From: Candidatus Anderseniibacteriota bacterium
GTDB lineage: Bacteria > Patescibacteriota > Andersenbacteria > UBA10190
NCBI GenBank assembly: GCA_016197005.1
Contig: JACPWO010000002.1
Span: 8,483 to 72,482 of the forward strand
Direction of reading: 5' to 3'
DNA: 64,000 nucleotides
Positions 1 to 64,000 of the stretch are shown here, one piece after another. The notes below the pieces were generated by a model, which did no database searches, was not told the origin of the DNA, and worked only from the letters and a program-made list of their open reading frames with translations. Made by a program: the position numbers and the translations under genes. Positions within the stretch are counted from its first letter, which is position 1, and each line of letters begins with the position of its first letter.

Positions 1-33
1 GTACCCACCCATCTACAATAGTATTGTCTTGAG

Positions 34-876
34 ATGCACATAAAGCAGAAAATCTACCATGATTTGGAGCCACATTTTGTATATGACTATATCTTTTTTG
101 CTGCCTTCTTGCGGTTTATTCAGTCACAAGAAAACAGCCATAGGAAGCACAGTATGGACAAGAAAGCTAAGGCTCTTTGCTTAGTTAATCTATTTGAAAT
201 CTATCAAAAGAGCTTAGAGGATTTGGCGGCTGTTATGCTTGCTCTGTACAGATACTACAATGCTTCTTCGGATTGTGGGTACCAGAAAAGTTTTAAAGCT
301 GAACAAACGCCTCTAACCTATACCCTAATTCACTATATGCCAGGAGAGGCCAGTCTTAATAAATTAGCGAATAAGTTCACTGGCGACTCCCAAATGATCA
401 ATGGGCTGGGAATATCCAATATCGAGAAAAGTCATATCACCCTTTTGTATGGCGATATTGATCTCCAAAAAACATACAATTTCTTTATCGGTGGCATAAA
501 GGATTTAGCAGTTGACCAAGCAAAACGACTTCGAATGTTAAACAAAATTAAGCATGGTGGCGTCGTAGTTGAGAATGGCCGTCTTTTTAATTCTGATATG
601 CCCAAAGCGCCGGCAGCGGTATATGCTCAACCAGAGGCTTTTGAAGCTGACGATCATCCCCTGATCATTCACTCTTTTAAGTACACCGAGGAAGAGTTTG
701 ACCTGATGTCGGCTGGTGTGATGAGAGTAGCAGCAATGATGCGAATTTTACTCAGCGCGTATCTTTGTGTAGAGCACCGTGATTTTTTAGAAGCAAGAAA
801 AGATCTAGCAAGTCCACTCGATATCTTCGAAAAGATTGAGATGAAAAAGTTATTATCTTTATGGGAAGGTTATTAA
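34..876 (+). CDS. Hypothetical protein; first gene of a two-gene unit with the downstream HNH endonuclease.
   Basis: 280-aa ORF with no recognisable motifs. A 13-nt gap separates it from the HNH gene, suggesting one operon. Confidence 0.45.
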   Translation: MHIKQKIYHDLEPHFVYDYIFFAAFLRFIQSQENSHRKHSMDKKAKALCLVNLFEIYQKSLEDLAAVMLALYRYYNASSDCGYQKSFKAEQTPLTYTLIHYMPGEASLNKLANKFTGDSQMINGLGISNIEKSHITLLYGDIDLQKTYNFFIGGIKDLAVDQAKRLRMLNKIKHGGVVVENGRLFNSDMPKAPAAVYAQPEAFEADDHPLIIHSFKYTEEEFDLMSAGVMRVAAMMRILLSAYLCVEHRDFLEARKDLASPLDIFEKIEMKKLLSLWEGY

Positions 877-889
877 TTTTTTCCTAGTT

Positions 890-1810
890 ATGTCACCAAG
901 AAATCAAAACGAGTTTACAAAAAGAGTTGTTGATACCCTTGCAAAGCGAGCTGGGCAAAAATGTTCAAACCCTGACTGTAAAAAAACTACGAGTGGTGGG
1001 AATACCGACCCTGCCAAAGCGACCATTATAGGCGAAGCAGCGCATATCCATGGATCCAAAGAAGGATCAGCTCGTTTTGATTCAAACATGACTTCAGAGC
1101 AACGACAGGATATTCGCAATGCCATCTGGCTTTGTGGGAATTGCCACAAGAGGGTTGATAACGATCCCGTTAAATATTCGACTGAACTTTTGTTGGAATG
1201 GAAACAAAGGCATGAGGATACGGTACTAGAAGTTGAGGAAGTACATCGGGGCGTATTCGTGGCAGTAACAGGTAAGAATAACCCTGATCGTATAGTTGAA
1301 ATCGGAGAACAAGTGTTAGGATTGGCTGGTATGCAACAAAAGGTTAAGGGTTTAGTAACCGCTAGCCCATTTATTGGAATTGTAAAAAGCCCTGAGCGAC
1401 CAGGTACGCGCGTTCAAGTCGAGTTTGTTTTTACTAACAATGAAGATAATCCGCAGGCAATAAAAGGAGTCTATCTGAAGCTCAACGAAGGAACTGTTCA
1501 TTTTAAGAAGTTTTTTAAAGTCATAGAAGATGGTTCAAGAGTCCCTGATCTATCAACTCGCTTCCCAATTGTTGTGAACTCGCACGGCTCGGCGCGACTT
1601 TCGGTAGAATTTGAAAATATTGAACAAGAATTAGTGAAAAAGGGTACGGTCAGAGGAGAGGTATTTGTTGTACTTGGCGGAGATAATCTCACCAGCGGTT
1701 CCTTTGTGCTTAATGTTAACGAAGCTATGAATAATACGCTTGACTATTTTCAACAGTTCGCCATCGAAAAAAATGCACCAGTAGTCTTTGACGCTATGGT
1801 CAAGAACTAA
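890..1810 (+). CDS. HNH endonuclease domain protein with an N-terminal Cys-rich zinc knuckle and a C-terminal region of unknown function.
   Basis: HNH motif AAHIHGSK...RFD...NAIWLCGNCHKRVDND. Upstream Cys cluster CSNPDCKK. Confidence 0.6.
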   Translation: MSPRNQNEFTKRVVDTLAKRAGQKCSNPDCKKTTSGGNTDPAKATIIGEAAHIHGSKEGSARFDSNMTSEQRQDIRNAIWLCGNCHKRVDNDPVKYSTELLLEWKQRHEDTVLEVEEVHRGVFVAVTGKNNPDRIVEIGEQVLGLAGMQQKVKGLVTASPFIGIVKSPERPGTRVQVEFVFTNNEDNPQAIKGVYLKLNEGTVHFKKFFKVIEDGSRVPDLSTRFPIVVNSHGSARLSVEFENIEQELVKKGTVRGEVFVVLGGDNLTSGSFVLNVNEAMNNTLDYFQQFAIEKNAPVVFDAMVKN

Positions 1811-1822
1811 TGATGCTGAGCT

Positions 1823-2206
1823 ATGAAGCAATCCGAAATTTATATGAAGTGCCGAAGCGTGTTGAATGGGATGTATTCGAGTGAGCTTGATCCTAAACAG
1901 GGCGCTGTTCAGTTAATTGAATTGCTGTCAGAAAATGGTAGGAGGCTGAGGCGAAATGATCATCGCCTCATTCGAATTAACTTTCTTCACAGTGATAAGA
2001 GCGACTATCTAAACAATAGCAGCGTGCCGCTGGCTGTCGGTTTTGTATACATGAAGCCGGACAATACACCGACACAAGATATTTATTTGGTTCATCCAGA
2101 TGGCTTCATTGATTACTGTCGAAACGATAGAGAATTAGCGCAAAAGTACCCAGATTTAGTAGGTATGCATAAAAAGGAGTTGTCTATAGTGGGGGAGCAA
2201 GGGTAG
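1823..2206 (+). CDS. Hypothetical protein.
   Basis: 127-aa ORF directly downstream of the HNH gene on the same strand. Confidence 0.35.
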   Translation: MKQSEIYMKCRSVLNGMYSSELDPKQGAVQLIELLSENGRRLRRNDHRLIRINFLHSDKSDYLNNSSVPLAVGFVYMKPDNTPTQDIYLVHPDGFIDYCRNDRELAQKYPDLVGMHKKELSIVGEQG

Positions 2207-2300
2207 AGTGCCAGTCAGCTTTTGTTGAAGTAGTTCTCTTTGAATTTCTTCGGTAAATAGACTTATTTGTCACAATGGGTATACTCAAAACAAAATAGAT

Positions 2301-2702
2301 ATGAATACTCTTACTCTGTCTCACCGCTACCTTGCTTTATTTATCTTAGCAGGCCTAGTAAGTCTTCTGTCTCTTTGCATTCCAGCCGTCTCAGCAATGG
2401 CGATGGATGGCATGAGTGAGATGAATCCATGTGCCATGAATCAGCAAACGGCGGTATGTCCCATGACGGTGGTGGAGCATCTCAGTTTTTGGCAACAGTT
2501 ACTGACACTCCCGGCGAAAAGCCTATCTCTCGTAACCCTTCTCGCCCTGGTTGTTTTTGTTGTCGTACGCATTGGATTACAGAATCATCTGCATAATCTC
2601 CTCATCCGTTTTTCGGCATTCTCTCACGACCTCAATCCCTTCATTGTCGACCATCTCAAGTTACAGTTCTCGCAAGGTATTCTCCACCCCAAAATTTACT
2701 AA
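2301..2702 (+). CDS. Secreted or membrane protein with a Met/Cys-rich N-terminal segment; possibly metal-binding.
   Basis: Signal-peptide-like N-terminus (LALFILAGLVSLLSLCIPAVSA) followed by MAMDGMSEMNPCAMNQQTAVCPMT. Sits upstream of the copper cluster. Confidence 0.4.
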   Translation: MNTLTLSHRYLALFILAGLVSLLSLCIPAVSAMAMDGMSEMNPCAMNQQTAVCPMTVVEHLSFWQQLLTLPAKSLSLVTLLALVVFVVVRIGLQNHLHNLLIRFSAFSHDLNPFIVDHLKLQFSQGILHPKIY

Positions 2703-2780
2703 GCGGCTCTCTGGATTAATCTTGTTTGCCAGCCATGGCAAGCAAGGTGTTTATGTTTGTATTCCTATCCTTAAATCCTT

Positions 2781-4550
2781 ATGAGTCACCACAATAAAAG
2801 AAAATTAAAGTTCCAAATCCACGGCATGCACTGTGTCGCGTGTGAGGTACTCATTGAACGGCAATTCAAGAAAGTACCAGGAGTAGAGGACGTGAGCGTC
2901 AGCCATGTTACCGGCAAAGCTCAGCTCACCTCCTCAAGCCAGCCTGACCTTACTGCTCTGCAAGCGGCAGTTCAAGACCATGGGTACACTGTAAGTTCCT
3001 GGGCTGACCGCCACCGTGTCGCCCAGCAGCTGCGCCATAAAAATACCAAACGAGACTATTTGGAACTGGGCGCGGTGCTGCTCATCCTGATGGCGGCCTA
3101 CCTCATCCTCAAACAATTTGATCTCGTACCTAAGCTGGGCATTACCGACAATATGAGCTATGGCTTCATCTTTGCCATTGGCCTGGTGGCGGCTATGTCT
3201 ACCTGTCTGGCTGTTACCGGCGGCCTCCTGGTAGCTTTGGCGGCCAAGTACAACGAGATGCACCCCCATCTGACCGGAGTACAGAAGTTAAAGCCACACT
3301 TGTACTTCAACGCTGGCAGAATCGTTGGCTACACGGCCTTTGGTGCAGCTATCGGTGCGCTGGGCTCGGCACTTACCGTCTCTCCTCGGGTAAATGGCCT
3401 CATCACGATTATGGCCAGCGTGGTGATGATCATTCTTGGTTTCCAACTCTTGCACCTCTTCCCAGGGCTCAAGCGGTTCCAACCCAAGATGCCGAAGTTC
3501 CTGGCCCACAAAATCCATGACGCGACGAGTAACGCTCATCACCCGACCGCGCCGTTCTTCTTAGGCGCGGCCACGTTCTTCCTGCCCTGCGGCTTTACGC
3601 AAGCCCTCCAGTTGTATGTATTAAGTCAGGGAGATTGGAAAGTGGGTGCACTCACCATGCTTGTCTTCTCATTGGGCACGCTGCCTGGACTCATGTCACT
3701 CAGTGCGTTGTCGAGCTTTGTCAAAGGCGCCTTCCAACGATACTTTCTTAAGTTTGCGGGAGCGGTGGTTATCATGCTCGGTCTCTTCAGTATCAACAAT
3801 GGCTTTACGCTCACCGGCATTAACATCAGCTGGGCTGCCTTCTCTCGGAGCAATACTACTGCGACTACTCAAACGGCCAATGACCCCAATGTGAAGCTCG
3901 TTAACGGCAAGCAGGTCGTGGCGATGAAAGTAGCGGGCTTAAGCTACACACCCAATAAGTTTACGGTGCAACAGGGCCTTCCGGTGGAGTGGCAGATTGA
4001 CGGTACGCAAGCGCAAGGCTGTGCGCAGGTCATTACCGTGCCGAGTCTCGGCATTACGAAGTACTTAGCAACGACTGGCATTACCACTATCAGCTTTACG
4101 CCGCAGCAGACCGGCACCATCCCGTTTAGCTGCACGATGGGTATGACCACACGGGGGTCAGCCTTTACGGTGGTGGCGAATGCAGCGGGTGCTGTAGGGT
4201 CAGCAGGACAACAGCAACCAACTCAACCACAGCCAATCGAGACTACCTCAGGTTGTAATCCAGAAATCTCCAACTGTGTCCTCGCTCAAAAAGTCTCACT
4301 CGAAGTCTCAAGTGAGCGCGGTGTGTACCCCCGGTCACTTGCGGTTAAAAAAGGTATACCCGTTGACCTCACCATAGATTCCAAAGTGCCGCTTGGCGGC
4401 TGTATGTCTGTCTGGGTCATACCCAAGTACAACGTCACCCTGCCCATGAAGGTGGGGATTAATAAGGCTACCTTTACGCCTACTGAGGCAGGGACGATTG
4501 CCATGACCTGCAGTATGGGCGGAAAGATGGCGGAGTTTACTGTTAGTTAA
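2781..4550 (+). CDS. Heavy-metal-binding fusion protein: an N-terminal HMA domain, a polytopic permease (DsbD_2/TauE-like) and two C-terminal cupredoxin-like domains.
   Basis: HMA motif GMHCVAC. Multiple TM helices with conserved Cys in the TMs (MSTCLAV, FLPCGFTQ). Two repeated C-terminal modules with GC...C.MG motifs (GCAQV...FSCTMGM and GGCMSV...MTCSMGG). Confidence 0.7.
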   Translation: MSHHNKRKLKFQIHGMHCVACEVLIERQFKKVPGVEDVSVSHVTGKAQLTSSSQPDLTALQAAVQDHGYTVSSWADRHRVAQQLRHKNTKRDYLELGAVLLILMAAYLILKQFDLVPKLGITDNMSYGFIFAIGLVAAMSTCLAVTGGLLVALAAKYNEMHPHLTGVQKLKPHLYFNAGRIVGYTAFGAAIGALGSALTVSPRVNGLITIMASVVMIILGFQLLHLFPGLKRFQPKMPKFLAHKIHDATSNAHHPTAPFFLGAATFFLPCGFTQALQLYVLSQGDWKVGALTMLVFSLGTLPGLMSLSALSSFVKGAFQRYFLKFAGAVVIMLGLFSINNGFTLTGINISWAAFSRSNTTATTQTANDPNVKLVNGKQVVAMKVAGLSYTPNKFTVQQGLPVEWQIDGTQAQGCAQVITVPSLGITKYLATTGITTISFTPQQTGTIPFSCTMGMTTRGSAFTVVANAAGAVGSAGQQQPTQPQPIETTSGCNPEISNCVLAQKVSLEVSSERGVYPRSLAVKKGIPVDLTIDSKVPLGGCMSVWVIPKYNVTLPMKVGINKATFTPTEAGTIAMTCSMGGKMAEFTVS

Positions 4551-4559
4551 CCACACTCT

Positions 4560-4799
4560 ATGAAAACACTCGATATGTTAAAAATGTGTCTCAACTGGAA
4601 AGTGCTTGCTAGCATCATTGCGGTGATTGTCATCACGTATATCTTCTTCCCCAAAATTGCCGCGGCCGCTCCGTTCCTGCTGGTGTTAGTCTGTCCGCTC
4701 TCAATGGTGCTCATGATGCGCGGAATGCAGCATGGTGATAAGCACGACATGCCCAGCAAAGACACGACAAAAAACCTTACTCATAACCATGACGTATGA
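4560..4799 (+). CDS. Small membrane protein with a His-rich C-terminal tail (DUF2933-like); metal-associated.
   Basis: One TM helix, then MRGMQHGDKHDM...HNHD. Positioned between the HMA fusion gene and copZ. Confidence 0.4.
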   Translation: MKTLDMLKMCLNWKVLASIIAVIVITYIFFPKIAAAAPFLLVLVCPLSMVLMMRGMQHGDKHDMPSKDTTKNLTHNHDV

Positions 4800-5020
4800 A
4801 AACCACTCTCACGATCAAAGGCACGCATTGTGCCTCGTGTAAAGCACTGATTGAAGACGTAGCCAAGGAAAATTCCTGCGTGACTGATATTGCGGTCGAT
4901 TTCAACACCGGGAAAACACTCATTGAGCATAAAGACTGCCTTGATTGGCAGGCCCTCAAACAAGAAGTCGAAAGCCTGGGCAAATATCACGTTGAGCTAG
5001 CTGGAAAGGAGACAGTATGA
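4796..5020 (+). CDS. copZ: Copper chaperone CopZ (single HMA domain).
   Basis: GTHCASC MxCxxC-type motif in a 74-aa protein with the ferredoxin-like HMA layout. Confidence 0.8.
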   Translation: MKTTLTIKGTHCASCKALIEDVAKENSCVTDIAVDFNTGKTLIEHKDCLDWQALKQEVESLGKYHVELAGKETV

Positions 5021-5919
5021 CGAAACAATCCAAGAACTATCTTATCTGGGGGATTATCATCGTGGCTCTTATCGCCGGTTTTGTCTGGTTCAAGCAAAAA
5101 GGAAGTTCTACTTCAGCCACCATTCTCAATCCTGTCAGTGCCATCACCCATGGTCATGGCTTAGCTGTGGATGTAAGTGATTCCACTAGGCTTCACATCG
5201 CCACCCATCATGGCCTGCTTGTCTTAGTGAATGACAAAGACTTGTACCGCGTCGGCACCAGCCAAGACGACTACATGGGCTTCTCACCTCACCCCACTGA
5301 TCCCAAGATAGTATTCAGCAGCGGCCATCCCCGCACCGGCGGCAATATCGGGGTGCAGCGGTCAGATGATAGCGGATTTACGTGGAAGAGCATATCCAGA
5401 GGCGCAAATGGGCCAGTAGACTTTCATGCTATGGCAATTAGTGCGGCCAATCCCAACCTGATGTATGGCTGGTACCAAGGAGCGCTGCAGCGTAGCCAAG
5501 ATGGCGGCACTACCTGGGAGATTGCGACACGCAATATACCGCAGATCATTCAATTGGTCGCTAATCCGATAGACGAAAATGTAGTTTACGCAGCGACTCC
5601 CCAAGGACTACTGGTCAGTCGCAACAAAGGAGCGGAGTGGAGCAATGCGTCTGACGACCTACAAGGCGGCGCCGTGGTGGCGCTTGCCATCGATCCGCAA
5701 GACCCAGCTAAGATGTTCTCGTTTTCCCAGCAGTCTGGATTAGCGAAGAGTGCTGACGGTGGGACGACCTGGGAGAAAATCAACGAGACGTTCGGCGGAG
5801 AGACTGTGCTCTTTATTGCCATAAGTAAACAGCAACCAGATACCGTGTACACCCTCACCGAGAGCAACACCATCTACAAGAGCACTGATGGAGGGAATGG
5901 GTGGAATAAGATTCGTTAA
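5017..5919 (+). CDS. BNR (Asp-box) repeat protein, membrane-anchored; Ycf48/sialidase-like beta-propeller.
   Basis: N-terminal TM helix. Five S-x-D-x-G-x-T-W-type repeats: [40 protein letters not shown]. Confidence 0.6.
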
Positions 5920-5923
5920 GACT

Positions 5924-8101
5924 ATGACTACCACAACATTTACCATCGTTGGCATGCACTGCGCCTCGTGCGTAGCGCGCAACGAGCGCAGTCTCAAAAA
6001 AGTGAAGGGCGTCAAAGATGCGACGGTGAACTTCGCCAGCCACAGCGCTACCGTTGAGTACGATGAATCACTAGTTACTGATAAGACCTTATTCGAAGCC
6101 ATCATCAAGAATGGCTATAAAGTGCTCAGCGAAGAATCAGTGAAGAATCACAAGGAAGCACTCAAGCACGAATTAGCGATTGCCAAACAACGAGCATATG
6201 TGGCGTTAGCACTCTCTTTGCCCATCGCGCTACTCGCCATGTTTGGTGTTGATCTGCCGTGGGAAGTTGCTGGCTACAATGCCAGCAACTGGTTGCAAGC
6301 GGTGGTGAGCACAATTGTCATTCTCGTCCTCGGCTGGGAATTTCATGTAGGTATGTGGAAGCAAGCAAAGTTGAAGACAGCCAACATGGATACTTTAATC
6401 TCACTTGGTACCCTGGCAGCACTTGGCTACAGCCTGTGGGCAATGGCGGTTGGTGAAGAGCATCTCTACTTCGAAACCGGTGCCGTGATTGCTGCCCTTA
6501 TCCTCCTCGGCCGTTACTTTGAAGCGAGGAGTCGTGGGCAGGCCAGTGAAGCAGTTGAAAAACTCTTGCAGCTAGGAGCCAAGACAGCTCGTTTGCTCAA
6601 AGATGGGCAAGAGCAGGAAGTACCTATTGAGCAGGTAAAAGTTAATGACATTCTATTAGTAAAGCCAGGCGAGAAAATCCCGGTGGATGGAAAAGTAAGC
6701 AACGGCTCATCAAGCGTTGATGAATCCATGCTCACCGGTGAAAGTATGCCTGTCGGGAAAAAAGAAGGTGACGACGTGTTCGGGGCAACCATCAACCTCA
6801 ACGGTGCAATCCAAGTACAAGCCACGAAGGTTGGTCAAGATACGGTGCTGGCCCAGATTGTGAAGATGGTGGCGGAAGCGCAGGTCAAAAAAGCGCCTAT
6901 TCAAAAACTGGCCGACAAAATTTCTGGTGTGTTTGTCCCGATTGTTTTAGGGATTGCTCTGGTTACGGCAGTGGGGTGGTATCTCAAGACGGGTGACCTC
7001 GCTCAGAGCCTTATTCCCGCCGTAGCGGTCTTAGTCATTGCCTGCCCCTGTTCCTTAGGCCTCGCCACACCTACGGCGATTATGGTCGGTACTGGTTTAG
7101 GCGCCAAACGAGGCATCCTTATCAAGAATGGTGAAGCCTTAGAGAAAGGCAAAAAGATTGATGTGGTCGTGTTTGATAAAACCGGGACATTAACTGAAGG
7201 CAAACCGCGAGTCACCGATACTGTGCCGCTGGGTAAAGATATTTCAACCGAGCAACTCTTAACACTGAGTGCTAGTTTGGAGAAACTGTCTGAGCACCCA
7301 CTGGCGCAAGCCGTGGTGAACGCAGCCAAAGAGAAAAAACTTTCACTGCAGCCGGTGCACGGATTTGAAAGTGTGGCCGGGAAAGGCGTCAGGGGGCAGA
7401 TTGAGGGGAGCACCATTCTCATTGGCAGTCTGCGTTTGATGCGAGAATCAGGCATTGCCACTGAAGCACACCAGCAGCAGCTGCAAGAACTGGAAGAGCA
7501 AGCCAAGACCGTTGTTGCTGTCGCACACAATAATGTGGTCGTTGGCCTACTTGCGATTGCCGATGCTCTCAAAGCCGATGCAAAACAAGCCGTTGAGCAG
7601 CTGCGGCAATCGGGCATTGAGACCGTCATGATTACGGGCGATAACAGCCGCACGGCTGAGGCCATTGCTCGTCAGGTAGGTATTGAGAAGGTTTCTGCCG
7701 AGGTGCTGCCAGGTGATAAAGCAGACAAGGTTAAGGAACTACAACACGCAGGCAATAAAGTTGCCTTTGTCGGTGATGGTATTAACGATGCCCCGGCATT
7801 GGTTCAAGCTGACCTTGGCATTGCCATTGGTACGGGCACAGATATTGCTATTGAGGCCGGTAATATTGTGTTAGTTAAAGGCAGTCCATTAAAAGTAGTG
7901 GAAGCACTGAAGCTATCTCGCCTGACCTTCAAAACCATTATGCAAAACATGTTTTGGGCATTTGGCTACAACGTGGCCGCCATTCCGCTGGCTGCACTTG
8001 GTTTGCTGAATCCGATGATTGCAGCCGGAGCGATGGCCTTCTCAAGTGTTAGTGTGGTTGGTAATAGCTTACGTATTAAGCGCCAAGCCGGAAAAGTATG
8101 A
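5924..8101 (+). CDS. copA: Copper-translocating P1B-type ATPase CopA.
   Basis: HMA motif GMHCASC. Motifs CPC ([12 protein letters not shown]), DKTGTLT, MITGDN and [10 protein letters not shown]. Start placed at the internal Met (MTTTTF) just after the upstream gene's stop. Confidence 0.9.
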
Positions 8102-8134
8102 CCAGCCTTTATTTTTTATCCTCTCCCAACATCT

Positions 8135-8878
8135 ATGGATCAAAATCCGAGCAATAAGTCTTCAGTATTCGGTGTGCCCGCAGCGATTGTCATCGCCGGT
8201 GGCCTCATTGCCGCCGCTCTGTATTTTGGCAATAGCAAAGCCTCCGTTCAGCAAGTAGCCTCCGGACAACAAGCAGCAAACCCTCAAGCAGCCCAACCAG
8301 CCGCGCAACCGCCAGAACCCACCATCGGCGCTATTCGCCCTATCACTGACCAAGACCACATTCGCGGGGCGAAGAACGCTAGGGTAACTATTCTCGAATA
8401 TTCTGATCTTGAGTGTCCCTTCTGTAAAAAATATCATCCTACGGTACAACAAGCCTTAAGCGAATATCCTAACGATGTGCGTTGGGTATATCGGCACTCA
8501 CCGTTAAGTCAGCTCCATAGCCAAGCTGCTAAGGAAGCTGAAGCGACCGAATGTGCCGGTGAGCAAGGCAAGTTCTGGGAAATGACAGATAAAATCTTTG
8601 AGGTTACGCCTTCAAACAACGGCCTTAACCTGGCTGACTTACCCAAACTAGCGCAACAAGTGGGCGTAGCTAATATCCCGCAATTTCAATCCTGCTTAGA
8701 TAGTGGTAAGTACACGAAGTATGTGGCTGACGACACAGCCGATGCTCAAGTCGCTGGACTGCAAGGTACACCCTATAGCGTCATTATTGCTGCCAATGGT
8801 CAGAAGTTCCCGCTCTCTGGCGCACAACCCTACAGCGCTTTGAAGCAATTGATAGATCAGGCGTTGAAGAGTAAATAA
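8135..8878 (+). CDS. DsbA-family thiol:disulfide oxidoreductase, membrane-anchored.
   Basis: N-terminal TM helix, a Pro/Gln-rich linker, and a thioredoxin CPFC active site (LECPFCKKYH). Confidence 0.75.
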   Translation: MDQNPSNKSSVFGVPAAIVIAGGLIAAALYFGNSKASVQQVASGQQAANPQAAQPAAQPPEPTIGAIRPITDQDHIRGAKNARVTILEYSDLECPFCKKYHPTVQQALSEYPNDVRWVYRHSPLSQLHSQAAKEAEATECAGEQGKFWEMTDKIFEVTPSNNGLNLADLPKLAQQVGVANIPQFQSCLDSGKYTKYVADDTADAQVAGLQGTPYSVIIAANGQKFPLSGAQPYSALKQLIDQALKSK

Positions 8879-8883
8879 GCACT

Positions 8884-9054
8884 ATGGTTCAACCTCAGCC
8901 TCAAGGTGGTAAGGAGCAAATCTATCAGTGCAAGGAGTGCGGTTTCAAGTACCAGGAAAAAGCGTGGGCAGAAAAGTGCCAGGCGTGGTGTTCGGAGCAT
9001 AAGAGTTGCAATTTAGAGATTATTCAGCATGCGGTACAGGCAGAGGAGGTATGA
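8884..9054 (+). CDS. Small zinc-ribbon-like protein (56 aa). It is absent from the ORF track because it is shorter than 60 aa.
   Basis: CKECG...CQAWCSEH four-Cys pattern. The stop overlaps the next gene's start as ATGA. Confidence 0.3.
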   Translation: MVQPQPQGGKEQIYQCKECGFKYQEKAWAEKCQAWCSEHKSCNLEIIQHAVQAEEV

Positions 9055-9302
9055 CCGTTGGAATAACCCTTATGAAAATTATTGTTCAGATGCGCCCAGG
9101 CTCAAGCCAGGCGAAGGTAGAAAAAATTGACGAGGGGCAGTATCGCGTGTGGGTTCACTCTATTCCTGAGAAAGGAAAGGCTAATGCGGAAATGCTCAAA
9201 TTGTTGGCTGATTATTTTCAGGTAGCAAAATCTTCGGTACGCATTGTGATAGGCAAAACAGCCCGTGAGAAGTTAGTTGAGATTATTGGAGGGAGTGAGT
9301 AA
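9051..9302 (+). CDS. DUF167 (YggU/UPF0235) family protein.
   Basis: Strong GGAGG RBS 8 nt upstream of ATG 9051. Motif PEKGKANAEMLKLLADYF...VRIVIGKTAREKLV matches the DUF167 pattern. Confidence 0.55.
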   Translation: MTVGITLMKIIVQMRPGSSQAKVEKIDEGQYRVWVHSIPEKGKANAEMLKLLADYFQVAKSSVRIVIGKTAREKLVEIIGGSE

Positions 9303-9455
9303 TATCAGCTTGGAGTAGTGAGAGTTGGTATTCTTTAGTCAAAAGCTTTAGACAGTGTTGTGTACTAAGTCCGCCATCCGCCTTTGTGTGGTGGATTTGC
9401 CCAGTAGGGTGAAAGGTGCGGTGAAAAGCAACAGTGGCTTACGGGTGTACCAAGA

Positions 9456-10205
9456 GTGCTACTCCAAACAAAAACTCCCATTGGGGAGTTTTTGTATGTA
9501 GCAAGCGCGTGTTTGGGTATGTATACTTTAACTATGACAACGCGGTCTGTTTCAATAGTGCGGCACACTATCATTAGCATTTCAGTTATGCTGCTGCCTT
9601 TGGCTGTTTCAGCTCAGGGCATGATGGGTAGTACGTTGCCGGTGACAGATGATCACACTGCCCGCGAAGAAGCTGAAGGCAAGGAAGTGTGGCAAAAACT
9701 CCAAGATAAGCAACTGACCTGTACTGATCTTTCTGATGACCAATTTGCCACTATCGGCGAATACTTTATGGGGCAAATGCTCGGTGGCTCTCATGCTGCT
9801 ATGAATGCCATGATGACCCGCATGATGGGTGAACAAGGCGAAGAACAAATGCACATTGTGATGGGGAAGCGTTTAAGCGGCTGTGACCCGTCGGCTGTCT
9901 ACCCGAATAGCGGCACCGGCTTCATGCCGATGATGAACATGATGATGGGAGGTGGCTTCAATATGATGAACTGGTGGGGTTATGGGCCTGGTATGCACTA
10001 CGGCTTCTGGGGAGGCAGCCCATTCATGTTTCTCTGGTGGATACTGATAGTTGTTCTGGTGGTGTTAGTCATCAAGGGGTTACGGCATCGTGGTATGACG
10101 ATGCACCAAGGGCGCACAACAGCCTTAGACATTCTCAATGAACGTTATGCCAAAGGCGAGATCAGCAAACAGGAATTTGAGGAAAAGAAAAAGGATATTT
10201 CGTGA
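9456..10205 (+). CDS. Met-rich membrane protein with a C-terminal SHOCT domain; putative copper-binding.
   Basis: Signal-like segment LLPLAVSAQG. MxxM-rich tracts (MMTRMMGEQ, MPMMNMMMGGGFNMMNW). One TM helix. C-terminal SHOCT-like LNERYAKGEISKQEFEEKKKDI. The true start may lie downstream of 9456. Confidence 0.55.
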   Translation: MLLQTKTPIGEFLYVASACLGMYTLTMTTRSVSIVRHTIISISVMLLPLAVSAQGMMGSTLPVTDDHTAREEAEGKEVWQKLQDKQLTCTDLSDDQFATIGEYFMGQMLGGSHAAMNAMMTRMMGEQGEEQMHIVMGKRLSGCDPSAVYPNSGTGFMPMMNMMMGGGFNMMNWWGYGPGMHYGFWGGSPFMFLWWILIVVLVVLVIKGLRHRGMTMHQGRTTALDILNERYAKGEISKQEFEEKKKDIS

Positions 10206-10218
10206 GGAGGTGATAGCT

Positions 10219-10383
10219 ATGGAAGGGAAATGTTCAAAATGCGGCATGGACACAGAAGGGTTCAAGTGCGATGTATGTGGAGCTGAATCAACGACACACG
10301 ATGAGCACCATGAGCACGGCGGCGACCACTGTATGCCGAAATGCAAAGCCTGTGGGCAAGCGCAAGTGAAGTGTACGTGTTAG
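10219..10383 (+). CDS. Cys/His-rich mini-protein (54 aa), metallothionein-like.
   Basis: GGAGG RBS at 10206-10210 and ATG at 10219. Nine Cys and five His residues: CSKCG, CDVCG, HDEHHEHGGDHCMPKCKACG...CTC. Confidence 0.5.
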   Translation: MEGKCSKCGMDTEGFKCDVCGAESTTHDEHHEHGGDHCMPKCKACGQAQVKCTC

Positions 10384-10410
10384 TAACTACTAATGGAGGC
10401 AAAAGAGCCG

Positions 10411-10444
10411 CATTTTCGAAAGTGGCTCTTTTCAATTCTGGCCA
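10411..10444 (+). terminator. Rho-independent terminator after the copper cluster.
   Basis: Stem AAGAGCC and GGCTCTT with a 14-nt loop, followed by TTC. Confidence 0.45.
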
Positions 10445-10510
10445 TTTAGGCCATAAATAGTAGCAGTTTAGGTGCTGCTATGTTTAACCTTATCAGGAGA
10501 GTAAACGGGC

Positions 10511-10560
10511 CTTTTCATAAAGGGAATTTTGGTTCGAACTTTGTCCGTCCCTGAGAGCAA
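10511..10560 (+). repeat. Conserved 50-nt intergenic motif, copy 1. It contains the near-palindrome GGTTCGAAC.
   Basis: 41/50 ungapped identity with 28711-28762; the first 29 positions match at 27/29. Confidence 0.6.
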
Positions 10561-10733
10561 TCAATAAAATAAATCTGCCGCTGTGGGCGTAAGTCAGGAA
10601 TGTGAGATCGAAAAAAGTACTTGACCCCCTTATTCTCAAAGTAAAACTGCTGCACCTAGGCTGTTCTAAAGCGGCGGTTGCCAACACTTACTGCGCCGTC
10701 TATGCTGATCTGTTACTTTAAGCAAATACCCCC

Positions 10734-11705
10734 ATGACCAAAAAACTCATTATTAGCCTTGTTGTTCTGGTAGCTATTCTTGTTGCGGGCATAGGTGGGT
10801 GGCTATACGTTACTCGCAGTCCCGAATATTCACTTGTTCTGGCAGCACGGGCAGTCAAAAATCACGACTACCAAGGATTTAAACAATATGTAGACGTAGG
10901 TCAAATAGTAAGCGATCTGGTGAATGATGCGGTTGCAGAAATTCAGAAACAGGTTAACGAAGACACCGAGGGCGATCCTTGGGCGCAACTCGGTGCTAAT
11001 CTGGGCAGTGCCTTTATTGGCGCCTATACTCCGCAACTCAAGGAGCAATTCACCGATCAGATTCGGAAAGGAGTAGAGGAAGGAAATTTTGGTCGAGAAG
11101 GCACCGATGCCAGCAAGATTAGTTTTTTTGATTTTTGGACAAAGACAACTGTTGAGAAGGAAGGCAAAGTAGCCAAGATAACTACCCCAACCTTCAAACT
11201 ACAAAATGACCAACCGTTCAGTTTCAATATGCGTCAATCCAACGGTCGTTGGCAGGTGTTTTCTATTGATTTTGACGTATCCGATCTAGCGTCTAATGAT
11301 GCTCCGGCAGCAGCAGATACGACTCAACGTGTAGCCTTTGGCACAAGGACAGATATTGGTGAAGGGTGGTTTTTAACCGCAACACAACCAGAGGCCTATA
11401 CTCCCACTAACCAGTTCAGCCAGCCGCCGGAAGGCAAAAAATATGTTGCCGTCGAAATTACCTACGAAAACACGTCTACAACCAAAGACAGCTTTTCAAC
11501 TTCACGGCTGACGCTCAAAGACACCGAGGATCACGCATATACCTCTACTTTCTTTGATTCGAAAGAGCCAAGCCTATCATCGGGCGATCTTGAGCCCAGC
11601 GGAACGATAAAAGGATATGTCACCTACTCAATGCCCATCGAGCTCGATCCAAAGCAACTCGTATATTCAAGTTCTCACGCTACGGTCATTTTTGAGCAGC
11701 AGTAA
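10734..11705 (+). CDS. Membrane-anchored DUF4352-like protein.
   Basis: N-terminal TM helix. The C-terminal segment KKYVAVEITYENTST...GTIKGYVTYSMP fits the DUF4352 beta-sandwich pattern. Confidence 0.45.
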   Translation: MTKKLIISLVVLVAILVAGIGGWLYVTRSPEYSLVLAARAVKNHDYQGFKQYVDVGQIVSDLVNDAVAEIQKQVNEDTEGDPWAQLGANLGSAFIGAYTPQLKEQFTDQIRKGVEEGNFGREGTDASKISFFDFWTKTTVEKEGKVAKITTPTFKLQNDQPFSFNMRQSNGRWQVFSIDFDVSDLASNDAPAAADTTQRVAFGTRTDIGEGWFLTATQPEAYTPTNQFSQPPEGKKYVAVEITYENTSTTKDSFSTSRLTLKDTEDHAYTSTFFDSKEPSLSSGDLEPSGTIKGYVTYSMPIELDPKQLVYSSSHATVIFEQQ

Positions 11706-11896
11706 ATAGGGCCGGTGTTGATAATACAGGCTGTAATAATTGTCGCATTTGTTTCAGCATAACCTCTGGTTGCGGATTTATCTCCTCCCAGTTCATGCTT
11801 AACCAATGTTCAAAAAACGTCTTTGATGGGGAGTATCTGAATTTGATCGTAGTGGTTGTTATTGACGTTGTAGTATCAGTCGTTTACATTAATTAG

Positions 11897-12187
11897 GTGA
11901 ACGAACTTAAAAAAATTGGTGACCTACCTCAAGCGCAGCAGAAAATTCTATTTACTGTTCTGCGGATTGGTAAGCCTGCGTTTCTAACATCTGAAGTTCA
12001 TAAAAAAGTTAGTGATGAAATGGCTGGACGCTCTGTGGGCGCCGTGTTGGGGTCGCTGTACCGAAATGGTTATCTAGATAAGGTGCAGGGAGGACGAGAT
12101 AAGCGCTGGGTGTTATCAAAACAAGCAGAAGCGGCACGTGATGATATTAAGCTACAGATTTCTAATGTTAAGATTTACTGGTCCTGA
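11897..12187 (+). CDS. Small protein that looks like a winged-helix DNA-binding protein; first gene of the helicase operon.
   Basis: 96 aa with an apparent GTG start. The LPQAQQKILFTVLRIG...LYRNGYLDKV...KRWVLS layout resembles a wHTH. An 11-nt gap separates it from the helicase gene. Confidence 0.35.
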   Translation: MNELKKIGDLPQAQQKILFTVLRIGKPAFLTSEVHKKVSDEMAGRSVGAVLGSLYRNGYLDKVQGGRDKRWVLSKQAEAARDDIKLQISNVKIYWS

Positions 12188-12198
12188 TATGTACAAAT

Positions 12199-15100
12199 AT
12201 GTCGGAGAAGGAAAATAAGGCCAAAGAATCAAACTCAACAACCCCTTTCATAAAAGAGGTTGGTAAATACTTTATGGAATTTCTGGAGACAGACTTTCAT
12301 AAAAGAAGGCTGCCTCGTAGGAGTATTAAACTACATAACGATAAGGGATTACTTACTGGTCTCAATCTCAGTAAGTATCCAAGTTTTTATAAAGTTGCAT
12401 ATAAGCTTGTTAACAATGCCTTCACTGACGCCGAGTTAACAATCCAAAAGGGCGTATACAAGGCAGACATACCGGAGTCGCTGCTTGATCTCATCAAGAA
12501 GCAAATAAATAAAGTTACCAATACCGAAGTTACCGCTCTCATTAAGGAGCTTGATGATTCAATCCAACAATCGTCAGTCAAATATAAAGACGACTATTTG
12601 CAGGCATTTAATTCAGTCATGGAGAATGCTGGCTCGGTATTTGAAAAACACATCATCCTCAATTTAGTAAAGAGTATAGAAAAGCCACTTGAAAATAATA
12701 AACTCGCCGATGAGAATGCCATTTTCCAGATAGAGGATGAGCTGACGAACATCTTTACAAAGAAGGTTGAAGATGCCGTAGCCGAATCTCTCAAGATTCT
12801 CTTAAGCGGCGATAAACCAAATACAAAGAAACTTTTAAAGGATGTGCTGGATATAGAGGACATCCGTGCCAGTTTGGCCAAGTTCTTTGAAATGTTTAAG
12901 GTGTCGGATCTTTTCAATGATCTACATGAGCTTTACCAGAATTTTAAAATAGAAGATAAGCAGGAATTTTATTTCTACTTTTACGATATTAGTTACCAAA
13001 AAACTAAGTATCCCATCTTCTACATCCCATTCTCTATTGAAAGACAAAGCGATACGTTTCTAATTACCTTCGATTCGCAAATTTATATCAATAAGAAAGC
13101 ATTGGCATACATCGTTCAGGAATATAACCTTGAGCGAGGCAAAAAGGGAGCACTGCAAACAATAGCCGATAGAATTATTTACCTCGCCGATCATGAGGAT
13201 GACTTGCCGTTGGTGTTACAAGACACACTGACAGAGATTTCAAACTTCTTTGACTTAGACACAAAACCTCAAGTGGCAAAACCAGACATACAATTGAGCA
13301 AGAGCCTGTATGTTACGGCGAGCACCAATGCATATATTGCCCTTTTCGATAAGTCAGACGAGGCACTATTAAATGATTATGAGGACATTCTTAATGCCGC
13401 CGCCGACAGTGTTTTAATGAAAGGCTTTCAGGTTTTGATAAATGATTTTATACACGAAAATCCTGAGTCTGTGGCAAAGCCCATCAGGGATGATTGGGAT
13501 AGTAAGGGAGTTGATGAGCGATTGGTATATAAAAGTCCCATCCCTCTCAACAGCGAGCAACAACAGATACTTTCTGCTATTCATAATGACAGGTGCAAAT
13601 ATGTGCTCGTTGAAGGTCCTCCGGGAACGGGGAAAAGCCACACAATCACTGCAATTGTTTTTGACACGATTCTGGAGAACAAATCGGTTCTCGTGCTATC
13701 GGATAAGAAGGAAGCGCTTGATGTAGTTGAGAAAAATATTGTGAACACTCTGAATAAGGTTCGCGTTGACGAGAAATTTCAGAATCCCATTTTGCGGTTA
13801 GGAAAAACTGGTAATACCTACAGTCAACTTCTTACTCAGTCATCTATTGAAGCTATTACACAGCAGTTCAGAGCCGTCAGAAGTAAATATCCTAATCTCA
13901 ATGAGCAGATAGATGTTGCGATAGAAGCATTGAGGAATGGTGTGAAGGGTCAGACTGATGCGTATCATCATATCTCGCTTGCCGATGTTAATGAACTGTC
14001 TTCATTGAAGAAGCACTTCGATGAAGCAGGTTTTTGTATCGACGTTGATGAAGCTATAAGCAACCCCGATTCTGTAGAGGAGCTTACAAAAATACGCTCT
14101 ATCTTCTTGAAGCTTAAAAATAGGATAAAAGAAAACAGAGACGTATCGTTTAACTTTGATTACACCAAAGAGCTGGGTGATGAGAATTCCAAGAACCTTG
14201 AAGAGATTATTTCTGCGTTGGAAGATATAGCGCGACTGGCAGAGGAAAGCCCGCGCCTCTTTAGTGAAAGTAAATTATCGTCTCTTTACGATCACGTTCA
14301 GAAGAACAAAGTAAAAGTAGAGAAATTGCTTGGTTATCTTGCAAGTGTGTCTGAGCTCACGAATTTATTCACTAAAAAGAAGCAGTATTTAGACTTACTT
14401 CACGTCGACAAGAATGAGCTTGATAGTTTAGCCACTATTAAAACAGTAGCGCAGCACGCTTTGTGGCTAGAAGGCATCGTCGAAAAGGTGAAATATTTTG
14501 CGAAAGATTCTCTTAGTCGTTTGAGTTCTTTTGATAAGTCGCATAGTGATGACGTTGTTGCTCTGAAGAATTATATTGACTCAGCAAAAAAGTTGCGGAA
14601 CGGATTGCTTGGCTACTTGGGGAAGAAAAGCAAGGTCGAGCAATTGAATCAGAGCTTCCGCAAGAATTTCCCTCTTTCTAAATTCGATGACCCGCATAAA
14701 CATCTAAAAGAATTAGAGGAAATTCTAGGTATCTATGAATACGTACAAGAACTTTGCGACGATAAATATCATCCGCAGGATATTGATCTGATACACTTAG
14801 TCACTTCGATTCTAAAGGATGGTGAACTGTATTTTACATCCGATCAGCTAACTGATATTCGCAATTCGTTTGATGTTACAAACAAAGTTGATGTAATCGC
14901 TCAAGAGATTTCTAGTTCTAAGTTTTCTGTTATGACGCTTCACGACCTGAATGATATTGCGGTCATTTCTGAAATTGGAGCGCTCTATGAAGAGTTGAGC
15001 GACCTTATGACTAAGGAAAAAGAGCTAATTGAATCGAATGTTGATCTAAAGAAGATCAAGAACATCAATATGCTTTTTCAAAAAGACAATCTTAAAGAAA

Positions 15101-16977
15101 TGATTGGAGAGATCAGTGTCTGCAAAGAATACGTAGATACACTCATTGAGGTTAATGATGATGTCGTTTATTTAAAGGAATCTTCTGACAATCACAAAAA
15201 TAGTTTTGCAAAGGCGGGCATCGACAATAGCTCTTTCTCTTCGTTATACGAAAACAAATTAACTGAGATATCGGATCTTGAATTTGAAAAGCTCGTCAGA
15301 TTTATCACTCTGCATCAAGAGCTGACAGAAAAATTTGATGATATTAAGGATCTCAGCTACGGAGAGCGAATGAAGCAAGTCGAGAATATTGTAACGATGC
15401 AAATGACATATCTGATGGATGAGAGATTCGTTGACTTCACCAATGACTTTAAAGCTGACGCAAAAGCATTAAAGCAGGTAATCAAGGAAAAGAAGAAGTT
15501 TCCTAAAGATCAATTCTCAAAACTCAAGAATGCATTCCCGTGTATTTTAGCCGGTATCCGTGACTATGCAGAATATATTCCCTTGGAGCCAGAGATATTT
15601 GACCTTGTCATCATCGATGAGGCATCTCAGGTAAGTATTGCGCAAGCATTCCCAGCTCTATTGAGAGCAAAGAAGGTTGTTGTGCTTGGGGATAGCCTGC
15701 AATTTAGTAACGTGAAGTCTGCTTTGGCGCGAGGCGACATTAACAAGCAGTATTTGGGTAGTCTGCGGGAAGTTTTCTTAAAAACAGTTGCTACCGAGGA
15801 AGAGACAGACAAGGTAGCCCGCCTTGAAAAATTCAATATCAAAGTTTCAATTCTCGATTTCTTCGGCTTCATTAATAATTACCAGACTCGTTTAGTTAAG
15901 CATTTCCGTGGATACCGGGAGCTTATTTCGTATTCAAATAAGTTCTTTTACAAAAACAGCCTACAGGTTATGAAAGTTCGAGGTTTGCCGATCAGTTCGG
16001 TCATTAAATTCTCTCAAGTAGACCATGACGGTAAGGAAGAAATGACTAAAAACACAAACGTGCCTGAGATAGAGTTCATTATCTCCGAGCTTAAAGCTTT
16101 AAAGGATCAAGACAAAAAATGCACCGTCGGTATCATTACCCCTCATACAAATCAGCAACGTCTACTTTATGAGAAGATTAGTGATCTGCCTGAATCTGAT
16201 TATTTCTTCGATGCGTTGAAGCTTAAGGTGATGACCTTCGACACATGTCAGGGTGAAGAAATGGATATTATTTATTATTCCATGGTGGCTACCGAAACGG
16301 AAGATAAATTAAACTATGTGTTCATTAGTGATCTCAATAATATCGATCTAGACGATGACGAAGGAAAAATTAAGGCACAACGTCTTAACGTCGGTTTAAG
16401 CCGAGCGAAGGAATGTATGCACTTTGTACTTAGCAAGCCAATTGATCAGTACGCGGGTACTGCAAAAGAATTTCTGCAGCACTACTCAAATGCTCTGCTT
16501 GAGGCTCAAAAAGAACCTGATAGTACTAGCGTAGATAAGAATTCCGAGATGGAGCCGCTGGTTCTGGAATGGATCAAACAGACGAAGTTTTGGGATGAGA
16601 ACAAAAATAATGCTGAAATATTGCCTCAGTTTGAACTTGGTAAATATCTCAAGCAGTTGGATCAGAGCTATAATCATCCTAACTATCGAGTGGATTTCCT
16701 TCTCGTATATCGCGACGAAGAAGGAAGTGAGCATAAAATCATTATTGAATATGATGGCTTCCTAGAACATTTTGGTGATGTGATGCATGTAGTCAATGAG
16801 TCAAATTACGAAGAATACTATTCATCAGAGGATGTATATCGACAGCACGTTCTAGAAGGTTATGGTTACCGATTCATTAGGATCAATAAGTTTAATCTTG
16901 GCGAGAACCCCATCGCCACGCTTGATTCTCGAATTCAGGAAATAGTAAAAAAAAACTTTACAATCACGAAATCGTAA
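12199..16977 (+). CDS. Giant 1592-aa SF1B (Upf1/DNA2-like) helicase with a C-terminal Vsr/DUF559-like PD-(D/E)xK nuclease domain. The architecture resembles the DUF4011-helicase-REase family.
   Basis: Walker A VLVEGPPGTGKSHT. Motif Ia VLVLSDKKEALD. Motif II LVIIDEASQV plus GDSLQF. Motif V TFDTCQGEEMDII. Motif VI LNVGLSRAKE. C-terminal YRVDFLLVY...IIIEYDGFLEHF...GYRFIRINKF matches the DUF559/Vsr-like fold. Confidence 0.85.
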   Translation: MSEKENKAKESNSTTPFIKEVGKYFMEFLETDFHKRRLPRRSIKLHNDKGLLTGLNLSKYPSFYKVAYKLVNNAFTDAELTIQKGVYKADIPESLLDLIKKQINKVTNTEVTALIKELDDSIQQSSVKYKDDYLQAFNSVMENAGSVFEKHIILNLVKSIEKPLENNKLADENAIFQIEDELTNIFTKKVEDAVAESLKILLSGDKPNTKKLLKDVLDIEDIRASLAKFFEMFKVSDLFNDLHELYQNFKIEDKQEFYFYFYDISYQKTKYPIFYIPFSIERQSDTFLITFDSQIYINKKALAYIVQEYNLERGKKGALQTIADRIIYLADHEDDLPLVLQDTLTEISNFFDLDTKPQVAKPDIQLSKSLYVTASTNAYIALFDKSDEALLNDYEDILNAAADSVLMKGFQVLINDFIHENPESVAKPIRDDWDSKGVDERLVYKSPIPLNSEQQQILSAIHNDRCKYVLVEGPPGTGKSHTITAIVFDTILENKSVLVLSDKKEALDVVEKNIVNTLNKVRVDEKFQNPILRLGKTGNTYSQLLTQSSIEAITQQFRAVRSKYPNLNEQIDVAIEALRNGVKGQTDAYHHISLADVNELSSLKKHFDEAGFCIDVDEAISNPDSVEELTKIRSIFLKLKNRIKENRDVSFNFDYTKELGDENSKNLEEIISALEDIARLAEESPRLFSESKLSSLYDHVQKNKVKVEKLLGYLASVSELTNLFTKKKQYLDLLHVDKNELDSLATIKTVAQHALWLEGIVEKVKYFAKDSLSRLSSFDKSHSDDVVALKNYIDSAKKLRNGLLGYLGKKSKVEQLNQSFRKNFPLSKFDDPHKHLKELEEILGIYEYVQELCDDKYHPQDIDLIHLVTSILKDGELYFTSDQLTDIRNSFDVTNKVDVIAQEISSSKFSVMTLHDLNDIAVISEIGALYEELSDLMTKEKELIESNVDLKKIKNINMLFQKDNLKEMIGEISVCKEYVDTLIEVNDDVVYLKESSDNHKNSFAKAGIDNSSFSSLYENKLTEISDLEFEKLVRFITLHQELTEKFDDIKDLSYGERMKQVENIVTMQMTYLMDERFVDFTNDFKADAKALKQVIKEKKKFPKDQFSKLKNAFPCILAGIRDYAEYIPLEPEIFDLVIIDEASQVSIAQAFPALLRAKKVVVLGDSLQFSNVKSALARGDINKQYLGSLREVFLKTVATEEETDKVARLEKFNIKVSILDFFGFINNYQTRLVKHFRGYRELISYSNKFFYKNSLQVMKVRGLPISSVIKFSQVDHDGKEEMTKNTNVPEIEFIISELKALKDQDKKCTVGIITPHTNQQRLLYEKISDLPESDYFFDALKLKVMTFDTCQGEEMDIIYYSMVATETEDKLNYVFISDLNNIDLDDDEGKIKAQRLNVGLSRAKECMHFVLSKPIDQYAGTAKEFLQHYSNALLEAQKEPDSTSVDKNSEMEPLVLEWIKQTKFWDENKNNAEILPQFELGKYLKQLDQSYNHPNYRVDFLLVYRDEEGSEHKIIIEYDGFLEHFGDVMHVVNESNYEEYYSSEDVYRQHVLEGYGYRFIRINKFNLGENPIATLDSRIQEIVKKNFTITKS

Positions 16978-17045
16978 GTGACGTTCAAGATTTAATTCGT
17001 GATCTTCGTAGTGGTAATGCAAAAGTATGCCCCAAATGTGGTGAA

Positions 17046-17681
17046 GTGAAGCCGCTATCTGATTTTCAGGATAGATCATTGGCTACAGGGGTTGGTAGGT
17101 TTTGTCGTGAGTGCAAAGTAGGATTGAGCGCTCATTACTACATTTCACCAAGCACTGAGAGACAGCAGAGGAATATTTATAGTCTCTCAAAGGGCGATGT
17201 GAATAAGCTGCATAGTTTTTCTGATACCCCGGAAAAATATGCGAGTGGAGGCAGCAAGGCACGAGAGAAAGTTCAATACCTAGAGAGTATTAAACATAAG
17301 TTTGATGGGTTACAGGTTGCCAAATACATAGCGGCTCGTAAAAAGTATGACGAAGCACTTGTGGCAAAAGCAGAGACCGAACTGAATCAGGATGTAGATT
17401 ATAGCGCCATCTTAAATGAGGCATTTAATAATCGCAGATCAGTCAAGATTCGCTATAAAGGATCATGGCGCACTGTTGATCCCTACTCTCTTAACAATAC
17501 TTATGTGGTTGCTTACTGCCATCTCGCTCGTGATATCCGAACATTTAGAGTAGACAGAATACAAGGAGCGGATTTGTCCGATTCATTTAGCTTAAATAGC
17601 AACTTGCAGGAAATGGCACAAAGTAGATTGGCTGAAGCTCCTAGCTTTCGAGGCTATAAGCGTCGGCGGCGCAGGTATTAA
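17046..17681 (+). CDS. Zinc-ribbon plus WYL-domain protein, a putative ligand-sensing regulator. The frame is open from 16926 with no canonical start, so it may be fused to the helicase.
   Basis: WYL-like segment RRSVKIRYKGSWRTVDPYSLNNTYVVAYCHLARDIRTFRVDRI. Zn ribbon CPKCG-x17-CRECK. The ORF-track GTG start at 17046 falls between the two Cys pairs. Confidence 0.55.
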   Translation: MKPLSDFQDRSLATGVGRFCRECKVGLSAHYYISPSTERQQRNIYSLSKGDVNKLHSFSDTPEKYASGGSKAREKVQYLESIKHKFDGLQVAKYIAARKKYDEALVAKAETELNQDVDYSAILNEAFNNRRSVKIRYKGSWRTVDPYSLNNTYVVAYCHLARDIRTFRVDRIQGADLSDSFSLNSNLQEMAQSRLAEAPSFRGYKRRRRRY

Positions 17682-17696
17682 ACTTAAGATTAATAT

Positions 17697-18449
17697 ATGT
17701 CCGAATACTACAATCCAAACCGTGGGCCGAAGTGGAATTACGGGGGAGATCAATGGAAGCTATCGCGCTCTAAGATCGACTTGTTTTTAGAATGCCCTCG
17801 TTGCTTCTACATCGATAACAAGCTTGGCGTAAAGCGGGTACCCGGCTTTCCTTTTGCGTTAAATAGCGCTGTGGATCATTTGCTGAAGCTGGAGTTTGAT
17901 ATTCATCGCGCCAATGGCGAGCAGCATCCACTACAAAAAGAATATGGCGTTGATGCCCGACCAGTGCCCCATGAAGAGCTTGATGAATGGAGACGCAACT
18001 TCGGTGGGGTACGTCATCTGCATGAAGCAACGGGCATGTTAGTCACCGGTGCCATTGACGATCTATGGATCAACAGTAATGACGAATACATTGTGGTGGA
18101 CTACAAGGCGACAGCAAAGGAGGAGGCCGTAACGAAACTAGATAAAGAATGGCAGGATGGGTATAAGCGGCAGATGGAAGTGTATCAGTGGTTGCTTCGT
18201 CAAAATGGCCTCAAAGTATCGGATACCGGCTATTTTGTATACTGCACCGGAAAGTTAGACGGCAAGTCATTTGATAAACGTATCGATTTTGATGTTCATC
18301 TAATCCCTTATGAAGGCAATAGTGAGTGGGTAGAAGGAACGTTGCTCAAGATAAAGGGATGTTTAGATGGTGACGCGATTCCGAAGACCGGCAAGAGTTG
18401 CGATTACTGTGCGTATTGGAATGCACGACGGTTGATTGAGTCGACATAA
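17697..18449 (+). CDS. Cas4-like/RecB-family PD-(D/E)xK nuclease with a predicted 4Fe-4S cluster.
   Basis: N-terminal LSRSKIDLFLECPRCFY. D...IVVDYK (D/ExK). QMEVYQWL (QxxxY). Three C-terminal Cys (C...CDYC). A 15-nt gap follows the WYL gene. Confidence 0.7.
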   Translation: MSEYYNPNRGPKWNYGGDQWKLSRSKIDLFLECPRCFYIDNKLGVKRVPGFPFALNSAVDHLLKLEFDIHRANGEQHPLQKEYGVDARPVPHEELDEWRRNFGGVRHLHEATGMLVTGAIDDLWINSNDEYIVVDYKATAKEEAVTKLDKEWQDGYKRQMEVYQWLLRQNGLKVSDTGYFVYCTGKLDGKSFDKRIDFDVHLIPYEGNSEWVEGTLLKIKGCLDGDAIPKTGKSCDYCAYWNARRLIEST

Positions 18450-18584
18450 TCTTGCTATGCTCGGAAAATTAAATGCCGAAATAACTTTTCACTTTTAGGA
18501 CACGTCTAAAGATAAGGATGGATTAAGGTGGGCGTGTATTGGCAAATAATTGAGTGTTTTATTCAGCTCCTCTACCGTTACTAG

Positions 18585-19211
18585 ATGGACGAGCTTGACC
18601 TTATAGTCTGGATCTTGTGGGCGCTTCGGATATTTTTCATATACGTTGGAGCGATACTTGTGGCCGTACTCTATCTTGATCGCTCGGGAGAATTCATAAC
18701 CGATGACCGCGGACTGTTTGTTATTGCTGTGGTCGTTGCCTTTATTTTTGCATTTTGGGCATGGCTCGGAAGCGGGGATCAACCTGAAGATGAGCAACCC
18801 GAGCAACATGCTCCGACTACCACACATATACAACCCATAGAGATATCAACCACAAGCCGCCCAATCCTTGCTGACAATGATGAAGAATATAGAAAGAAGG
18901 AGCGAGGACTACAAATACAAGCAACATTCTATCTCTTATCGCAACTCGTTGCGCTTGCTGCTGTCCTTGTAACGGTACTCATAATGGGGCTGCGAGCAGA
19001 AACGATATTGGTCGGAACCTTAAGTGCGGTGTTTATTATGATGCCCTATGCCTGGTGGGAGAGCCGGCAGCTGAAGCGTTCATTTTCTCAGAGGGGGCTT
19101 CGGGCTGAGCTGCGAGTTGTAACTATTGGAAAATACCTTGTCTTAGTGTGTGTTCTTCTCTTCCTCGCATACTATGCAGCTCTCGCCTTTGAGTTAGACG
19201 TAGGATTCTAG
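18585..19211 (+). CDS. Hypothetical five-TM membrane protein.
   Basis: Five hydrophobic helices. Acidic linker DQPEDEQPEQ. Confidence 0.4.
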   Translation: MDELDLIVWILWALRIFFIYVGAILVAVLYLDRSGEFITDDRGLFVIAVVVAFIFAFWAWLGSGDQPEDEQPEQHAPTTTHIQPIEISTTSRPILADNDEEYRKKERGLQIQATFYLLSQLVALAAVLVTVLIMGLRAETILVGTLSAVFIMMPYAWWESRQLKRSFSQRGLRAELRVVTIGKYLVLVCVLLFLAYYAALAFELDVGF

Positions 19212-19244
19212 AAGTACGCTTTTTAGAATAGTTGCCCTGATCCA

Positions 19245-19616
19245 TTGGGAGTATATGCTAATAATGTGATCTCCCAATATCTCCTCAGGGTAGCCGAGCA
19301 ACAAAACGACCGCGTGATTGATTTTACCAATAATACAAGCGATTTCGTTGAAGTCGTATTTGATGTCGATGGTAAGGAAGTAAAAGGATATTGTTATCCA
19401 CCGCGACATCATAAGCCGGTGCGCAGAATGAGGACAGGAGAGCCACTTCCTCTTGGAAAGCACGGAGTTGTGACAGCGTACGTGTATCCCGGAGAGGCAG
19501 ACCTTGACGAAAGGGACTTAGACATTCCGCCGTTTCTGCGTTGGCGTCTTAAGAAAAAAGTCCGATTTCATCGAACATCACAAAGTCCTGCTGTTGTTCT
19601 TACGGCAGCATATTAA
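19245..19616 (+). CDS. Hypothetical protein.
   Basis: 123-aa ORF co-directional with its neighbours. An antisense ORF overlaps it, so strand choice is uncertain. Confidence 0.3.
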   Translation: MGVYANNVISQYLLRVAEQQNDRVIDFTNNTSDFVEVVFDVDGKEVKGYCYPPRHHKPVRRMRTGEPLPLGKHGVVTAYVYPGEADLDERDLDIPPFLRWRLKKKVRFHRTSQSPAVVLTAAY

Positions 19617-19866
19617 AAGTACAAGAAAGCGATACTGGATTTTAAATGAGTTCTTAAAGAGCAAAAATCCCAACACTTGTAGCTCTTGTCTCATTCTGCC
19701 CAATTAATGTGTCTAAACGTATTTATAATGGGAGCAAGTCTTAGTTCTAGCCAACCGATCTCTGCCCAAAGTTGGGCATCAAGATGATTACCCTCTTTAA
19801 GTTCATTGCTTTTAAATATTGAATAATAATTGCAGAAGAGAGTGATATGTGTAAGGTTGAAATGAT

Positions 19867-21705
19867 ATGTTGGCCAAGATATTTGCACAATTAGTAACGA
19901 CAGCTGTTGTGGTAGTTGCAGCGGTGATGCTGTTCTCTGGAAACTCCAGCGCCGCCCAAAATACTAGTCAGCTTGAAATATTTTTCACGGACAAAGATAA
20001 CAATCTGAAAACAGCGTCGCTGGCTGACGAAAAATGGGGCATTGACACTGTCGATAATCCTGGTGGGGCGGTCGGCACGTCACTGTCGGTCGTGTTGGAT
20101 AACCAGGGAGCTAGCCATTTAAGCTACCGAGATAGTCGACCGGGTAAAGCAGAATATCAACAATCTGATTTACGCTATGCTACCAACAGTAGTGGTACCT
20201 GGCAGGATGAGGAGGCTTTTGGAACAGATGGTCGTATTGGTGCCAATGCAATAGTAGTAGATGCGCAAGGACATGTTCACATTATTTTCAACCATTACCC
20301 GGCAAATGATCCCAGTAATGGTGAGCTGCTTTATGCCAATAATTCAACCGGCGACTGGCAAGTAGAGGAAGTTAGCCAATCAGCTTTAATTAATAGTGGC
20401 AATATTGGCATTGATGCTAGTGGTCTACTACATACTGTCTACCAACACAATCAACAGCTTGTTTACTCTAAACGCACAGGTTCTAATCAGTGGACGAGCG
20501 AAGTGATAACATCTTTTGGCAGCCGACTACCTCATGTTGCTTTTGCCCTGGATAGTGATGGGCAACCGCAGGTTGCCATTGTTCTGCAAGATGAGAATAA
20601 ACTGAAATTCGCTAAGCGCGGTGGCGATAGCTGGAGCATTGAAGATGTGACAAGTTGGACTAACGGTGGCGACCAACATGTATACTTAGGTCTAGATACT
20701 AACGATAAGGCACACCTTGCATTAACGACTGGTCCAGGTAATGGACGTGGACCTCATTATATTACGAAAAGTGGTAACCAGTGGTTAATTGAGTCAGTCG
20801 GCGCTTTCATAACAGAGCCTTCATATTTGTCTTTGGGCGTTACCACTGACGATACGGTGCATCTAACTTTTGCGACTGCGTATGATAATTCACCACAATT
20901 AGACTCTGATCGACCACTGCATTATGCCAGACGAGTTGATAACCAGTGGATAGTTGATCAAGTGCATGAAGAAGGTACCGTCTTGCGAGGACGATTTCCC
21001 GTCATGGTAACTTCAGGTGCATCCCCTGTTTTACCCGACTGTTTTGCGCGAACTCTTGGGCTGTATTGCGCTAACGACCCGTCACCAGTAACTAATCCCA
21101 ACGTTGATAACACGAGCAGTAGCAATGAAGTTAGTAGTGGTGATAATGGTGGTGGGGGCGACTCCGGCGGCGGTGGGGGCGGTGGAGGTGGTAATGGCGG
21201 TGAATCTACACCGGCGCCCGTAGCCAAGCCGCGAGTATTAGGTATACAAACTGTTAAAGTCTCAGCAGCTGATAAAGCAGCGCCGGACTTTATTCCAAAT
21301 CAGCAGGTTCCCGTCATTGTCGCTCGACTTTTTCAAGAAGTTTTTGGGCGACTAATTACTCCTGCAGAAAGTACATACTGGAAGGGTCGAGCACGTAGTG
21401 ATAAAGCTACCGAAACTAAACTTAGAGGTGCTATGGCGTGGCACCAGGCTAACGGTTCGACAGGTGCTATGGCATCAGTAGTAACTGCTGTAAACGCTCC
21501 AGCTTCTACAACGAATATTATTTCGAACAAGCAAGTACCAGCGGTTGTTGAACAAGTATTCGCCAAGGTTTTCCATTTACGCGTTAGTGCAATTCTGAGT
21601 ACATACTGGAAGGGTCGAGCACGCACAGACAAACGCACTAAGAGTCTACTTGAAGGTGCTATGCGATGGTATCAAGGTAAAGGATTGACTTCGCCTACTA
21701 GTTGA
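19867..21705 (+). CDS. Secreted repeat protein with a propeller-like N-terminal domain, a poly-Gly linker and two C-terminal DUF4214-like repeats.
   Basis: Signal peptide. A recurring hhhDxxGxxHhhh motif about every 50 aa. Linker GGGGDSGGGGGGGGGNGG. Duplicated ...STYWKGRAR.DK.T...GAM.W.Q..G modules. Confidence 0.6.
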   Translation: MLAKIFAQLVTTAVVVVAAVMLFSGNSSAAQNTSQLEIFFTDKDNNLKTASLADEKWGIDTVDNPGGAVGTSLSVVLDNQGASHLSYRDSRPGKAEYQQSDLRYATNSSGTWQDEEAFGTDGRIGANAIVVDAQGHVHIIFNHYPANDPSNGELLYANNSTGDWQVEEVSQSALINSGNIGIDASGLLHTVYQHNQQLVYSKRTGSNQWTSEVITSFGSRLPHVAFALDSDGQPQVAIVLQDENKLKFAKRGGDSWSIEDVTSWTNGGDQHVYLGLDTNDKAHLALTTGPGNGRGPHYITKSGNQWLIESVGAFITEPSYLSLGVTTDDTVHLTFATAYDNSPQLDSDRPLHYARRVDNQWIVDQVHEEGTVLRGRFPVMVTSGASPVLPDCFARTLGLYCANDPSPVTNPNVDNTSSSNEVSSGDNGGGGDSGGGGGGGGGNGGESTPAPVAKPRVLGIQTVKVSAADKAAPDFIPNQQVPVIVARLFQEVFGRLITPAESTYWKGRARSDKATETKLRGAMAWHQANGSTGAMASVVTAVNAPASTTNIISNKQVPAVVEQVFAKVFHLRVSAILSTYWKGRARTDKRTKSLLEGAMRWYQGKGLTSPTS

Positions 21706-21829
21706 TTTCCAGCGAAGCGTTGGTCAACATTGCTTTTTCTTTTACCCAAAACAGGTTCTAGTATTCTCTAGTACTGCGAGCAAAACGATAAACACTTAAC
21801 AAATTAAAGTAATTTAATAACATTAAAGT

Positions 21830-22258
21830 ATGACAACAATAAATCCGTGGATCAATTTTAATGGGAATGCCGAAGAAGCATTTACATTTTACAAATCAGT
21901 CTTTGGCGGTGAGTTTACAAAAATCATACGTTTCAAAGACCTTGCGAGCACTGAGTTCCCGGTAGCAGAAAAGGAGGAAAATAAAATTATGTATATTGCT
22001 TTGCCTATTGATGAAGGTAATGTATTGATTGCAAATGATGTCCCCGAGTTTATGGGGCAAGTAAATGAAAACGAAAACAGGAGTAAAATTGCAATAAGCA
22101 CTGAAAGTAAAGAAGAGGCGGATAGATTATTTAACGGTCTTTCTGCTGGAGGAAAAATAGAGGGCCCTATGGGGAATAGTCCTTGGGGTACGTATGCTGG
22201 TATGTTCAGAGATACATATGGTATTGAGTGGATAGTTGAATGTTCTCCTGGTAAATGA
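21830..22258 (+). CDS. VOC-family (PhnB-like) protein.
   Basis: INPWINFNGNAEEAFTFYKSVFGG matches the N-terminus of the PhnB-like glyoxalase fold. Confidence 0.55.
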   Translation: MTTINPWINFNGNAEEAFTFYKSVFGGEFTKIIRFKDLASTEFPVAEKEENKIMYIALPIDEGNVLIANDVPEFMGQVNENENRSKIAISTESKEEADRLFNGLSAGGKIEGPMGNSPWGTYAGMFRDTYGIEWIVECSPGK

Positions 22259-22380
22259 AAAAGCGGCGGGACAAGGAGAACTAACCTATAGCAAAACTAT
22301 ACAAGCTCTCAACTATCGGGTTGTTGGCTCGATCAGAATTGATAAACCCCAGGGATCGGAATCGAACTTTATTAATAACA

Positions 22381-22412
22381 AAACCGCCGGGAGGTGATCC
22401 GGCGGTTTCTCT
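22381..22412. terminator. Bidirectional rho-independent terminator between convergent genes.
   Basis: Perfect hairpin CCGCCGG-gaggtgat-CCGGCGG, flanked by AAA upstream and TTT downstream. Confidence 0.6.
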
Positions 22413-22428
22413 AGATTGGTTCGTCTTG

Positions 22429-22914
22429 TTATTTCCCGACGTGACGGAAAGGCATGCCCATACGTGGCCCAAACTTTCCATGTGGTCCCTTCATGCCTAG
22501 GTTTAGATATTGAAGAGGAATATCATTATCTTCTGCCCATCGCTTTAGTTCATCCATTTTTGTTTTCATAGCATCGCGACGTTCTTCCATTGTTTTTTCT
22601 TTTAGTGATTCTATGAATGTCTTAAGTTCAGCATGCTTAGCGGTTATCAGATCGGCTTGTGCCTGAGTGATTTTCCCATCCGTCACCGTTTGGGCAAGTC
22701 GATCTTTCATGGCTTGTTCATGCTCTGTCATTAAATCTGAGCGATGCTCATCAAAGACAGTCTGAAGGTCATCCCGGTTAAGGCTGAATCGTTCAACGAG
22801 CCGATCAATTAAGTTTGTAGTATTTGAAGCAGCGTAGGTAGGGCTGGCATGAAACACAACAAGTCCTAATACTGCAATGGCACTAGCGGCAAACAATGAT
22901 TTTTTGGCTTTCAT
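22429..22914 (-). CDS. Secreted helical protein; possibly a periplasmic stress protein of the Spy/CpxP type.
   Basis: Signal peptide (AASAIAVLGLVVFHASPTYA). A charged, coiled-coil-like body. Confidence 0.4.
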   Translation of the reverse strand: MKAKKSLFAASAIAVLGLVVFHASPTYAASNTTNLIDRLVERFSLNRDDLQTVFDEHRSDLMTEHEQAMKDRLAQTVTDGKITQAQADLITAKHAELKTFIESLKEKTMEERRDAMKTKMDELKRWAEDNDIPLQYLNLGMKGPHGKFGPRMGMPFRHVGK

Positions 22915-22997
22915 ATATTGATAGTTAATGATTATGAATTAGTGTCCTTACTATGCCAAAAACGTAATGAAGCCAGGGTGAATTTTGTATGAAGGTT

Positions 22998-24047
22998 TTA
23001 AGCTTTTATTGGGAGAGTTAAAGTAACGGTAGTGCCTTCTCCTGGCTTGCTACTGATGTTTACCGAGCCGCCATAGTTGTGGATAACTGCTTGAACAATA
23101 GATAATCCCAAGCCGCTACCACCCTTCTCGCGTGATCGACTTTGGTCAACCCTGTAGAAACGATCAAAGAGTTTTGGAATTTCTTCTTCAGCGATGCCGA
23201 TACCGGTATCGCTGACTATAATATCGACGCTAGTTTTATTGGGTCTTAGGCTAACGACAACATTTCCATTGGGTTTATTGTGATCGATACCATTCTTAAT
23301 TAGGTTGCTGATCGCCTGCAGGATATGTTCTTTGTTGGCAGTAACCATTACTGGCAACTCGTGTGTCACAGGAGAAGAGATGACCTTAATGTTGTGTTTT
23401 GTTGCGTACCCCTGGAGACGCTTGACGGTTGCCGTGACTATCTCGTTGAGGTCAATCGCTTCTTTAGATGTGGATAGCTGATTCTCACCATCAAGACGTG
23501 AGATCAAGAGTAAGTCTTTAACAATCCTACCCATGCGCTGCACTTCTTCAAGGTGGCTCTGTGCATTTTCTTTTTCTTCAGTGCTTGCCTTGGTATTATC
23601 AAGCTCATTTTCTAAGTCAGTTTGGAGGATGGCTAACGGGGTGCGCAGTTCGTGAGAAGCATCGCTTAAGAAACGGCGCTGTTGTTCGTATGCTTGTTTG
23701 ATGGGGCGAAGTGTAAGACCAGCGAGAATATAGCTTAAACCGACGGCGCCAATAAAGAGTGTGCCATTCACTAATATCATGGAGGTGATCAGTTCTTGCC
23801 GGGCTTGTGCTCGAGCTTCTTGCCCTATTTCTAAAATTTGTGGTGGTGGTGGCAAAGGTCGTCCTCGAAAAAACATGCGCGCCTCAAGCCGGTTTGAGAA
23901 AACCGAATGTGTGGTAATAGCAGAAATAACTAAGACAGCCAATAGAAGAACGGCATAAATGCCAGTCAGCCGCAGACGCGTCAGCTGAAACTTGTCGTTA
24001 CGCAACCCGGTAACCTTTTCCGCGAATTGTTTCAATTCGTTTGGCAT
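22998..24047 (-). CDS. Sensor histidine kinase.
   Basis: Two TM helices. H-box SHELRTPL. N-box NLIKNGIDH. G-boxes DTGIGI and GGSGLGLSIV. Confidence 0.85.
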   Translation of the reverse strand: MPNELKQFAEKVTGLRNDKFQLTRLRLTGIYAVLLLAVLVISAITTHSVFSNRLEARMFFRGRPLPPPPQILEIGQEARAQARQELITSMILVNGTLFIGAVGLSYILAGLTLRPIKQAYEQQRRFLSDASHELRTPLAILQTDLENELDNTKASTEEKENAQSHLEEVQRMGRIVKDLLLISRLDGENQLSTSKEAIDLNEIVTATVKRLQGYATKHNIKVISSPVTHELPVMVTANKEHILQAISNLIKNGIDHNKPNGNVVVSLRPNKTSVDIIVSDTGIGIAEEEIPKLFDRFYRVDQSRSREKGGSGLGLSIVQAVIHNYGGSVNISSKPGEGTTVTLTLPIKA

Positions 24048-24660
24048 AGTCTTTTGGTAGTTTTTTACGCAGGTTCTTTAAATGGACGTCGACCACGTTA
24101 CTTAATGAGTCATAGAAATTATCCCATACGTGGTCGAGTATATCTTCGCGGGTGATAACCTTGTCGCGGTTACGCAAGAGGTATTCTAATAAAGAATACT
24201 CGCGGGTCGTCAAAGAAATCTCTGTATCGTTAATTGTTAAACGTTGAGCCTGTGTATCAAGCTTTAAATCATCGAGAGTGAGCGTGTCCGAGACCATTCC
24301 GTTGGGGCGGCGCAGTAGGCTGCGAATACGAGCAGTTAATTCCTCGAAAGAAAAAGGCTTAATTAAATAATCATCAGCCCCTTCATCTAATCCCGTAACT
24401 TTATCTTCTACTGCATCCTTAGCGGTAAGGAAGAGTATCGGCGTTGTGATACCGTCTTTGCGTAAATTGCGGCAGACGGTCAGGCCGTCTCGTCGAGGCA
24501 TCATGATATCGAGCAGGATCAGATCATACGGGTTCTTGCGAGCCAAATTTTCCCCAGCTTGTCCCTCAAAGGTGAAATCAACCGCGTAACCGCGGGTCTT
24601 AAGACCCTTGACAATTCCTTTATTTAGTTTAGGTTCGTCTTCAACGACTAAGATACGCAT
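23998..24660 (-). CDS. OmpR-family response regulator.
   Basis: MRILVVEDE. Phospho-acceptor in DLILLDIMMP. C-terminal winged helix ending RGKGYRV. Confidence 0.85.
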   Translation of the reverse strand: MRILVVEDEPKLNKGIVKGLKTRGYAVDFTFEGQAGENLARKNPYDLILLDIMMPRRDGLTVCRNLRKDGITTPILFLTAKDAVEDKVTGLDEGADDYLIKPFSFEELTARIRSLLRRPNGMVSDTLTLDDLKLDTQAQRLTINDTEISLTTREYSLLEYLLRNRDKVITREDILDHVWDNFYDSLSNVVDVHLKNLRKKLPKDYAKRIETIRGKGYRVA

Positions 24661-24711
24661 AGTTTTAGTAGTACCAATATGATGATGAAGAACCAATGAA
24701 GATACCAGAAT

Positions 24712-24742
24712 GTAGAGGCCGCTGATAGTAAGCGGCCTCTAC
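24712..24742 (-). terminator. Strong hairpin downstream of the 24747-25217 gene.
   Basis: 12-bp perfect stem GTAGAGGCCGCT / AGCGGCCTCTAC with a 7-nt loop. Confidence 0.45.
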
Positions 24743-24746
24743 AGAG

Positions 24747-25217
24747 TTATTGTTGATTCGGTAAAGCTTGGTTCCCACTTTGCCCGCCCGGTCGATTCCC
24801 GAAGGGAATATTCATACCTTCTGGAACGATTTGAATTGAGGTAGCCGTCGTGCTGCCATCAGGGTTTTGTTGTCCCGTGACAATCACCTGCGTGCCGGAG
24901 GTGACATCGCTGGCTGAACCACTGGTCATCTTCTGGTAGGCGGTGCTGCTATTTACCAGAACAATATGAGAGCTGTTATCAGGTGTTTGCACGGTGATTC
25001 TGCCATCCGTTACCGACTGAACTGCACCGGTAACTCTACCTCCACCAGACATCTGTCCATTAGCGCCTGGCATGCCGCGGAAGTTACCCATCATGCCGGG
25101 ACGTGGTCCTGGTTGTGCCCCGCTCAGTTTCGTGCCGCCGAAATATCCAGCTGCACCACCTACGATGAGACAGGCGATCGCAGTAGTCGCAATCGTTGCT
25201 TTAGTTGTCATATTCAA
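24747..25217 (-). CDS. Secreted Gly-rich protein of unknown function.
   Basis: Signal peptide followed by Gly/Pro-rich and Thr/Ser-rich segments. Confidence 0.4.
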   Translation of the reverse strand: MNMTTKATIATTAIACLIVGGAAGYFGGTKLSGAQPGPRPGMMGNFRGMPGANGQMSGGGRVTGAVQSVTDGRITVQTPDNSSHIVLVNSSTAYQKMTSGSASDVTSGTQVIVTGQQNPDGSTTATSIQIVPEGMNIPFGNRPGGQSGNQALPNQQ

Positions 25218-25237
25218 ACACCTCCTTCCGCAATGAG

Positions 25238-26470
25238 TTACTCATAATGCAATGCCACTATTGGCTGCAGTTGTGCTGCCCGACGAGCAGGGTAGTAGCC
25301 AAAAATAATGCCGATGGCAGTAGAAACAGTGAAGGCCAGGAGTGGGCCATAGAGCGAATAGGAAGCAGTGAGATTGAGTAATCGGCTGGCTAAGAAGGAG
25401 ATGCCAAAACCAAGCAGGATGCCAAAAATACCGCCGACGATGGTGAGTACCGCCGACTCGAGCAGAAATTGCAGCAAAATATCTTTTTTCTTTGCCCCAA
25501 TTGCTTTGCGAATACCAATCTCTCGTGTGCGCTCGGTAATGGTGACAAGCATGATATTCATAATGCCAATGCCACCGACGAGCAGTGATATGGCGGCAAT
25601 GCCAGAGAGTAGGTTAGTGAAGGTGCTGGTAGTTTCCGTGACAGCGTTTAAGAGATCGGCTTGGGAGCGAATAGTAAAGTCGGCTTCAGTCGGATTAGTA
25701 AGATGGTGCCGGCGTAATAAGAACATACCTACCTCATCCATCGTCTGATTCATCGTTTCTGCGCTCACCGCAGCTACTGAAATGCTGCTCACGTACCCAG
25801 TGCCAGCGAGTAATTTCTGAGCCGTAGTAACTGGCACGAATATACCGTCGTCGGAGCTGCCAAATCCCCCGCCGCCTTTAGCGACCGTGACGCCGATAAC
25901 TTTAAACGGAATGCGATTGATTTGAATAGTCTGGCCAACGGCTGTGCCGCCAGTGCCAAATAAATCTTCAACGACATTGGGTCCGAGCACGGCTACTTTT
26001 TCTATACCCACAATATTTCTATCGGAGAGAAAAGTGCCCGACGCCATCGTGATATTCGAGGTAATACGATAGTCTGGCAGTGCACCTGTCACTCGGGCAT
26101 TGGTATTGTTTCGTCCTTGAGTGGCTTGGTAATTCCGTGATACCTCGGCACTCACCGCCTCAACAGTTGTCAGTGACGCATTGTCAGCAATTGCCTGGGC
26201 ATCCTCAAGCGTCAGCGTGTTGGCTGACCCTGCTGCACCTTGCACACCTCCACCCTGGTTTGTTGCGCTCGAGGAGATCGTAAGAAGGTTTGAGCCGATT
26301 GAAGATATGCGCTCGGTGACTTGTGCCTGGGTTCCTTGGCCAAGTGCAATTAATCCCACCACCGCGGCAATACCAATGACTATACCGAGAATAGCTAAAC
26401 CTGTGCGTAGTTTATTACCAAGTAACGCATCAAGGGCAGTACTCATTGTTTCTTTAAAATCCATGGGCAT
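25238..26470 (-). CDS. MacB-type ABC transporter permease (FtsX domain with a periplasmic domain).
   Basis: N-terminal TM helix, a large periplasmic domain, and a C-terminal FtsX-like four-TM bundle (ILLQFLLESAVLTIVGGIFGILLGF). Confidence 0.8.
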   Translation of the reverse strand: MPMDFKETMSTALDALLGNKLRTGLAILGIVIGIAAVVGLIALGQGTQAQVTERISSIGSNLLTISSSATNQGGGVQGAAGSANTLTLEDAQAIADNASLTTVEAVSAEVSRNYQATQGRNNTNARVTGALPDYRITSNITMASGTFLSDRNIVGIEKVAVLGPNVVEDLFGTGGTAVGQTIQINRIPFKVIGVTVAKGGGGFGSSDDGIFVPVTTAQKLLAGTGYVSSISVAAVSAETMNQTMDEVGMFLLRRHHLTNPTEADFTIRSQADLLNAVTETTSTFTNLLSGIAAISLLVGGIGIMNIMLVTITERTREIGIRKAIGAKKKDILLQFLLESAVLTIVGGIFGILLGFGISFLASRLLNLTASYSLYGPLLAFTVSTAIGIIFGYYPARRAAQLQPIVALHYE

Positions 26471-27161
26471 GAGGCGATGTAGGAATAGGGTGCTCGTGCG
26501 GTTGCTGATGTTTGTCTTCACTGACGAGGCCATCGCGTAGGGTAATGACCCGTTTGGCGTGGGCGGCGATATCATGTTCGTGCGTCACCATGATGATGGT
26601 GTGGCCTTGGGCGTTCAGCTTTTGAAAAAAGTGCATAATTTCGTCTCCGGTTTTGGTATCTAAATTACCGGTAGGCTCATCCGCTAGAAGAATACTAGGA
26701 TTGGTTACCAGTGCCCTGGCGATGGCCACCCGCTGTTTTTGCCCACCAGAAATTTCATTCGGAAGCTTGTTAAGATGATCAGCGAGACCAACACGACTCA
26801 GTACTTTCTTCGCTTTTTCTTCTCGTGTCGTATCGTTCGCGTAGGCCAGTGGCAGGGCGACATTTTTGAGTAAGCTCATGCGAGCGAGTAAGTTAAACGC
26901 CTGAAAGACAAAACCAATTTTGCGGTTCCGAATGTCAGACAAGCGATCATCATCTAAGTCCTGGACCGCTTCACTATCAAGTTCATATGTGCCCGTAGTT
27001 GGAATATCCAGTGCGCCTATGATATGCATAAGTGTTGATTTCCCAGAGCCTGAAGGGCCCATGATGGCGACGAACTCACCTTTTTGAATAGAAAGACTTA
27101 TACCCTTTAGAGCACGAGTGCCATCAGGAAAGGTTTTGGTGATGTTCTTAATTTCGATCAT
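26454..27161 (-). CDS. ABC transporter ATP-binding protein (MacB/LolD type).
   Basis: Walker [10 protein letters not shown]. Signature [15 protein letters not shown]. Walker [12 protein letters not shown]. Confidence 0.85.
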
Positions 27162-27167
27162 CGTTCT

Positions 27168-28574
27168 TTACCTAAAGATTGCGCCACCACCTGGTCCACC
27201 ACCGTTGCCTTGCTGTGTTTGTGCGCTAAAGGCACCACTCGTTGTTCCTGTTCCTTGGCTGGTAATTATTTGATCACCTTCCTGTAAGCCATCAATAATT
27301 TCTGTATGCGTATCATTGTTTGCACCGATTGTTACGGTGATGGTGGTAGCAGCACCGTCTCGCATAATCTGAACAGAATCTTGGTCATTCTGGGTGCTCA
27401 CTGCCGCACTTGGTACCAAGAGCACATCATTTTTCTGTTCAGTAATAATGCTGGCGCTCGCAGTCATGCCTGGACGAATACTTTCATCGATCATATCGAG
27501 CCCTATCTCTACGTTGTACGTCGTAACGCCGGAAGTAGTGGTACCTAATCGATCAATGCCCACCACGCTTCCGGTAAGAGTCTTATCTGGTAAGGCATCA
27601 AACGTTAGCGTTGCCGGTTGGCCGATCTCTACACTCGCAATATCTATTTCATTAATAGCGACCTGTGCCCGTAGACTCATTAGATCAATGATGGAAAAGA
27701 GAGACGTTGATGATCCGCTGCTCCCAGTGTCGCTACTGCTTGCTGCATTACTACTGCCGACAGTACTGCCTTCCACCAACGACAGATTCATAATCGTACC
27801 GCCAACAGGCGCAGTTAGTGTTTGGCTTGTGAGTGCCTGATAGCTTAAGCGACTGGCAGTTAGGCTCGCCGCAGACGCATTGTATGACTGCTGCGCACTC
27901 TTAGTTTTGAGCGCTGCCGACTCGGTATCTCTCTTTGATTGTTGGAGCGCCACATCAGCTGTTTTCAAATTTTCTTGGCCTTGTAATGTAGCTGTCTGCA
28001 GATCAATTTTGGCACTTTGTGTACCGCGTTCAGCTGAGACTGTTTTTAGCGCAGTATCAGCTGCTTCCTGAGTTATGGCTGCACCGATGACGCCTTTATC
28101 GGCATCAATCACTGGCTGGTTAACGGCAATTTTCGCTTGGTCGTAGGCCAGTTGGCTGGCGGCTAAGGTAGTCTTTTCAATGTTTTCATTTTTCTGAGTA
28201 TCTTGCAGTCGTTGTTGCGCATCAGTTACTGCTCCTTGTGCAGATAAAAGCGAGGCATATGCTTTCGCAATATCTTCAGCTGTTGCCAGCGACTTAATTT
28301 TGAGTAGTGCTTGGTCAGCCCTAACTACGTCACCGTCTTTGACGAGCAGCTGCTCAACACGTCCCTGACCACTCACGCTGACATCAGCCTGAATCTTTGC
28401 CAGCACAGAACCCGTACCAGTAACGGATTGGACCAGCGTACCTTTTGTAACTGTTTCCGTTGTTGGGGTAGTAGAGGTTTCAGTTGTATTTGAGCTGTAC
28501 CACCACCAGCCGCCAGCGACGACTGCGATTACGACTGCACTAATAAGCCACGGGTTACGGTATGGGATTTTCAT
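27168..28574 (-). CDS. HlyD/MacA-family periplasmic adaptor subunit.
   Basis: N-terminal TM anchor. A long coiled-coil hairpin region. C-terminal beta-barrel/lipoyl segments. Confidence 0.75.
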   Translation of the reverse strand: MKIPYRNPWLISAVVIAVVAGGWWWYSSNTTETSTTPTTETVTKGTLVQSVTGTGSVLAKIQADVSVSGQGRVEQLLVKDGDVVRADQALLKIKSLATAEDIAKAYASLLSAQGAVTDAQQRLQDTQKNENIEKTTLAASQLAYDQAKIAVNQPVIDADKGVIGAAITQEAADTALKTVSAERGTQSAKIDLQTATLQGQENLKTADVALQQSKRDTESAALKTKSAQQSYNASAASLTASRLSYQALTSQTLTAPVGGTIMNLSLVEGSTVGSSNAASSSDTGSSGSSTSLFSIIDLMSLRAQVAINEIDIASVEIGQPATLTFDALPDKTLTGSVVGIDRLGTTTSGVTTYNVEIGLDMIDESIRPGMTASASIITEQKNDVLLVPSAAVSTQNDQDSVQIMRDGAATTITVTIGANNDTHTEIIDGLQEGDQIITSQGTGTTSGAFSAQTQQGNGGGPGGGAIFR

Positions 28575-28710
28575 ATGTCATCACTGTAGAAAACCCTTTA
28601 TGAAGGGAAGATGAAGGACGGGCCGACGCTTGTTTGCTAATTGTGGGTAGTTACTCCGGGGCTACTAGCTACCAGTCTAAGCTGAGAGGCTTTTGGGCTT
28701 GGATATTGGT

Positions 28711-28762
28711 CTTGTCATAAACGGAATTTTGGTTCGAACCTTCTCTATTCCTCGGAGCAAAA
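28711..28762 (+). repeat. Conserved intergenic motif, copy 2, with the perfect palindrome GGTTCGAACC.
   Basis: 41/50 identity with 10511-10560 in the same orientation. Confidence 0.6.
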
Positions 28763-28802
28763 TATTTCTGGTGTTCGTATATGGTGGTGGTAAGTTTAAT
28801 AC

Positions 28803-29507
28803 ATGCAAAATTTACCAACAGCCGAAATATACGAAAAGGAGTTTAGGTATTTCCCTTGGGGGATTTTAGTAAAGCAAATTGAAGATATTGTGTTAACCAA
28901 GGCCCCATCAGATGGAACAGTTCTCGACTTGATGTGTGGCACTGGTTATTCCTTGGCAGAGCTTCACAAAAAGCGCATAGATCTTGTTTTGACGGGTGTA
29001 GATCTAGAACCAGAGTTTATTCAATATGCTAAAGCTCATTACCGTGGTATTGATTTTGTGGTGGCTGATGCTTTTGAATGGCAACCTCCTGGTAAGTATA
29101 ATGTTGTCCTCTGTATGGCTGGTGTGCACCATCTTCAATACGAGAAACAGGAGCCATTCATCAAAAAGATTTCTAAACTCATCACAGATGACGGTCTGGC
29201 CATAGTGGCTGACCCCTATATTGATGATTATAAGGACGAGGGAGAGCGAAAAATTGCAAGCGCTAAATTGGGATATGAGTATCTTATTGCAACTATTCAA
29301 AATGACGCTCCAGAAGAGATTGTGGAAGCAGCTATTGGAATATCACGGAACGATGTTTTGGGAATTGAATATAAGAGCTCACTTAAGAGAATGAAGCTCG
29401 TGTTTGAGAAGTACTTTGCTACAGCCGATCTACATAAGACATGGCCAAATCATGATTCGGAATATGGTGATTACTACTTTGTTTTACGAAATCCCACGAT
29501 TACATAA
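28803..29507 (+). CDS. Class I SAM-dependent methyltransferase.
   Basis: Motif I VLDLMCGTGYS. Acidic loop after beta-2 (GVDLEPE). Confidence 0.7.
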   Translation: MQNLPTAEIYEKEFRYFPWGILVKQIEDIVLTKAPSDGTVLDLMCGTGYSLAELHKKRIDLVLTGVDLEPEFIQYAKAHYRGIDFVVADAFEWQPPGKYNVVLCMAGVHHLQYEKQEPFIKKISKLITDDGLAIVADPYIDDYKDEGERKIASAKLGYEYLIATIQNDAPEEIVEAAIGISRNDVLGIEYKSSLKRMKLVFEKYFATADLHKTWPNHDSEYGDYYFVLRNPTIT

Positions 29508-29598
29508 ACTCTGTGTTTAGGAAGGAGCAGGTTCTTACTTTCTCTACCGTGGCGAGCAATCTTGACCCCTATTCCGCTCTGATCCACTCTAGGAGATA

Positions 29599-30720
29599 AT
29601 GAGTAAAACACGAAAAATTTTCTTTGTTATGGCAGGTGGTGGTCACGAAACCGATCAACATTACCATGACACTATTAAAAACCGTCGGTCTCTAGACGAA
29701 ATCGAGAAGTTCATTAACCCCGAGGAAACAGAGCAATTAAGGAACTACGCCCATGGCCGATCTTATGCCGCGTGGGGTGCCGTACCAGGAACGAATAATA
29801 TCCGGAATTGGGAAGTTATGGAGCCAGGTGATTACGTGATGGTGTATCGAAAGGGAAAAATTATTCTTGCGGCTGAGATAGCATTAAAAGTTCGTAATGA
29901 GAACTTAGCTCACCATTTCTGGCAAAAAGATGAGAATGGCAAAACCTGGGAATATATGTATTTCATGACGAATGACGTCGCCCTTAACGTCTCAATGTCC
30001 AGGTTGAATAAATACCTTGGCTATGAGGAAAATTATCATCCTCAAGGGTTTATGGCCATGAAGCAAGACAGAGTAGATCGACTACTATCTGTATATGGTG
30101 ATCTCGTATCCTTGCTCGAGAAACTAGAAAAGGGTGAAGAACTTGAAGAGATAGAGTTTGAAAGGAAAAAGATCGTGAGCGAAATTATTGAAGAAAAAAC
30201 TGCAAAAGCACCAACTGAGCACACAGAAATGCAGTGGCGGCTCATTCGTCTAGGTATCATGTCTAGTTTTGATGTGTGGGTGCCGGCTGGTGACCAAGCA
30301 AGAGAATTCGACGGGCATAAATTCCGCGATCACGTTATGAAGGAGTTTCAGGAAACTATCGATGTACCGACGTATATAAAGAATATTGATACGGTCTGGA
30401 AACTGGGACATTCAATTAAGTCGGCCTTTGAAATAGAACACTCAACAAGCATTTATTCAGGGATCTTACGCTTGTCTGACTTGCGTACGTTGACTCCGAA
30501 TTCCACATATCCACTTTTTATAGTTGCCAGTCGTGAGCGAAAAAGTAAGGTCTTTGAACAACTACGAAGACCTACGTTTGCCAGTAGCTATTTGTCTCTT
30601 GATCAAGCAGTCAAATACCTCTCATACGATGCGGTGAGAAAACTGGATAATGAACACAAAGAAAAACAAACTCAATTCGATATCGATTGGTTAACCAAAG
30701 AAGCGGAGTCAGTGGTTTAG
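29599..30720 (+). CDS. Protein with a PUA/EVE-like N-terminal domain and a C-terminal domain that may be a PD-(D/E)xK-like nuclease.
   Basis: WGAVPGTNNIRNWEVMEPGDYVMVYRKGKIILAAEIA parallels the EVE consensus (W.GV.N...RN...M.PGD.V.FYHS...IVGVAEV). C-terminal FDVWV...IDTVW...AFEIEH hints at a nuclease fold. Confidence 0.45.
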   Translation: MSKTRKIFFVMAGGGHETDQHYHDTIKNRRSLDEIEKFINPEETEQLRNYAHGRSYAAWGAVPGTNNIRNWEVMEPGDYVMVYRKGKIILAAEIALKVRNENLAHHFWQKDENGKTWEYMYFMTNDVALNVSMSRLNKYLGYEENYHPQGFMAMKQDRVDRLLSVYGDLVSLLEKLEKGEELEEIEFERKKIVSEIIEEKTAKAPTEHTEMQWRLIRLGIMSSFDVWVPAGDQAREFDGHKFRDHVMKEFQETIDVPTYIKNIDTVWKLGHSIKSAFEIEHSTSIYSGILRLSDLRTLTPNSTYPLFIVASRERKSKVFEQLRRPTFASSYLSLDQAVKYLSYDAVRKLDNEHKEKQTQFDIDWLTKEAESVV

Positions 30721-30788
30721 ATCGAGAAAGTAGCTCTTTCTTTGTAGTTGTAAACATGCATTGATTAATGATGGAGTAAAGTAAGAAT

Positions 30789-31508
30789 ATGACTCGGCAA
30801 CCAGACATGAATCGATACCGTCGTCTTGTATATCAGGATTACCGCGCCGGAACCAAACAAATTCTGAGAGATAGCCAAGAAGAAAAATGGCCGTATTGGG
30901 TAGGGGTCTTAGGGAAGAAATTTATTGTATATAGAAACGTATTTTCACCCAAGTATTTTAACGACACGGAGTTTTTTGCACGTGAGTTACCGATAATGCC
31001 TGGGGAAAATGTGCTGGAAATAGGTTGTGGTACTGGCGTGATTGCTATTTTTGCCAAGCACAAAGGAGCTAATAAAGTTGTTGCTGCGGATATAAACCTC
31101 GCTGCTGTCAAAAATACAAAAGAGAATGTCCGGTTACATAAAATGGAAGATGAGATCAATGTTCGTGCAGGTGATGTATATGAGGCGATTGGAGAGAACG
31201 AAAAATTTGATGTTATATTTTGGAACATTCCATTTGGATTTACTGAGAATAAAAAAATCTCAAACCTGGAAAAATCTATTAACGATCCAGGGTATAAAGC
31301 AGTGGAACGGTTTATCAAAGAGGGAAAAAATTACTTAAAGAATGGTGGTCGGCTGCTAATTGGTTTTAGTACCACCCTCGGAAAGTTCGAGCTCATACAA
31401 AAGTTTGTGGCGGAGGCAAATATGTCACTTCGACTTTTAGAAGAAACAGAACCTACGGAACTTCATCCCGTGAAATTCGAAATCTTTGAAGTGACCCCGA
31501 AACAGTAA
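30789..31508 (+). CDS. SAM-dependent methyltransferase of the small-domain family, with an N-I-P-F (NPPY-like) motif.
   Basis: Motif I LEIGCGTGVIA. Motif IV DVIFWNIPFG, typical of N6-adenine, N5-glutamine or m2G methyltransferases. Confidence 0.65.
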   Translation: MTRQPDMNRYRRLVYQDYRAGTKQILRDSQEEKWPYWVGVLGKKFIVYRNVFSPKYFNDTEFFARELPIMPGENVLEIGCGTGVIAIFAKHKGANKVVAADINLAAVKNTKENVRLHKMEDEINVRAGDVYEAIGENEKFDVIFWNIPFGFTENKKISNLEKSINDPGYKAVERFIKEGKNYLKNGGRLLIGFSTTLGKFELIQKFVAEANMSLRLLEETEPTELHPVKFEIFEVTPKQ

Positions 31509-31595
31509 CAGTGATTTATTGTAGGTAATAAATCATGCTACTTGGAATATCCAGAAACTTGACTTCCTAGAGAGAAGGAGAAAAATAAGCTCAAT

Positions 31596-32294
31596 ATGGC
31601 AAACAAGAATGAATTCGAACTCTTCAGCGTTTTCACCGGTCTTTTTGTGGCTAGCCTGATTATTTCAAATGTTACAGCGCCAAAAATCGTAGACTTTGGT
31701 TGGTTGCAGATATCTGGTGCAACTATCATTTTCCCCCTCAGCTTTATTTTCGGAGACATTTTAACCGAAGTGTATGGATATGCGCGTAGTCGAAGGGTAA
31801 TCTGGACTGGTTTTGCTGCCGTTATTTTACTAGCTGTCAGTACCTGGATTATTAAAGTTTTGCCGCCTGCTGCACTTTGGCAGGATCAGGCAGCGTTCGA
31901 AGTAATCTTTGGACTTACTCCCCGTATCGCCCTGGCGAGCATTACGGCTTATTGGGCAGGGGAATTTTGTAACAGCTTTGTGGTAAGTAAAATGAAATAT
32001 CTAGTAAAGGGTAAGCGCGGGGGTAGCCAAGCCTGGCGGTTTATAGCCTCCACTATTGTTGGAGAGGGAGTGGACTCTATTGTATTTATGACAGTTGCGT
32101 TCGTTGGTGTATTGCCATCAGCGGCTATTATTCAAACAATAATTGGCATCTACATCTTCAAAGTTGCGTATGAGATTATTGCCACTCCATTTAGTACTCG
32201 TTTTGCAAATTGGGTGAAGAAAGTAGAAGGAATTGATCAGATAGACTATCCAGAGAGGATAAACTATAACCCTTTTTCTGTTTTTAGTAAGTAA
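31596..32294 (+). CDS. yhhQ: Queuosine precursor transporter (VUT/YhhQ family, DUF165).
   Basis: ISNVTAPKIV...FPLSFIFGDILTEVYGYARSRRVIWTGF matches the hallmark YhhQ motifs. Six TM helices. Confidence 0.8.
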   Translation: MANKNEFELFSVFTGLFVASLIISNVTAPKIVDFGWLQISGATIIFPLSFIFGDILTEVYGYARSRRVIWTGFAAVILLAVSTWIIKVLPPAALWQDQAAFEVIFGLTPRIALASITAYWAGEFCNSFVVSKMKYLVKGKRGGSQAWRFIASTIVGEGVDSIVFMTVAFVGVLPSAAIIQTIIGIYIFKVAYEIIATPFSTRFANWVKKVEGIDQIDYPERINYNPFSVFSK

Positions 32295-32502
32295 ATAGGT
32301 TTTCATATAAGCTCGTCTTTTAACAGCAGACTTATGTTGAATGCTTCTTTAATCTTCCAGAATCAATAAACTAAATCGTCATCGTCCTAAGTCTGGAATA
32401 TAGGTATACCCCTTTTGCCTCTGGAAAATAGTTCTAACGTTGTTCACGATACGGAGCAAAATTTGAGATTGCGTACGCGATAGCGACTTGTAAGATATAC
32501 CT

Positions 32503-32817
32503 ATGGCCAACAAAAAAATCTCCACGGGGACCGTGCATACACTGCCAGCGGATTTACGAAAGGCTTTGACGTCTGACCCGAAGGCGCGTACAGCCTGGGA
32601 GGATATTACGCCGCTCGCCCGCAACGAATGGATCTGCTGGACTATTTCCGTCAAAAATCCAGAGACGAGAAAAAATCATGTAGAGCGGACGATCACGGAG
32701 CTTAGAGAAGGAATGCGCCGGCCTTGTTGTTGGTATGGCTGTATTCACCGGACAGATAAATCGATAAGTCCCTCGGTACAAAGTGTAGTGCTCCGCAAAC
32801 TACGCAAGTCAAAATAA
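32503..32817 (+). CDS. YdeI/OmpD-associated family protein (DUF1905-type).
   Basis: TLPADLRKALTSDPKARTAWEDITPLARNEWICWT matches the YdeI pattern. Confidence 0.55.
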   Translation: MANKKISTGTVHTLPADLRKALTSDPKARTAWEDITPLARNEWICWTISVKNPETRKNHVERTITELREGMRRPCCWYGCIHRTDKSISPSVQSVVLRKLRKSK

Positions 32818-32945
32818 TATAAGAAACCGTTATAGGGTGGTAGTCGAAAAGCTAAATTCTTGTAGCTGATTTTTAATATTTGATCAAGCCACAGGTCTAA
32901 ACACATTTAACAAAGGTAGCCAATGACTTTTGCTATACTAAGGAC

Positions 32946-33386
32946 ATGACGATCAAGAGATTAGACCACGTTAGTGTCGTCGTCGACGACCTTACACCCG
33001 CTATCGCTTTTTTCACCGTGCTCGGTATGACGATCGAGGGCAAGGCATCGGTCGATGGTTCGTGGGCGGACCAAGTTAACGGCCTCAAAGGTGTCCAAGC
33101 CGACATCGTTATGATGCGAACCCCCGATGGACACGGACGGCTTGAGCTAACAAAGTTTCGCAATCCAAAGCTGATCGAGATCGAACCGGCGATTGCACCG
33201 CCAAACACGATGGGTCTTCGGAGTGTCATGTTTACAGTCGAAAGCGTCGATGACACAGTCGCTCGCCTGCGCGAGAGCGGCGCCGAACTCATCGGCGAAG
33301 TGGTTCAGTATGAGGACACGTACAGACTTTGTTATATGCGAGGCCCGGCGGGCATAATCGTCGCGCTGGCCGAAGAGCTTACCTAA
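32946..33386 (+). CDS. VOC/glyoxalase-family protein.
   Basis: LDHVSVVVDDL...AIAFF with a beta-alpha-beta-beta-beta layout. Confidence 0.6.
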   Translation: MTIKRLDHVSVVVDDLTPAIAFFTVLGMTIEGKASVDGSWADQVNGLKGVQADIVMMRTPDGHGRLELTKFRNPKLIEIEPAIAPPNTMGLRSVMFTVESVDDTVARLRESGAELIGEVVQYEDTYRLCYMRGPAGIIVALAEELT

Positions 33387-33447
33387 TCGACCGGCTGCGT
33401 ATTACGGACACCATGACTCCTTTATATCAAGACTCTAAACGAAATAC

Positions 33448-33903
33448 ATGAGAAGCATAAAAAATAAAGCGCTGGCAGCACTAGAACCTCTAATCGGAGA
33501 ATGGGAATACACCATGTACAACTCCTGGTTTTTGGAGAGCCTGGACACTAAGGTGAAGGGATTTACAGCTATCGAGCGACTGCAGGATTCTTTTATAGTT
33601 ATCCGCAGTAGCGATGCCGATAAAAAGCCGAGTGATATCTGGGTTATTGGCTTCAGCGATCCGCAAAAGAAGTATCAGATGTTTTATTACGACGAGCGTG
33701 GTGTAGCCCGTATTTTCAACATGACATTTGATGGTAAAAGATTATTTTTCTGGAGAGAGGACGAAGATTTTTACCAGCGGATGACCATTGATATTGAGTC
33801 CGATGGGTTACATTCTGTTGCTGAGGCATCAGAAGATAAAGGGAAAACATGGAGAAAAGATTTAGAAATGGCGCATAGGAAACTCACATATGAAAAACCT
33901 TAA
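33448..33903 (+). CDS. Hypothetical protein.
   Basis: 151-aa ORF. Confidence 0.4.
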   Translation: MRSIKNKALAALEPLIGEWEYTMYNSWFLESLDTKVKGFTAIERLQDSFIVIRSSDADKKPSDIWVIGFSDPQKKYQMFYYDERGVARIFNMTFDGKRLFFWREDEDFYQRMTIDIESDGLHSVAEASEDKGKTWRKDLEMAHRKLTYEKP

Positions 33904-34324
33904 ATTTTCAATTGAAATACAAGCTTCTAAAGAGATGGTGTGGAATACCCTTTGGGAAGACAAAACGTTTCGTGACTGGGCGAACATCATCGATGAAGGA
34001 ACATACATGGTTGGAAGTATGAAAGAAGGAGCCGAAGTGCAGTTTATTTCCTCTGTAAACGGCTATGGCGTAACCAGTTTCGTTGAGAAATGTATTCCCT
34101 ATGAGTTTGCGCTCCTTAAGCACAAGGCAGATACACAAGAGAGCGGCCAGCAAGAGCGGGCAAACGAATGGACCGGCGGGCAAGAACGCTATTCACTTAC
34201 AGAGGGTGATGGTACTACTACGTTGACGGTTGAGCTCGACACACCACCTGAACAAGTGGAAACATTTGAGGAAAGATTACCAAAAGCTTTGAGGCGAATT
34301 AAGGAATTGGCAGAGAGTAAGTAA
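33890..34324 (+). CDS. SRPBCC (AHSA1-like) domain protein.
   Basis: IEIQASKEMVWNTLWEDKTFRDW is the typical N-terminus of SRPBCC/AHSA1. Confidence 0.55.
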   Translation: MKNLKFSIEIQASKEMVWNTLWEDKTFRDWANIIDEGTYMVGSMKEGAEVQFISSVNGYGVTSFVEKCIPYEFALLKHKADTQESGQQERANEWTGGQERYSLTEGDGTTTLTVELDTPPEQVETFEERLPKALRRIKELAESK

Positions 34325-34392
34325 GGGATTGCCTAGAAAACCAGTCTGTGCTTCACTAACTTCCGTCGCTTTCGTCATGGGGATGATCGCGA

Positions 34393-35115
34393 ATGTTCCT
34401 TTCATTAGGAAAGGCTGACATCATGAACGATGCTCGGTTAACGTTCGAAGATTCGCATGGTTTCCTTAAGGACTTATTTGAAAGGCTTGCGAGCTATCGA
34501 GGGCCGCTATGGCACGAAGCATTCAAGCGCTTTCTTGTGGCGACAAATCCCGAGTTTTATATGCTCGAGATTGGTCAGCTGGGAACTGCCCAGCTTTTGC
34601 TTGAGAGGTTCCATCAAGCAGGATTCAGTATTTCGCCACACGATGGGGTATTGTATGAAGCATTACGAAACAGCAAACCTGAATCGATCTATATGCTGCA
34701 AGAATGTTTTCGTATGTTGCCAGTTCGAGCAATGGGTCCGCCAACTGCTTATGCTGTCCGCGGGTTCGGGCATACAAATGGATGTGTGGCAACTAGCTGG
34801 GAAGCTGCGTGCAGACTCCTGCTGGAAGTCGAGGAAAAGCCTAAACAAGGATTTCATTCTCCAAGACGGCTACTCAATTTTGCCCCGACACCAGTGGTGT
34901 GGACTTTTGTGGGAGGTGACCATAAAAGTCGTGCGAGCTTAGCGACTATTTCTGAGCAGTCAGAGCCAATGTTGGTGGCGCTTGTGTCTGCCGATTCAGG
35001 CCTTAAGTTCAAAGGTATTGTAGAAGCAGAATATATGTACCGATGCCTGGATCGCGACTCCAATCAAATCCTACCGAGTGATGTATTTCTTTTCTCGATC
35101 AATACCAAGAACTAG
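34393..35115 (+). CDS. Hypothetical protein.
   Basis: 240-aa ORF. Confidence 0.4.
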   Translation: MFLSLGKADIMNDARLTFEDSHGFLKDLFERLASYRGPLWHEAFKRFLVATNPEFYMLEIGQLGTAQLLLERFHQAGFSISPHDGVLYEALRNSKPESIYMLQECFRMLPVRAMGPPTAYAVRGFGHTNGCVATSWEAACRLLLEVEEKPKQGFHSPRRLLNFAPTPVVWTFVGGDHKSRASLATISEQSEPMLVALVSADSGLKFKGIVEAEYMYRCLDRDSNQILPSDVFLFSINTKN

Positions 35116-35184
35116 TATTTCAGAAAAGAGATCCTCGAGCCTCTCGTGACACTGTCACTTGGGGCTCATTTTCTTGTTGATGAC

Positions 35185-35583
35185 TCAGTTGTTTGCAGTG
35201 ACGAAGTGTAATGCAAAAAGATGTCCTTGATAGCTGATGGGTACGATTATAACGGTAGTATCAATCATCTCACCAGTTTGTTTCTTCCAGGTAATAGGAG
35301 TTGTTGAAGCCGCTTTCAACTCCATGGCTTTCTGAAACGCATCAATGAGAGCTTCTTGGCTATTTTTATTCACGAATACTTGAGGAAAAGGTTCGGTCAC
35401 TTCTGCCCACGCTTCTGTCGAAGCATAGCCTAATAAATCAGCAAACTTTTGGTTGCATATCTTATGGGCATCGTCGAGATACAAATATATAGCCTGATTA
35501 GACTCTTCAAAGATTTCTTTGAGTTGGTCAGATAATCCTTGTAGTAACTCGTTATGATGTTCGTGATCCGTCATGGTACTCAC
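35185..35583 (-). CDS. Small protein that looks like a PAS domain.
   Basis: 132 aa. EESNQAIYLYLDD...KFADLLGY resembles a PAS fold. Confidence 0.35.
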   Translation of the reverse strand: MSTMTDHEHHNELLQGLSDQLKEIFEESNQAIYLYLDDAHKICNQKFADLLGYASTEAWAEVTEPFPQVFVNKNSQEALIDAFQKAMELKAASTTPITWKKQTGEMIDTTVIIVPISYQGHLFALHFVTANN

Positions 35584-35613
35584 ACTATATCACATTTGAG
35601 CGGGATGTGCATT

Positions 35614-36063
35614 TTAATTTAATCGCCAGATAGCAAAATTTAGGACAGTTGCGAACATTACCCACGCAGCATACGGCACCAGCAAGAATGCCGCAGTGCG
35701 ATCAGTTTTATAGAACTGAAGTATAAGAGTTACGATCATGGTTAGTAGAATCACGATATCCAGAAGACCAAGGAGCGGACTATGGAGGCCGAAGAAGAGG
35801 AATGACCACAAAACATTCACGATCAGGTGAATACTAAACAACGCTGTCGATCCATTCCGTGACCAGATGCGATAAAAGGCAATCCCCATGAGGATATAGA
35901 GACCAGTCCACACGGGGGCAAACAACCAATTAGGTGGACTAAATGATGGTTTCATTAACGTCACATACCAGGTTGGAATTTCTGGCGCAGTAAACAGCGA
36001 ACCGATCAGTCCTGCTGCCAAGGGCAGAGCGAGCGCGATGCCACATTTCAGTAATCGGTTCAT
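35614..36063 (-). CDS. tspO: TspO/MBR tryptophan-rich sensory protein.
   Basis: PSFSPPNWLFAPVWTGLYILMGIAFYRIW. Five TM helices. Confidence 0.8.
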   Translation of the reverse strand: MNRLLKCGIALALPLAAGLIGSLFTAPEIPTWYVTLMKPSFSPPNWLFAPVWTGLYILMGIAFYRIWSRNGSTALFSIHLIVNVLWSFLFFGLHSPLLGLLDIVILLTMIVTLILQFYKTDRTAAFLLVPYAAWVMFATVLNFAIWRLN

Positions 36064-36067
36064 GGAG

Positions 36068-36490
36068 TTATCGAAGCGTCATTAAAATAGCGCCGGTAGT
36101 GATGAGGGCCGCTCCCACTCCTGTTTTCCAGGTAAGGTGATCAGACAAAAAGAGCACCGCAAAGATAAGCACGAAGACGACACTTAAGCGATCCAGCGCC
36201 GCTACCGCTGGAGCGGGCCCGGTACGCAGGGCAACAAAGTAGGCCAGCCAGGAAAGAGCGCCGGCAATACCAGACAGAGCAATAAAGAGCAGTGCCTTGG
36301 TATCAATGGTTGCTAGCAATTTCCCTTTTCCAAGGAGAAGGGCGGTTACGACAAGAAAGCCAGCCATAATCACTGACCGCACCGTCGTAGCCAGAGTAGG
36401 ATCAATACTTTGGATACCAACTTTCCCTACGATAGCTACCAGAGCCGCAAAGACGGCTGACAGAAGTGCAAAAATAATCCAACTGATCAT
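36068..36490 (-). CDS. EamA-like (DMT superfamily) four-TM transporter.
   Basis: Four TM helices with an EamA-like pattern; 140 aa. Confidence 0.55.
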   Translation of the reverse strand: MISWIIFALLSAVFAALVAIVGKVGIQSIDPTLATTVRSVIMAGFLVVTALLLGKGKLLATIDTKALLFIALSGIAGALSWLAYFVALRTGPAPAVAALDRLSVVFVLIFAVLFLSDHLTWKTGVGAALITTGAILMTLR

Positions 36491-36537
36491 CTATCCAGTA
36501 TAGTCCTGGTTCGGTGATATACTAATGACTAGTACGC

Positions 36538-36936
36538 ATGAAAGGATTTATTGAAAATATTGAGCAACTGACAATAGCTAACGAATACTTTCGTCAGGTA
36601 CTCTACACAGCTACACATACACAGCTCACTGTGATGCACCTGCAGCCGAAAGAAAGCATTGGCGAAGAAGTGCATGACGTTGATCAATTTTTACGCATTG
36701 AGGAAGGTACCGGTCGAGCAGTTCTCGATGGCCATGAAAGCAAGCTAACCGATGGTAGTGTTGTGATTGTCCCGGCTGGAGTAAACCACAACATCATCAA
36801 TGACTCAGATACTGAGCCATTGAAGCTTTATACTCTCTACTGTCCACCTCATCATCGCGATGGTGTTATTCATACCACCAAAGAGGAAGCGGTACATGAC
36901 TCCGAGCACTTTGACGGAAAAACTACAGAATTCTAA
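36538..36936 (+). CDS. Cupin-domain protein.
   Basis: Motif HDVDQFLRIEEGTG...VIVPAGVNHNI (cupin_2). Confidence 0.6.
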   Translation: MKGFIENIEQLTIANEYFRQVLYTATHTQLTVMHLQPKESIGEEVHDVDQFLRIEEGTGRAVLDGHESKLTDGSVVIVPAGVNHNIINDSDTEPLKLYTLYCPPHHRDGVIHTTKEEAVHDSEHFDGKTTEF

Positions 36937-36941
36937 CTACT

Positions 36942-37193
36942 ATGACTGACGAAAAAACAACTCAAGAAGAATTTAAAATTTCAGCTGACAAGGTTGTCGA
37001 AAAAATCAAAATGCTGCTCAAGGAAGGAAATGTCCGGCGAATTACCATCAAAAACGAAGAAGGAGTTGTCTTAATTGTCATCCCACTAACGATTGCCATT
37101 ATTGGTACGGTGCTTGCCCCTATTTTGGCAGCGGTCGGTGCTTTAGCGGCTCTTCTTACGAACTGCACGATTGTTGTTGAGCGAAGAGTATGA
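36942..37193 (+). CDS. DUF4342-family protein.
   Basis: Soluble N-terminus plus a Gly/Ala-rich C-terminal hydrophobic segment (VIPLTIAIIGTVLAPILAAVGALAALL). Confidence 0.45.
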   Translation: MTDEKTTQEEFKISADKVVEKIKMLLKEGNVRRITIKNEEGVVLIVIPLTIAIIGTVLAPILAAVGALAALLTNCTIVVERRV

Positions 37194-37414
37194 CACTCGA
37201 AACACTTACTACCATAAGTCCATGGGTACTGATCGTTCTCGTAGTTTGGTCATTTATCTGGAAAGGCATGGCATTGTGGTGCGCAGCGCGACGTAATCAA
37301 AAAGGATGGTTCATTGCTCTTTTGCTTATAAATACCGTCGGTCTGCTGGATATTTTGTACATCTACGTTATTTGTCGAAAAAGCACTGTCAAAAATTCTT
37401 CTCAGGATTTGTAA
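37190..37414 (+). CDS. Small two-TM membrane protein (PLDc_N/DUF-like).
   Basis: WVLIVLVVWSFIWKGMALWCAARRNQKGWFIALLLINTVGLLDILY. Confidence 0.4.
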   Translation: MTLETLTTISPWVLIVLVVWSFIWKGMALWCAARRNQKGWFIALLLINTVGLLDILYIYVICRKSTVKNSSQDL

Positions 37415-37453
37415 GTTCAATTTCATTGGCTTGAACTATTCCACTCATAGTAT

Positions 37454-38017
37454 ATGTCTCGTCGCAGCAGTCGCCAGTATTCACATTTGTACCAAAACTT
37501 CGGTATTGTTGCGCTCAGTATTCTTATTGCCGTTCTTATTTCTAAGTCAGCAACCTTAGAAATATTCTTGGTTAATATTGGTGAGCAGCGCCTGATTGGT
37601 AGTTTCTTTACCGGCATACTTTTTACTTCTGTCTTCACAGCTGCTCCGGCCGCAGTTCTATTAGGTGAGTTAGCGCAAACCAACTCTGTCTGGTTAGTGG
37701 CACTCACAGGTGCTATCGGTGCTTTGATTGGCGATTTCGTGATATTTCGTTTTGTCCGCGACCGTCTATCCGAGGATATGCTGTTTTTGCTCAATCATCG
37801 AAAGCGTCGATTTAAGAAAATTCTTAAGCTGCCAACTGCCCGCTGGGTGCTTGCAATTGTGGGCTTCTTGGTTGTTGCCTCACCATTGCCGGATGAGCTT
37901 GGTGTAACATTGCTTGGCTTTGCGAAAACACGGCACAAAATATTCTTTTTCATATCATTTCTGGCCAACTTTCTGGGTATTCTGGCTGTTGGGTGGGCAG
38001 CACAAAGCGTGATTTAA
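37454..38017 (+). CDS. Hypothetical membrane protein.
   Basis: Four to five TM helices. Confidence 0.4.
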   Translation: MSRRSSRQYSHLYQNFGIVALSILIAVLISKSATLEIFLVNIGEQRLIGSFFTGILFTSVFTAAPAAVLLGELAQTNSVWLVALTGAIGALIGDFVIFRFVRDRLSEDMLFLLNHRKRRFKKILKLPTARWVLAIVGFLVVASPLPDELGVTLLGFAKTRHKIFFFISFLANFLGILAVGWAAQSVI

Positions 38018-38178
38018 ATGCCTACTATTTATTCCACGGGCTCAGGTTGGTTGATTCTCAGCGGGTACGTAATCGGTTGATCTTCCCGTTTTTGTATCGC
38101 AGGCCTCATTGCTGGAAAGGCAGTTTGAAGCTTTCTGGTGTTTCTAGATATGGATGCTAGGCTTAAAAATAACTATCT

Positions 38179-38601
38179 ATGGCTGAATTAAAAACGAAGC
38201 GTACTAATCAAAGCGCCAAGGATTTTTTGAATACCATTGAACCTGAAGAAAAGAAGAAAGACGGCTTAGCTCTTCTTGCTCTGTTTCAAAAAGTTACTGG
38301 TGAGAAAGCTGTCATGTGGGGATCAAGTATTGTTGGGTTTGGTATGTATCACTACAAGTCAGAGAGGAGTTCACAAGAAGGAGACTGGCCGTTAGTTGGG
38401 TTCTCACCGCGGAAACAAAATCTCACGCTCTACATAATGCATGGCAATAAACAGAGTGATTCACTGTTTAAAAAACTAGGCAAACATAAGACGAGTCTCG
38501 GGTGTTTGTATATCAAGAAACTGGCTGGTGTCGATCAAGCAGCTCTGGAATCACTGATTAAAAAATCTTTTCAGTACATGAAAAAGACGACAAAGAAGTA
38601 G
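38179..38601 (+). CDS. DUF1801 (YdhG-like) domain protein.
   Basis: SAKDFLNTIEPEEKKKDGLALLALFQKVTGEKAVMWGSSIVGFG. Confidence 0.6.
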   Translation: MAELKTKRTNQSAKDFLNTIEPEEKKKDGLALLALFQKVTGEKAVMWGSSIVGFGMYHYKSERSSQEGDWPLVGFSPRKQNLTLYIMHGNKQSDSLFKKLGKHKTSLGCLYIKKLAGVDQAALESLIKKSFQYMKKTTKK

Positions 38602-38751
38602 TCAACTTCTTTTGTTGCAAATTCTAAATATTCCGAAGCGTCTTTATAGTAGTCGTGAGGCGAGAATAAAAAGTTTGTTTTTTGTTCTCTCTTGAAATAC
38701 ATTTATTGCGGTAGCAAGTACCTTCACAACTCCAACTGAGAGGACGAAGAC

Positions 38752-39474
38752 ATGTCAAATCAGAATGAAGTGACGGCGCAATCAAATTTCTCCGACTTGA
38801 ATCGGAACTCGTACCCCGGCCGGGGTATTGTGGTAGGACTTGATCAGGCTGCAAACGTGATCCAGGTGTACTGGATCATGGGTCGCAGCCCCGACAGCAG
38901 GAATCGTGTTTTCAAGTCTGATGAAACCGGCCGGCTCTATACCGAAGCGGTCGATGCGACGAAGGTGAAAGATCCTGCTCTGATTATCTACAACGCAATG
39001 CGCGACCAAGGTCAGTACCACATTGTGAGCAACGGGAACCAAACAGATACAGTGGCTGAGTTTGAGATTCCATTTGATCTCAGCACGGCCTTGAGAAATC
39101 GTGTGTATGAACCGGATCCAAGCTTTACTCCGCGCATTACAGCTGTCAGTTCAAGTCGAAGAAGTTCGGTGAAGATGTCCATACTGCGGAAATCAGTATT
39201 TGATGACAGCTGTGATCGCCTGACGTATGAGCTCACGCCCTCTCCTGGGTTCGGATACTGTATTACCACCTACGCCGGTGATGGTAATCCACTACCTTCG
39301 TTCTGCGGCGATCCTCTGATTATGCCGCTTCGTGGCGGGTCGCGGGATATCCTGGATACGTACTGGCAGGCACTGAACGAAGAAAATCGGGTGTCACTGG
39401 CAGTAAAACTCGTTGATCGGGAGAATGATTCTTCGCATATCTACATCATCAACAAGTACACGCAGATCGGGTGA
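38752..39474 (+). CDS. Archaeal-type IMP cyclohydrolase PurO-like protein.
   Basis: YPGRGIVVG...GRSPDSRNRV...NGNQTD..AEF...PRITAV...YCITTYAGDG parallels PurO motifs (YIGRFLVVG, SRSFPNR, NGSHTD, PRIAVV, YYISTY). Confidence 0.45.
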   Translation: MSNQNEVTAQSNFSDLNRNSYPGRGIVVGLDQAANVIQVYWIMGRSPDSRNRVFKSDETGRLYTEAVDATKVKDPALIIYNAMRDQGQYHIVSNGNQTDTVAEFEIPFDLSTALRNRVYEPDPSFTPRITAVSSSRRSSVKMSILRKSVFDDSCDRLTYELTPSPGFGYCITTYAGDGNPLPSFCGDPLIMPLRGGSRDILDTYWQALNEENRVSLAVKLVDRENDSSHIYIINKYTQIG

Positions 39475-39563
39475 GTCGCATCCCGTCCGAACGAATGTTG
39501 TTGGGCCGCTTGGTATCATCCAGCGGCCTTTTCTTTTTTAACTAAAACCGTAAGGTAGGGGAT

Positions 39564-40160
39564 ATGAGAAAAATTATCGTTCTTACGTTCTTGTCTCTCG
39601 ACGGTGTCATGCAGGCACCCGGGGGACCAGAGGAGGATACCTCTGGTGGGTTCAAATACGGCGGGTGGACTGTCCCATACATGGACGAATTTTCTAGTAA
39701 GGTTATGGAAGAACAAATGAGTCGGCCATTTGATCTTCTCCTGGGTAAAAAGACGTATGAAATATTCGCCGCCTACTGGCCCCATCATGAGGAGAGTTGG
39801 CCCGGTATCAATAGTGTGAAAAAGTATGTGGTCTCGGACGAAGCAATAGGGCTTCCTTGGGAAAATTCTGTGCTCATCCAGCACGATGTAGTCGAAGAAA
39901 TTAAAAAGCTGAAAAGAGAAAACGGGAAAGAGGTGCACGTGTATGGCAGTGGTAATCTTGTTCAGACGCTTCTCAAACATGACCTCGTTGACGAGTTGTG
40001 GCTAAAAATATTTCCTATCACGCTCGGCACGGGCAAACGGCTATTTGCTGAAGGCACCATTCCCGCTGCCTTTACATTGTCCAAAAGCGAAACATCGCCG
40101 AAGGGAGTTATTTTTGCTAATTATCAGCGTGCCGGCAGTGTTGAAACTGGATCGTTTTAA
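39564..40160 (+). CDS. Dihydrofolate reductase-family protein (RibD C-terminal domain).
   Basis: MRKIIVLTFLSLDGVMQAPGGPEED...GGW...LLGKKTYEIF...HVYGSGNLVQTLL...DELWLKIFPITLGTGKRLF. Confidence 0.75.
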   Translation: MRKIIVLTFLSLDGVMQAPGGPEEDTSGGFKYGGWTVPYMDEFSSKVMEEQMSRPFDLLLGKKTYEIFAAYWPHHEESWPGINSVKKYVVSDEAIGLPWENSVLIQHDVVEEIKKLKRENGKEVHVYGSGNLVQTLLKHDLVDELWLKIFPITLGTGKRLFAEGTIPAAFTLSKSETSPKGVIFANYQRAGSVETGSF

Positions 40161-40233
40161 TGTGAGTTTGTAAGACTAGGCTGGCGAGAAAATATTGCTG
40201 ATCCAGCAAAAACGAATGGTACGTTCTCGCTCA

Positions 40234-41691
40234 CTACCATTCGACATTCTGTAGTAACCTCAAGCCTCGTACACGAGATATGTTTGCCGACTGCCAGTGC
40301 GCGCTGTTCCTCTCAAGTGTATCTTTTTCCGCTTGAAGCAATCCTCGTAAAACCTCTTTATCTTCACCTTCCACTTGTGTATATAGTTCAATTTTTGAGG
40401 GCAGCGCATCTGCCGAGAGCTCTCGTATATACGAAACATCAACCTTTCCGGTGCGATTATACTGCTGCATATTAGACCTACTAATAAACGCGTCAGGGTT
40501 TACAAGGTTTACGGCTATCAAGAAAGCTGCGACCGATAGGAGTGCACCAAACGCGAAAAACTCCTCTTGTTTTCGTCTAATGAATTTAACAGCGAGCAGG
40601 ACAAACAATACCAGCAGTAACATAATGAATCCGGCAACATAAAAACGCAGAATAGTCATGCCGTATGCATCAATATATAAAGACAGTCGCTTGAAGGCAG
40701 AAACAATGATGACGGCGACTTCACCAATGAGAGTAAGAGAGGGTATGAGAAACTGGCTGTCTCTTGTTGATTCGCTGCCTGAATACTTCTCGGAAGCCAG
40801 CAGCACGAGAAGTGACAGCACGGCTACTGCTAGCAATTCCCAGAAACCCCGGCGGGCATACTCCGCATATGTAAATCCGGCGTTAATAATATTTGCCTCT
40901 CCACCAAACAAGTACGTAATTTGGAAGCCAATGAATAGTAAAAACAGAGCTGAAATAAGCCCCAAAAAAACGAGTACCTCTGTTTCTCGACCATCCTTCT
41001 TCGTTTTTAATTGCGTGCGGACTGTTGGCTGAGCTGCTGCAGTGAAAAATATATACGAAAGAAAACATAAGGCTGCCACAAAGGCAACAGCTAATAATAC
41101 TGTGTACTGGATTGTACGCTCTGAAATTTGTATATCGATAAAACCGTTCACGAACTGGGAAAAGGCCAAATCTGCTTGGGAAAAGAGCAGTCCAAATATT
41201 GCCAGGGCTGGCACGGCCATCAGTGCACCTTTAACAATACGTAACCACATGTCGCGATGTTTTACCTGACTGCGGGCTTGACCAACTAAAGACACAACGG
41301 ACAACGCTTTCCCTAACATTCGAAACGGTACCAGAGCTACCAGGGTAAAATAGTCCATGAACTTCAGTAAGAACGATGGCGTGCCAACGAGTTGCTGGGC
41401 CAGTAACATGAGAAGGCCAAATGTCGCGCACACATTTAAAAGGGTAAGAAGCGGATTTGCTCGTACGGCTGGCATGAGGGCGAAGAAGGCAATGAGTGCA
41501 ACCAACCACCAACTTTTTTGAAAGGATACCTGCTGACGGAGTCCAAATAAGCATACGGTTCCCACAAGAGCACCTACGAACAGTAATACCGAAATTCCAA
41601 TCAGCTTGTCGAAGAACAAGTAATTGAAACCAATAGCAAGTCCCAAGCTGATGAGAATGAGGTGTAATGCCTTGAGAAACTTCTGATCCAT
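40234..41691 (-). CDS. Polytopic membrane protein of unknown function, with about 12 TM helices.
   Basis: 485 aa with many hydrophobic helices. Sits downstream of an XRE regulator and a DUF2975 gene. Confidence 0.5.
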   Translation of the reverse strand: MDQKFLKALHLILISLGLAIGFNYLFFDKLIGISVLLFVGALVGTVCLFGLRQQVSFQKSWWLVALIAFFALMPAVRANPLLTLLNVCATFGLLMLLAQQLVGTPSFLLKFMDYFTLVALVPFRMLGKALSVVSLVGQARSQVKHRDMWLRIVKGALMAVPALAIFGLLFSQADLAFSQFVNGFIDIQISERTIQYTVLLAVAFVAALCFLSYIFFTAAAQPTVRTQLKTKKDGRETEVLVFLGLISALFLLFIGFQITYLFGGEANIINAGFTYAEYARRGFWELLAVAVLSLLVLLASEKYSGSESTRDSQFLIPSLTLIGEVAVIIVSAFKRLSLYIDAYGMTILRFYVAGFIMLLLVLFVLLAVKFIRRKQEEFFAFGALLSVAAFLIAVNLVNPDAFISRSNMQQYNRTGKVDVSYIRELSADALPSKIELYTQVEGEDKEVLRGLLQAEKDTLERNSAHWQSANISRVRGLRLLQNVEW

Positions 41692-41699
41692 ACTGGTGG

Positions 41700-41903
41700 T
41701 TAATCTTTATATTCGAGAATGTCTCCTGGCTGACATTCCAAGGCTTTACAGATTGCTTCGAGTGTTGACAGTCGAACTGCTCGTGCCTTTCCATTTTTTA
41801 ATATCGAAAGGTTGGCCATTGTTATTCCAACTTTCTCTGTGAGTTCGGTGACACTCATTTTCCGCTTTGCCAGCATTACATCAATATTAATTATAATCGC
41901 CAT
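41700..41903 (-). CDS. XRE-family HTH transcriptional regulator (YozG/HTH_26 type).
   Basis: MSVTELTEKVGITMANLSILKNGKARAVRLSTLEAICKALECQPGDIL. Confidence 0.75.
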   Translation of the reverse strand: MAIIINIDVMLAKRKMSVTELTEKVGITMANLSILKNGKARAVRLSTLEAICKALECQPGDILEYKD

Positions 41904-41912
41904 AGGAGTGTC

Positions 41913-42377
41913 TTAGACCGTTAAATCGTTTTCGGATTTTATCTCGATAACGTTTTGCAGTAGCGCTTGAAGAACTGCCGCGAAGATGGCAATCACAAAT
42001 GAAGCAAAAATAATGACTAATCCGATTGCGACGGCACCTGGAGCATCGTCTCTATCCGCTGCGTAAATTATGAGTGGCATACCTGCTACATACAAAGCAC
42101 TGATTATCAGTGCGCAATATTTTATATTCTTTAGTGCCTTTACAGATAAAGGTGAAAAAGCTTTATTTTTGTCGATGTATTTTAATAGATTCAGAGCCTG
42201 ATACAGGGCAACAAAAAACGGTATCGCCGGTAGATACATGCCTAATAGAATGGGGCGATAGTATCCCGTCTTATCGGAGCTAATCCCGGCAGGTAATACA
42301 AAAATACACAATGCCAGGACTCCTATTCCGATAGCAAAAATTACTCCCCTTAAAAACATTGTTGACCCTCGTTTCAT
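41913..42377 (-). CDS. DUF2975-family membrane protein.
   Basis: Four TM helices. Pairing of DUF2975 with an adjacent HTH_26 regulator is a known arrangement. Confidence 0.45.
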   Translation of the reverse strand: MKRGSTMFLRGVIFAIGIGVLALCIFVLPAGISSDKTGYYRPILLGMYLPAIPFFVALYQALNLLKYIDKNKAFSPLSVKALKNIKYCALIISALYVAGMPLIIYAADRDDAPGAVAIGLVIIFASFVIAIFAAVLQALLQNVIEIKSENDLTV

Positions 42378-42791
42378 AAGCAGTAGTTTAGTTAGTTATT
42401 TATAAGTACATGGTAATTTATGGTTTATCGTTTGTCAATATATTTTTATCGATAAACGAATCTATCCTGTTGTTAGCTTTTTGGGTAGAAACCCTATGGG
42501 TTGTTTCTAGTATAGAATAATGAGATGAAGAATGATCGTATTAAAATCGAAAACCACACCTTCAGCGGAGCTATCTGGGGGATCGGTTGGCTGTTTACCA
42601 TTGGCTTTCTCCACCTCTCCTTTTGGAACGGTGTACTTGCCATCATGATTTGGCCATATCTGCTAGGGTTACATTTCGCGGGTTGAGCTTGGTTAGCACA
42701 GTTTCGTCTACATTGACTTACTACGATGCAGGCGTAGTATGGCTGGAAGGTTAAAATTGCGTGTTCTCTTGAAAGTGAAAGCGAGGAAAAC

Positions 42792-43310
42792 ATGCGAATT
42801 CTACGCAGAATCGGACTTGCTTTGCAGAGGTGGCAAGCGATCTTCTATGTTTATTTTGGACGCAGGTACATATGCGGATGCGGTCATACTGCCAAGTGGA
42901 AAACCGTTCTGACCATCCATGGCCATAGTGGTGTGTACGCTCCGCAGAGTAAGAAACCTGATTGGTGTCCTGAGTGTTGGGCAAAGGCAGCGATCAAATG
43001 TGCTTGGTGCGGAAACACAATACTACCTGGTGATGCGATCACGCTCTACATCCCAACGAAGGAAGATTTTCAAATCCCTGAGCACGCAGTGGTGTACAAA
43101 CGTGAACCCCAGGTGCAGCTTGTTGGCTGTTTAGGTTGGGATTGTGCTATGAGTGGAGCGGATCGAGCTGGTTTCTGGGTCATGCCAGGTAAAGTGCAGC
43201 GTGTGATGTCCCCGATGGAGAAGCTCATGGCAAACGGTGGTTTAGAAGTAGTTGTTGAAAATGATCTCACTGACCCCGCACAAGCAATTCCGATTCCTGA
43301 TGAGATATAA
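42792..43310 (+). CDS. Cys-rich hypothetical protein.
   Basis: CGCGH, CPEC and CAWCG clusters. Confidence 0.35.
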   Translation: MRILRRIGLALQRWQAIFYVYFGRRYICGCGHTAKWKTVLTIHGHSGVYAPQSKKPDWCPECWAKAAIKCAWCGNTILPGDAITLYIPTKEDFQIPEHAVVYKREPQVQLVGCLGWDCAMSGADRAGFWVMPGKVQRVMSPMEKLMANGGLEVVVENDLTDPAQAIPIPDEI

Positions 43311-43453
43311 GGGTAATTCAGTGCTAGCGACAAACCCTGATTGGCTATAGGCCTATCGGGGATTTTTTTAGGTTTCAAATAAGTGTAAAGTCTACCCGTA
43401 GAGTTAAATATTTTACGGTGGCAGACTTGCTGGGATTAGGTAATAATTGGTAA

Positions 43454-44248
43454 ATGATTAAAGTTCATAATCTGACAAAGAAATTTGGTAAACTTGTTGC
43501 CGTAAACGACATTTCTTTCAACGTAAACAAAGGCGAGATATTTGCCTTCTTGGGCCCTAATGGTGCTGGTAAGTCCACCACTATTAAAATACTGACGACC
43601 TTACTCCATCCCACCAGCGGTACCGTCACTTTAGATGGTCATGATGCAGTCCATCATCCTGACGAAGTGCGCCGCTCATTTGGTATTGTATTTCAGGATC
43701 CAAGTGTCGACGATGAACTAACTGCCTGGGAAAATATGGAATTTCATGGCGTGTTATATGGTATGCCAACAAAAGTGCGAAGAGAGCGGATTGATCAACT
43801 GCTGACATTTGTTGAATTGTCGGATCGTAAGGATAGTTTAGTTAAAGAATTTTCTGGAGGGATGAAGCGGAGGCTGGAAATTGCTCGAGGATTGCTTCAT
43901 CATCCAAAAGTAATTTTCCTTGATGAGCCAACACTTGGTCTTGATCCGCAAACGAGAAACCACATGTGGAGTTACCTAAAAAATCTTAACCAGCAAGAAG
44001 GAACAACCGTTTTCTTTACAACTCACTACATGGAAGAAGCTGATCGAGTAGCAGACAAAGTGGCTGTAATTGATCACGGTAAAATTGTCGCTCAAGGGAC
44101 AACGGATGAAATAAAGCAGCAAGCCGGGGTGGATAATTTGGAAGAGGCTTTTATTAAACTTACCGGCCACGCCATTCGGACAGAAGAAGTGGGGGCGGTA
44201 GACCGTCTGCGGGCGCAAAGCCAAATGTGGCGAGGGAGGAGAAAATAA
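43454..44248 (+). CDS. ABC transporter ATP-binding protein (DrrA-like).
   Basis: GPNGAGKST, LSGGMKRRLEIARGL, IFLDEPTLGLD. Confidence 0.85.
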   Translation: MIKVHNLTKKFGKLVAVNDISFNVNKGEIFAFLGPNGAGKSTTIKILTTLLHPTSGTVTLDGHDAVHHPDEVRRSFGIVFQDPSVDDELTAWENMEFHGVLYGMPTKVRRERIDQLLTFVELSDRKDSLVKEFSGGMKRRLEIARGLLHHPKVIFLDEPTLGLDPQTRNHMWSYLKNLNQQEGTTVFFTTHYMEEADRVADKVAVIDHGKIVAQGTTDEIKQQAGVDNLEEAFIKLTGHAIRTEEVGAVDRLRAQSQMWRGRRK

Positions 44249-44250
44249 CT

Positions 44251-45003
44251 ATGAGACTCGAAGTACTCTATATTTTGTGGTTGCGTCAGTTGAAGCGATA
44301 TATTCGCTCACGGGCACGCATTATCGGCTCTCTCGGCCAGCCAATCCTTTTCCTCGTTGCTCTTGGTTTCGGCTTTGGCCCTATTTTTGAGCAGGCTGGT
44401 GGTGGTAACTACATCCAGTTTTTAGCGCCCGGCGTAATTGCAATGAGCATTCTTTTTACAGCAATGTTTTCCGGTATTGAGGTTATCTGGGATAGGCAGT
44501 TTGGGTTCTTAAAAGAAACATTAGTGGCCCCCGTTTCACGTTTAGATATCATGATTGGCCGTACGCTGGGCGGAGCGACTGTTTCTGTCATTCAAGGAAT
44601 TATTGTCTTAGGTATTACGTTGATAGTTGGATTTCGACCAACTCATCTTCTACTGCTGCCAGTAAGCTTAGGTTTTATGATCTTAATTGGTGTCTTTTTT
44701 ACGGCGCTCGGTACGGCTATTGCCTCTAAGTTACAAGACATGCAGGGGTTCCAACTTATTATGAACTTTTTGATTATGCCAACCTTCTTCTTATCTGGCG
44801 CACTCTTTCCACTCGAAGGGTTACCGGGAGCACTGTCTATTATTACAAAGCTCAATCCACTGGCATACGGAGTTGATGGGCTGCGGGGTACTCTTATTAA
44901 TCAATCACATCTAGGGATATCTACTGATTTTATTGTGATGGGTGTTCTTACGGCTATCGTTCTGTGGATTGGTACTTATCTTTTCTCAAAAATTGAGGCG
45001 TAA
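44251..45003 (+). CDS. ABC-2 type transporter permease.
   Basis: Six TM helices. Start set at MRLEVLY, after a GGGAGGAG RBS and the ATPase stop. Confidence 0.7.
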   Translation: MRLEVLYILWLRQLKRYIRSRARIIGSLGQPILFLVALGFGFGPIFEQAGGGNYIQFLAPGVIAMSILFTAMFSGIEVIWDRQFGFLKETLVAPVSRLDIMIGRTLGGATVSVIQGIIVLGITLIVGFRPTHLLLLPVSLGFMILIGVFFTALGTAIASKLQDMQGFQLIMNFLIMPTFFLSGALFPLEGLPGALSIITKLNPLAYGVDGLRGTLINQSHLGISTDFIVMGVLTAIVLWIGTYLFSKIEA

Positions 45004-45064
45004 GAATAGGTCGTACTAGTAAAAAAATTCCTCCTACTTTAATGAATGGGAGTATAGTTAAGCA

Positions 45065-46102
45065 ATGAAATTTTATCTGCGATATATCACTGCCCTCGTA
45101 TTTCTTCTGGCAGCTGCTTACTACATTCCTTCAGTCGCTACGGCCCACGAAGTGTATGTGCTTGACCATAATGAGATTAGTGAAGGTCTGTCTGCTCCTC
45201 GTTCGGATTTTGTCCAAACGGTACAAAACCATCTCTCGCAGTTCATTATCTCAGGTTTAGTAGCTGTTCTTCTCGTACTGGGCGTGTATGGTATCTCTCA
45301 TATCACATTTATCGAAAAAACATTTGATCCATTTTTATATAGAATGAAACGCTTTGCCCCTCACATAACCCAAGGCACGCTTGGGTTGGCACTTGTGAGT
45401 GGTGGGTTTTTCCAAGCTGCCTTTGGCCCTGAACTCCCACTGTCGGATATCTTTGGCTCAGCTGCTGGGGTGTTTCAGTACATCTATATCATTCTTGGTG
45501 CTTGTATTTTATTTGGCATATATCCGCGTATTGCTAGTACGGTGACATTCTTTCTGTTGCTTCCTCTGATAGTTGTCTACAAAACATACATATTGAATTA
45601 CGGCACCTATTTCGGAGAAGCATTAGCGCTCGCATTGTTTGGTGGCGGGTATGCTCTGGTGAAAGCAAAAACACCGGCTTTTGAAAAAAATATTGAGCGC
45701 CATGTACATAAATATAAGTTTTTGTTACTTCGAATTGCCTTCGGTACCTCTCTTCTGTATGCCTCGGCGTATGCAAAATATATTCACGGTGGTTTAGCGA
45801 TCCTGACCGTTACAAGATACCACCTTACTCAGTACATTCCCTTTGACGCTGACTTCGTGGTGCTCGGTGCGTTCATTACGGAGCTGCTCATTGGCCTCTT
45901 CTTTCTCATTGGATTTGAGATACGATTTACTTCACTCCTTTTCTTATTCTTTCTTACGCTGTCCATTTTGTTCTTCGGCGAGGCGGTCTGGCCACATATT
46001 ATTCTCATCGGAACATCACTCGCAATGTTCACTCATGGCTATGACCGATATACAGTAGTGGCGAAAATTTCTCAGCGCAAAGACCTTGAACCAGTATTAT
46101 AG
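45065..46102 (+). CDS. Hypothetical polytopic membrane protein.
   Basis: 345 aa with about 8 TM helices. Confidence 0.45.
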   Translation: MKFYLRYITALVFLLAAAYYIPSVATAHEVYVLDHNEISEGLSAPRSDFVQTVQNHLSQFIISGLVAVLLVLGVYGISHITFIEKTFDPFLYRMKRFAPHITQGTLGLALVSGGFFQAAFGPELPLSDIFGSAAGVFQYIYIILGACILFGIYPRIASTVTFFLLLPLIVVYKTYILNYGTYFGEALALALFGGGYALVKAKTPAFEKNIERHVHKYKFLLLRIAFGTSLLYASAYAKYIHGGLAILTVTRYHLTQYIPFDADFVVLGAFITELLIGLFFLIGFEIRFTSLLFLFFLTLSILFFGEAVWPHIILIGTSLAMFTHGYDRYTVVAKISQRKDLEPVL

Positions 46103-46410
46103 GGAGTGGTGGCGATAATATACTAGGCAGCTCGACGAAAATATCCAGCTATCTTTTGTCCGCCCTTACGGATGTATGCACCAATCCAAATTTGCTTGCG
46201 ACTGCCGGTTTTGGGGCGCCGAGTAGTATCGCTGCCTGAGAATTTATGACTGTGTGATCGCTTTGCTCGTTTGTGCCAGACGCCAGCGTGAGCGATAGAT
46301 ACTAATAAGTACTTGACTGGGGTGTGGGGCGTGGGAAGAGGAAGAATATTTCCGAGAGTTACTAGGTTTCATTACCGGTAATCATACTTCACAATCTGTT
46401 GAAACTCCCC

Positions 46411-46629
46411 TTAAAGTCCGAGTTGGCCGGTGAGTGAAGTGACGTACGTGTTAAGGAAGAAGGGGATCGCAAATACGAGGCCAATAAGAGGAAGTACAAA
46501 AGCGATAATGGATAGAATGAGAGTCCACAAGAATAGCTTGCGAGTTTTTTCAGTGCTGACATATATTTTTTCGAGCATCTCTTGAGTATTCTGTGCTGGT
46601 GCTACGTTGGGGTTGTTAGTATCAGTCAT
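46411..46629 (-). CDS. Small two-TM membrane protein.
   Basis: 72 aa. LFLWTLILSIIAFVLPLIGLVFAIPFFL. Confidence 0.3.
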   Translation of the reverse strand: MTDTNNPNVAPAQNTQEMLEKIYVSTEKTRKLFLWTLILSIIAFVLPLIGLVFAIPFFLNTYVTSLTGQLGL

Positions 46630-46708
46630 CAGTAATTAGTGTACATCATTCGGAAAAAATATCCTGAAAGGGGTAGCGACCCCCTCCTATTATTGGTAGG
46701 GTAAAAGT

Positions 46709-47137
46709 ATGCACCAAGAGTTAGTGGCAAAGGCATCCATTGTCATTCAAGCTCCTCTATCTGAAGTATGGAATGCTCTTATAACCCCGGAGAAGATAAA
46801 ACAGTATATGTTCGGTACCAATGTTGTTTCCGACTGGAAAGAAGGGAGTTCAATTGTATGGAAAGGCGAATGGGAAGGGAAATCGTACGAAGATAAAGGA
46901 AAAGTCTTGAAAATAGAACCAAAGAGATTGCTCCAATATAGCCACATAAGTCCGATTGCGGGGGAGAAGGATTCACCGGAAAATTATCATACAGTAACCA
47001 TTGAGCTTTCTGGCGACGAAGCAGAAACAACTATTTCTCTTTCTCAAGATAACAATAAAACCGAAGAGGCTCGTGAGCATTCCGAAAAGAACTGGCATGG
47101 GATGCTTAAGGGAATGAAGAAGTTACTCGAGAAATAA
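46709..47137 (+). CDS. SRPBCC (AHSA1-like) domain protein.
   Basis: ASIVIQAPLSEVWNALITPEKIKQYMFG. Confidence 0.6.
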   Translation: MHQELVAKASIVIQAPLSEVWNALITPEKIKQYMFGTNVVSDWKEGSSIVWKGEWEGKSYEDKGKVLKIEPKRLLQYSHISPIAGEKDSPENYHTVTIELSGDEAETTISLSQDNNKTEEAREHSEKNWHGMLKGMKKLLEK

Positions 47138-47160
47138 TTTTTAATTATTAACTAAACCAT

Positions 47161-47574
47161 ATGAAAATGAATCCTGTAGTCCATTTTGAAATGCCATACG
47201 CCGATGGTCAGCGCATGGCAGATTTTTATACCGAAGCATTTGGTTGGAAGGCACAAATGCTCGGGCCTGAAATGGGCAGTTATGTCGTCGTTGAAACTTC
47301 AGAAACGGATGAGAAAACAAAATTCCCTAAGGAGCCGGGAAGAATCAATGGTGGTTTTTTCAAGAAGACGAAAGAAACCACTCAATACCCATCGGTGGTA
47401 ATTGGAGTGGAAGACATTAGAAAAGCAATGAAAAAAGTTGAAGAAGCGGGTGGCAAAGTACTCGGCGGCCAAAAGCCTGGAGAACCTGACGATATTCCGG
47501 GTATTGGGTTATATGTGTCGTTTATAGATACTGAAGGTAATAAGATCGGCATGTTACAGCCGACAGGAATGTAA
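47161..47574 (+). CDS. VOC/glyoxalase-family protein.
   Basis: VVHFEMPYADGQRMADFYTEAFGW...GLYVSFIDTEGNKIGMLQP. Confidence 0.65.
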   Translation: MKMNPVVHFEMPYADGQRMADFYTEAFGWKAQMLGPEMGSYVVVETSETDEKTKFPKEPGRINGGFFKKTKETTQYPSVVIGVEDIRKAMKKVEEAGGKVLGGQKPGEPDDIPGIGLYVSFIDTEGNKIGMLQPTGM

Positions 47575-47634
47575 GTTAACCTGTTTTGCATAAGGCGAAA
47601 TAAAAAAACCGACTCGAGAACTTCGAATCGGCCG

Positions 47635-48132
47635 CTAGTATGTCTGATCTCCGAGAAGAACATGCACAAAGTCATTGCAGGGGTTAGGATCTTGGCATTT
47701 TACAAATCCATTTCCTTGCCAGAATGATTCGTTCTCGCCGCTGACTTGCGTGGCACGCATTTCGCCTAGGCCATTATCTGTTGCCCATGCAAGGAGTGTT
47801 TGTATTGCCTGACTGCCAAAGCCCTTACCACACTGACTTTTTGGCAATGTTGTCATATTGGTGATGACTACGTCCGAATCCGTCTGATGATCCTTTAGAA
47901 GGAAAATAACAGTTACAATAGCGCCTTCAAAGGCGAACTGGATGGAGTAAGAAAGCTCTGCTATTACAGAGCTTTCTTCAGGTTCAACAGTTGCGCCATA
48001 TTCTGTAAGGCGTTGGGCAAGTGCATTCATTTCTAACCTCACTGTCTTAATGTATTCAGCCCACCTTCTAATATCTTTAGCCATGGAACGTATTCCTTTT
48101 GGAAAGAGCTGCTTGTCGACTTGACCCACCAT
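47635..48132 (-). CDS. GNAT-family N-acetyltransferase.
   Basis: TLPKSQCGKGFGSQAIQTLLAWA (acetyl-CoA-binding motif A). Start trimmed to an internal Met; the upstream part of the track ORF is antisense to the ABC-F gene. Confidence 0.65.
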   Translation of the reverse strand: MVGQVDKQLFPKGIRSMAKDIRRWAEYIKTVRLEMNALAQRLTEYGATVEPEESSVIAELSYSIQFAFEGAIVTVIFLLKDHQTDSDVVITNMTTLPKSQCGKGFGSQAIQTLLAWATDNGLGEMRATQVSGENESFWQGNGFVKCQDPNPCNDFVHVLLGDQTY

Positions 48133-48232
48133 ATTGAGAGGTTTGAAGACTCTAGTCAATTCTACTAAGGCAAGCCCTCTATCTACTCCTTGACCAACGA
48201 TGATCTTAAATGGTCTATTGGTTGTTACGTCT

Positions 48233-49705
48233 ATGGCTACGGATACCGTCATTTTAAGATTTTCCGATGTCAGCTTCGAATACGACCATCTTCGAGTACT
48301 GCTCGATGGTGTCAGTTTTTCTGTGCGCACCGGCAGCCGAATTACGCTCATGGGACAAAATGGCGCTGGCAAAAGCTCTCTCTTTAAACTCATTACGGGC
48401 GAACTTTCTCCCACCGAAGGCCGAATTTCTCGTACGCCCCCCGATGCTACTATCGCCATCTCTCGGCAAGTAATGCCGCAAGAAATGCTTGATGTATCAC
48501 TGCGCGAATACTTTGCCACAGCCTTTCCTGAAAAAGTATATGCCCTCGATAAGCTCATAGCTGAAGTACTTGATATTGTGCATCTCGATGTACCGCTAGA
48601 TAGAAAGATCAAAGAGTGTTCTGGTGGCCAGCAAGCTCGACTGCTGCTCGCGTATGCCCTCATTCAAAAGCCTGACATTTTATTACTGGATGAGCCGACA
48701 AATAACCTGGATCAATATGGGATTGATCACCTCACCACGTTTCTCATGATGTATGAGAAAACGTGTTTAGTTATTTCTCACGACGCGGATTTCTTGAACG
48801 CTTTCTCTGATGGAGTGTTGTATTTGGATGCAGCCACTCAGAAGATAGAGCAATATACGGGCAACTACGATGTTGTCGTTGAAGAAATTAAGAAACGACG
48901 AGAACGTGAAAACTATTTAAACGCTCGTATGCAGACACAGATTAAAGAAAAGCGTGCGCAGGCCGAAGTATTTGCCCACAAAGGTGGCAAGATGCGAGGC
49001 GTTGCCAAGCGGATGCGAGAGGCAGCCGAGGCGGCGGAAGAAAGTATTGTCAACGTGCGAACAGAGGATAAAACAATCCGTCCTTTCACGCTGCCAGCTC
49101 AAGAGTTTGAGGCCGCATTTCCTGGTGCTGTTGTTCGATTTACGAAAATATCTGCTTTGCAGAACAATGAAGTTGTCGAACGACCGTTTGATCTCACATT
49201 ACGGAAAAGCACCCATGCGTTAATCGCTGGACCCAACGGAATCGGTAAAAGTACTCTTTTGGAAAAACTGGCGACAGGATCTTCAGAAGGCGCAGTTATT
49301 CCCTCAGAGGTGGTAGTCGGGTATTACAAGCAAGATTTTAGTAATCTCAATCTCGACCGCACCGCCTTTGATACCTTGCTGGAAGTTATGAAAGTTAAGG
49401 AGGAGCATGCGTTGCGGTCGACTGCTGCAGGATTTCTTTTTGATGGTAAATTGTTGGCCAGTCCTATTCGGGCGCTTTCAGAGGGACAGAAGGGACTACT
49501 GTCTTTTTGCCGACTAGTCCTTCTAAAACCCGGTTTACTTCTATTAGATGAGCCAACTAATCATATCAACTTCAGACACTTACCGATTATTGCTAGGGCA
49601 TTAGATGAGTACCCCGGTGCAATGATTATGGTCTCTCATATTCCTTCCTTTGTGGAACAGATTCGAATTGATGAAGTTATTGATCTGGAGAAAATTAGGA
49701 AGTAA
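48233..49705 (+). CDS. ABC-F family ATPase with two tandem ABC domains and no TM domain.
   Basis: NBD1 GQNGAGKSS / SGGQQARLLLA / LLLDEPTNNLD. NBD2 GPNGIGKST / LSEGQKGLL / LLLDEPTNHI. Confidence 0.85.
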   Translation: MATDTVILRFSDVSFEYDHLRVLLDGVSFSVRTGSRITLMGQNGAGKSSLFKLITGELSPTEGRISRTPPDATIAISRQVMPQEMLDVSLREYFATAFPEKVYALDKLIAEVLDIVHLDVPLDRKIKECSGGQQARLLLAYALIQKPDILLLDEPTNNLDQYGIDHLTTFLMMYEKTCLVISHDADFLNAFSDGVLYLDAATQKIEQYTGNYDVVVEEIKKRRERENYLNARMQTQIKEKRAQAEVFAHKGGKMRGVAKRMREAAEAAEESIVNVRTEDKTIRPFTLPAQEFEAAFPGAVVRFTKISALQNNEVVERPFDLTLRKSTHALIAGPNGIGKSTLLEKLATGSSEGAVIPSEVVVGYYKQDFSNLNLDRTAFDTLLEVMKVKEEHALRSTAAGFLFDGKLLASPIRALSEGQKGLLSFCRLVLLKPGLLLLDEPTNHINFRHLPIIARALDEYPGAMIMVSHIPSFVEQIRIDEVIDLEKIRK

Positions 49706-49821
49706 CTTCGCAGAAGAACTGTTTTTATTTAAAAGACGTGAGTGTGTAAAAACAGTAGCGAAAGCCAGGGTTGTTTGTTACCCTTTTTAGTAGATAATCT
49801 ACTCTGAATTAGCACATACTT

Positions 49822-50307
49822 ATGCAAAAAATAACCCCACATTTGTGGTTCGATAACCAAGCGGAAGAGGCAGCGACTTTTTACACTTCTATCTTCAAGA
49901 ACTCCAAAATTGGTGAGACTTCTCGCTATGGAGAAGAAGGTAAAGAAGTTCATGGGCAGAAGCCTGGAACGGTCATGACCATTTCATTTGAAATTGAAGG
50001 ACAAAAATTTCTTGCTCTAAACGGTGGCCCTGTATTCAAGTTTACCGAGGCCATTTCATTTATGGTGAGCTGTGATACTCAAGAGGAAATTGATTATTAC
50101 TGGGGAAAGCTCTCAGCTGTCCCAGAGTCGGAACAATGTGGCTGGCTTAAAGACAAGTTTGGTCTTTCTTGGCAAATTACTCCTAAGGTTTTGGGCGACC
50201 TATTGAGTGATAAAGATAAAGCAAAAGCTGGTCGGGTTATGAATGCCATGCTAAAAATGAAAAAGATTGATATTGAAGGTTTAAAAAAAGCGTACGATGG
50301 GAAGTGA
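49822..50307 (+). CDS. VOC-family PhnB-like protein.
   Basis: ITPHLWFDNQAEEAATFYTSIF...GQKFLALNGGP. Confidence 0.65.
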   Translation: MQKITPHLWFDNQAEEAATFYTSIFKNSKIGETSRYGEEGKEVHGQKPGTVMTISFEIEGQKFLALNGGPVFKFTEAISFMVSCDTQEEIDYYWGKLSAVPESEQCGWLKDKFGLSWQITPKVLGDLLSDKDKAKAGRVMNAMLKMKKIDIEGLKKAYDGK

Positions 50308-50421
50308 ATAGCATCGGAAGGTAAAAGAGAAGACAAAACTTGACAAAATGACATTTAGTGTCTATAGCTAAATTTAGGCTTTTAATCTGTTCATTCCATA
50401 ACTCTCTAAGGAGCATTCCCA

Positions 50422-50850
50422 ATGACCCAAGTGGATTGGATCCTGAGTCTGGGGGTGGTGGGCGTGGTTGTAGGTTTTATGGTACTTTGGTCGAAGCGGT
50501 CTAAAAACCTCAAGTGTGATTGCTACGGAAGATCGTACAAGGATCGTGGAGATCGTATTACTCACCCCCGCTACAAAGCACCACTACTTCAAGGCAACCT
50601 GGAGTATCGGCAGGTGGATATTGTATTCTCCTGTGGCGCTGACGTGATCAGTGCGCGTCGCCTTTTACTTAGTCGCGATGCAAATGATGAGCGGTGGTTG
50701 TTAGAACCACGATATATGCAGTTTCCAGTGCAGTTGGAGTTGGAGATGGATCCTAATCAGGAAGCATCTGCAATTATCGCTTCTCGCTTGGCCGATGGCT
50801 GGGAAAAAGTAAGCGAGGTACGGGACATCGTAAGTTCCGGAATCGCTTGA
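50422..50850 (+). CDS. Hypothetical protein.
   Basis: 142-aa ORF followed by an intrinsic terminator. Confidence 0.4.
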   Translation: MTQVDWILSLGVVGVVVGFMVLWSKRSKNLKCDCYGRSYKDRGDRITHPRYKAPLLQGNLEYRQVDIVFSCGADVISARRLLLSRDANDERWLLEPRYMQFPVQLELEMDPNQEASAIIASRLADGWEKVSEVRDIVSSGIA

Positions 50851-50875
50851 GCTCGAAACATTCGAGCTTTTTTTG
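50850..50875 (+). terminator. Rho-independent terminator.
   Basis: AGCTCGAA-aca-TTCGAGCT followed by T7. Confidence 0.6.
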
Positions 50876-50925
50876 TTGCATAGTATTACTTGTGCCGAAG
50901 TCGAGAAATAATCAATACTACCTAT

Positions 50926-51528
50926 ATGAAACAACAAGTTTTCGTAATCCACGGCGGAACCTCATTTGATACACATGAAGACTACATATCGTTCCTCAAA
51001 ACACGTGAGCTTACGTTGGAAAGATTGACGCAGGGCGAAGATTGGAAAGCTTCACTCTCTGATGAACTTGGCGAGAGTTTCGAAGTATTAGTACCGAAGA
51101 TGCCAAATGGGACAAACGTACGGTATCTGGAGTGGCAGATCTGGTTTGAGCGATGTATCCCTTTTATCCAGGATAACGCTATTTTAATCGGACAGTCACT
51201 AGGTGGAATTTTTCTGGCCAAGTATTTATCGGAGAACTCGTTTCCAAAGAGCATTCGAGCAACTCTTCTGGTTGGAGCACCCTTTGATGACACCTCTACG
51301 GTCGAATCATTGACTGATTTTGTTCTCCCCTCATCTTTAGAAAAGTTTGCAACCCAAAGTGAGGCGATCTATTTAATTCACAGTAAAGACGATCCAGTTG
51401 TTCCTGTTGAGCAAACAGAAAAGTACATGCAGGCGCTCCCGAAGGCACAGAAAGTGATATTTGATGATAGGGGGCATTTTAATCAGAAAAAATTTCCCGA
51501 AGTAGTCTCGCTAATTCAATCCCTCTAA
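50926..51528 (+). CDS. Alpha/beta serine hydrolase of the RBBP9/YdeN family.
   Basis: VFVIHGG. Nucleophile elbow GQSLGG. Length about 200 aa. Confidence 0.65.
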   Translation: MKQQVFVIHGGTSFDTHEDYISFLKTRELTLERLTQGEDWKASLSDELGESFEVLVPKMPNGTNVRYLEWQIWFERCIPFIQDNAILIGQSLGGIFLAKYLSENSFPKSIRATLLVGAPFDDTSTVESLTDFVLPSSLEKFATQSEAIYLIHSKDDPVVPVEQTEKYMQALPKAQKVIFDDRGHFNQKKFPEVVSLIQSL

Positions 51529-51555
51529 ATTTTCAGGAAAACTCTCGTAGGTAAC

Positions 51556-51587
51556 AAAAAAGCGACCCAATAGCAGGGTCGCTTTTT
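51556..51587. terminator. Bidirectional rho-independent terminator.
   Basis: AAAAAGCGACCC-aatagca-GGGTCGCTTTTT. Confidence 0.6.
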
Positions 51588-51602
51588 CTAAGTCAGTTCT
51601 CC

Positions 51603-51851
51603 TTACGAAAGATGTTTAGAGACGAGTTTCGTCATTTCAAACATGTTCACGACTGCTTTGCCGCCAAATACCTTCTTGAGGTTTTCATCAGCATTGATAT
51701 TTCGCTTGTTAGCTGGATCCTGAAGATTATTCTTCTTGATGTACTCCCAAAGCTTCTTAACGACTTCTGACCGAGGCATTGGCCCCGCTCCTACTACTAC
51801 TGCCAAGTCTGGACTCACCGTCATTGGCTTCATAAACGCTGCATTTGCCAT
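51603..51851 (-). CDS. SWIB/MDM2-domain protein.
   Basis: PDLAVVVGAGPMPRSEVVKKLWEYIKKNNLQDPANKRNINADENLKKVFG matches the SWIB consensus. Confidence 0.65.
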   Translation of the reverse strand: MANAAFMKPMTVSPDLAVVVGAGPMPRSEVVKKLWEYIKKNNLQDPANKRNINADENLKKVFGGKAVVNMFEMTKLVSKHLS

Positions 51852-52133
51852 ATTATGTGTTTCATTATAAATAAAGTCCCTCTGCACGTATTCTAACACT
51901 TCCTAGGCAGAAATATGCAAATAACTAGCTTCTGTGAAAAGCGTACGGAAACAGGACAATCACTATCTCTTCTTATTCACGAGTGCATACTGGTCTTTTT
52001 GCTGTTATTCACCAGAATTACGAATTCTTGACGCGACAGGATACTTAGGTTATAAACATCTTCTCTAAGAAAGAGCGTGTAAACACGGGGTGTTTACACG
52101 AACATCGTGTTCTTTTGCTTTGGAGATGAGCAC

Positions 52134-52694
52134 ATGAGGAAGACATGGGTCGCGGTAATGATGTTGACTGTTTCGGTTCTGGTGCATGGGGAAGACCCGA
52201 GCAACCAGTCTCCGCTTAATTTCTCCTCAGATCTTGAAATGCTCCGGGAAGAGCTGGCGTTGATTCGCAAAGTCAACGCAAAAGTTCAGGGTGCAGAGAG
52301 GAATGTTTGCGTAAATCGTCCTTGCCATCTTGCGGAGTGGAGTCGAGCAAGAAGACTTCTGCTGCAAGCGGCGACGCTACCTCAACCTCTCCAGGTTGAT
52401 TGCAGAGTGGTCGCAATGCAGGTGAGTGCGCAGAAGGTGTCTGATCAGACGAGGAGTCAGAAGACTAATGCGACCGAGGAATACAGGCGTACGCTCCTGT
52501 GGACTATCGTGGACACCGATGGCAAGTCGGAAAGCAAAGGGCTGGAAGACTTGTTTCAAATGACGGAAGCAGATCAGCTTACCTATATGGAAGGGGTATA
52601 CGGCCTGACGCCAAGTGGCACTGACAGTGAGCGTCTGGCGCGCATCGCCTGGAAGCAGATTGAAGGGTTGGGCGTCCGGGTCGATTATGAATGA
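52134..52694 (+). CDS. Secreted hypothetical protein.
   Basis: Signal peptide MRKTWVAVMMLTVSVLVHG. Confidence 0.4.
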   Translation: MRKTWVAVMMLTVSVLVHGEDPSNQSPLNFSSDLEMLREELALIRKVNAKVQGAERNVCVNRPCHLAEWSRARRLLLQAATLPQPLQVDCRVVAMQVSAQKVSDQTRSQKTNATEEYRRTLLWTIVDTDGKSESKGLEDLFQMTEADQLTYMEGVYGLTPSGTDSERLARIAWKQIEGLGVRVDYE

Positions 52695-52786
52695 AGACGT
52701 TTTTATAGGGAGTGGTGGCCACTGGAATTTCCGGTGGCCTTTTTCTTTACTTGCAAATTGGACAGAAAAACGGTGTACTAGCCCGT

Positions 52787-53668
52787 ATGGAATACGCTGT
52801 TACTACGTTTTATAAATTCACTCAACTGCCTAAGCAGGAGCTTCTCAGTGTTAAAGAAAAATTGGTGAGCAAGGCTCGAGACTTAAGTATTATAGGCCTT
52901 GTGTTAGTAGCAGAAGAAGGTATCAATGCCACTATTGCTGGTAGTCCTGAAAGCATTTCTGTATACAAAGTATTTCTTGAAAGTCACTTCGGAGAACTGA
53001 AATACAAAAATAGCGTTAGTCACATTAAGCCTTTTAAACGCTTTAAGGTAAAAATTAAGCCGGAGATCGTACAGCTAAAACGAACGGATATTCGCCCACG
53101 TGGGAGCGAAGTTCATGTACCCCCAGAAGAATGGGATGCATTGATGGCACAGGAAGATGTACTTCTTATCGATGTACGCAATCAGTACGAAACGAAGCTT
53201 GGTACGTTCAAAGGTGCGATTGATCCAAAGACGAAACATTTTAGTCAGTTTCCGGAATGGCTAGAAAAATCTGGCATCGCGAAAGAAAAGAAAATTGGTA
53301 TTTATTGTACGGGGGAAATCCGCTGCGAAAAGGCAGCAGTCGCGATGAAAGAGCAAGGGTATGAAAATGTGTATTCTCTTGAGGGGGGTATTTTGAATTA
53401 CTTAGAGAAGCGACCGCATAAGAACTTTGAAGGTGAGTGTTTTGTGTTTGATCACCGAACGGCAGTGGGGCAAGATTTACGTCCCTCTACTCGGTATACG
53501 TTTTGCGTCAGTTGTGGGAATGGTGGGGATATTGAAAAGAACTGCATTCAATGTGGTGCGAGCTATCACACTTGTGACGAATGTGGAGGAACATCTCCAA
53601 TTTCTGTTTGCTCAAAAAATTGTCGGTACCAATATAACTACACCAAGAAACAGCAAGAAAACGTTTAG
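52787..53668 (+). CDS. trhO: Rhodanese-domain tRNA uridine(34) hydroxylase TrhO (YceA/UPF0176).
   Basis: Rhodanese active-site loop YCTGEIRCEK. C-terminal Cys cluster CVSCG...CIQCG...CDECG. Confidence 0.75.
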   Translation: MEYAVTTFYKFTQLPKQELLSVKEKLVSKARDLSIIGLVLVAEEGINATIAGSPESISVYKVFLESHFGELKYKNSVSHIKPFKRFKVKIKPEIVQLKRTDIRPRGSEVHVPPEEWDALMAQEDVLLIDVRNQYETKLGTFKGAIDPKTKHFSQFPEWLEKSGIAKEKKIGIYCTGEIRCEKAAVAMKEQGYENVYSLEGGILNYLEKRPHKNFEGECFVFDHRTAVGQDLRPSTRYTFCVSCGNGGDIEKNCIQCGASYHTCDECGGTSPISVCSKNCRYQYNYTKKQQENV

Positions 53669-53731
53669 GAGCCTGTTGAGGAAAGACCTTTCGTTCGTTA
53701 TCTTATTTAGTAATTAACACTAATATTCTTT

Positions 53732-54212
53732 ATGACTAAAACTCTTGTAGTTGGTGTCGCGGTAGCAGTTGTAGCGGCAGCTGGTGGGTATTATGTTGGG
53801 GTATGATCAAGGGTCGGAAAGAGCAGTTATGTTAGACGGAAAAAATGCGTCTGAAGGGGCTCGAGATAATGTAGCAACCAATCCAAAATTAGATGCAACT
53901 GAGCAAATGCTCGTTGGGGTGTGGGGTAACGATGATGACATTAATTTCTCACGAGAGTTTAAGGCTGATGGCACTGTCGTAGATTCATATATTGGAGATA
54001 ATGGCCCGACTTCTACCACTGGTACCTGGACTGTATTTGATGCCACTAGCACTGAGCCCGTTACGTTTCAACTTAATAACTTTGATAGCTACGTTAAAAT
54101 GATGATGGATGGTGACGCACTGTATTTTCGAGTTTCTAAGATTTCTACCGACCAACTCGAGCTCATTTACATGGAGCGAGGCGGAGCATTGCGATTCTCA
54201 AAAGTTCAGTAA
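53732..54212 (+). pseudogene. Signal-anchored protein split by a +1 frame change at a GGGG run. Either a frameshifted gene or a homopolymer sequencing error.
   Basis: ORF A is MTKTLVVGVAVAVVAAAGGYYVGV-stop (53732-53806). ORF B, in the +1 frame from 53784, continues as ...YDQGSERAV... Removing one G at 53797-53800 joins them. Confidence 0.35.
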
Positions 54213-54290
54213 GCAGGCAGAAAATATAGACAACCGCCGTAAACTCGCTATCATAGGCAAGATCTTCAGATAATTTTTGTATTTACATAC

Positions 54291-55262
54291 ATGGACCAGT
54301 CAAATTCAACAATAAAGGTACGAGGACTTACCAAATCTTTTAAGGATTTGAAAGTGCTTACGGGTATTGAGCTTGAAGTAAAGCGAGGAACTGTGCTCGC
54401 GCTGCTTGGACCAAATGGTGCGGGTAAAACTACGACTATTCGCATACTCAGCACGCTGCTTCGCCCTGATGGCGGCGACGCTTTTATTGATGGCCATAGC
54501 GTTGTAAAGGAACCAGATAAGGTGCGCGCCAGTATTGGGCTCACTGGTCAATATGCAGCGGTTGATGAGTATTTAACCGGACGAGAGAATTTGGAGATGA
54601 TGGGCCGGCTGTACCACTTAAGCAGGGCAGATGCGAAAATTCGCGGAGAGGAACTCCTTGAACAGTTCGACCTAGAGAAAGCGGCTACGCGAACGGTAAA
54701 GACCTACTCCGGTGGTATGCGCCGCCGTCTTGATTTAGCTGCTAGTTTAATTGCTACTCCGCCAGTCCTATTCCTTGATGAACCGACAACTGGCCTTGAT
54801 CCGCGAAGTCGTCTGGCAATGTGGGGAATAATTGAACAGTTGGTAGAAGCAGATGTAACAATTTTACTTACTACACAGCAACTTGAAGAAGCTGATATGT
54901 TGGCTGATCGTATTGCCGTACTTGATCATGGTCGAATTATTGTCGAAGGAACGTCGGATGAACTTAAGGCCAAAGTTGGTAAAGAACGTCTGGAGCTCAC
55001 TATTCGAAAAGATAATTATGAAAAAGCAATTCAGCTTTTAGGCGGGGAAGTAGTGCAGAAAGATCCTCAGCGCCACCTCGTAAGTATTGCCACGAGTGGT
55101 ACGGTGCATGAAATAAAACGAGTACTAGAAAAAATGGAAGCAGCTACCATTGAAGTTGAATCAATGTCGGTACATAAACCCACTCTCGATGACGTATTCT
55201 TGCAATTCACTGGTCACGGGGCAGAAGCTAATCAAAATACAGAAGAACTAACAAACGCCTAA
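54291..55262 (+). CDS. ABC transporter ATP-binding protein (DrrA-like).
   Basis: GPNGAGKTT, YSGGMRRRLDLAASL, LFLDEPTTGLD. Confidence 0.85.
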   Translation: MDQSNSTIKVRGLTKSFKDLKVLTGIELEVKRGTVLALLGPNGAGKTTTIRILSTLLRPDGGDAFIDGHSVVKEPDKVRASIGLTGQYAAVDEYLTGRENLEMMGRLYHLSRADAKIRGEELLEQFDLEKAATRTVKTYSGGMRRRLDLAASLIATPPVLFLDEPTTGLDPRSRLAMWGIIEQLVEADVTILLTTQQLEEADMLADRIAVLDHGRIIVEGTSDELKAKVGKERLELTIRKDNYEKAIQLLGGEVVQKDPQRHLVSIATSGTVHEIKRVLEKMEAATIEVESMSVHKPTLDDVFLQFTGHGAEANQNTEELTNA

Positions 55263-56080
55263 TGAAAATTCTTACTTACAAAACGCGGCAAGTGAAAGCA
55301 CAGGAACACTCATCGTTCTACTGGCTAATAAATGATTTGTCGGTATTCATTGAGCGTAGCTTAAAGCATATCTTTAAAAATAAGGATCAGCTCTTAGGAC
55401 TTACTGTTCAGCCAATAATGTTTATGATGTTGTTCCGCTATGTATTTGGCGGGGCTATTAATACTGGAGGAACGACTTATGTGAACTTCCTTGTCGCTGG
55501 TATCTTAATTCAGAGTGTTGCTTTTGGTGCTCTTACAACTTCTTTAAGCGTTGCTACTGATTTACAACGTGGAATTATTGAACGTTTTAAGTCACTGCCA
55601 ACGGTAAGTTGGGGAGTGCTTATGGGGCACGTAAGTGCTGACTTGGTCCGAAATATTTTGCAGTCAGTCATTATGATTGGTGTGGGAATGCTAGTTGGTT
55701 TTCGTCCGACTGCTTCGGTTACTGACTGGTTTGCTATTGCTGGGCTTATTCTTTTGTTCACATTTGCTATTTCATGGGTGGCAGCGATTATGGGACTTGT
55801 AGCGAAAACAATTGAAGCAGTGCAGTGGCTTGGTTTTTTTATTATTTTTCCATTTACGTTTGCGAGTGCCGCTTTTGCACCAACAGATAGTATGCCTTAT
55901 GCTTTACGGCTTTTTGCTGAGAATCAGCCAGTAACGCACATTATTGAAGCGGTGCGAGCTCTTATGATTGGCACACCTGTGGGTAATCACATTGTTCTGT
56001 CCATTATTTGGTTTACGGGTATTACTATTATTGCCATTCCCATTGCTTCATATTTATTCAGGCAATACAGCGGAAGATAA
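55262..56080 (+). CDS. ABC-2 type transporter permease.
   Basis: Six TM helices. Translationally coupled to the ATPase (TAATG overlap). Confidence 0.7.
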   Translation: MKILTYKTRQVKAQEHSSFYWLINDLSVFIERSLKHIFKNKDQLLGLTVQPIMFMMLFRYVFGGAINTGGTTYVNFLVAGILIQSVAFGALTTSLSVATDLQRGIIERFKSLPTVSWGVLMGHVSADLVRNILQSVIMIGVGMLVGFRPTASVTDWFAIAGLILLFTFAISWVAAIMGLVAKTIEAVQWLGFFIIFPFTFASAAFAPTDSMPYALRLFAENQPVTHIIEAVRALMIGTPVGNHIVLSIIWFTGITIIAIPIASYLFRQYSGR

Positions 56081-56176
56081 GTCATGTGTAGACAAGAATC
56101 GGCGTAGTTTTCTATTGTGGAGAATTGATACTGAAACCGTTGACATTTCCTAGGTGCGAGAGAATATAAAAGCAAG

Positions 56177-56743
56177 ATGAAAAGAAGCAATCCACTGAAG
56201 AAAATTTTGATTGCAGGGTTTATCGTAGTAATAACTTCAGTTCCCCAAATATCCCAAGCACATCGTTCTGGTTGTCATAATTTGCACACCTGTCCTTCGG
56301 ATTCAAATAGCTACGCGTGCGGTGATCTTGGTTACCCCTGTGATGGGTCAACAAGTATTGAGAATATTGCGCTGTCGGCTATTAATGTTCCTCTGCTTGT
56401 AGAAAAAACATTTATGGATATCTTTGGTCGGAAACTGACTGAACCTGAAAGTACGTATTGGAAAAAGAGATTTCGAGCAGATAAAGAAAGCGTTCATCAA
56501 GTACGTCGAGCAATGCTATGGCATAAGGGGAATGGCTCTTTCGGACCGCCAGCCTCTACTTCCAAAAAGAATTCTTTTGGGCAACTAGTAAAAAATATTA
56601 ATGTCATCTTTCGCTCGGTCTACAATCGAGAGCCAACTGTCTCAGAGAATCAGTACTGGATTTCACGAGTTTCAGATAAACCATCTGAGCGAGCTTTAAC
56701 GGATGCTATGGGTTTTCATAAAGCGCGCAGTATTCAGCACTAA
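56177..56743 (+). CDS. Secreted protein with two DUF4214-like repeats.
   Basis: Signal peptide. Cys-rich segment. IFGRKLTEPESTYWKKRFRADK...AMLWHKGNGS and VYNREPTVSENQYWISRVSDKPSERALTDAMGFH modules. Confidence 0.55.
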   Translation: MKRSNPLKKILIAGFIVVITSVPQISQAHRSGCHNLHTCPSDSNSYACGDLGYPCDGSTSIENIALSAINVPLLVEKTFMDIFGRKLTEPESTYWKKRFRADKESVHQVRRAMLWHKGNGSFGPPASTSKKNSFGQLVKNINVIFRSVYNREPTVSENQYWISRVSDKPSERALTDAMGFHKARSIQH

Positions 56744-56817
56744 TTCAATTACCAATGAAAAACACCCCGGAGGGTGTTCGCGTTGAAAAAAGAAGGAACC
56801 TAAAATTGAGTGCAACT

Positions 56818-57057
56818 CTAGGCGTCTTTTGTTTCCTCACGGTTTTCTCGCGCCTGAGCTAGTCGAGAGGGAACAAAAGCAGGAAATGGTTCGAGGTAAC
56901 CCACCTCTTTCATCTGAGCCATTACATCATCATTGCAACCCCAGCAGTAGACACTAAGCTTTCGAGCCGGGTTTTTACATAAGGGGTTCTTACATTTTCT
57001 TTTGGAGTGTCTTGCCGATTTGCGACCGTTCATAGTGCAGGTTCCTTCTGCAGACAA
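56818..57057 (-). CDS. Small basic Cys-rich protein.
   Basis: 79 aa with CKNPLCKNP...CWGC. Confidence 0.3.
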   Translation of the reverse strand: MSAEGTCTMNGRKSARHSKRKCKNPLCKNPARKLSVYCWGCNDDVMAQMKEVGYLEPFPAFVPSRLAQARENREETKDA

Positions 57058-57170
57058 GAAATTGAAAGTGCCAAATCTACAAAATGTATAACCCTGACAA
57101 GCGTGTGCGTCAACTTAAAAACCTCCTTTAGTAAACGTCCTAGCTATATATCTCGTGTCCGTTATGCTTA

Positions 57171-57800
57171 ATGTTTATGCATGTTAATGAAAAATACAGC
57201 CAGCTAGCTAGTGAAGAAGCAATCAGTCAAACAAAAGCTGCTCTGGAGCAGAACGGCATTTCGGTTGTCATAACTGAAAATAAAACCGAGGCGAAGAATA
57301 AAGTTTTTGAACTGATTCCCAAGAAAGCTAGCGTCATGAATATGACCTCTATGACGCTTGAAGAAGCTGGCATCGCTCAGGAAATTTTAGAGTCAGGTCG
57401 CTATGATTCAATACGAAATCGACTTACTACAATGGATAATGTCACTCAAATTCGAGAAAAGCGGCAACTCGGAGCGGCGCCAGACTGGGTCATAGGAAGC
57501 GTGCATGCGGTAACGCAGGATGGAAAAGTGCTTATTGGTTCAAATACAGGTAGCCAGTTACCGGCATATGCCTATGGGGCTCAGCATGTCGTATGGGTAA
57601 TCGGCACGCAGAAAATTGTAAAAGACCTTGATGATGGTATGAAGCGACTCTATGAGTATTCATTGCCACTCGAGCATGAACGATCAAAGAAAGCATATGG
57701 TGGACCAGGCAGTCATCTCAGCAAAATCCTTATTATCAATAAAGAAATACAGGCAGGCAGAATTACGGCCATTTTCGTCAAAGAAAAGCTCGGTTTTTAG
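57171..57800 (+). CDS. LUD-domain (LutC/DUF162-like) protein.
   Basis: ISVVITENKTEAKNKVFELIP...VIGSVHAVTQDGKVLIGSNTGS...VVWVIGTQKIV. Confidence 0.55.
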   Translation: MFMHVNEKYSQLASEEAISQTKAALEQNGISVVITENKTEAKNKVFELIPKKASVMNMTSMTLEEAGIAQEILESGRYDSIRNRLTTMDNVTQIREKRQLGAAPDWVIGSVHAVTQDGKVLIGSNTGSQLPAYAYGAQHVVWVIGTQKIVKDLDDGMKRLYEYSLPLEHERSKKAYGGPGSHLSKILIINKEIQAGRITAIFVKEKLGF

Positions 57801-57906
57801 CATCAGGATGTGGAGAAGGGCAATTGCTCTATACCCGCTTCTTTGGTATGAAGAGAGGTTCGGATTAGAGTGGGTAATCGGAACATTTTTATTCTCTTAG
57901 TTCCAG

Positions 57907-59418
57907 ATGAAGTACACTATCGCTGTTCCTGAGTATGCTCCGCCCGAAGAAGGTACCAACGCACCTTTTTCTGACATACCCCTTCGTTACTCCTCCCACC
58001 GCCTTTTTTCTAAATGGCAATTACTCGCTCTTGGTGTGATAGGTGTCGCAATTGCTATTAGTCTCGTGAGCGCCTTCACCCTTACGCTTAAAGTTGGTAT
58101 TTCTCTTTTATCGCTAGTGTATTTGCTTGATCTTCTCTTTGGCTTTTTCCTCATTTACCGTGCTTTACGGAAGGATCCAGAATTACATATCTCCGCTGAG
58201 CAAATGACTCGCCTGAAAAATAAAAAACTCCCCCTCTACACTATTTTGTGCCCGCTCTTTGGGGAAGCGAAAGTGGTACCGCAGTTTATAAAGGCTATTC
58301 AGGATCTTGATTATCCAAAGGAAAAGCTTCAAGTTATTCTTCTTCTGGAAGAAGAAGACGATGAAACAATTGCCGCTGTAAAAAATAGTTCACTGCCGCG
58401 TCACTTTGAAGTCATTGTTGTTCCGAGCGGACAGCCACAAACAAAACCCAGAGCTTGTAATGTGGGGTTGCTACAAGCTCGAGGTAAGTACGTTGTTATT
58501 TACGATGCGGAGGACATCCCTGATCCTGACCAACTCAAGAAAGCTGTAGTCGCATTCAGCCATCTGCCAAAAGAAGTGATATGTATTCAGGCGAAATTAG
58601 ATTTCTATAATCGCAGCCATAATCTCATTACCCGCCTTTTTACGGCGGAGTATGCGTTGCTCTTTAATTTAACGCTCCTGGGATTGCAATCTATTAATGG
58701 CCCAATTCCGCTCGGAGGTACTTCCAACCATTTCCGGACCTTTGCCCTGCGTCGAATTGGTGGCTGGGATCCTTTTAATGTGACAGAAGATTGTGATCTG
58801 GGAATTCGTTTGTTTACACAGGGGTATCGCACAGCGATTATCGACTCAACCACTCTTGAAGAAGCCAATAGCCAACTCCTTAATTGGATTCGACAACGGT
58901 CACGTTGGATTAAGGGGTATTTTCAAACACTCATTGTTCACACACGCACTCCGCAGCATTTCTTTCGTTCTTTCCGAACGATTCCACACTTAGCAACTTT
59001 TTTGCTAGTAGTTGGTGGTAAAACCATCGCAGTTGTTGTAAATCCTTTTCTGTGGGCACTTACCCTCGTATATTTTCTTGGACCAGAAGAATTTCAGTTA
59101 TTTGTAAAGTCTTTGTACTTAGCTCCGATCTTTTATATTGCCGCCGCTACTTGGATAGCGGGAAATATACTCAATGTACTGTATTACCTCTTGGGAGTAC
59201 TTCAGCGCGGGTACCCTGAACTGGTAAAGTTTTTTCCATTAGTTCCTTTGTATTGGCTCATGATGAGCGTTGCCGCTAGTAAAGCTTTTTACCAACTCCT
59301 GGTGAAACCACATTTCTGGGAAAAAACTATTCACGGATTTCATTTGGAAGATCAGACAAAAGTTCGGTGGCGTTTTTTGCCGGAACGAAGATATGAAAAA
59401 GAAGCTAATTCACTCTAA
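57907..59418 (+). CDS. Membrane-bound processive family-2 glycosyltransferase (cellulose/chitin-synthase-like).
   Basis: DAED (DxD) motif. TED motif. QRSRW (QxxRW) motif. N- and C-terminal TM helices. Confidence 0.8.
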   Translation: MKYTIAVPEYAPPEEGTNAPFSDIPLRYSSHRLFSKWQLLALGVIGVAIAISLVSAFTLTLKVGISLLSLVYLLDLLFGFFLIYRALRKDPELHISAEQMTRLKNKKLPLYTILCPLFGEAKVVPQFIKAIQDLDYPKEKLQVILLLEEEDDETIAAVKNSSLPRHFEVIVVPSGQPQTKPRACNVGLLQARGKYVVIYDAEDIPDPDQLKKAVVAFSHLPKEVICIQAKLDFYNRSHNLITRLFTAEYALLFNLTLLGLQSINGPIPLGGTSNHFRTFALRRIGGWDPFNVTEDCDLGIRLFTQGYRTAIIDSTTLEEANSQLLNWIRQRSRWIKGYFQTLIVHTRTPQHFFRSFRTIPHLATFLLVVGGKTIAVVVNPFLWALTLVYFLGPEEFQLFVKSLYLAPIFYIAAATWIAGNILNVLYYLLGVLQRGYPELVKFFPLVPLYWLMMSVAASKAFYQLLVKPHFWEKTIHGFHLEDQTKVRWRFLPERRYEKEANSL

Positions 59419-61009
59419 GGATTGGGGAGTTTACCTGGTTGCCAGCATTGCTGTAGTGGCAGTACTAGTAGCTGACGGGTGGTCATATAACCACAATCTT
59501 ATTGTTGGGTATGGCGATTCCGCTTCTCATCTTGTAATCAGCCGTCGCGTTATTGACAATCTAACACCAGGGCTCGGTCAGTTGGGGAGCTCCTGGCTGC
59601 CGGCTCTGCACGTTCTCATGTTGCCCTTTATATGGAATGATTTTTTGTGGCATACCGGTTTAGCAGGAACAATCGTCAGTAACCTGGCCTATATTGGGGC
59701 TGCTATCTATGGCTATCGCTTGGTGCGAATGTTCATTGACTCGAAGAGCTGGGCGCTTGCTGTTGTCATATCTCTTTTTGCTAACCCAAATCTTTTGTAC
59801 ATGTCGACTACCGCCATGAATGAAGCACTATATGTTTTCTCTGTTCTCGGATCAACAGTTCATTTGCTTAAATGGTCTCGTAAGCCTAAGCAATATCTCC
59901 ATCTTTTAATAGCAGCTTTACTTGCATTCTTAACGGCGTTCAATCGCTACGAAGGATGGTTTCTTGTTATCGGGCAAGCAGTAGTCGTGTATGCAGTTGG
60001 TTGGAAACAACTGGGGAAGCGCTACGGTTTTGCAGGAGCAATCGTATTTGCCTATATTGCGTGGCTAGCACCAGTGCTTTGGCTAGGTTGGAATCTCCTT
60101 ATTTTTAGTGATCCACTGGAATTTTTACACAATGAATATACCTCTCGTGCTCAACAATCAGAACTAGAGGCACTGGGGCAACTACCGACGAAAGGAAACA
60201 TCCTGGTGGCCGCTCAGTATTATTACGCTGCTATGACAAATGTGCTCGGCCGGATATCTACTATATCGTTGCTCATGTTGGTTGTGCTCAGTCCACTTCT
60301 TGTGGTGTTGCTAAGGCGTCGTTTCCAAAAAGAAGATTCTTATAGCGACTTACTTATTGGATATGCGCTGCTGATACCAGGAATATTTCTTGTCTACACA
60401 TTATTCTCCGGTGTGACGGCACTCCATCTGCCTGATCTTGTGCCGTTTCGAATGTACAACATCCGGTACGCTCTATTCGTTTTCCCAGCCTTAGTTTTTT
60501 TCGCTGCTTACGGCATTCACCTGGCATATAAAATATGGAGGCCACTCGCTGTAGTCTGTACCCTGATTATTATCCTTGGCATGACTCTTACCTGGACTAT
60601 TCCGGCATTAGTGCTAGAAGAAGGCAAGGAAAATGCTCGTAGTAGAACACAAAGCATCCTCGCTGCTGCGGCGCTTCGCAGTCAATACGATGGGGGAAAG
60701 ATTCTCCTCGATAGCCGAGCTCCGTTACTAGAAGCAGCTGGAGTAGGAGCGGGTAATACTATCATGTGGCAATCTCAATTACCGCTGAAATCCTTTATCC
60801 ATGAAGGTACCCAAGAAATATGGGAACGTGCTTTGGCAAACCCGGCTTCTGAGGCGCACTGGATGATTCTGCGAAACTCGCCAGGAGTAATTGAAAGCAA
60901 CGATACCGTAGCAGCTAAAGTTTTAGATAGTGAACAGATTCTATCGCAGTACGATCTGGCATATAAGGATGGTGCGTTAGAAATATATCGCCTAAAGAAA
61001 AGCTACTAG
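59393..61009 (+). CDS. Polytopic GT-C-like membrane protein (ArnT/PMT-family-like glycosyltransferase).
   Basis: About 12 TM helices with the first extracytoplasmic loop containing YGDSASHL. Its start overlaps the GT2 gene's 3' end. Confidence 0.5.
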   Translation: MKKKLIHSKDWGVYLVASIAVVAVLVADGWSYNHNLIVGYGDSASHLVISRRVIDNLTPGLGQLGSSWLPALHVLMLPFIWNDFLWHTGLAGTIVSNLAYIGAAIYGYRLVRMFIDSKSWALAVVISLFANPNLLYMSTTAMNEALYVFSVLGSTVHLLKWSRKPKQYLHLLIAALLAFLTAFNRYEGWFLVIGQAVVVYAVGWKQLGKRYGFAGAIVFAYIAWLAPVLWLGWNLLIFSDPLEFLHNEYTSRAQQSELEALGQLPTKGNILVAAQYYYAAMTNVLGRISTISLLMLVVLSPLLVVLLRRRFQKEDSYSDLLIGYALLIPGIFLVYTLFSGVTALHLPDLVPFRMYNIRYALFVFPALVFFAAYGIHLAYKIWRPLAVVCTLIIILGMTLTWTIPALVLEEGKENARSRTQSILAAAALRSQYDGGKILLDSRAPLLEAAGVGAGNTIMWQSQLPLKSFIHEGTQEIWERALANPASEAHWMILRNSPGVIESNDTVAAKVLDSEQILSQYDLAYKDGALEIYRLKKSY

Positions 61010-61103
61010 GCGATTATTGATTATAGTTATGGGTGGAAAAAGCGTTAATACAAAACGACAGAGGGGTTGCCTCTGCCGTCTTTGCTCTACTGAGCCTTAA
61101 GCC

Positions 61104-62345
61104 CTATTCGCAAATTCCATTTGGTAGATCAGTATTACAGTCGTTATCGTCCCAGATATTGGCTGTTCCGGCAGTACCGGCGCCAAGTGAATTGTCATGA
61201 GCATCATGCTCACCGCTGTTGCGGACGAAGTTCTTAAGTATAGTGTTACCACTGGTCACTGCACCTAAGAGAATTCCGTCTTTGGTAACATTGCGAATCT
61301 CGTTTCGAGACAGGTTAGCTTCACCTGTTCCGACTGAATCGTCTCGGACATCGATTCCGTCGTTACCGAGAGTGCGCAAGATGTTCCTTTCGATTAAGAC
61401 ATCTGTACTCGGAATACTGACGAGGTTAGCAAGAATGATACCCGTCCATGATCGGTCCCGAATTTCATTACGAGAAATTGTTACGTTGTGATCATCGCCG
61501 GCGAGGAAGATTGCTCCGCCATCGACATTTGGATCATTGATACCCCGAGCAATGTTTCGGCTAATATCGGCATTATTCGTGTGGTAGAGATTTACCATGT
61601 TTACGTCTCGAATTGATTCATTTCGTTCGTACGTAATATTGCTGTTGTTTGGTTGAGCGGGAGCACCTTTCGTTAGGGTAAAGGCTGAGTTGCCGTGAAG
61701 ATTGGATTTGTTTCGTTCAATCATCGCGTTCTTTAAGCCTTGATCAGAGTAGATAGCATTACCATTGGCAGCTCCTGTCTGGTTGTTGTTATCAAAGAAG
61801 TTACGACCTACTGTGGTTTTGTTAGTTCCGGAGCCATGTAGGTAGAGACCGAAGACGTTGTTACGAATAATATTATTTTCAATCTTGTAGCCGGAGAAGG
61901 TTGGGCCAGTCTGTACGCCTGGGCCACTAGCATTATTTTGAATGATGAAGCCGTCGAGCGTAACATCATTTGCTTGGAGATTGAAACTGCCGTTTACTAC
62001 CGACTCTTTGGCAATAGCAACATTTCGAGTAGTTGCGTCCCTGCTTTCTTGGGCGCCTTCAATAGTTAGCTTTTTTGATACTGAAACATTCTCGGTGTAA
62101 GTGCCGGGTGCTACGGTTACTTTTTGACCAGTGCTCGCATGATCTACTGCGGCCTGGATGGTATTACATTTATTGGCATTACTGCCACAGCCACCACCAT
62201 CTGGATTGGGGTCTGAGTCATCAACTTGTACGGTACTGCCACTATGATTCGCGCTGGCGGCCAGTGGCATCAGGGCAACGGCACACATGAGTGCGGCTGC
62301 TAAAATAATCGCCGTTCGCGATGGTAACGTTTGAATATTCGTCAT
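61104..62345 (-). CDS. Secreted right-handed parallel beta-helix (PbH1) repeat protein; a possible glycan lyase/hydrolase.
   Basis: Signal peptide. Repeated (I/V)xRN(E/N)I / NNIIRNNV / ISRNEIRD beta-helix rungs. Confidence 0.65.
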   Translation of the reverse strand: MTNIQTLPSRTAIILAAALMCAVALMPLAASANHSGSTVQVDDSDPNPDGGGCGSNANKCNTIQAAVDHASTGQKVTVAPGTYTENVSVSKKLTIEGAQESRDATTRNVAIAKESVVNGSFNLQANDVTLDGFIIQNNASGPGVQTGPTFSGYKIENNIIRNNVFGLYLHGSGTNKTTVGRNFFDNNNQTGAANGNAIYSDQGLKNAMIERNKSNLHGNSAFTLTKGAPAQPNNSNITYERNESIRDVNMVNLYHTNNADISRNIARGINDPNVDGGAIFLAGDDHNVTISRNEIRDRSWTGIILANLVSIPSTDVLIERNILRTLGNDGIDVRDDSVGTGEANLSRNEIRNVTKDGILLGAVTSGNTILKNFVRNSGEHDAHDNSLGAGTAGTANIWDDNDCNTDLPNGICE

Positions 62346-62549
62346 GAAGTTAGATGTTATGGATAAATAATATGATCTTCCAACTATACGGAGCTTCACT
62401 GGCATTGCTATGGAAGTTTTCCCCGGACTCTTTTCTTAGGGGGCATCAAGGCATAATCTGCGGACGGAGATTACAAATTTTTGCTCTTGACTGTCTAGGA
62501 TGAGATATAATCATATAACTATAGCCTCTAATTTCTAAAAAACTACCAT

Positions 62550-63062
62550 ATGAATAAAAATGTCATTATCGGAATTATCGTCGTTCTTGTTCTCATCGTG
62601 GCCGTATGGGCCTTTGCGAATAGAGGAGACGAAGTAGATACAGATAGTGAATCTGGCACCGAGCAAATGACAACCGAAGAATACGACATGGATATGATGG
62701 GCGATGCTTCTTTAGAAGGAGACATTATTGAAACCACTCCAATTGAAAGTCCCGTCACTTCACCAACAGGTGTAACTCAAGGAACATTGAAAGAATTTGC
62801 TGTATCAGCAGTAAACTTTAAATTCACTCCCGCTGAAATGCAGGTAACCCAAGGAGATACGGTGCGTATTGTTCTCACAAATAATGGCAGCATGCCGCAT
62901 GATTGGAGACTTGATGAGTTTAGTGCCGCGACCAAGGTCATACAGCCCGGGCAGTCTGATACAGTTGAATTTGTAGCTGGTGAAGCCGGAACATTTGAAT
63001 ATTACTGCTCAGTTGGTCAGCATCGTCAACTTGGTATGGTGGGTAAGCTCATTGTTGAATAG
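62550..63062 (+). CDS. Membrane-anchored cupredoxin (type-1 copper site).
   Basis: N-terminal TM helix, an acidic linker, and cupredoxin ligands PHDW ... YYCSVGQHRQLGM (H, C, H, M). Confidence 0.65.
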   Translation: MNKNVIIGIIVVLVLIVAVWAFANRGDEVDTDSESGTEQMTTEEYDMDMMGDASLEGDIIETTPIESPVTSPTGVTQGTLKEFAVSAVNFKFTPAEMQVTQGDTVRIVLTNNGSMPHDWRLDEFSAATKVIQPGQSDTVEFVAGEAGTFEYYCSVGQHRQLGMVGKLIVE

Positions 63063-63096
63063 GTACCGCTGCCCTAGGAGGAGCGGGGTAGACTAA

Positions 63097-64000
63097 TGTC
63101 TATGAATATTGTTGCCCGGCTCCTAAACAAGCTAACAATGTATCGACTGATGCTCTATTGTATGGGCATCTTGGTAGGTGCAGCCATAATCCTGAGCATC
63201 CTAGACATACTTCCATATAGTCCGAGCGCTATTAGCTTACAAACAGTCGCTTTTGTTTTGGTGTGTTGGGGGATAAATGAGATTATCGCGCGAGTATTAA
63301 AAATTCAACCGAACGGAGAGTCATCGGTTATTACGGCGCTAATTCTTACCAGTATTGTCGGTCCGCTTTCTCTGCCGGAGCAATGGCCTATATTGATAAT
63401 AACGGCCGGAGCGGCGATTACATCCAAGTATGTTTTTGCTTGGCGTCGTAGTCATATCTTTAACCCCACTGCATTTGGGGTTCTCGCCTCGGCACTGGCT
63501 TTGGGGTATCCGGCTAGCTGGTGGATAGGTAGTCAACCACTTGTTCCCGTGATACTCGCAGGTGGAGTGCTCGTTCTTTGGAAAATTAGGCGCTGGCATC
63601 TCATCGGTAGTTTTTTGCTTACATATCTAGGTCTTCTCGTCATTGACGGCTTTTTTGTTCAGAGTCGTAGCTTATCTGAGATGATGTTCCTTATCCAGAG
63701 CCTTCTTACCTCGGCCGCTCTTCTCTTTTTCGTGTTCGTGATGTTGGTTGAACCATTAACTGCTCCGCAAACACGCTCGCGGCGGATCGCCTTCGGAGTT
63801 GTGGTCGGTGGCGTTCTTTTTTTACTGCAGCGAACATTGGTTCACATTCCTTACTCTCTTGAACTCGCACTTCTCATTGGAAACATTTTTGCTCGGATTG
63901 TAAACCCGGATTTTCGACAAGTATTCCGTCTCCAACGCAAGGAACTTTTTTCGTCTTCAATTGAAAACTTTTGGTTTCAACCGACTCGTCCGTTCGCGTT
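63097..64000 (+). CDS. RnfD/NqrB-like polytopic membrane protein; partial, running off the window end.
   Basis: LPEQWPILIITAGAAITSKYVF...HIFNPTAFGVL parallels RnfD (PWW..V..IAKQLYGG...NPFNPAMIGYV). No stop codon within the window. Confidence 0.5.

Follow-up and report, generated by a model that had tools for sequence, protein, structure and literature searches.

The window, a stretch of 64,000 nucleotides from Candidatus Anderseniibacteriota bacterium (GCA_016197005.1, JACPWO010000002.1:8483-72482), contains at 12199-16977 a large ORF coding for a protein of 1592 aa; this and all other parts of the locus described here lie on the plus strand, and positions are counted from the first nucleotide of the window. 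According to the ORF list, the translation, Pfam searches and structure matches, the protein is composed of an SF1 helicase and a C-terminal Vsr/REase_MTES_1575-like nuclease domain. The matches to AAA_11 and AAA_12 (58.8 and 65.8 bits, respectively, at a cut-off of 27) meet the criterion for a Upf1-like helicase core, and the nearest solved structures are those of IGHMBP2 and Upf1/NAM7; the REase_MTES_1575 match is weak. A small ORF of 96 aa without family match (11897-12187) precedes the helicase gene, but its membership in the module is uncertain. Downstream, a Cas4-like PD-(D/E)XK nuclease is encoded at 17697-18449 (Pfam PDDEXK_1, PADLOC Cas4). The ORF between helicase and nuclease (16956-17681), identified by translation, comparison with homologues and an AlphaFold2 (AF2) model, codes for a linker helix, a Zn ribbon, a helical domain and a WYL domain. 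It is read in the -1 frame relative to the helicase.

Near its 3' end, the helicase-nuclease ORF contains a run of nine A's at 16947-16955, the terminal codons reading CAG GAA ATA GTA AAA AAA AAC TTT ACA ATC ACG AAA TCG TAA. The stop codon is thus reached 22 nt, or seven codons, past the run, after a tail (16956-16977) that specifies NFTITKS in the helicase frame and overlaps the codons of a conserved LYNHEIV in the -1 frame. The run contains the heptamer A_AAA_AAA in the phase of the helicase frame (GT[A AAA AAA] AAC), and in the WYL frame GT[A AAA AAA AA]C is read as AAA AAA AAA, specifying three lysines. The latter frame is shut by a TGA at 16923-16925 just 5' of the run and is open from 16926 to 17681. 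Its first ATG, GTG or TTG is the GTG at 17046, the sole canonical start codon, which falls inside the Zn ribbon (17028-17114), between the CPKC (17028-17039) and CREC (17103-17114) motifs; between the TGA at 16923 and NHEIV, not even near-cognate initiator codons were found in the window. The third frame, which would be entered upon gain of two A's or loss of one, ends at a TGA at 16979-16981 (ACT TTA CAA TCA CGA AAT CGT AAG TGA) and would yield another short product. A shift to the -1 frame at the run would give the junction ...QEIVKKKLYNHE with three lysines and a fusion protein with a predicted length of 1827 aa. The original prediction, which had located the A run, the in-phase slippery heptamer in the zone of frame overlap, the -1 frame open from 16926, and the GTG that splits the ribbon, held in these respects; its ribbon spacing of x17 proved wrong, as the cysteine pairs, which form near-invariant columns and align with in-frame homologues, are spaced as CPKC-x21-CREC, and its estimate of about 1840 aa for the fusion is corrected.

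The WYL domain (17406-17570), an SH3-like barrel, is supported by Pfam PF13280 (E 2.6e-13, 50.2 bits at a cut-off of 21.8) and by Foldseek matches to the WYL domains of PafBC, DriD, CapW and BrxR, with about 80-86 columns aligned at rmsd values of 2-3 Å; among the DriD and CapW structures matched, several have ssDNA bound. While the WYL fold resembles that of DriD, CapW, BrxR and PafBC, the module encoded in the window differs in that Pfam detected no HTH in it, and in the AF2 model a helix, the Zn ribbon and the helical domain are placed ahead of the WYL domain. Identification as a WYL transcription regulator of the BrxR, CapW, PafBC or DriD type was rejected for want of an N-terminal (w)HTH. 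The AF2 model predicts that the A run encodes a low-confidence, disordered lysine linker between two folded modules, so that a variable number of lysines would be tolerable.

The occurrence of an A9 somewhere in 64 kb is unremarkable in itself, given that at least one was present in 93 of 100 shuffles. It is, however, the sole A/T run of at least 8 nt in the window, compared with 10.4 ± 4.1 A8 matches expected, and its position and its conservation in 22 distinct loci far exceed chance. All 22 related loci, which include Minisyncoccia and Kaiserbacteria MAGs, possess an unbroken run of A9 to A11 at the same codon (GTA-An), have the WYL part in the -1 frame, and carry the A_AAA_AAA heptamer in phase. 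Sixteen have A9, five A10 and one A11, but none has a shorter run; the A10 and A11 runs arise via substitution of the next base, which leaves the frame relation unchanged. The zero-frame stop follows 5-22 nt past the run, and the helicase-frame tail is short and unconserved (NFTITKS, NSTNMKL, KLQTTR, KI...). In L011, L013, L016, L019, L029 and L030, the -1 frame is closed by a stop only two to five codons upstream of the run, so that the WYL frame can be entered only at the run itself. Identities among the loci range from 37 to 86% for the WYL part and from 34 to 74% for the C-terminal half of the helicase; the WYL part is the better conserved one (51-65% in most loci, versus 34-45%).

Codon usage indicates that the homopolymer is maintained at the nucleotide level. 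In the 21 loci tested, all 63 lysine codons in the run are AAA, while AAA accounts for 37-73% of the lysine codons in the same genes, corresponding to a naive P of about 10^-16.5; the valine codon is GTA in every locus of the -1 clade that was read, and the A run is kept even at a GC3 of 0.58. As the 22 loci are phylogenetically related, naive probabilities overstate their independence. Comparative codon usage shows selection for the homopolymer as such. Coding selection also changes frame precisely at the run, where the helicase frame gives way to the WYL frame. Upstream, variability is concentrated at the third codon position of the helicase frame (35.5 versus 9.9 and 4.6), and from run+11 onwards at that of the WYL frame, including 20 nt in which the helicase frame is still open; for the tail at 16956-16977, the WYL-frame third position shows a variability of 7.6 versus 2.2 and 1.0.

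The -1-frame peptide NHEIV...CPKC...CREC is homologous to an in-frame C-terminal extension found in a large family of related helicases. Searched alone, it matched P0113 and P0125 with E values of 7e-19 and 2e-18, respectively, at about 50% identity over 52 aa without gaps, and the Zn ribbon of the window aligns with the first Zn ribbon of these in-frame homologues. The one junction of such an extension that was read at the DNA level (L032) is without an A run. Three distant relatives, P0274 (1697 aa), P0226 and P0228, have helicase, REase, Zn ribbon and WYL in a single ORF, and two of the three (L040/L041) possess an A9 at the same junction, but in frame, with both alternative frames closing within a few codons; in L040, the run is in a different codon phase. 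As inferred from their sequences, slippage in these two A9-bearing relatives would yield the short form instead. Neither among the 92 WYL homologue clusters, none of which exceeds 285 aa, nor in an exhaustive search was an in-frame member of the window clade found.

All of these 92 clusters (143-285 aa) are annotated as stand-alone proteins and are N-terminally truncated. We consider it likely that the annotation is wrong in every case. No ATG occurs between the run and the first cysteine of the zinc ribbon in any locus, and nine of 21 loci lack any ATG, GTG or TTG before the ribbon. A TTG is located 49 nt past the run in about nine of the 21, and the database proteins begin at it, but it is merely one of the six synonymous codons of a conserved internal leucine that is specified by CTT, TTA, CTG, CTC or CTA elsewhere. 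Promoter or RBS signals for a WYL gene were not above chance, and both the selection on the WYL frame and the conserved LY[N/K]HEIV motif start before the helicase frame has terminated and before any candidate start codon is reached. The finding of orthologues with a separate WYL gene, having its own canonical start and RBS, would have refuted the original prediction; this was not observed.

A search for elements that might stimulate ribosomal frameshifting gave no support for any near the run. A possible hairpin at 16963-17003, an 8-bp stem pairing AUCACGAA (16963-70) with UUCGUGAU (16996-17003), starts 7 nt past the run and 9 nt past the heptamer, and 84% of cells allow it to pair; a stimulatory structure would be expected 5-9 nt from the heptamer and supported by conservation or covariation. 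However, while the stem is present in the fold of the window, the fold z is -0.08, covariation did not exceed that of shuffles, and the stem is made of conserved His-Glu and Arg-Asp codons, leaving its function unsupported. A Shine-Dalgarno-like AGGAG upstream of the run is not conserved, being present in some loci but replaced by AGGAA, CAAGAA or CAGAAT in the window and others; the motif is formed by Gln-Glu codons and is only 5 nt away from the run. An upstream 4-bp hairpin does covary, but solely at third codon positions that track GC3.

We propose that what is annotated as a helicase gene and a "WYL gene" is a single recoded gene giving rise to two isoforms, mainly via transcriptional slippage, and assign this reading a probability of roughly 0.8. 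The analysis shows how the sequence is built and conserved, that selection changes frame at the run, and that the -1 peptide has homologues in in-frame extensions; slippage itself, the identity of the slipping polymer, the isoform ratio and the biological role are all inferred, in the absence of RNA and protein data. Standard decoding would yield the 1592-aa helicase-nuclease, ending seven codons past A9. In some expression events, RNA polymerase (RNAP) would realign on a homopolymeric 9-bp RNA:DNA hybrid and add one A, so that the mRNA contains A10 and is read in the -1 frame from the run onwards, and the 1827-aa product continues through ...EIVKKK-LYNHEIV... into the linker helix, the Zn ribbon, and the helical and WYL domains; some of this product may also come from ribosomes that shift by -1 on A_AAA_AAA. 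Slippage efficiency would set the ratio of the bare helicase-nuclease to the form bearing a WYL module that probably senses ssDNA or a ligand, and both isoforms would probably cooperate with the Cas4-like nuclease encoded downstream, in a system of the defence or repair type. Runs of 9 A or T are efficient slippage sites for bacterial RNAP in vivo, the hybrid measures 9-10 bp, and Thermus dnaX makes use of an A9 (PMC5009743, PMC3711429). The locus has the sequence features expected of an RNAP realignment site, namely a homopolymer of A or T no shorter than 8-9 nt (the length criterion is taken from PMC3711429 and PMC5009743), which here lies at the frame transition and is conserved despite synonymous options, and a downstream frame that is reachable by ±1 nt and under coding selection from the run on, while the zero frame ends shortly past it.

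Among the alternatives, a less likely but possible one is that the fusion is made mainly by ribosomes, through a programmed -1 shift at A_AAA_AAA like those of E. coli dnaX or IS3. The heptamer is among the listed shift-prone ones (PMC3711429), its phase is correct in all loci, and the 8-bp stem 9 nt downstream could serve as a stimulator. RNAP slippage is favoured over this mechanism because the run is never shorter than nine, though a heptamer would be enough for the ribosome. In addition, the eighth or ninth A, belonging to the third lysine codon of the WYL frame, is never G in 21 loci despite about 45% AAG usage, the stem lacks covariation and fold support, the AGGAG is neither conserved nor well spaced at 5 nt, and the in-frame A9 of L040, in its other codon phase, fits a phase-independent requirement for a homopolymer. 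Nevertheless, because A_AAA_AAA is in phase in every locus, RNAP and ribosomal slippage are inseparable by sequence alone. The clade may also stem from a single frameshift mutation that was tolerated through rescue by the A run; expression would then still depend on slippage but be less "programmed", a possibility we cannot set aside.

The remaining explanations fare worse. Separate synthesis of the ZnR-WYL protein, either from a start codon that is weak or non-canonical (ATT 16995, GTG 17046) or by reinitiation once translation has terminated at the helicase stop, could be invoked on account of the 92 stand-alone annotations and the TTG at +49, but is very improbable: the TTG is a leucine codon, many loci are startless before the ribbon, selection and the LY[N/K]HEIV motif precede the helicase stop and all candidate starts, related helicases contain a homologue of this motif in frame, initiation at GTG 17046 would remove half the Zn ribbon, and promoter or RBS signals do not exceed chance. 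We regard as equally remote the idea that the run is a DNA-level phase-variation switch, in which slipped-strand mispairing generates fused ON and split OFF genotypes. Poly-A is slippery for DNA polymerase as well (PMC3711429), run lengths of 9, 10 and 11 occur, and in-frame A9 relatives exist; however, the 22 distinct loci share the same -1 state, the longer runs come from substitution with the frame kept, no in-frame clade member was found in the 92 clusters or the exhaustive search, and run length is identical within four sets of independent near-identical assemblies (window/L001/L002, L019/L020, L035/L036 and L033/L034). It is all but excluded that the frame break is an indel from sequencing or assembly, or that the gene is a pseudogene broken recently and its WYL part unexpressed, even though homopolymers are error-prone and one locus pair is decaying. 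Independent assemblies show the same state, as do diverged lineages that come from many samples and pipelines, and the WYL part is better conserved than the C-terminal half of the helicase and shows clear third-position periodicity, which is incompatible with an untranslated remnant. Of the explanations offered by the original prediction, fusion by -1 ribosomal frameshift or transcriptional slippage is accordingly supported by comparative evidence (22 loci all split at -1, the frame switch, and in-frame homologues including three distant relatives fused as one ORF), and a one-A indel is refuted. The suggestion that a frame break at 53797-53800 hints at indel errors in this assembly failed too, as the G4 is identical in three other independent assemblies.

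A bolder reading, which we think unlikely, is that the A run is a tuned device, conserved in a gene family centred on Patescibacteria and setting the stoichiometry of sensor-bearing to sensor-less enzyme, with RNAP infidelity forming part of a defence or repair sensing circuit. Evolution would then have used both polarities, the long form being the default in L040/L041 and arising only via slippage in the window clade. Since the frequency of RNAP slippage depends on the speed of next-nucleotide incorporation, the isoform ratio could respond to a disturbance of nucleotide pools, and phage infection or DNA damage might shift it by that route.

The arrangement proposed here, a recoded gene read mainly by transcriptional slippage, has its closest parallels in the dnaX (tau/gamma) gene of Thermus thermophilus and the two-ORF dnaX of Chlorobi, which likewise contain an A9-A10 run inside the coding region, and in which RNAP slippage generates mRNAs with extra A's and products with a common N-terminus but different C-termini (PMC5009743, PMC3711429). 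Relatives of these genes show both polarities, with the long form either in frame or slippage-dependent, comparable to L040/L041 and the window clade. In contrast to dnaX, the window gene codes for an SF1 helicase-nuclease with a WYL module rather than a replicase clamp-loader subunit, slippage is undemonstrated, and the organisms are uncultivated and of the Patescibacteria type. E. coli dnaX and the OrfAB fusions of IS1/IS3 (A_AAA_AAG or A_AAA_AAA) share the in-phase A-rich heptamer, and in IS1/IS3 a -1 shift also joins two overlapping ORFs into a longer, functionally distinct protein while the zero frame soon stops; those E. coli dnaX and IS sites, however, need only 6-7 A's together with an SD-like element and/or a downstream hairpin or pseudoknot, whereas here the run has at least nine and no supported stimulator. 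In Shigella flexneri mxiE and in poly(A) rescue of genes in insect endosymbionts, a single protein is obtained only via RNAP slippage on homopolymers of about nine or more (both are mentioned in PMC5009743), the latter in reduced, AT-rich genomes. These cases resemble what is proposed for the window locus, one protein being made from overlapping ORFs or from a frameshifted gene, but in the latter locus purifying selection is evident and the out-of-frame arrangement is kept throughout a deep clade, and the depletion of other long A/T runs in the window argues against a genome-wide poly(A) sloppiness as in the endosymbionts.

Regarding function, the C-terminal WYL domain of the SF1 helicase PIF1-WYL from Thermotoga elfii is an accessory ssDNA-binding module (bioRxiv 10.1101/163188). 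The WYL domain of the window is also C-terminal to an SF1 helicase, but that helicase is Upf1-like (AAA_11/AAA_12) rather than PIF1, and the module would be attached only when recoding takes place. The defence helicases PDC-S37, Mokosh MkoA/MkoC, Hhe and ProA resemble the window protein in their Upf1-like SF1 core, and a nuclease domain and a neighbouring nuclease gene count among the similarities. Similarity to these proteins (PADLOC, NCBIfam) is sub-threshold, with E values of 1e-19 to 1e-41, and membership in any of the four families was rejected, as scores are far under the cut-offs (ProA, 140 versus 1500 bits; Hhe, 78 versus 2000), PADLOC matches are partial, and the architecture differs; the window locus is not known to confer a defence phenotype. 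Judging from gene neighbourhood, the Cas4-like nuclease is probably a partner of the helicase. A nuclease gene follows shortly after the WYL stop, with gaps of 3-137 nt, in eight further -1 loci and in the in-frame L040/L041. These neighbours are proteins of about 500 aa with either RNase_H_2 or DUF2779 alone; three of the RNase_H_2 neighbours have Cas4 or PD-(D/E)XK matches, while those of L040/L041 give only faint ones.

Conserved recoding in non-mobile bacterial genes is rare, examples being prfB, dnaX, copA, cdd and mxiE, and in the full-text literature searched we found no description of it in this helicase-WYL family. The window gene would join them as a case of deep and good conservation, residing in a large helicase-nuclease of bacteria that are uncultivated and mostly of the Patescibacteria type. 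Annotation pipelines call it as two genes, a "helicase" and a "WYL domain protein" that is truncated and wrongly started; in our reading, the WYL sensor is an optional, sub-stoichiometric C-terminal module of the enzyme rather than a separate regulator. Frame breaks at conserved homopolymers in metagenome assemblies should not be "corrected" as errors, and the relatives with an in-frame A9 offer a natural experiment on why two isoforms persist.

Two further observations concern individual loci. Decay is clear in the L033/L034 pair, which contains nonsense codons and in which the frame offset is altered. L004 keeps the small ORF upstream of the helicase gene at 62%, and L035/L036 have in its position a 67-aa HTH_17/MerR-like ORF overlapping the start of the helicase.

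The A9 run at positions 16947–16955 is likely to be a genuine, conserved recoding site (probability about 0.8), with slippage, its rate and its mechanism being inferred in the absence of RNA, read or protein data. The run is situated near the 3' end of the helicase ORF (12199–16977, 1592 aa), which terminates in ...CAG GAA ATA GTA AAA AAA AAC TTT ACA ATC ACG AAA TCG TAA and which by Pfam encodes an Upf1-like SF1 helicase (AAA_11/AAA_12) with a weak C-terminal match to REase_MTES_1575. An ORF in the –1 frame, closed upstream by TGA 16923–16925 and open from 16926 to 17681, translates as FSNSGNSKKKLYNHEIVSDVQDLIRDLRSGNAKVCPKCGEV...CREC...WYL, and its product is a WYL protein by Pfam. It lacks ATG, GTG and TTG codons before GTG 17046, which is located between the two halves of a Zn ribbon (CPKC, 17028–17039; CREC, 17103–17114), and none of the codons between the TGA and the NHEIV motif differs from ATG by one base only. 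Conceptually, one additional A in the mRNA, or a –1 shift on the run, yields ...QEIVKKKLYNHEIV... within a protein of 1827 aa (the long form, as opposed to the 1592-aa helicase-nuclease, the short form). Re-reading of the sequence together with the Pfam searches confirmed the original prediction as to the A9 run, the –1 frame and the absence of a canonical start before GTG 17046; the spacing of the ribbon halves, however, is 21 rather than the predicted 17 residues, and the predicted fusion size of about 1840 aa is corrected to 1827 aa. The run is the sole A/T run of ≥8 nt on either strand of the 64-kb window; only two, overlapping, A8 matches occur, as compared to 10.4 ± 4.1 expected from dinucleotide-preserving shuffles, indicating a depletion of long A/T homopolymers.

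A search with the –1-frame translation as query retrieved 92 protein clusters, for many of which the DNA was then fetched. All 92 are annotated as stand-alone proteins of 143–285 aa, most of them with the N-terminus 'MRSGAAKVCPQCGEI' or 'LRSG...'. The junction sequence of the window recurs unchanged in two assemblies made independently from different sequencing runs, and the runs SRR12113416 and SRR12113387 contain the identical locus. Two diverged loci (82% and 85% WYL identity) contain exactly A9 within about 80 nearly invariant nucleotides, whose flanks show many synonymous changes. Altogether, 22 distinct loci, referred to as the –1 clade, have GTA followed by an unbroken A-run at the same helicase codon (A9 in 16, A10 in five, A11 in one), a helicase stop codon 5–22 nt past the run, the WYL frame at –1 relative to the helicase, and the –1-frame peptide SKKKLY[N/K]HEIVSxIQxTIRDL[R/Q]SGAAKVCPxCGEI, which starts at the run. 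The set includes two Minisyncoccia MAGs, one from Kaiserbacteria and one that was binned as Gammaproteobacteria, and its WYL identity to the window goes down to 37%; since the loci are related, locus counts are not counts of independent events. The longer runs are made by substitution of the following base, so that the frame relation is kept, and in several loci a –1-frame stop 2–5 codons upstream of the run implies that the –1 frame can be entered only at the run. In the stretch from the run to the first Cys, ATG is absent from all loci, and nine of 21 lack GTG and TTG as well; orthologues encoding a separate WYL protein with its own canonical start and RBS, which would have refuted the original prediction, were not found. 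The TTG start chosen by gene callers belongs to a conserved internal Leu, for which six synonymous codons are in use (CTT, TTG, TTA, CTG, CTC, CTA). Given this and the lack of ATG, the "stand-alone WYL proteins" in databases appear to be annotation artefacts.

One locus pair deviates from this pattern. This decaying copy (L033 470–760 and L034 1–330) carries TAG/TAA at conserved Glu codons of the nuclease domain; it has A10, and a net 1-nt deletion places its WYL frame at +1 instead of –1. In the Kaiserbacteria locus L028 (1304–3052 and downstream), the helicase frame is open for just 582 codons before the run and the downstream ORF has masked (N) bases; this copy is possibly disrupted or mis-assembled.

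Selection changes frame at the run, as seen from the variability per alignment column over 21 distinct loci. In the 90 nt before the run, variability is carried by the third codon position of the helicase frame (35.5 vs 9.9 and 4.6), and from 11 nt past the run start onwards by the third position of the WYL frame. This holds both for the 20 nt in which the helicase frame is still open (7.6 vs 2.2 and 1.0) and farther 3' (21.6 vs 7.3 and 8.4). Past the run, the helicase-frame tail shows no conservation (NFTITKS, NSTNMKL, KLQTTR, KI...). At the nucleotide level, in contrast to the amino acid level alone, the homopolymer is constrained too: all 63 Lys codons within the run are AAA, even in loci with a GC3 of 0.58, compared with an AAA share of 37–73% among the Lys codons of these genes (49% in the window). 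The naive probability of about 10^–16.5 for this outcome is overstated, the loci being related.

Querying with the conceptual junction (nuclease domain plus –1-frame product) identified a large family of related helicases with 50–63% identity, in which the alignment continues for about 55 residues past the junction in a single frame (consensus ...LDxRIxxLxKxxxxNHEIVxxIHETIEGLxxGxMKECPKCKxxKxxxxFxDxSLIxGxGRxCxxCK), with a second zinc finger, of the topoisomerase type, coming next in most cases. Taken by itself, the –1-frame peptide of the window matches such in-frame extensions with E values of 7e-19 and 2e-18 (50–52% identity over 52 ungapped residues), and the one such junction read as DNA (L032) lacks an A-run; by ancestry, the peptide following the run therefore belongs to the helicase polypeptide. 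The L032 homologue (290–6917), of the in-frame Zn ribbon type, is itself cut into parts of 879 and 638 aa by a DDE transposase gene inserted on the opposite strand. An exhaustive profile-free search yielded full-length in-frame helicase-Zn ribbon proteins of about 1450–1615 aa and a 1697-aa protein, P0274, with helicase, nuclease, two Zn ribbons and WYL in a single ORF; two further single-ORF proteins of this kind (P0226 and P0228) were added by a follow-up search.

The junctions of these distant single-ORF relatives, read as DNA in L040–L042, differ with respect to the run. L041 (GAA ATT GTA AAA AAA AAC TTC AAG AAT GAC) has GT-A9-C in the phase of the window (A9 at 758–766), with Zn ribbon and WYL in the zero frame; L040 (TGT AAA AAA AAA CTA; A9 at 4652–4660) has an in-frame A9 in a codon phase unlike that of the window; and L042 (GTT AAA AAT AGA) has no run. 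The wider family thus exhibits three states: an in-frame junction lacking the run, an in-frame junction with A9, and the –1 arrangement with A9–A11. In L040 and L041, both other frames run into stops no more than a few codons from the run, and slippage there would therefore give the short form; their polarity, as inferred from sequence alone, would be opposite to that of the window clade, the long form being the default. The –1 state probably goes back to the loss of one base, within the run or directly behind it, in an ancestor with in-frame poly-A, and has since been retained through extensive divergence.

Three explanations other than recoding were considered. Independent initiation of a Zn ribbon-WYL protein would require a start codon, and none is at hand; moreover, coding selection begins upstream of every candidate start, and the peptide encoded there is homologous to in-frame proteins. 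This alternative is therefore very improbable. A scan of 11500–19500 for promoters and terminators returned no more hits than expected by chance and revealed no internal promoter that could serve the WYL frame. Phase variation of the run at the DNA level, by which the two frames would be joined in a subset of genomes, can hardly be maintained either, because the –1 state is uniform in the 22 loci, run lengths are identical in four pairs of independent assemblies, and no in-frame clade member occurs among the 92 clusters. A sequencing error or a pseudogene can practically be ruled out: the WYL part is more conserved than the C-terminal half of the helicase, and the one-A sequencing indel, which the original prediction had kept as an alternative, failed as the same state is found in independent and in diverged assemblies.

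As to the machine that slips, RNA polymerase is preferred over the ribosome, because the run is never shorter than 9 nt, the length of the RNA:DNA hybrid, because the two A's past the heptamer are as invariant as the others, because the in-frame A9 of L040 has another codon phase, and because no frameshift stimulator is supported. Bacterial RNA polymerase slips efficiently in vivo at a run length of 9 nt, and Thermus dnaX uses a slip site of the same length as that of the window (PMC5009743; PMC3711429). Addition of one A would give the long form; with two A's added, or one lost, the product would end at TGA 16979–16981, and three added A's would again result in the short form, extended by one Lys. 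A ribosomal –1 shift on the in-phase A_AAA_AAA may nevertheless produce the fusion, or add to its yield, and is not excluded.

None of the candidate stimulators is supported. A downstream stem (16963–16970/16996–17003) is pairable in 84% of cells, but its covariation does not exceed that of shuffles; it consists of conserved His-Glu and Arg-Asp codons, and the fold energy of the window sequence is ordinary (z = –0.08). An SD-like (AGGAG-like) motif is not conserved among the loci. RNAalifold indicated a 4-bp hairpin 5 nt upstream of the run (16926–16929/16938–16941; alignment A3, columns 10–13/22–25), with a covariation reached by none of 500 shuffles. It was discounted, as each of the four pairs includes a third codon position, which alternates between C/G and T/A following the GC3 of the locus, and the helix contributes only about –1.5 kcal/mol. 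Its covariation is most readily regarded as a compositional signal.

The last 435 residues of the conceptual fusion were modelled with AlphaFold (mean pLDDT 81.8). The model comprises a confident nuclease domain with a terminal helix (...RIQEIVKK), a stretch of low confidence precisely at KKKLY, the slip site, and then, in order, a helix (NHEIV...RDLRSG), the Zn ribbon, a second flexible linker, a helical domain and the WYL barrel. The model thus predicts that the run encodes an interdomain Lys linker, in which gain or loss of a single Lys is not expected to do harm. The barrel matches those of PafBC, DriD, CapW and BrxR, the DriD and CapW entries including several with bound ssDNA. Lacking an HTH, the Zn ribbon-WYL product is not a WYL transcription factor; in a PIF1 helicase with a fused WYL domain, the latter is an accessory ssDNA-binding module (bioRxiv 10.1101/163188). 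The helicase core is similar to the anti-phage helicases PDC-S37, MkoA/C, Hhe and ProA, with scores far below the family thresholds.

A nuclease gene closely follows the WYL stop codon in the window (17697–18449, 250 aa, PD-(D/E)XK/Cas4-like), in eight further loci of the –1 clade (L005, L007, L008, L009, L011, L013, L029 and L035), and in the in-frame relatives L040 and L041, with gaps of 3–137 nt (3–25 nt in most). The gene had seemed not to be conserved when tblastn was run with the window protein alone, a result overturned by ORF extraction and Pfam. The nuclease is short in the window; elsewhere it has about 500 aa with RNase_H_2, or DUF2779 alone. Three of the five RNase_H_2 versions show Cas4 or PD-(D/E)XK hits, those in L040 and L041 being only faint. 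The recurrence of this gene suggests a two-gene module. It would be a helicase-nuclease module of the defence or repair type, in which a minority of the helicases would bear an ssDNA- or ligand-sensing Zn ribbon-WYL tail; such a role is inferred and not shown. Upstream of the helicase, the window contains a small ORF (11897–12187, 96 aa) without a family match, which is 62% conserved in L004 (167–460); in L035 and L036, a 67-aa HTH_17/MerR-like ORF (L035 850–1053), overlapping the helicase start, takes its place. The small ORF might code for a regulator of the module.

Searches for near-identical DNA in plasmid and phage collections gave no match, and neither a protein scan of viral contigs nor a degenerate DNA pattern of the junction found anything. 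No Rfam family at gathering thresholds and no tRNA genes were detected in the 64-kb window, whose gene content marks it as bacterial chromosome. Full-text literature searches, incomplete in coverage, returned nothing relevant on recoding in WYL, helicase or defence genes, or in CPR bacteria. The inferred mechanism is of a known type, in a gene family without a recoding description in the literature searched and split in all 92 database entries.

A second frame break, at G4 53797–53800, had been taken as a hint of indel errors in the assembly. From ATG 53733, a hydrophobic 24-aa peptide (MTKTLVVGVAVAVVAAAGGYYVGV, then stop) is encoded that ends just past the GGGG, and a 142-aa ORF (53784–54212) continues in another frame; with one G fewer, both would form a single protein, membrane-anchored or secreted. 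Three further independent assemblies (L037–L039) agree fully with the window in the G4 and the sequence around it, so the sequence is genuine and the presumed assembly error is not borne out; the locus contains a true frameshift mutation or else a pair of separate small ORFs.

What the first reader, a model, noticed from the sequence alone, without database searches (positions are those of the whole stretch)
17697..18449. Standalone Cas4-like Fe-S nuclease with no CRISPR context
The protein has the Cas4/RecB-family hallmarks: N-terminal Cys (ECPRCFY), the D/ExK motif (IVVDYK), QxxxY (QMEVYQWL) and three C-terminal Cys (C...CDYC). There is no cas1, cas2 or CRISPR array anywhere in the window. 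Standalone Cas4-like nucleases occur in phages and in defense modules. Here the gene is translationally close to a helicase-nuclease and a WYL gene, suggesting an effector or end-processing role similar to AddB in AddAB.
Basis: partly seen in the sequence, partly recalled or inferred. Interest (0 to 1): 0.55.

Follow-up and report, generated by a model that had tools for sequence, protein, structure and literature searches.

The report
Defence-linked Cas4-like nuclease of CPR bacteria
This is a real, strongly conserved small nuclease gene found only in ultra-small "CPR" bacteria; it is not part of CRISPR and in many genomes is the last gene behind an interchangeable set of anti-virus gene cassettes, so it could be used to find new CPR defence systems.

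Summary
The ORF at 17697-18449 (+) is real. It encodes a 250-aa RecB/Cas4-like PD-(D/E)XK nuclease: Pfam PDDEXK_1 passes its cut-off, while the Cas4 models fall below theirs. The window has no CRISPR array and no strong Cas1/Cas2 hit. The source is a Candidatus Andersenbacteria MAG.

The family is very large, and every named source is Patescibacteria. Its conserved cysteines form a 2+2 pattern (CxxC...CxxC), not the canonical Cas4 1+3 pattern, so Fe-S versus Zn remains open.

The pairing with the helicase and WYL genes occurs only in this genome. The broader pattern is robust. In 32 of 73 non-redundant loci, R-M, Abi-P2-like RT, retron-like RT, OLD or PLD-SNF2 genes lie within four genes upstream, on the same strand. 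The gene directly upstream ends a median 4.5 nt before the nuclease. No such gene lies downstream in any of 76 loci.

Shared DNA between loci breaks exactly at the gene's start or stop codon. The same genome appears to hold a second copy behind a different cassette.

The helicase-WYL module normally carries its own Cas4-like nuclease (DUF2779). That gene is absent here, and this gene sits in its place.

Best reading: a resident nuclease module that acts at the end of varied defence operons. No activity has been tested. It is a new variant of the known "solo Cas4" theme.

The parts
17697..18449 (+). 250-aa stand-alone Cas4-like PD-(D/E)XK nuclease (called 'the anchor' in this report)
   Evidence: ORF. 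PDDEXK_1 54.2 bits. AF2 model pLDDT 90.4. Foldseek matches to Cas4, AdnAB, AddB, Exo5, MGME1 and lambda exonuclease. Identical to MBI1833473.1, annotated 'PD-(D/E)XK nuclease family protein', Candidatus Andersenbacteria.
17790..17810 (+). N-terminal ECPRCFY; C33 and C36 form the first CxxC of the conserved four-Cys set
   Evidence: C33 and C36 are invariant in 62 sequences and 93-94% conserved in 84 distant representatives.
18048..18068 (+). Motif II, GAIDDLW (G118, D121, D122, W124)
   Evidence: Invariant columns. Aligned to the SSO0001 Cas4 motif.
18090..18107 (+). Motif III, IVVDYK (D135-x-K137 catalytic dyad)
   Evidence: V134, D135, Y136 and K137 are invariant.
18171..18194 (+). Motif IV, QMEVYQWL (Q159...Y163), the RecB-family QhxxY motif
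   Evidence: R158, Q159, Y163 and W165 are invariant.
18360..18410 (+). C-terminal cysteines: C222 (variable across the family) and CDYC (C235, C238; invariant second CxxC)
17046..17681 (+). WYL-domain protein, probably the ligand-sensing regulator of the cassette. The start codon is uncertain: called as 160, 200 or 211 aa.
   Evidence: WYL 50.6 bits. Alternative gene calls. Helicase-WYL fusions exist elsewhere (P0421; L112).
12199..16977 (+). 1592-aa SF1 (Upf1-like AAA_11/AAA_12) helicase with a weak C-terminal MTES_1575/Vsr-like endonuclease match; resembles Hhe, Mokosh, ProA and PDC-S37
   Evidence: 100% identical to HYR90_01470 of Candidatus Andersenbacteria. GC 0.389 against 0.46-0.52 in the flanks.
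11897..12187 (+). 96-aa protein in the position held by a small HTH gene (HTH_17 or HTH_3) in other helicase modules
   Evidence: No Pfam hit. The assignment is positional only.
12223..17659 (+). Stretch homologous at the DNA level (70-74%) to helicase-WYL modules of other CPR genomes. It ends before the WYL stop codon, and the nuclease gene is not included.
   Evidence: blastn.
10384..17696 (+). Variable slot relative to the closest relative (L011, Andersenbacteria). L011 has about 0.9 kb between the conserved Cys-rich small gene and the nuclease gene, whereas this window has 7.3 kb.
   Evidence: blastn and tblastx.

Best explanation
The gene encodes a Patescibacteria (CPR)-specific, stand-alone, metal-stapled RecB/Cas4-like PD-(D/E)XK nuclease. 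It acts as the constant last gene of otherwise interchangeable defence operons. Variable cassettes dock directly upstream on the same strand: type I/IIG/III restriction-modification, PLD-SNF2 helicases, Abi-P2-like and retron-like reverse transcriptases, OLD-family ATPase-nucleases, and here an Hhe-like SF1 helicase-nuclease with a WYL regulator.

Proposed mechanism for this window: the WYL protein controls expression. The helicase-nuclease engages and unwinds or nicks foreign DNA. The 250-aa nuclease then trims or degrades the exposed single-stranded or broken DNA ends. That is the job the module's usual DUF2779 Cas4-like partner does elsewhere, and the job RecB/AddB-type nuclease domains do in end resection.

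Shown: fold and family, catalytic motifs, the conserved 2+2 Cys set, CPR-only named sources, strong purifying selection, the one-sided tight linkage to defence cassettes, breakpoints at the gene's ends, and absence of CRISPR.

Inferred: nuclease activity and polarity, the nature of the metal site (Fe-S or Zn), co-transcription, and any functional cooperation with the upstream genes.
For: Family and fold: PDDEXK_1 54 bits; AF2 pLDDT 90.4; best PDB folds are Cas4, AdnAB, AddB, Exo5, MGME1 and lambda exonuclease; motifs II-IV align to SSO0001 Cas4.

Invariant residues: D121/D122, D135-Y-K137, Q159...Y163, C33/C36/C235/C238.

Context: 32 of 73 non-redundant loci carry R-M, RT, OLD, PLD-SNF2 or DpnI genes within four genes upstream, against 0 of 76 downstream (Fisher p = 1.4e-12). 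Pfam on -1/-2 versus +1/+2 neighbours shows the same split. The upstream gene is co-oriented in 66 of 73 loci. The median gap is 4.5 nt in defence loci and 38 nt in the others.

Blocks: RT500+anchor is a 2,268-nt block shared by L036 and L038, with different flanks on both sides. Ten locus pairs share anchor plus upstream, ending at the anchor's stop codon.

Same cassette, divergent anchors: L053/L083 have PLD-SNF2 78% identical and anchors 59% identical.

Copy number: the same two assemblies hold a second copy (P0001, 88% identical) behind an SNF2-PLD/MmeI-type cassette.

Helicase-WYL modules end in a co-inherited Cas4-like nuclease in 13 of 22 contexts. Here that gene is missing and the anchor sits in its place.

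Precedent: solo Cas4 next to R-M in DPANN, and UvrD-Cas4-like fusions with type III R-M and WYL (PMC5704561); ACE1 with pAgo (PMC12094033).
Against: About 56% of loci have no recognised defence gene upstream. Of ten such -1 genes, five had no Pfam hit and the rest were accessory types.

R-M systems are self-sufficient and need no extra nuclease.

The gene behaves like a resident gene. Its GC matches the genome (0.469 against 0.389 for the helicase). Its identity tracks RpoB/RpoC identity between genomes and exceeds it at long distance. Four-fold sites are saturated, so the conservation is old. In seven locus pairs it is inherited with its downstream genes while the upstream cassette differs.

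Some loci have a TATAAT-like box right before the ATG, which suggests independent expression.

The promoter/terminator scan of the window was uninformative. There are no biochemical or genetic data.
Confidence: 0.55

Rival explanations
1. It is a housekeeping DNA-repair or recombination end-processing nuclease of CPR bacteria, and its 5' flank merely happens to be an insertion-tolerant or targeted hotspot where defence islands accumulate. It has no functional link to the cassettes.
For: Strong purifying selection with saturated synonymous sites. Identity tracks or exceeds RpoB/RpoC. GC is like the host genome. Breakpoints lie at the ATG, with downstream genes conserved among close relatives. 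Downstream neighbours are housekeeping genes. Many loci have no recognisable defence gene upstream. Core-gene-flanked defence hotspots are known in other bacteria (PMC10250203, listed).
Against: The genome appears to hold two copies, each behind a different cassette. RT+anchor and Res+anchor blocks move together while the downstream flanks differ. The same cassette sits upstream of anchors only 59-60% identical, which implies independent arrival at the same slot. Gaps are very short, median 4.5 nt, in defence loci specifically. A large serine recombinase lies within 8 kb upstream in only 3 of 80 loci, and there is no conserved att-like motif.
Confidence: 0.28
2. One reading: it is a dedicated subunit of this particular helicase-WYL system and forms an AddAB/AdnAB-like helicase-nuclease machine with the 1592-aa protein.
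For: It lies 15 nt after WYL on the same strand. Helicase-WYL modules usually carry a Cas4-like nuclease as their last gene (13 of 22 contexts). The AdnAB and AddB nuclease domains are among the best fold matches.
Against: None of the other 21 helicase contexts has this family. None of the other 79 non-redundant anchor loci has this helicase. Cassette homology ends before the gene. The gene is shared with the closest relative L011, which lacks the cassette. The helicase is Upf1-like SF1B rather than UvrD-like, and it already carries its own C-terminal endonuclease-like domain.
Confidence: 0.08
3. It is a mobility or maintenance function of the islands, for example an integration/excision nuclease, a homing-type nuclease, or a toxin/abortive-infection effector kept in check by the upstream gene.
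For: Both ends of the gene are recombination breakpoints. Some -1/-2 genes are antitoxin-like: SocA/Panacea in 3 loci, HTH_3 in 5, and MazE-like in L009. TIR, NUDIX and HD fusions exist in the wider family.
Against: The conservation is extreme and old, which is unlike typical mobile-element nucleases or toxins. It was not found in viral contigs. Most islands contain no recombinase or transposase. No terminal repeats or att-like motif were found.
Confidence: 0.06
4. It is a true CRISPR adaptation Cas4 left behind after the rest of a CRISPR-Cas locus was lost.
For: Weak, below-threshold Cas4 profile hits. Some sources name homologs 'Cas4'.
Against: The scores are below the curated thresholds: PF01930 18.3 against 22.7, and TIGR00372 28.7 against 65. 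The window has no array and no strong Cas1/Cas2 hit. None of the called genes in the inspected homolog loci carries a Cas1 or Cas2 domain. The Cys pattern differs from Cas4.
Confidence: 0.01

Closest known systems
Cas4 (COG1468 / PF01930 / TIGR00372; e.g. SSO0001 4ic1, Pcal_0546 4r5q, type I-C Cas4 8d3l)
   Same: Same RecB-type PD-(D/E)XK core with motifs II, III (DxK) and QhxxY. Similar size. Cysteines from the N- and C-termini clamp the fold. These are the best or near-best fold matches and the only PDB sequence relative.
   Different: It falls below both curated Cas4 thresholds. The conserved Cys set is CxxC...CxxC, not C...CX2CX5C. There is no cas1, cas2 or CRISPR array. TM-scores are only 0.39-0.46.
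Solo Cas4 of CPR and DPANN organisms (Hudaiberdiev et al. 2017, PMC5704561)
   Same: A Cas4-like gene outside CRISPR loci, over-represented in small-genome CPR/DPANN organisms, mostly vertically inherited under purifying selection. In DPANN it lies next to R-M genes, which suggested an uncharacterised defence role.
   Different: That study centred on PF01930/COG1468 and covered PF12705 only briefly. It did not describe this 250-aa family, its 2+2 Cys set, the strict upstream-only arrangement, the breakpoints at the gene's ends, or the RT, OLD and helicase partners.
Nuclease domains of AddB and AdnA/AdnB (and RecB)
   Same: RecB-family nuclease fold with an iron-staple-like Cys clamp. Foldseek TMq 0.42-0.50. 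The role in those complexes is to process DNA ends unwound by a helicase.
   Different: Those are domains fused to UvrD-like helicases in housekeeping repair complexes. This is a free 250-aa protein. NCBIfam addA hits reach 19-22 bits against cut-offs above 700. The neighbouring helicase is Upf1-like.
DUF2779 (PF11074) Cas4-like + RNase H-like proteins
   Same: They occupy exactly the same position after helicase-WYL in 10 of 22 helicase contexts and are part of that mobile module. They are also Cys-clamped PD-(D/E)XK nucleases. One family member is fused to DUF2779 (P0222).
   Different: They are about 500 aa with an extra RNase H-like domain and the classical 1+3 Cys pattern. No sequence relationship can be demonstrated: hhalign probability 0.5% and no BLAST hit.
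ACE1, the Argonaute-associated Cas4-family enzyme (PMC12094033), and UvrD-Cas4-like fusions with type III R-M (PMC5704561)
   Same: These are precedents for Cas4-family nucleases acting as accessory DNA-processing partners of non-CRISPR defence systems.
   Different: They have different partners and different subfamilies. Each is tied to one partner type, whereas this family sits behind many unrelated cassettes.

Membership tests
PD-(D/E)XK nuclease superfamily, Pfam PF12705 (PDDEXK_1) | Profile score above Pfam's gathering threshold | tested here: met
   54.2 bits against 22, E = 2.6e-14. Homologs carry a precomputed PF12705 annotation.
PD-(D/E)XK nuclease superfamily, Pfam PF12705 (PDDEXK_1) | Catalytic D...(D/E)xK core plus the RecB-family QhxxY motif, conserved across relatives | tested here: met
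   D121/D122, D135-Y-K137 and Q159...Y163 are invariant in 62 sequences.
PD-(D/E)XK nuclease superfamily, Pfam PF12705 (PDDEXK_1) | RecB/Cas4/lambda-exonuclease-like fold | tested here: met
   AF2 pLDDT 90.4. Foldseek E = 1e-5 to 1e-3 against Cas4, AdnAB, Exo5, MGME1, lambda exonuclease and AddB, with TMq 0.35-0.50. Phage Cas4-like proteins give TMq 0.4-0.6.
Cas4 proper (PF01930 / TIGR00372 / COG1468) | Profile score above the curated threshold | tested here: not met
   PF01930 18.3 against 22.7. TIGR00372 28.7 against 65. PADLOC Cas4 models reach only E = 3e-10 at best.
Cas4 proper (PF01930 / TIGR00372 / COG1468) | Four Cys as one N-terminal plus three C-terminal (C...CX2CX5C), ligating an Fe-S cluster (pattern recalled from the SSO0001 and Pcal_0546 literature) | tested here: not met
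   The conserved set is C33-x2-C36 ... C235-x2-C238. C222 is kept in about 60% of distant relatives.
Cas4 proper (PF01930 / TIGR00372 / COG1468) | Encoded next to cas1/cas2 or a CRISPR array | tested here: not met
   No arrays. No Cas1/Cas2 among the 25 best PADLOC families for 75 window ORFs. No cas domains in the called genes of inspected homolog loci.
Cas4 proper (PF01930 / TIGR00372 / COG1468) | Fe-S cluster present, and 5'-3' ssDNA exonuclease or endonuclease activity | not testable with these tools
   This needs purified protein.
Solo Cas4 sensu Hudaiberdiev et al. 2017 | Cas4-family gene outside CRISPR-cas loci, mostly vertically inherited, under purifying selection | tested here: inconclusive
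   The context and evolutionary regime fit. However, that class was defined on PF01930/COG1468 trees and this family scores as PF12705. Its placement in their tree was not tested.
AddB / AdnAB / RecB nuclease module | Nuclease domain fused to, or in an obligate complex with, a UvrD-like SF1A helicase; matches the addA/addB/recB models | tested here: not met
   It is a stand-alone 250-aa protein. TIGR02784 and TIGR02785 score 19-22 bits against cut-offs above 700. The neighbouring helicase is AAA_11/AAA_12, i.e. Upf1-like.
DUF2779 (PF11074) | Profile or profile-profile similarity to DUF2779 proteins | tested here: not met
   hhalign probability 0.5%. No significant BLAST or HMM hit.
Hhe / Mokosh / ProA (for the neighbouring helicase, as context only) | NCBIfam equivalog score above cut-off | tested here: not met
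   ProA 140 against 1500 and Hhe 78.5 against 2000. PADLOC PDC-S37, MkoA and MkoC give partial matches at E = 1e-32 to 1e-38. The domain layout is similar, but it is not a member.

The most novel reading that the evidence does not exclude
The family is an obligate shared effector or processing nuclease into which many unrelated sensor or primary-effector modules plug: R-M, Abi-P2-like RT, retron-like RT, OLD, PLD-SNF2 and Hhe-like helicase-WYL. That would be a 'one constant nuclease, many exchangeable front ends' immune architecture specific to CPR bacteria. It would use an unusual CxxC...CxxC metal staple. It would also define new system types, namely Abi-P2-like RT + Cas4-like nuclease and retron RT + Cas4-like nuclease, and the gene would be a reliable marker for undiscovered CPR defence genes.
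Probability: 0.3. Interest if true: 0.8.

Novelty: new variant of a known kind. Interest (0 to 1): 0.6.

Why it matters
Few defence systems have been identified in Patescibacteria genomes, which mostly lack CRISPR-Cas (stated in PMC12366544, and PMC12455944). A strongly conserved, easily recognised gene that marks the downstream edge of a variable defence slot gives a practical way to mine new CPR defence systems by association. Examples are the unannotated 183-aa and 999-aa proteins in L001 and the RT+nuclease blocks. If the nuclease really cooperates with its upstream cassettes, that would show how genome-reduced bacteria share one DNA-processing enzyme among many immune modules. It would also add a biochemically distinct 2+2 Cys branch to the Cas4/RecB nuclease group. 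If it does not cooperate, the gene is still a documented defence-island hotspot flank in a poorly understood phylum.

Tried and rejected
- Conserved helicase/WYL/nuclease operon: rejected. None of the other 79 non-redundant anchor loci has the helicase, and none of the other 21 helicase contexts has this family.
- Recent horizontal spread as the reason for 76-88% identity: rejected. Four-fold degenerate sites are at the random level (24-35% against 26% expected), even for the closest pair. As a control, the mobile helicase is also near saturation, so conservation alone does not prove a housekeeping role.
- Phage origin: no relative was found in IMG/VR. The scan relies on exact peptide patterns, so this is weak negative evidence.
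- Serine-recombinase targeting of the gene's 5' end: a recombinase lies within 8 kb upstream in only 3 of 80 loci. No conserved att-like motif lies upstream; the region is AT-rich and variable.
- Homology to DUF2779: not demonstrable.
- PDB sequence search: only SSO0001, at a non-significant E of 0.38.
- Domain fusions as a guide to function: heterogeneous (DUF2779, TIR+GYF, NUDIX, HD_4), so not decisive.
- Promoter/terminator scan of 10.3-19.9 kb: counts no higher than in shuffled sequence.
- Literature: no paper was found that describes this family as a defence-slot marker or as a retron/Abi-P2 partner. The library searched is incomplete.
Full report
**1. Observation**

The ORF at 17697-18449 (+) is present exactly as described: 250 aa, ATG start. 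The quoted motifs are all there:
- ECPRCFY, aa 32-38
- GAIDDLW, aa 118-124
- IVVDYK, aa 132-137
- QMEVYQWL, aa 159-166
- C222 and CDYC, aa 235-238

It is a real gene. Pfam PDDEXK_1 scores 54.2 bits against a cut-off of 22. More than 8000 database clusters match, and the best 120 are 76-88% identical. The exact protein is MBI1833473.1 / MBI3250829.1, annotated 'PD-(D/E)XK nuclease family protein [Candidatus Andersenbacteria bacterium]'. The window lies on the 492-kb contig JACOTL010000006.1 of GCA_016178385.1.

The window has no CRISPR context. There are no Rfam hits at all, no tandem arrays and no spaced direct repeats. PADLOC on 75 window ORFs showed no Cas1 or Cas2 among the 25 best of 40 matched families.

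**2. What the protein is**

The Cas4 models match only below their thresholds: PF01930 18.3 against 22.7, and TIGR00372 28.7 against 65. An AlphaFold2 model built on 62 sequences is confident (pLDDT 90.4, pTM 0.88).

Its best solved-structure matches are Cas4-Cas1 (7mi4), the AdnA/AdnB nuclease domains, type I-C Cas4, Exo5, MGME1, lambda exonuclease, Pcal_0546, SSO0001 and AddB. These are only moderate matches, with TMq 0.35-0.50. Phage Cas4-like proteins match at a similar level. By sequence, the only PDB relative is SSO0001 Cas4, at a non-significant E of 0.38, aligned over motifs II-IV.

Across 62 relatives at 34-87% identity, these residues are invariant:
- D60, K64, E66, D68, R71
- G118, D121, D122, W124
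- V134, D135, Y136, K137
- R158, Q159, Y163
- C33, C36, C235, C238

C222 is kept in only about 60% of 84 distant cluster representatives. The conserved metal-binding set is therefore CxxC...CxxC (2+2), not the canonical Cas4 pattern of one N-terminal plus three C-terminal cysteines. Sequence alone cannot decide between an Fe-S cluster and Zn.

The family is large: 263 clusters at 50% identity with E < 1e-30. Every named source is Patescibacteria. A few loci carry other taxon labels (Muribaculaceae, Gammaproteobacteria, Elusimicrobiota), which I take to be binning errors.

**3. The helicase/WYL pairing is not conserved, but a broader pattern is**

I compared 91 loci, 80 of them non-redundant. 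None of the other 79 has the helicase or the WYL gene. The neighbours show a strict asymmetry instead.

- *Upstream.* Pfam on the two upstream genes finds ResIII (10), RVT_1 (8), SWI2_SNF2, N6_Mtase, Eco57I, HSDR_N, AAA_15/AAA_21 (OLD-like), SocA/Panacea, TnsA-like and GIY-YIG.
- *Downstream.* The two downstream genes are housekeeping: TspO, GTPases, RpoB/RpoC, FtsK-gamma, UDG and FtsZ-like.
- *Counts.* R-M, RT, OLD, PLD-SNF2 or DpnI cluster genes lie within four genes upstream in 32 of 73 loci, and within four genes downstream in 0 of 76 (Fisher p = 1.4e-12).
- *Orientation and spacing.* The upstream gene is co-oriented in 66 of 73 loci. The gap to the nuclease ATG has a median of 4.5 nt in defence loci and 38 nt in the others.
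- *Other loci.* Ten -1 genes from loci without a recognised defence gene were either unannotated or accessory types: APH, a hydrolase, RhuM+Fic, YHYH and a PIF1 helicase. None was a core gene.

**4. Resident gene or cassette gene? Both behaviours occur**

*Resident behaviour.*
- The window and its closest relative L011 share the small Cys-rich gene (window 10138-10383) and the nuclease gene. L011 has about 0.9 kb between them, whereas the window has 7.3 kb holding the DUF4352, 96-aa, helicase and WYL genes.
- The helicase has GC 0.389, while the nuclease (0.469) matches the flanks.
- In L039/40/43/48, DNA homology starts 5-7 nt before the ATG and runs downstream, while the upstream cassettes are unrelated.
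- Four-fold degenerate sites are at the random level even for the 88.8%-identical pair, so the conservation is old purifying selection rather than recent transfer.
- Identity tracks RpoB/RpoC between genomes and exceeds it at long distance, 59% against 46%.

*Cassette behaviour.*
- L036 and L038 share exactly 'RT500 + nuclease', 2,268 nt at 88%, with different flanks on both sides. L045 and L046 share 'type III Res + nuclease' and diverge right after the stop codon.
- Of 1,537 locus pairs, 1,520 share only the gene itself. Ten share gene plus upstream, ending at the stop codon. Seven share gene plus downstream, starting at the ATG. None share both sides.
- Cassette and nuclease histories are decoupled. 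L053/L083 have PLD-SNF2 78% identical and nucleases 59% identical. L022/L036 have nucleases 93% identical and R subunits 28% identical.
- RT500 is Abi-P2-like (PDB 7r08, E = 1e-77). RT305 is a retron Ec86-like RT.
- The same two NCBI assemblies, and the same sequencing run (SRR12113416), also hold a paralog, P0001, at 88% identity. It sits behind an SNF2-PLD / MmeI-type methylase / 183-aa / 999-aa cassette. The organism therefore appears to have at least two copies, each behind a different cassette. This is inferred from the accession blocks and has not been verified on a closed genome.

**5. The cassette in this window**

The 1592-aa protein is an SF1 (AAA_11/AAA_12) helicase with a weak C-terminal MTES_1575/Vsr-like match. 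It has partial similarity to ProA, Hhe, Mokosh and PDC-S37, all far below their family cut-offs.

Its homologs are 67-81% identical across CPR. They define a module: small HTH, helicase, WYL, often next to a large serine recombinase. Helicase-WYL fusions exist (P0421; L112).

In 13 of 22 distinct contexts, the next gene is a Cas4-like PD-(D/E)XK nuclease:
- DUF2779 or Cas4+RNase H type: 10 contexts
- UvrD-PDDEXK_1 fusion: 2 contexts
- the 250-aa family: 1 context, this window

DUF2779 belongs to the mobile block, because homology between related modules ends exactly at its stop codon. In the window, homology to other modules covers only 12223-17659 and stops before the nuclease gene. The window has no DUF2779. 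So a helicase-WYL module that lacks its usual nuclease sits directly in front of the resident one.

DUF2779 and this family are not demonstrably related by sequence.

**6. Interpretation**

Best explanation (confidence about 0.55): this is a CPR-specific stand-alone Cas4-like nuclease that acts as the constant terminal module of interchangeable defence operons. Here it probably processes DNA ends or single strands exposed by the helicase-nuclease, under WYL control. Activity, metal content, co-transcription and cooperation are all inferred.

Main rival (about 0.28): a housekeeping end-processing nuclease whose 5' flank is simply a defence-island hotspot.

A mobility or toxin role (about 0.06) and a degenerate CRISPR Cas4 (about 0.01) are unlikely.

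**7. Relation to what is known**

Hudaiberdiev et al. 2017 (PMC5704561) reported solo Cas4 in many CPR and DPANN genomes, R-M adjacency in DPANN, and UvrD-Cas4-like fusions with type III R-M and WYL genes. They treated PF12705 only briefly. ACE1 shows that a Cas4-family enzyme can assist a non-CRISPR defence system.

I found no description of the following:
- this 250-aa family
- its 2+2 Cys set
- the upstream-only arrangement across many cassette types
- the breakpoints at the gene's ends
- the Abi-P2-like and retron-like RT partners

The library searched is incomplete. I rate this a new variant of a known kind, with interest 0.6.

Noticed in passing
L091, L095, L096, L100, L102, L104, L106, L109, L122 (helicase loci); window 11897-17681: Small HTH, 1585-1592-aa SF1 helicase, WYL and DUF2779 (Cas4-like + RNase H-like) behave as a four-gene mobile module in CPR genomes, often beside a large serine recombinase. 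Shared DNA ends exactly at the DUF2779 stop codon. Helicase-WYL fusions exist (P0421, L112). It matches no curated defence family above threshold.
   Followed up: partly
L036:6483-8750 and L038:6483-8750; also L031, L032, L015: An Abi-P2-like reverse transcriptase (500 aa; PDB 7r08, E = 1e-77) plus the 250-aa nuclease form a two-gene block. L036 and L038 share it at 88% nt identity, with unrelated flanks on both sides. This is a candidate RT + Cas4-like nuclease system.
   Followed up: partly
L042:5910-8748, L047, L054:2031-4863: Two small genes (95-130 aa and about 120 aa), a retron Ec86-like RT (305 aa) and the nuclease are co-inherited. I did not look for an msr/msd non-coding RNA.
   Followed up: no
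L001:4444-7998: In the paralogous locus of the same MAG, a 183-aa and a 999-aa protein with no Pfam match lie between an MmeI-type methylase and the second nuclease copy. They are possible unknown defence genes.
   Followed up: no
50 nt upstream of the nuclease ATG in L011, L021, L064, L077, L085, L086: A TATAAT-like box ends 6-10 nt before the ATG, and most loci have no Shine-Dalgarno sequence. This suggests leaderless or very short-leader transcripts where the gene stands alone.
   Followed up: no
window 2781-10383: A copper/redox gene set lies to the left of the variable slot: DsbD_2+HMA+cupredoxin protein, CopA-like P-type ATPase, DsbA-like thioredoxin, YggU, and a SHOCT-domain protein. 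A Cys/His-rich 81-aa ORF (10138-10383) overlaps the SHOCT ORF by 68 nt and is conserved in L011.
   Followed up: partly
window, exact positions not determined: PADLOC hits elsewhere in the 64-kb window suggest further defence-like genes: PDC-M68A (3e-29), SAVED_HNH (2e-20), 'Effector endonuclease' (3e-20) and SduA/DUF4263 (1e-11). Hits to mad2/mad3/mad8 and AriA are probably generic two-component or ATPase matches.
   Followed up: no
window 1-64000: No Rfam family reaches its gathering score anywhere in 64 kb, so there is no tRNA, rRNA or riboswitch hit on either strand.
   Followed up: no
window 19867-21705: A 612-aa secreted-looking protein with BNR-like repeats, a poly-Gly tract (GGGGDSGGGGGGGGGNGG) and two similar C-terminal segments of about 70 aa ('...STYWKGRAR.DK.T...').
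   Followed up: no
L043:6375-7994 and L044:6261-7922: In some loci, the gene directly upstream of the nuclease is a stand-alone UvrD-like helicase (540 aa) or a PIF1-like helicase (554 aa). This echoes the unfused UvrD + Cas4-like pairs noted by Hudaiberdiev et al.
   Followed up: no
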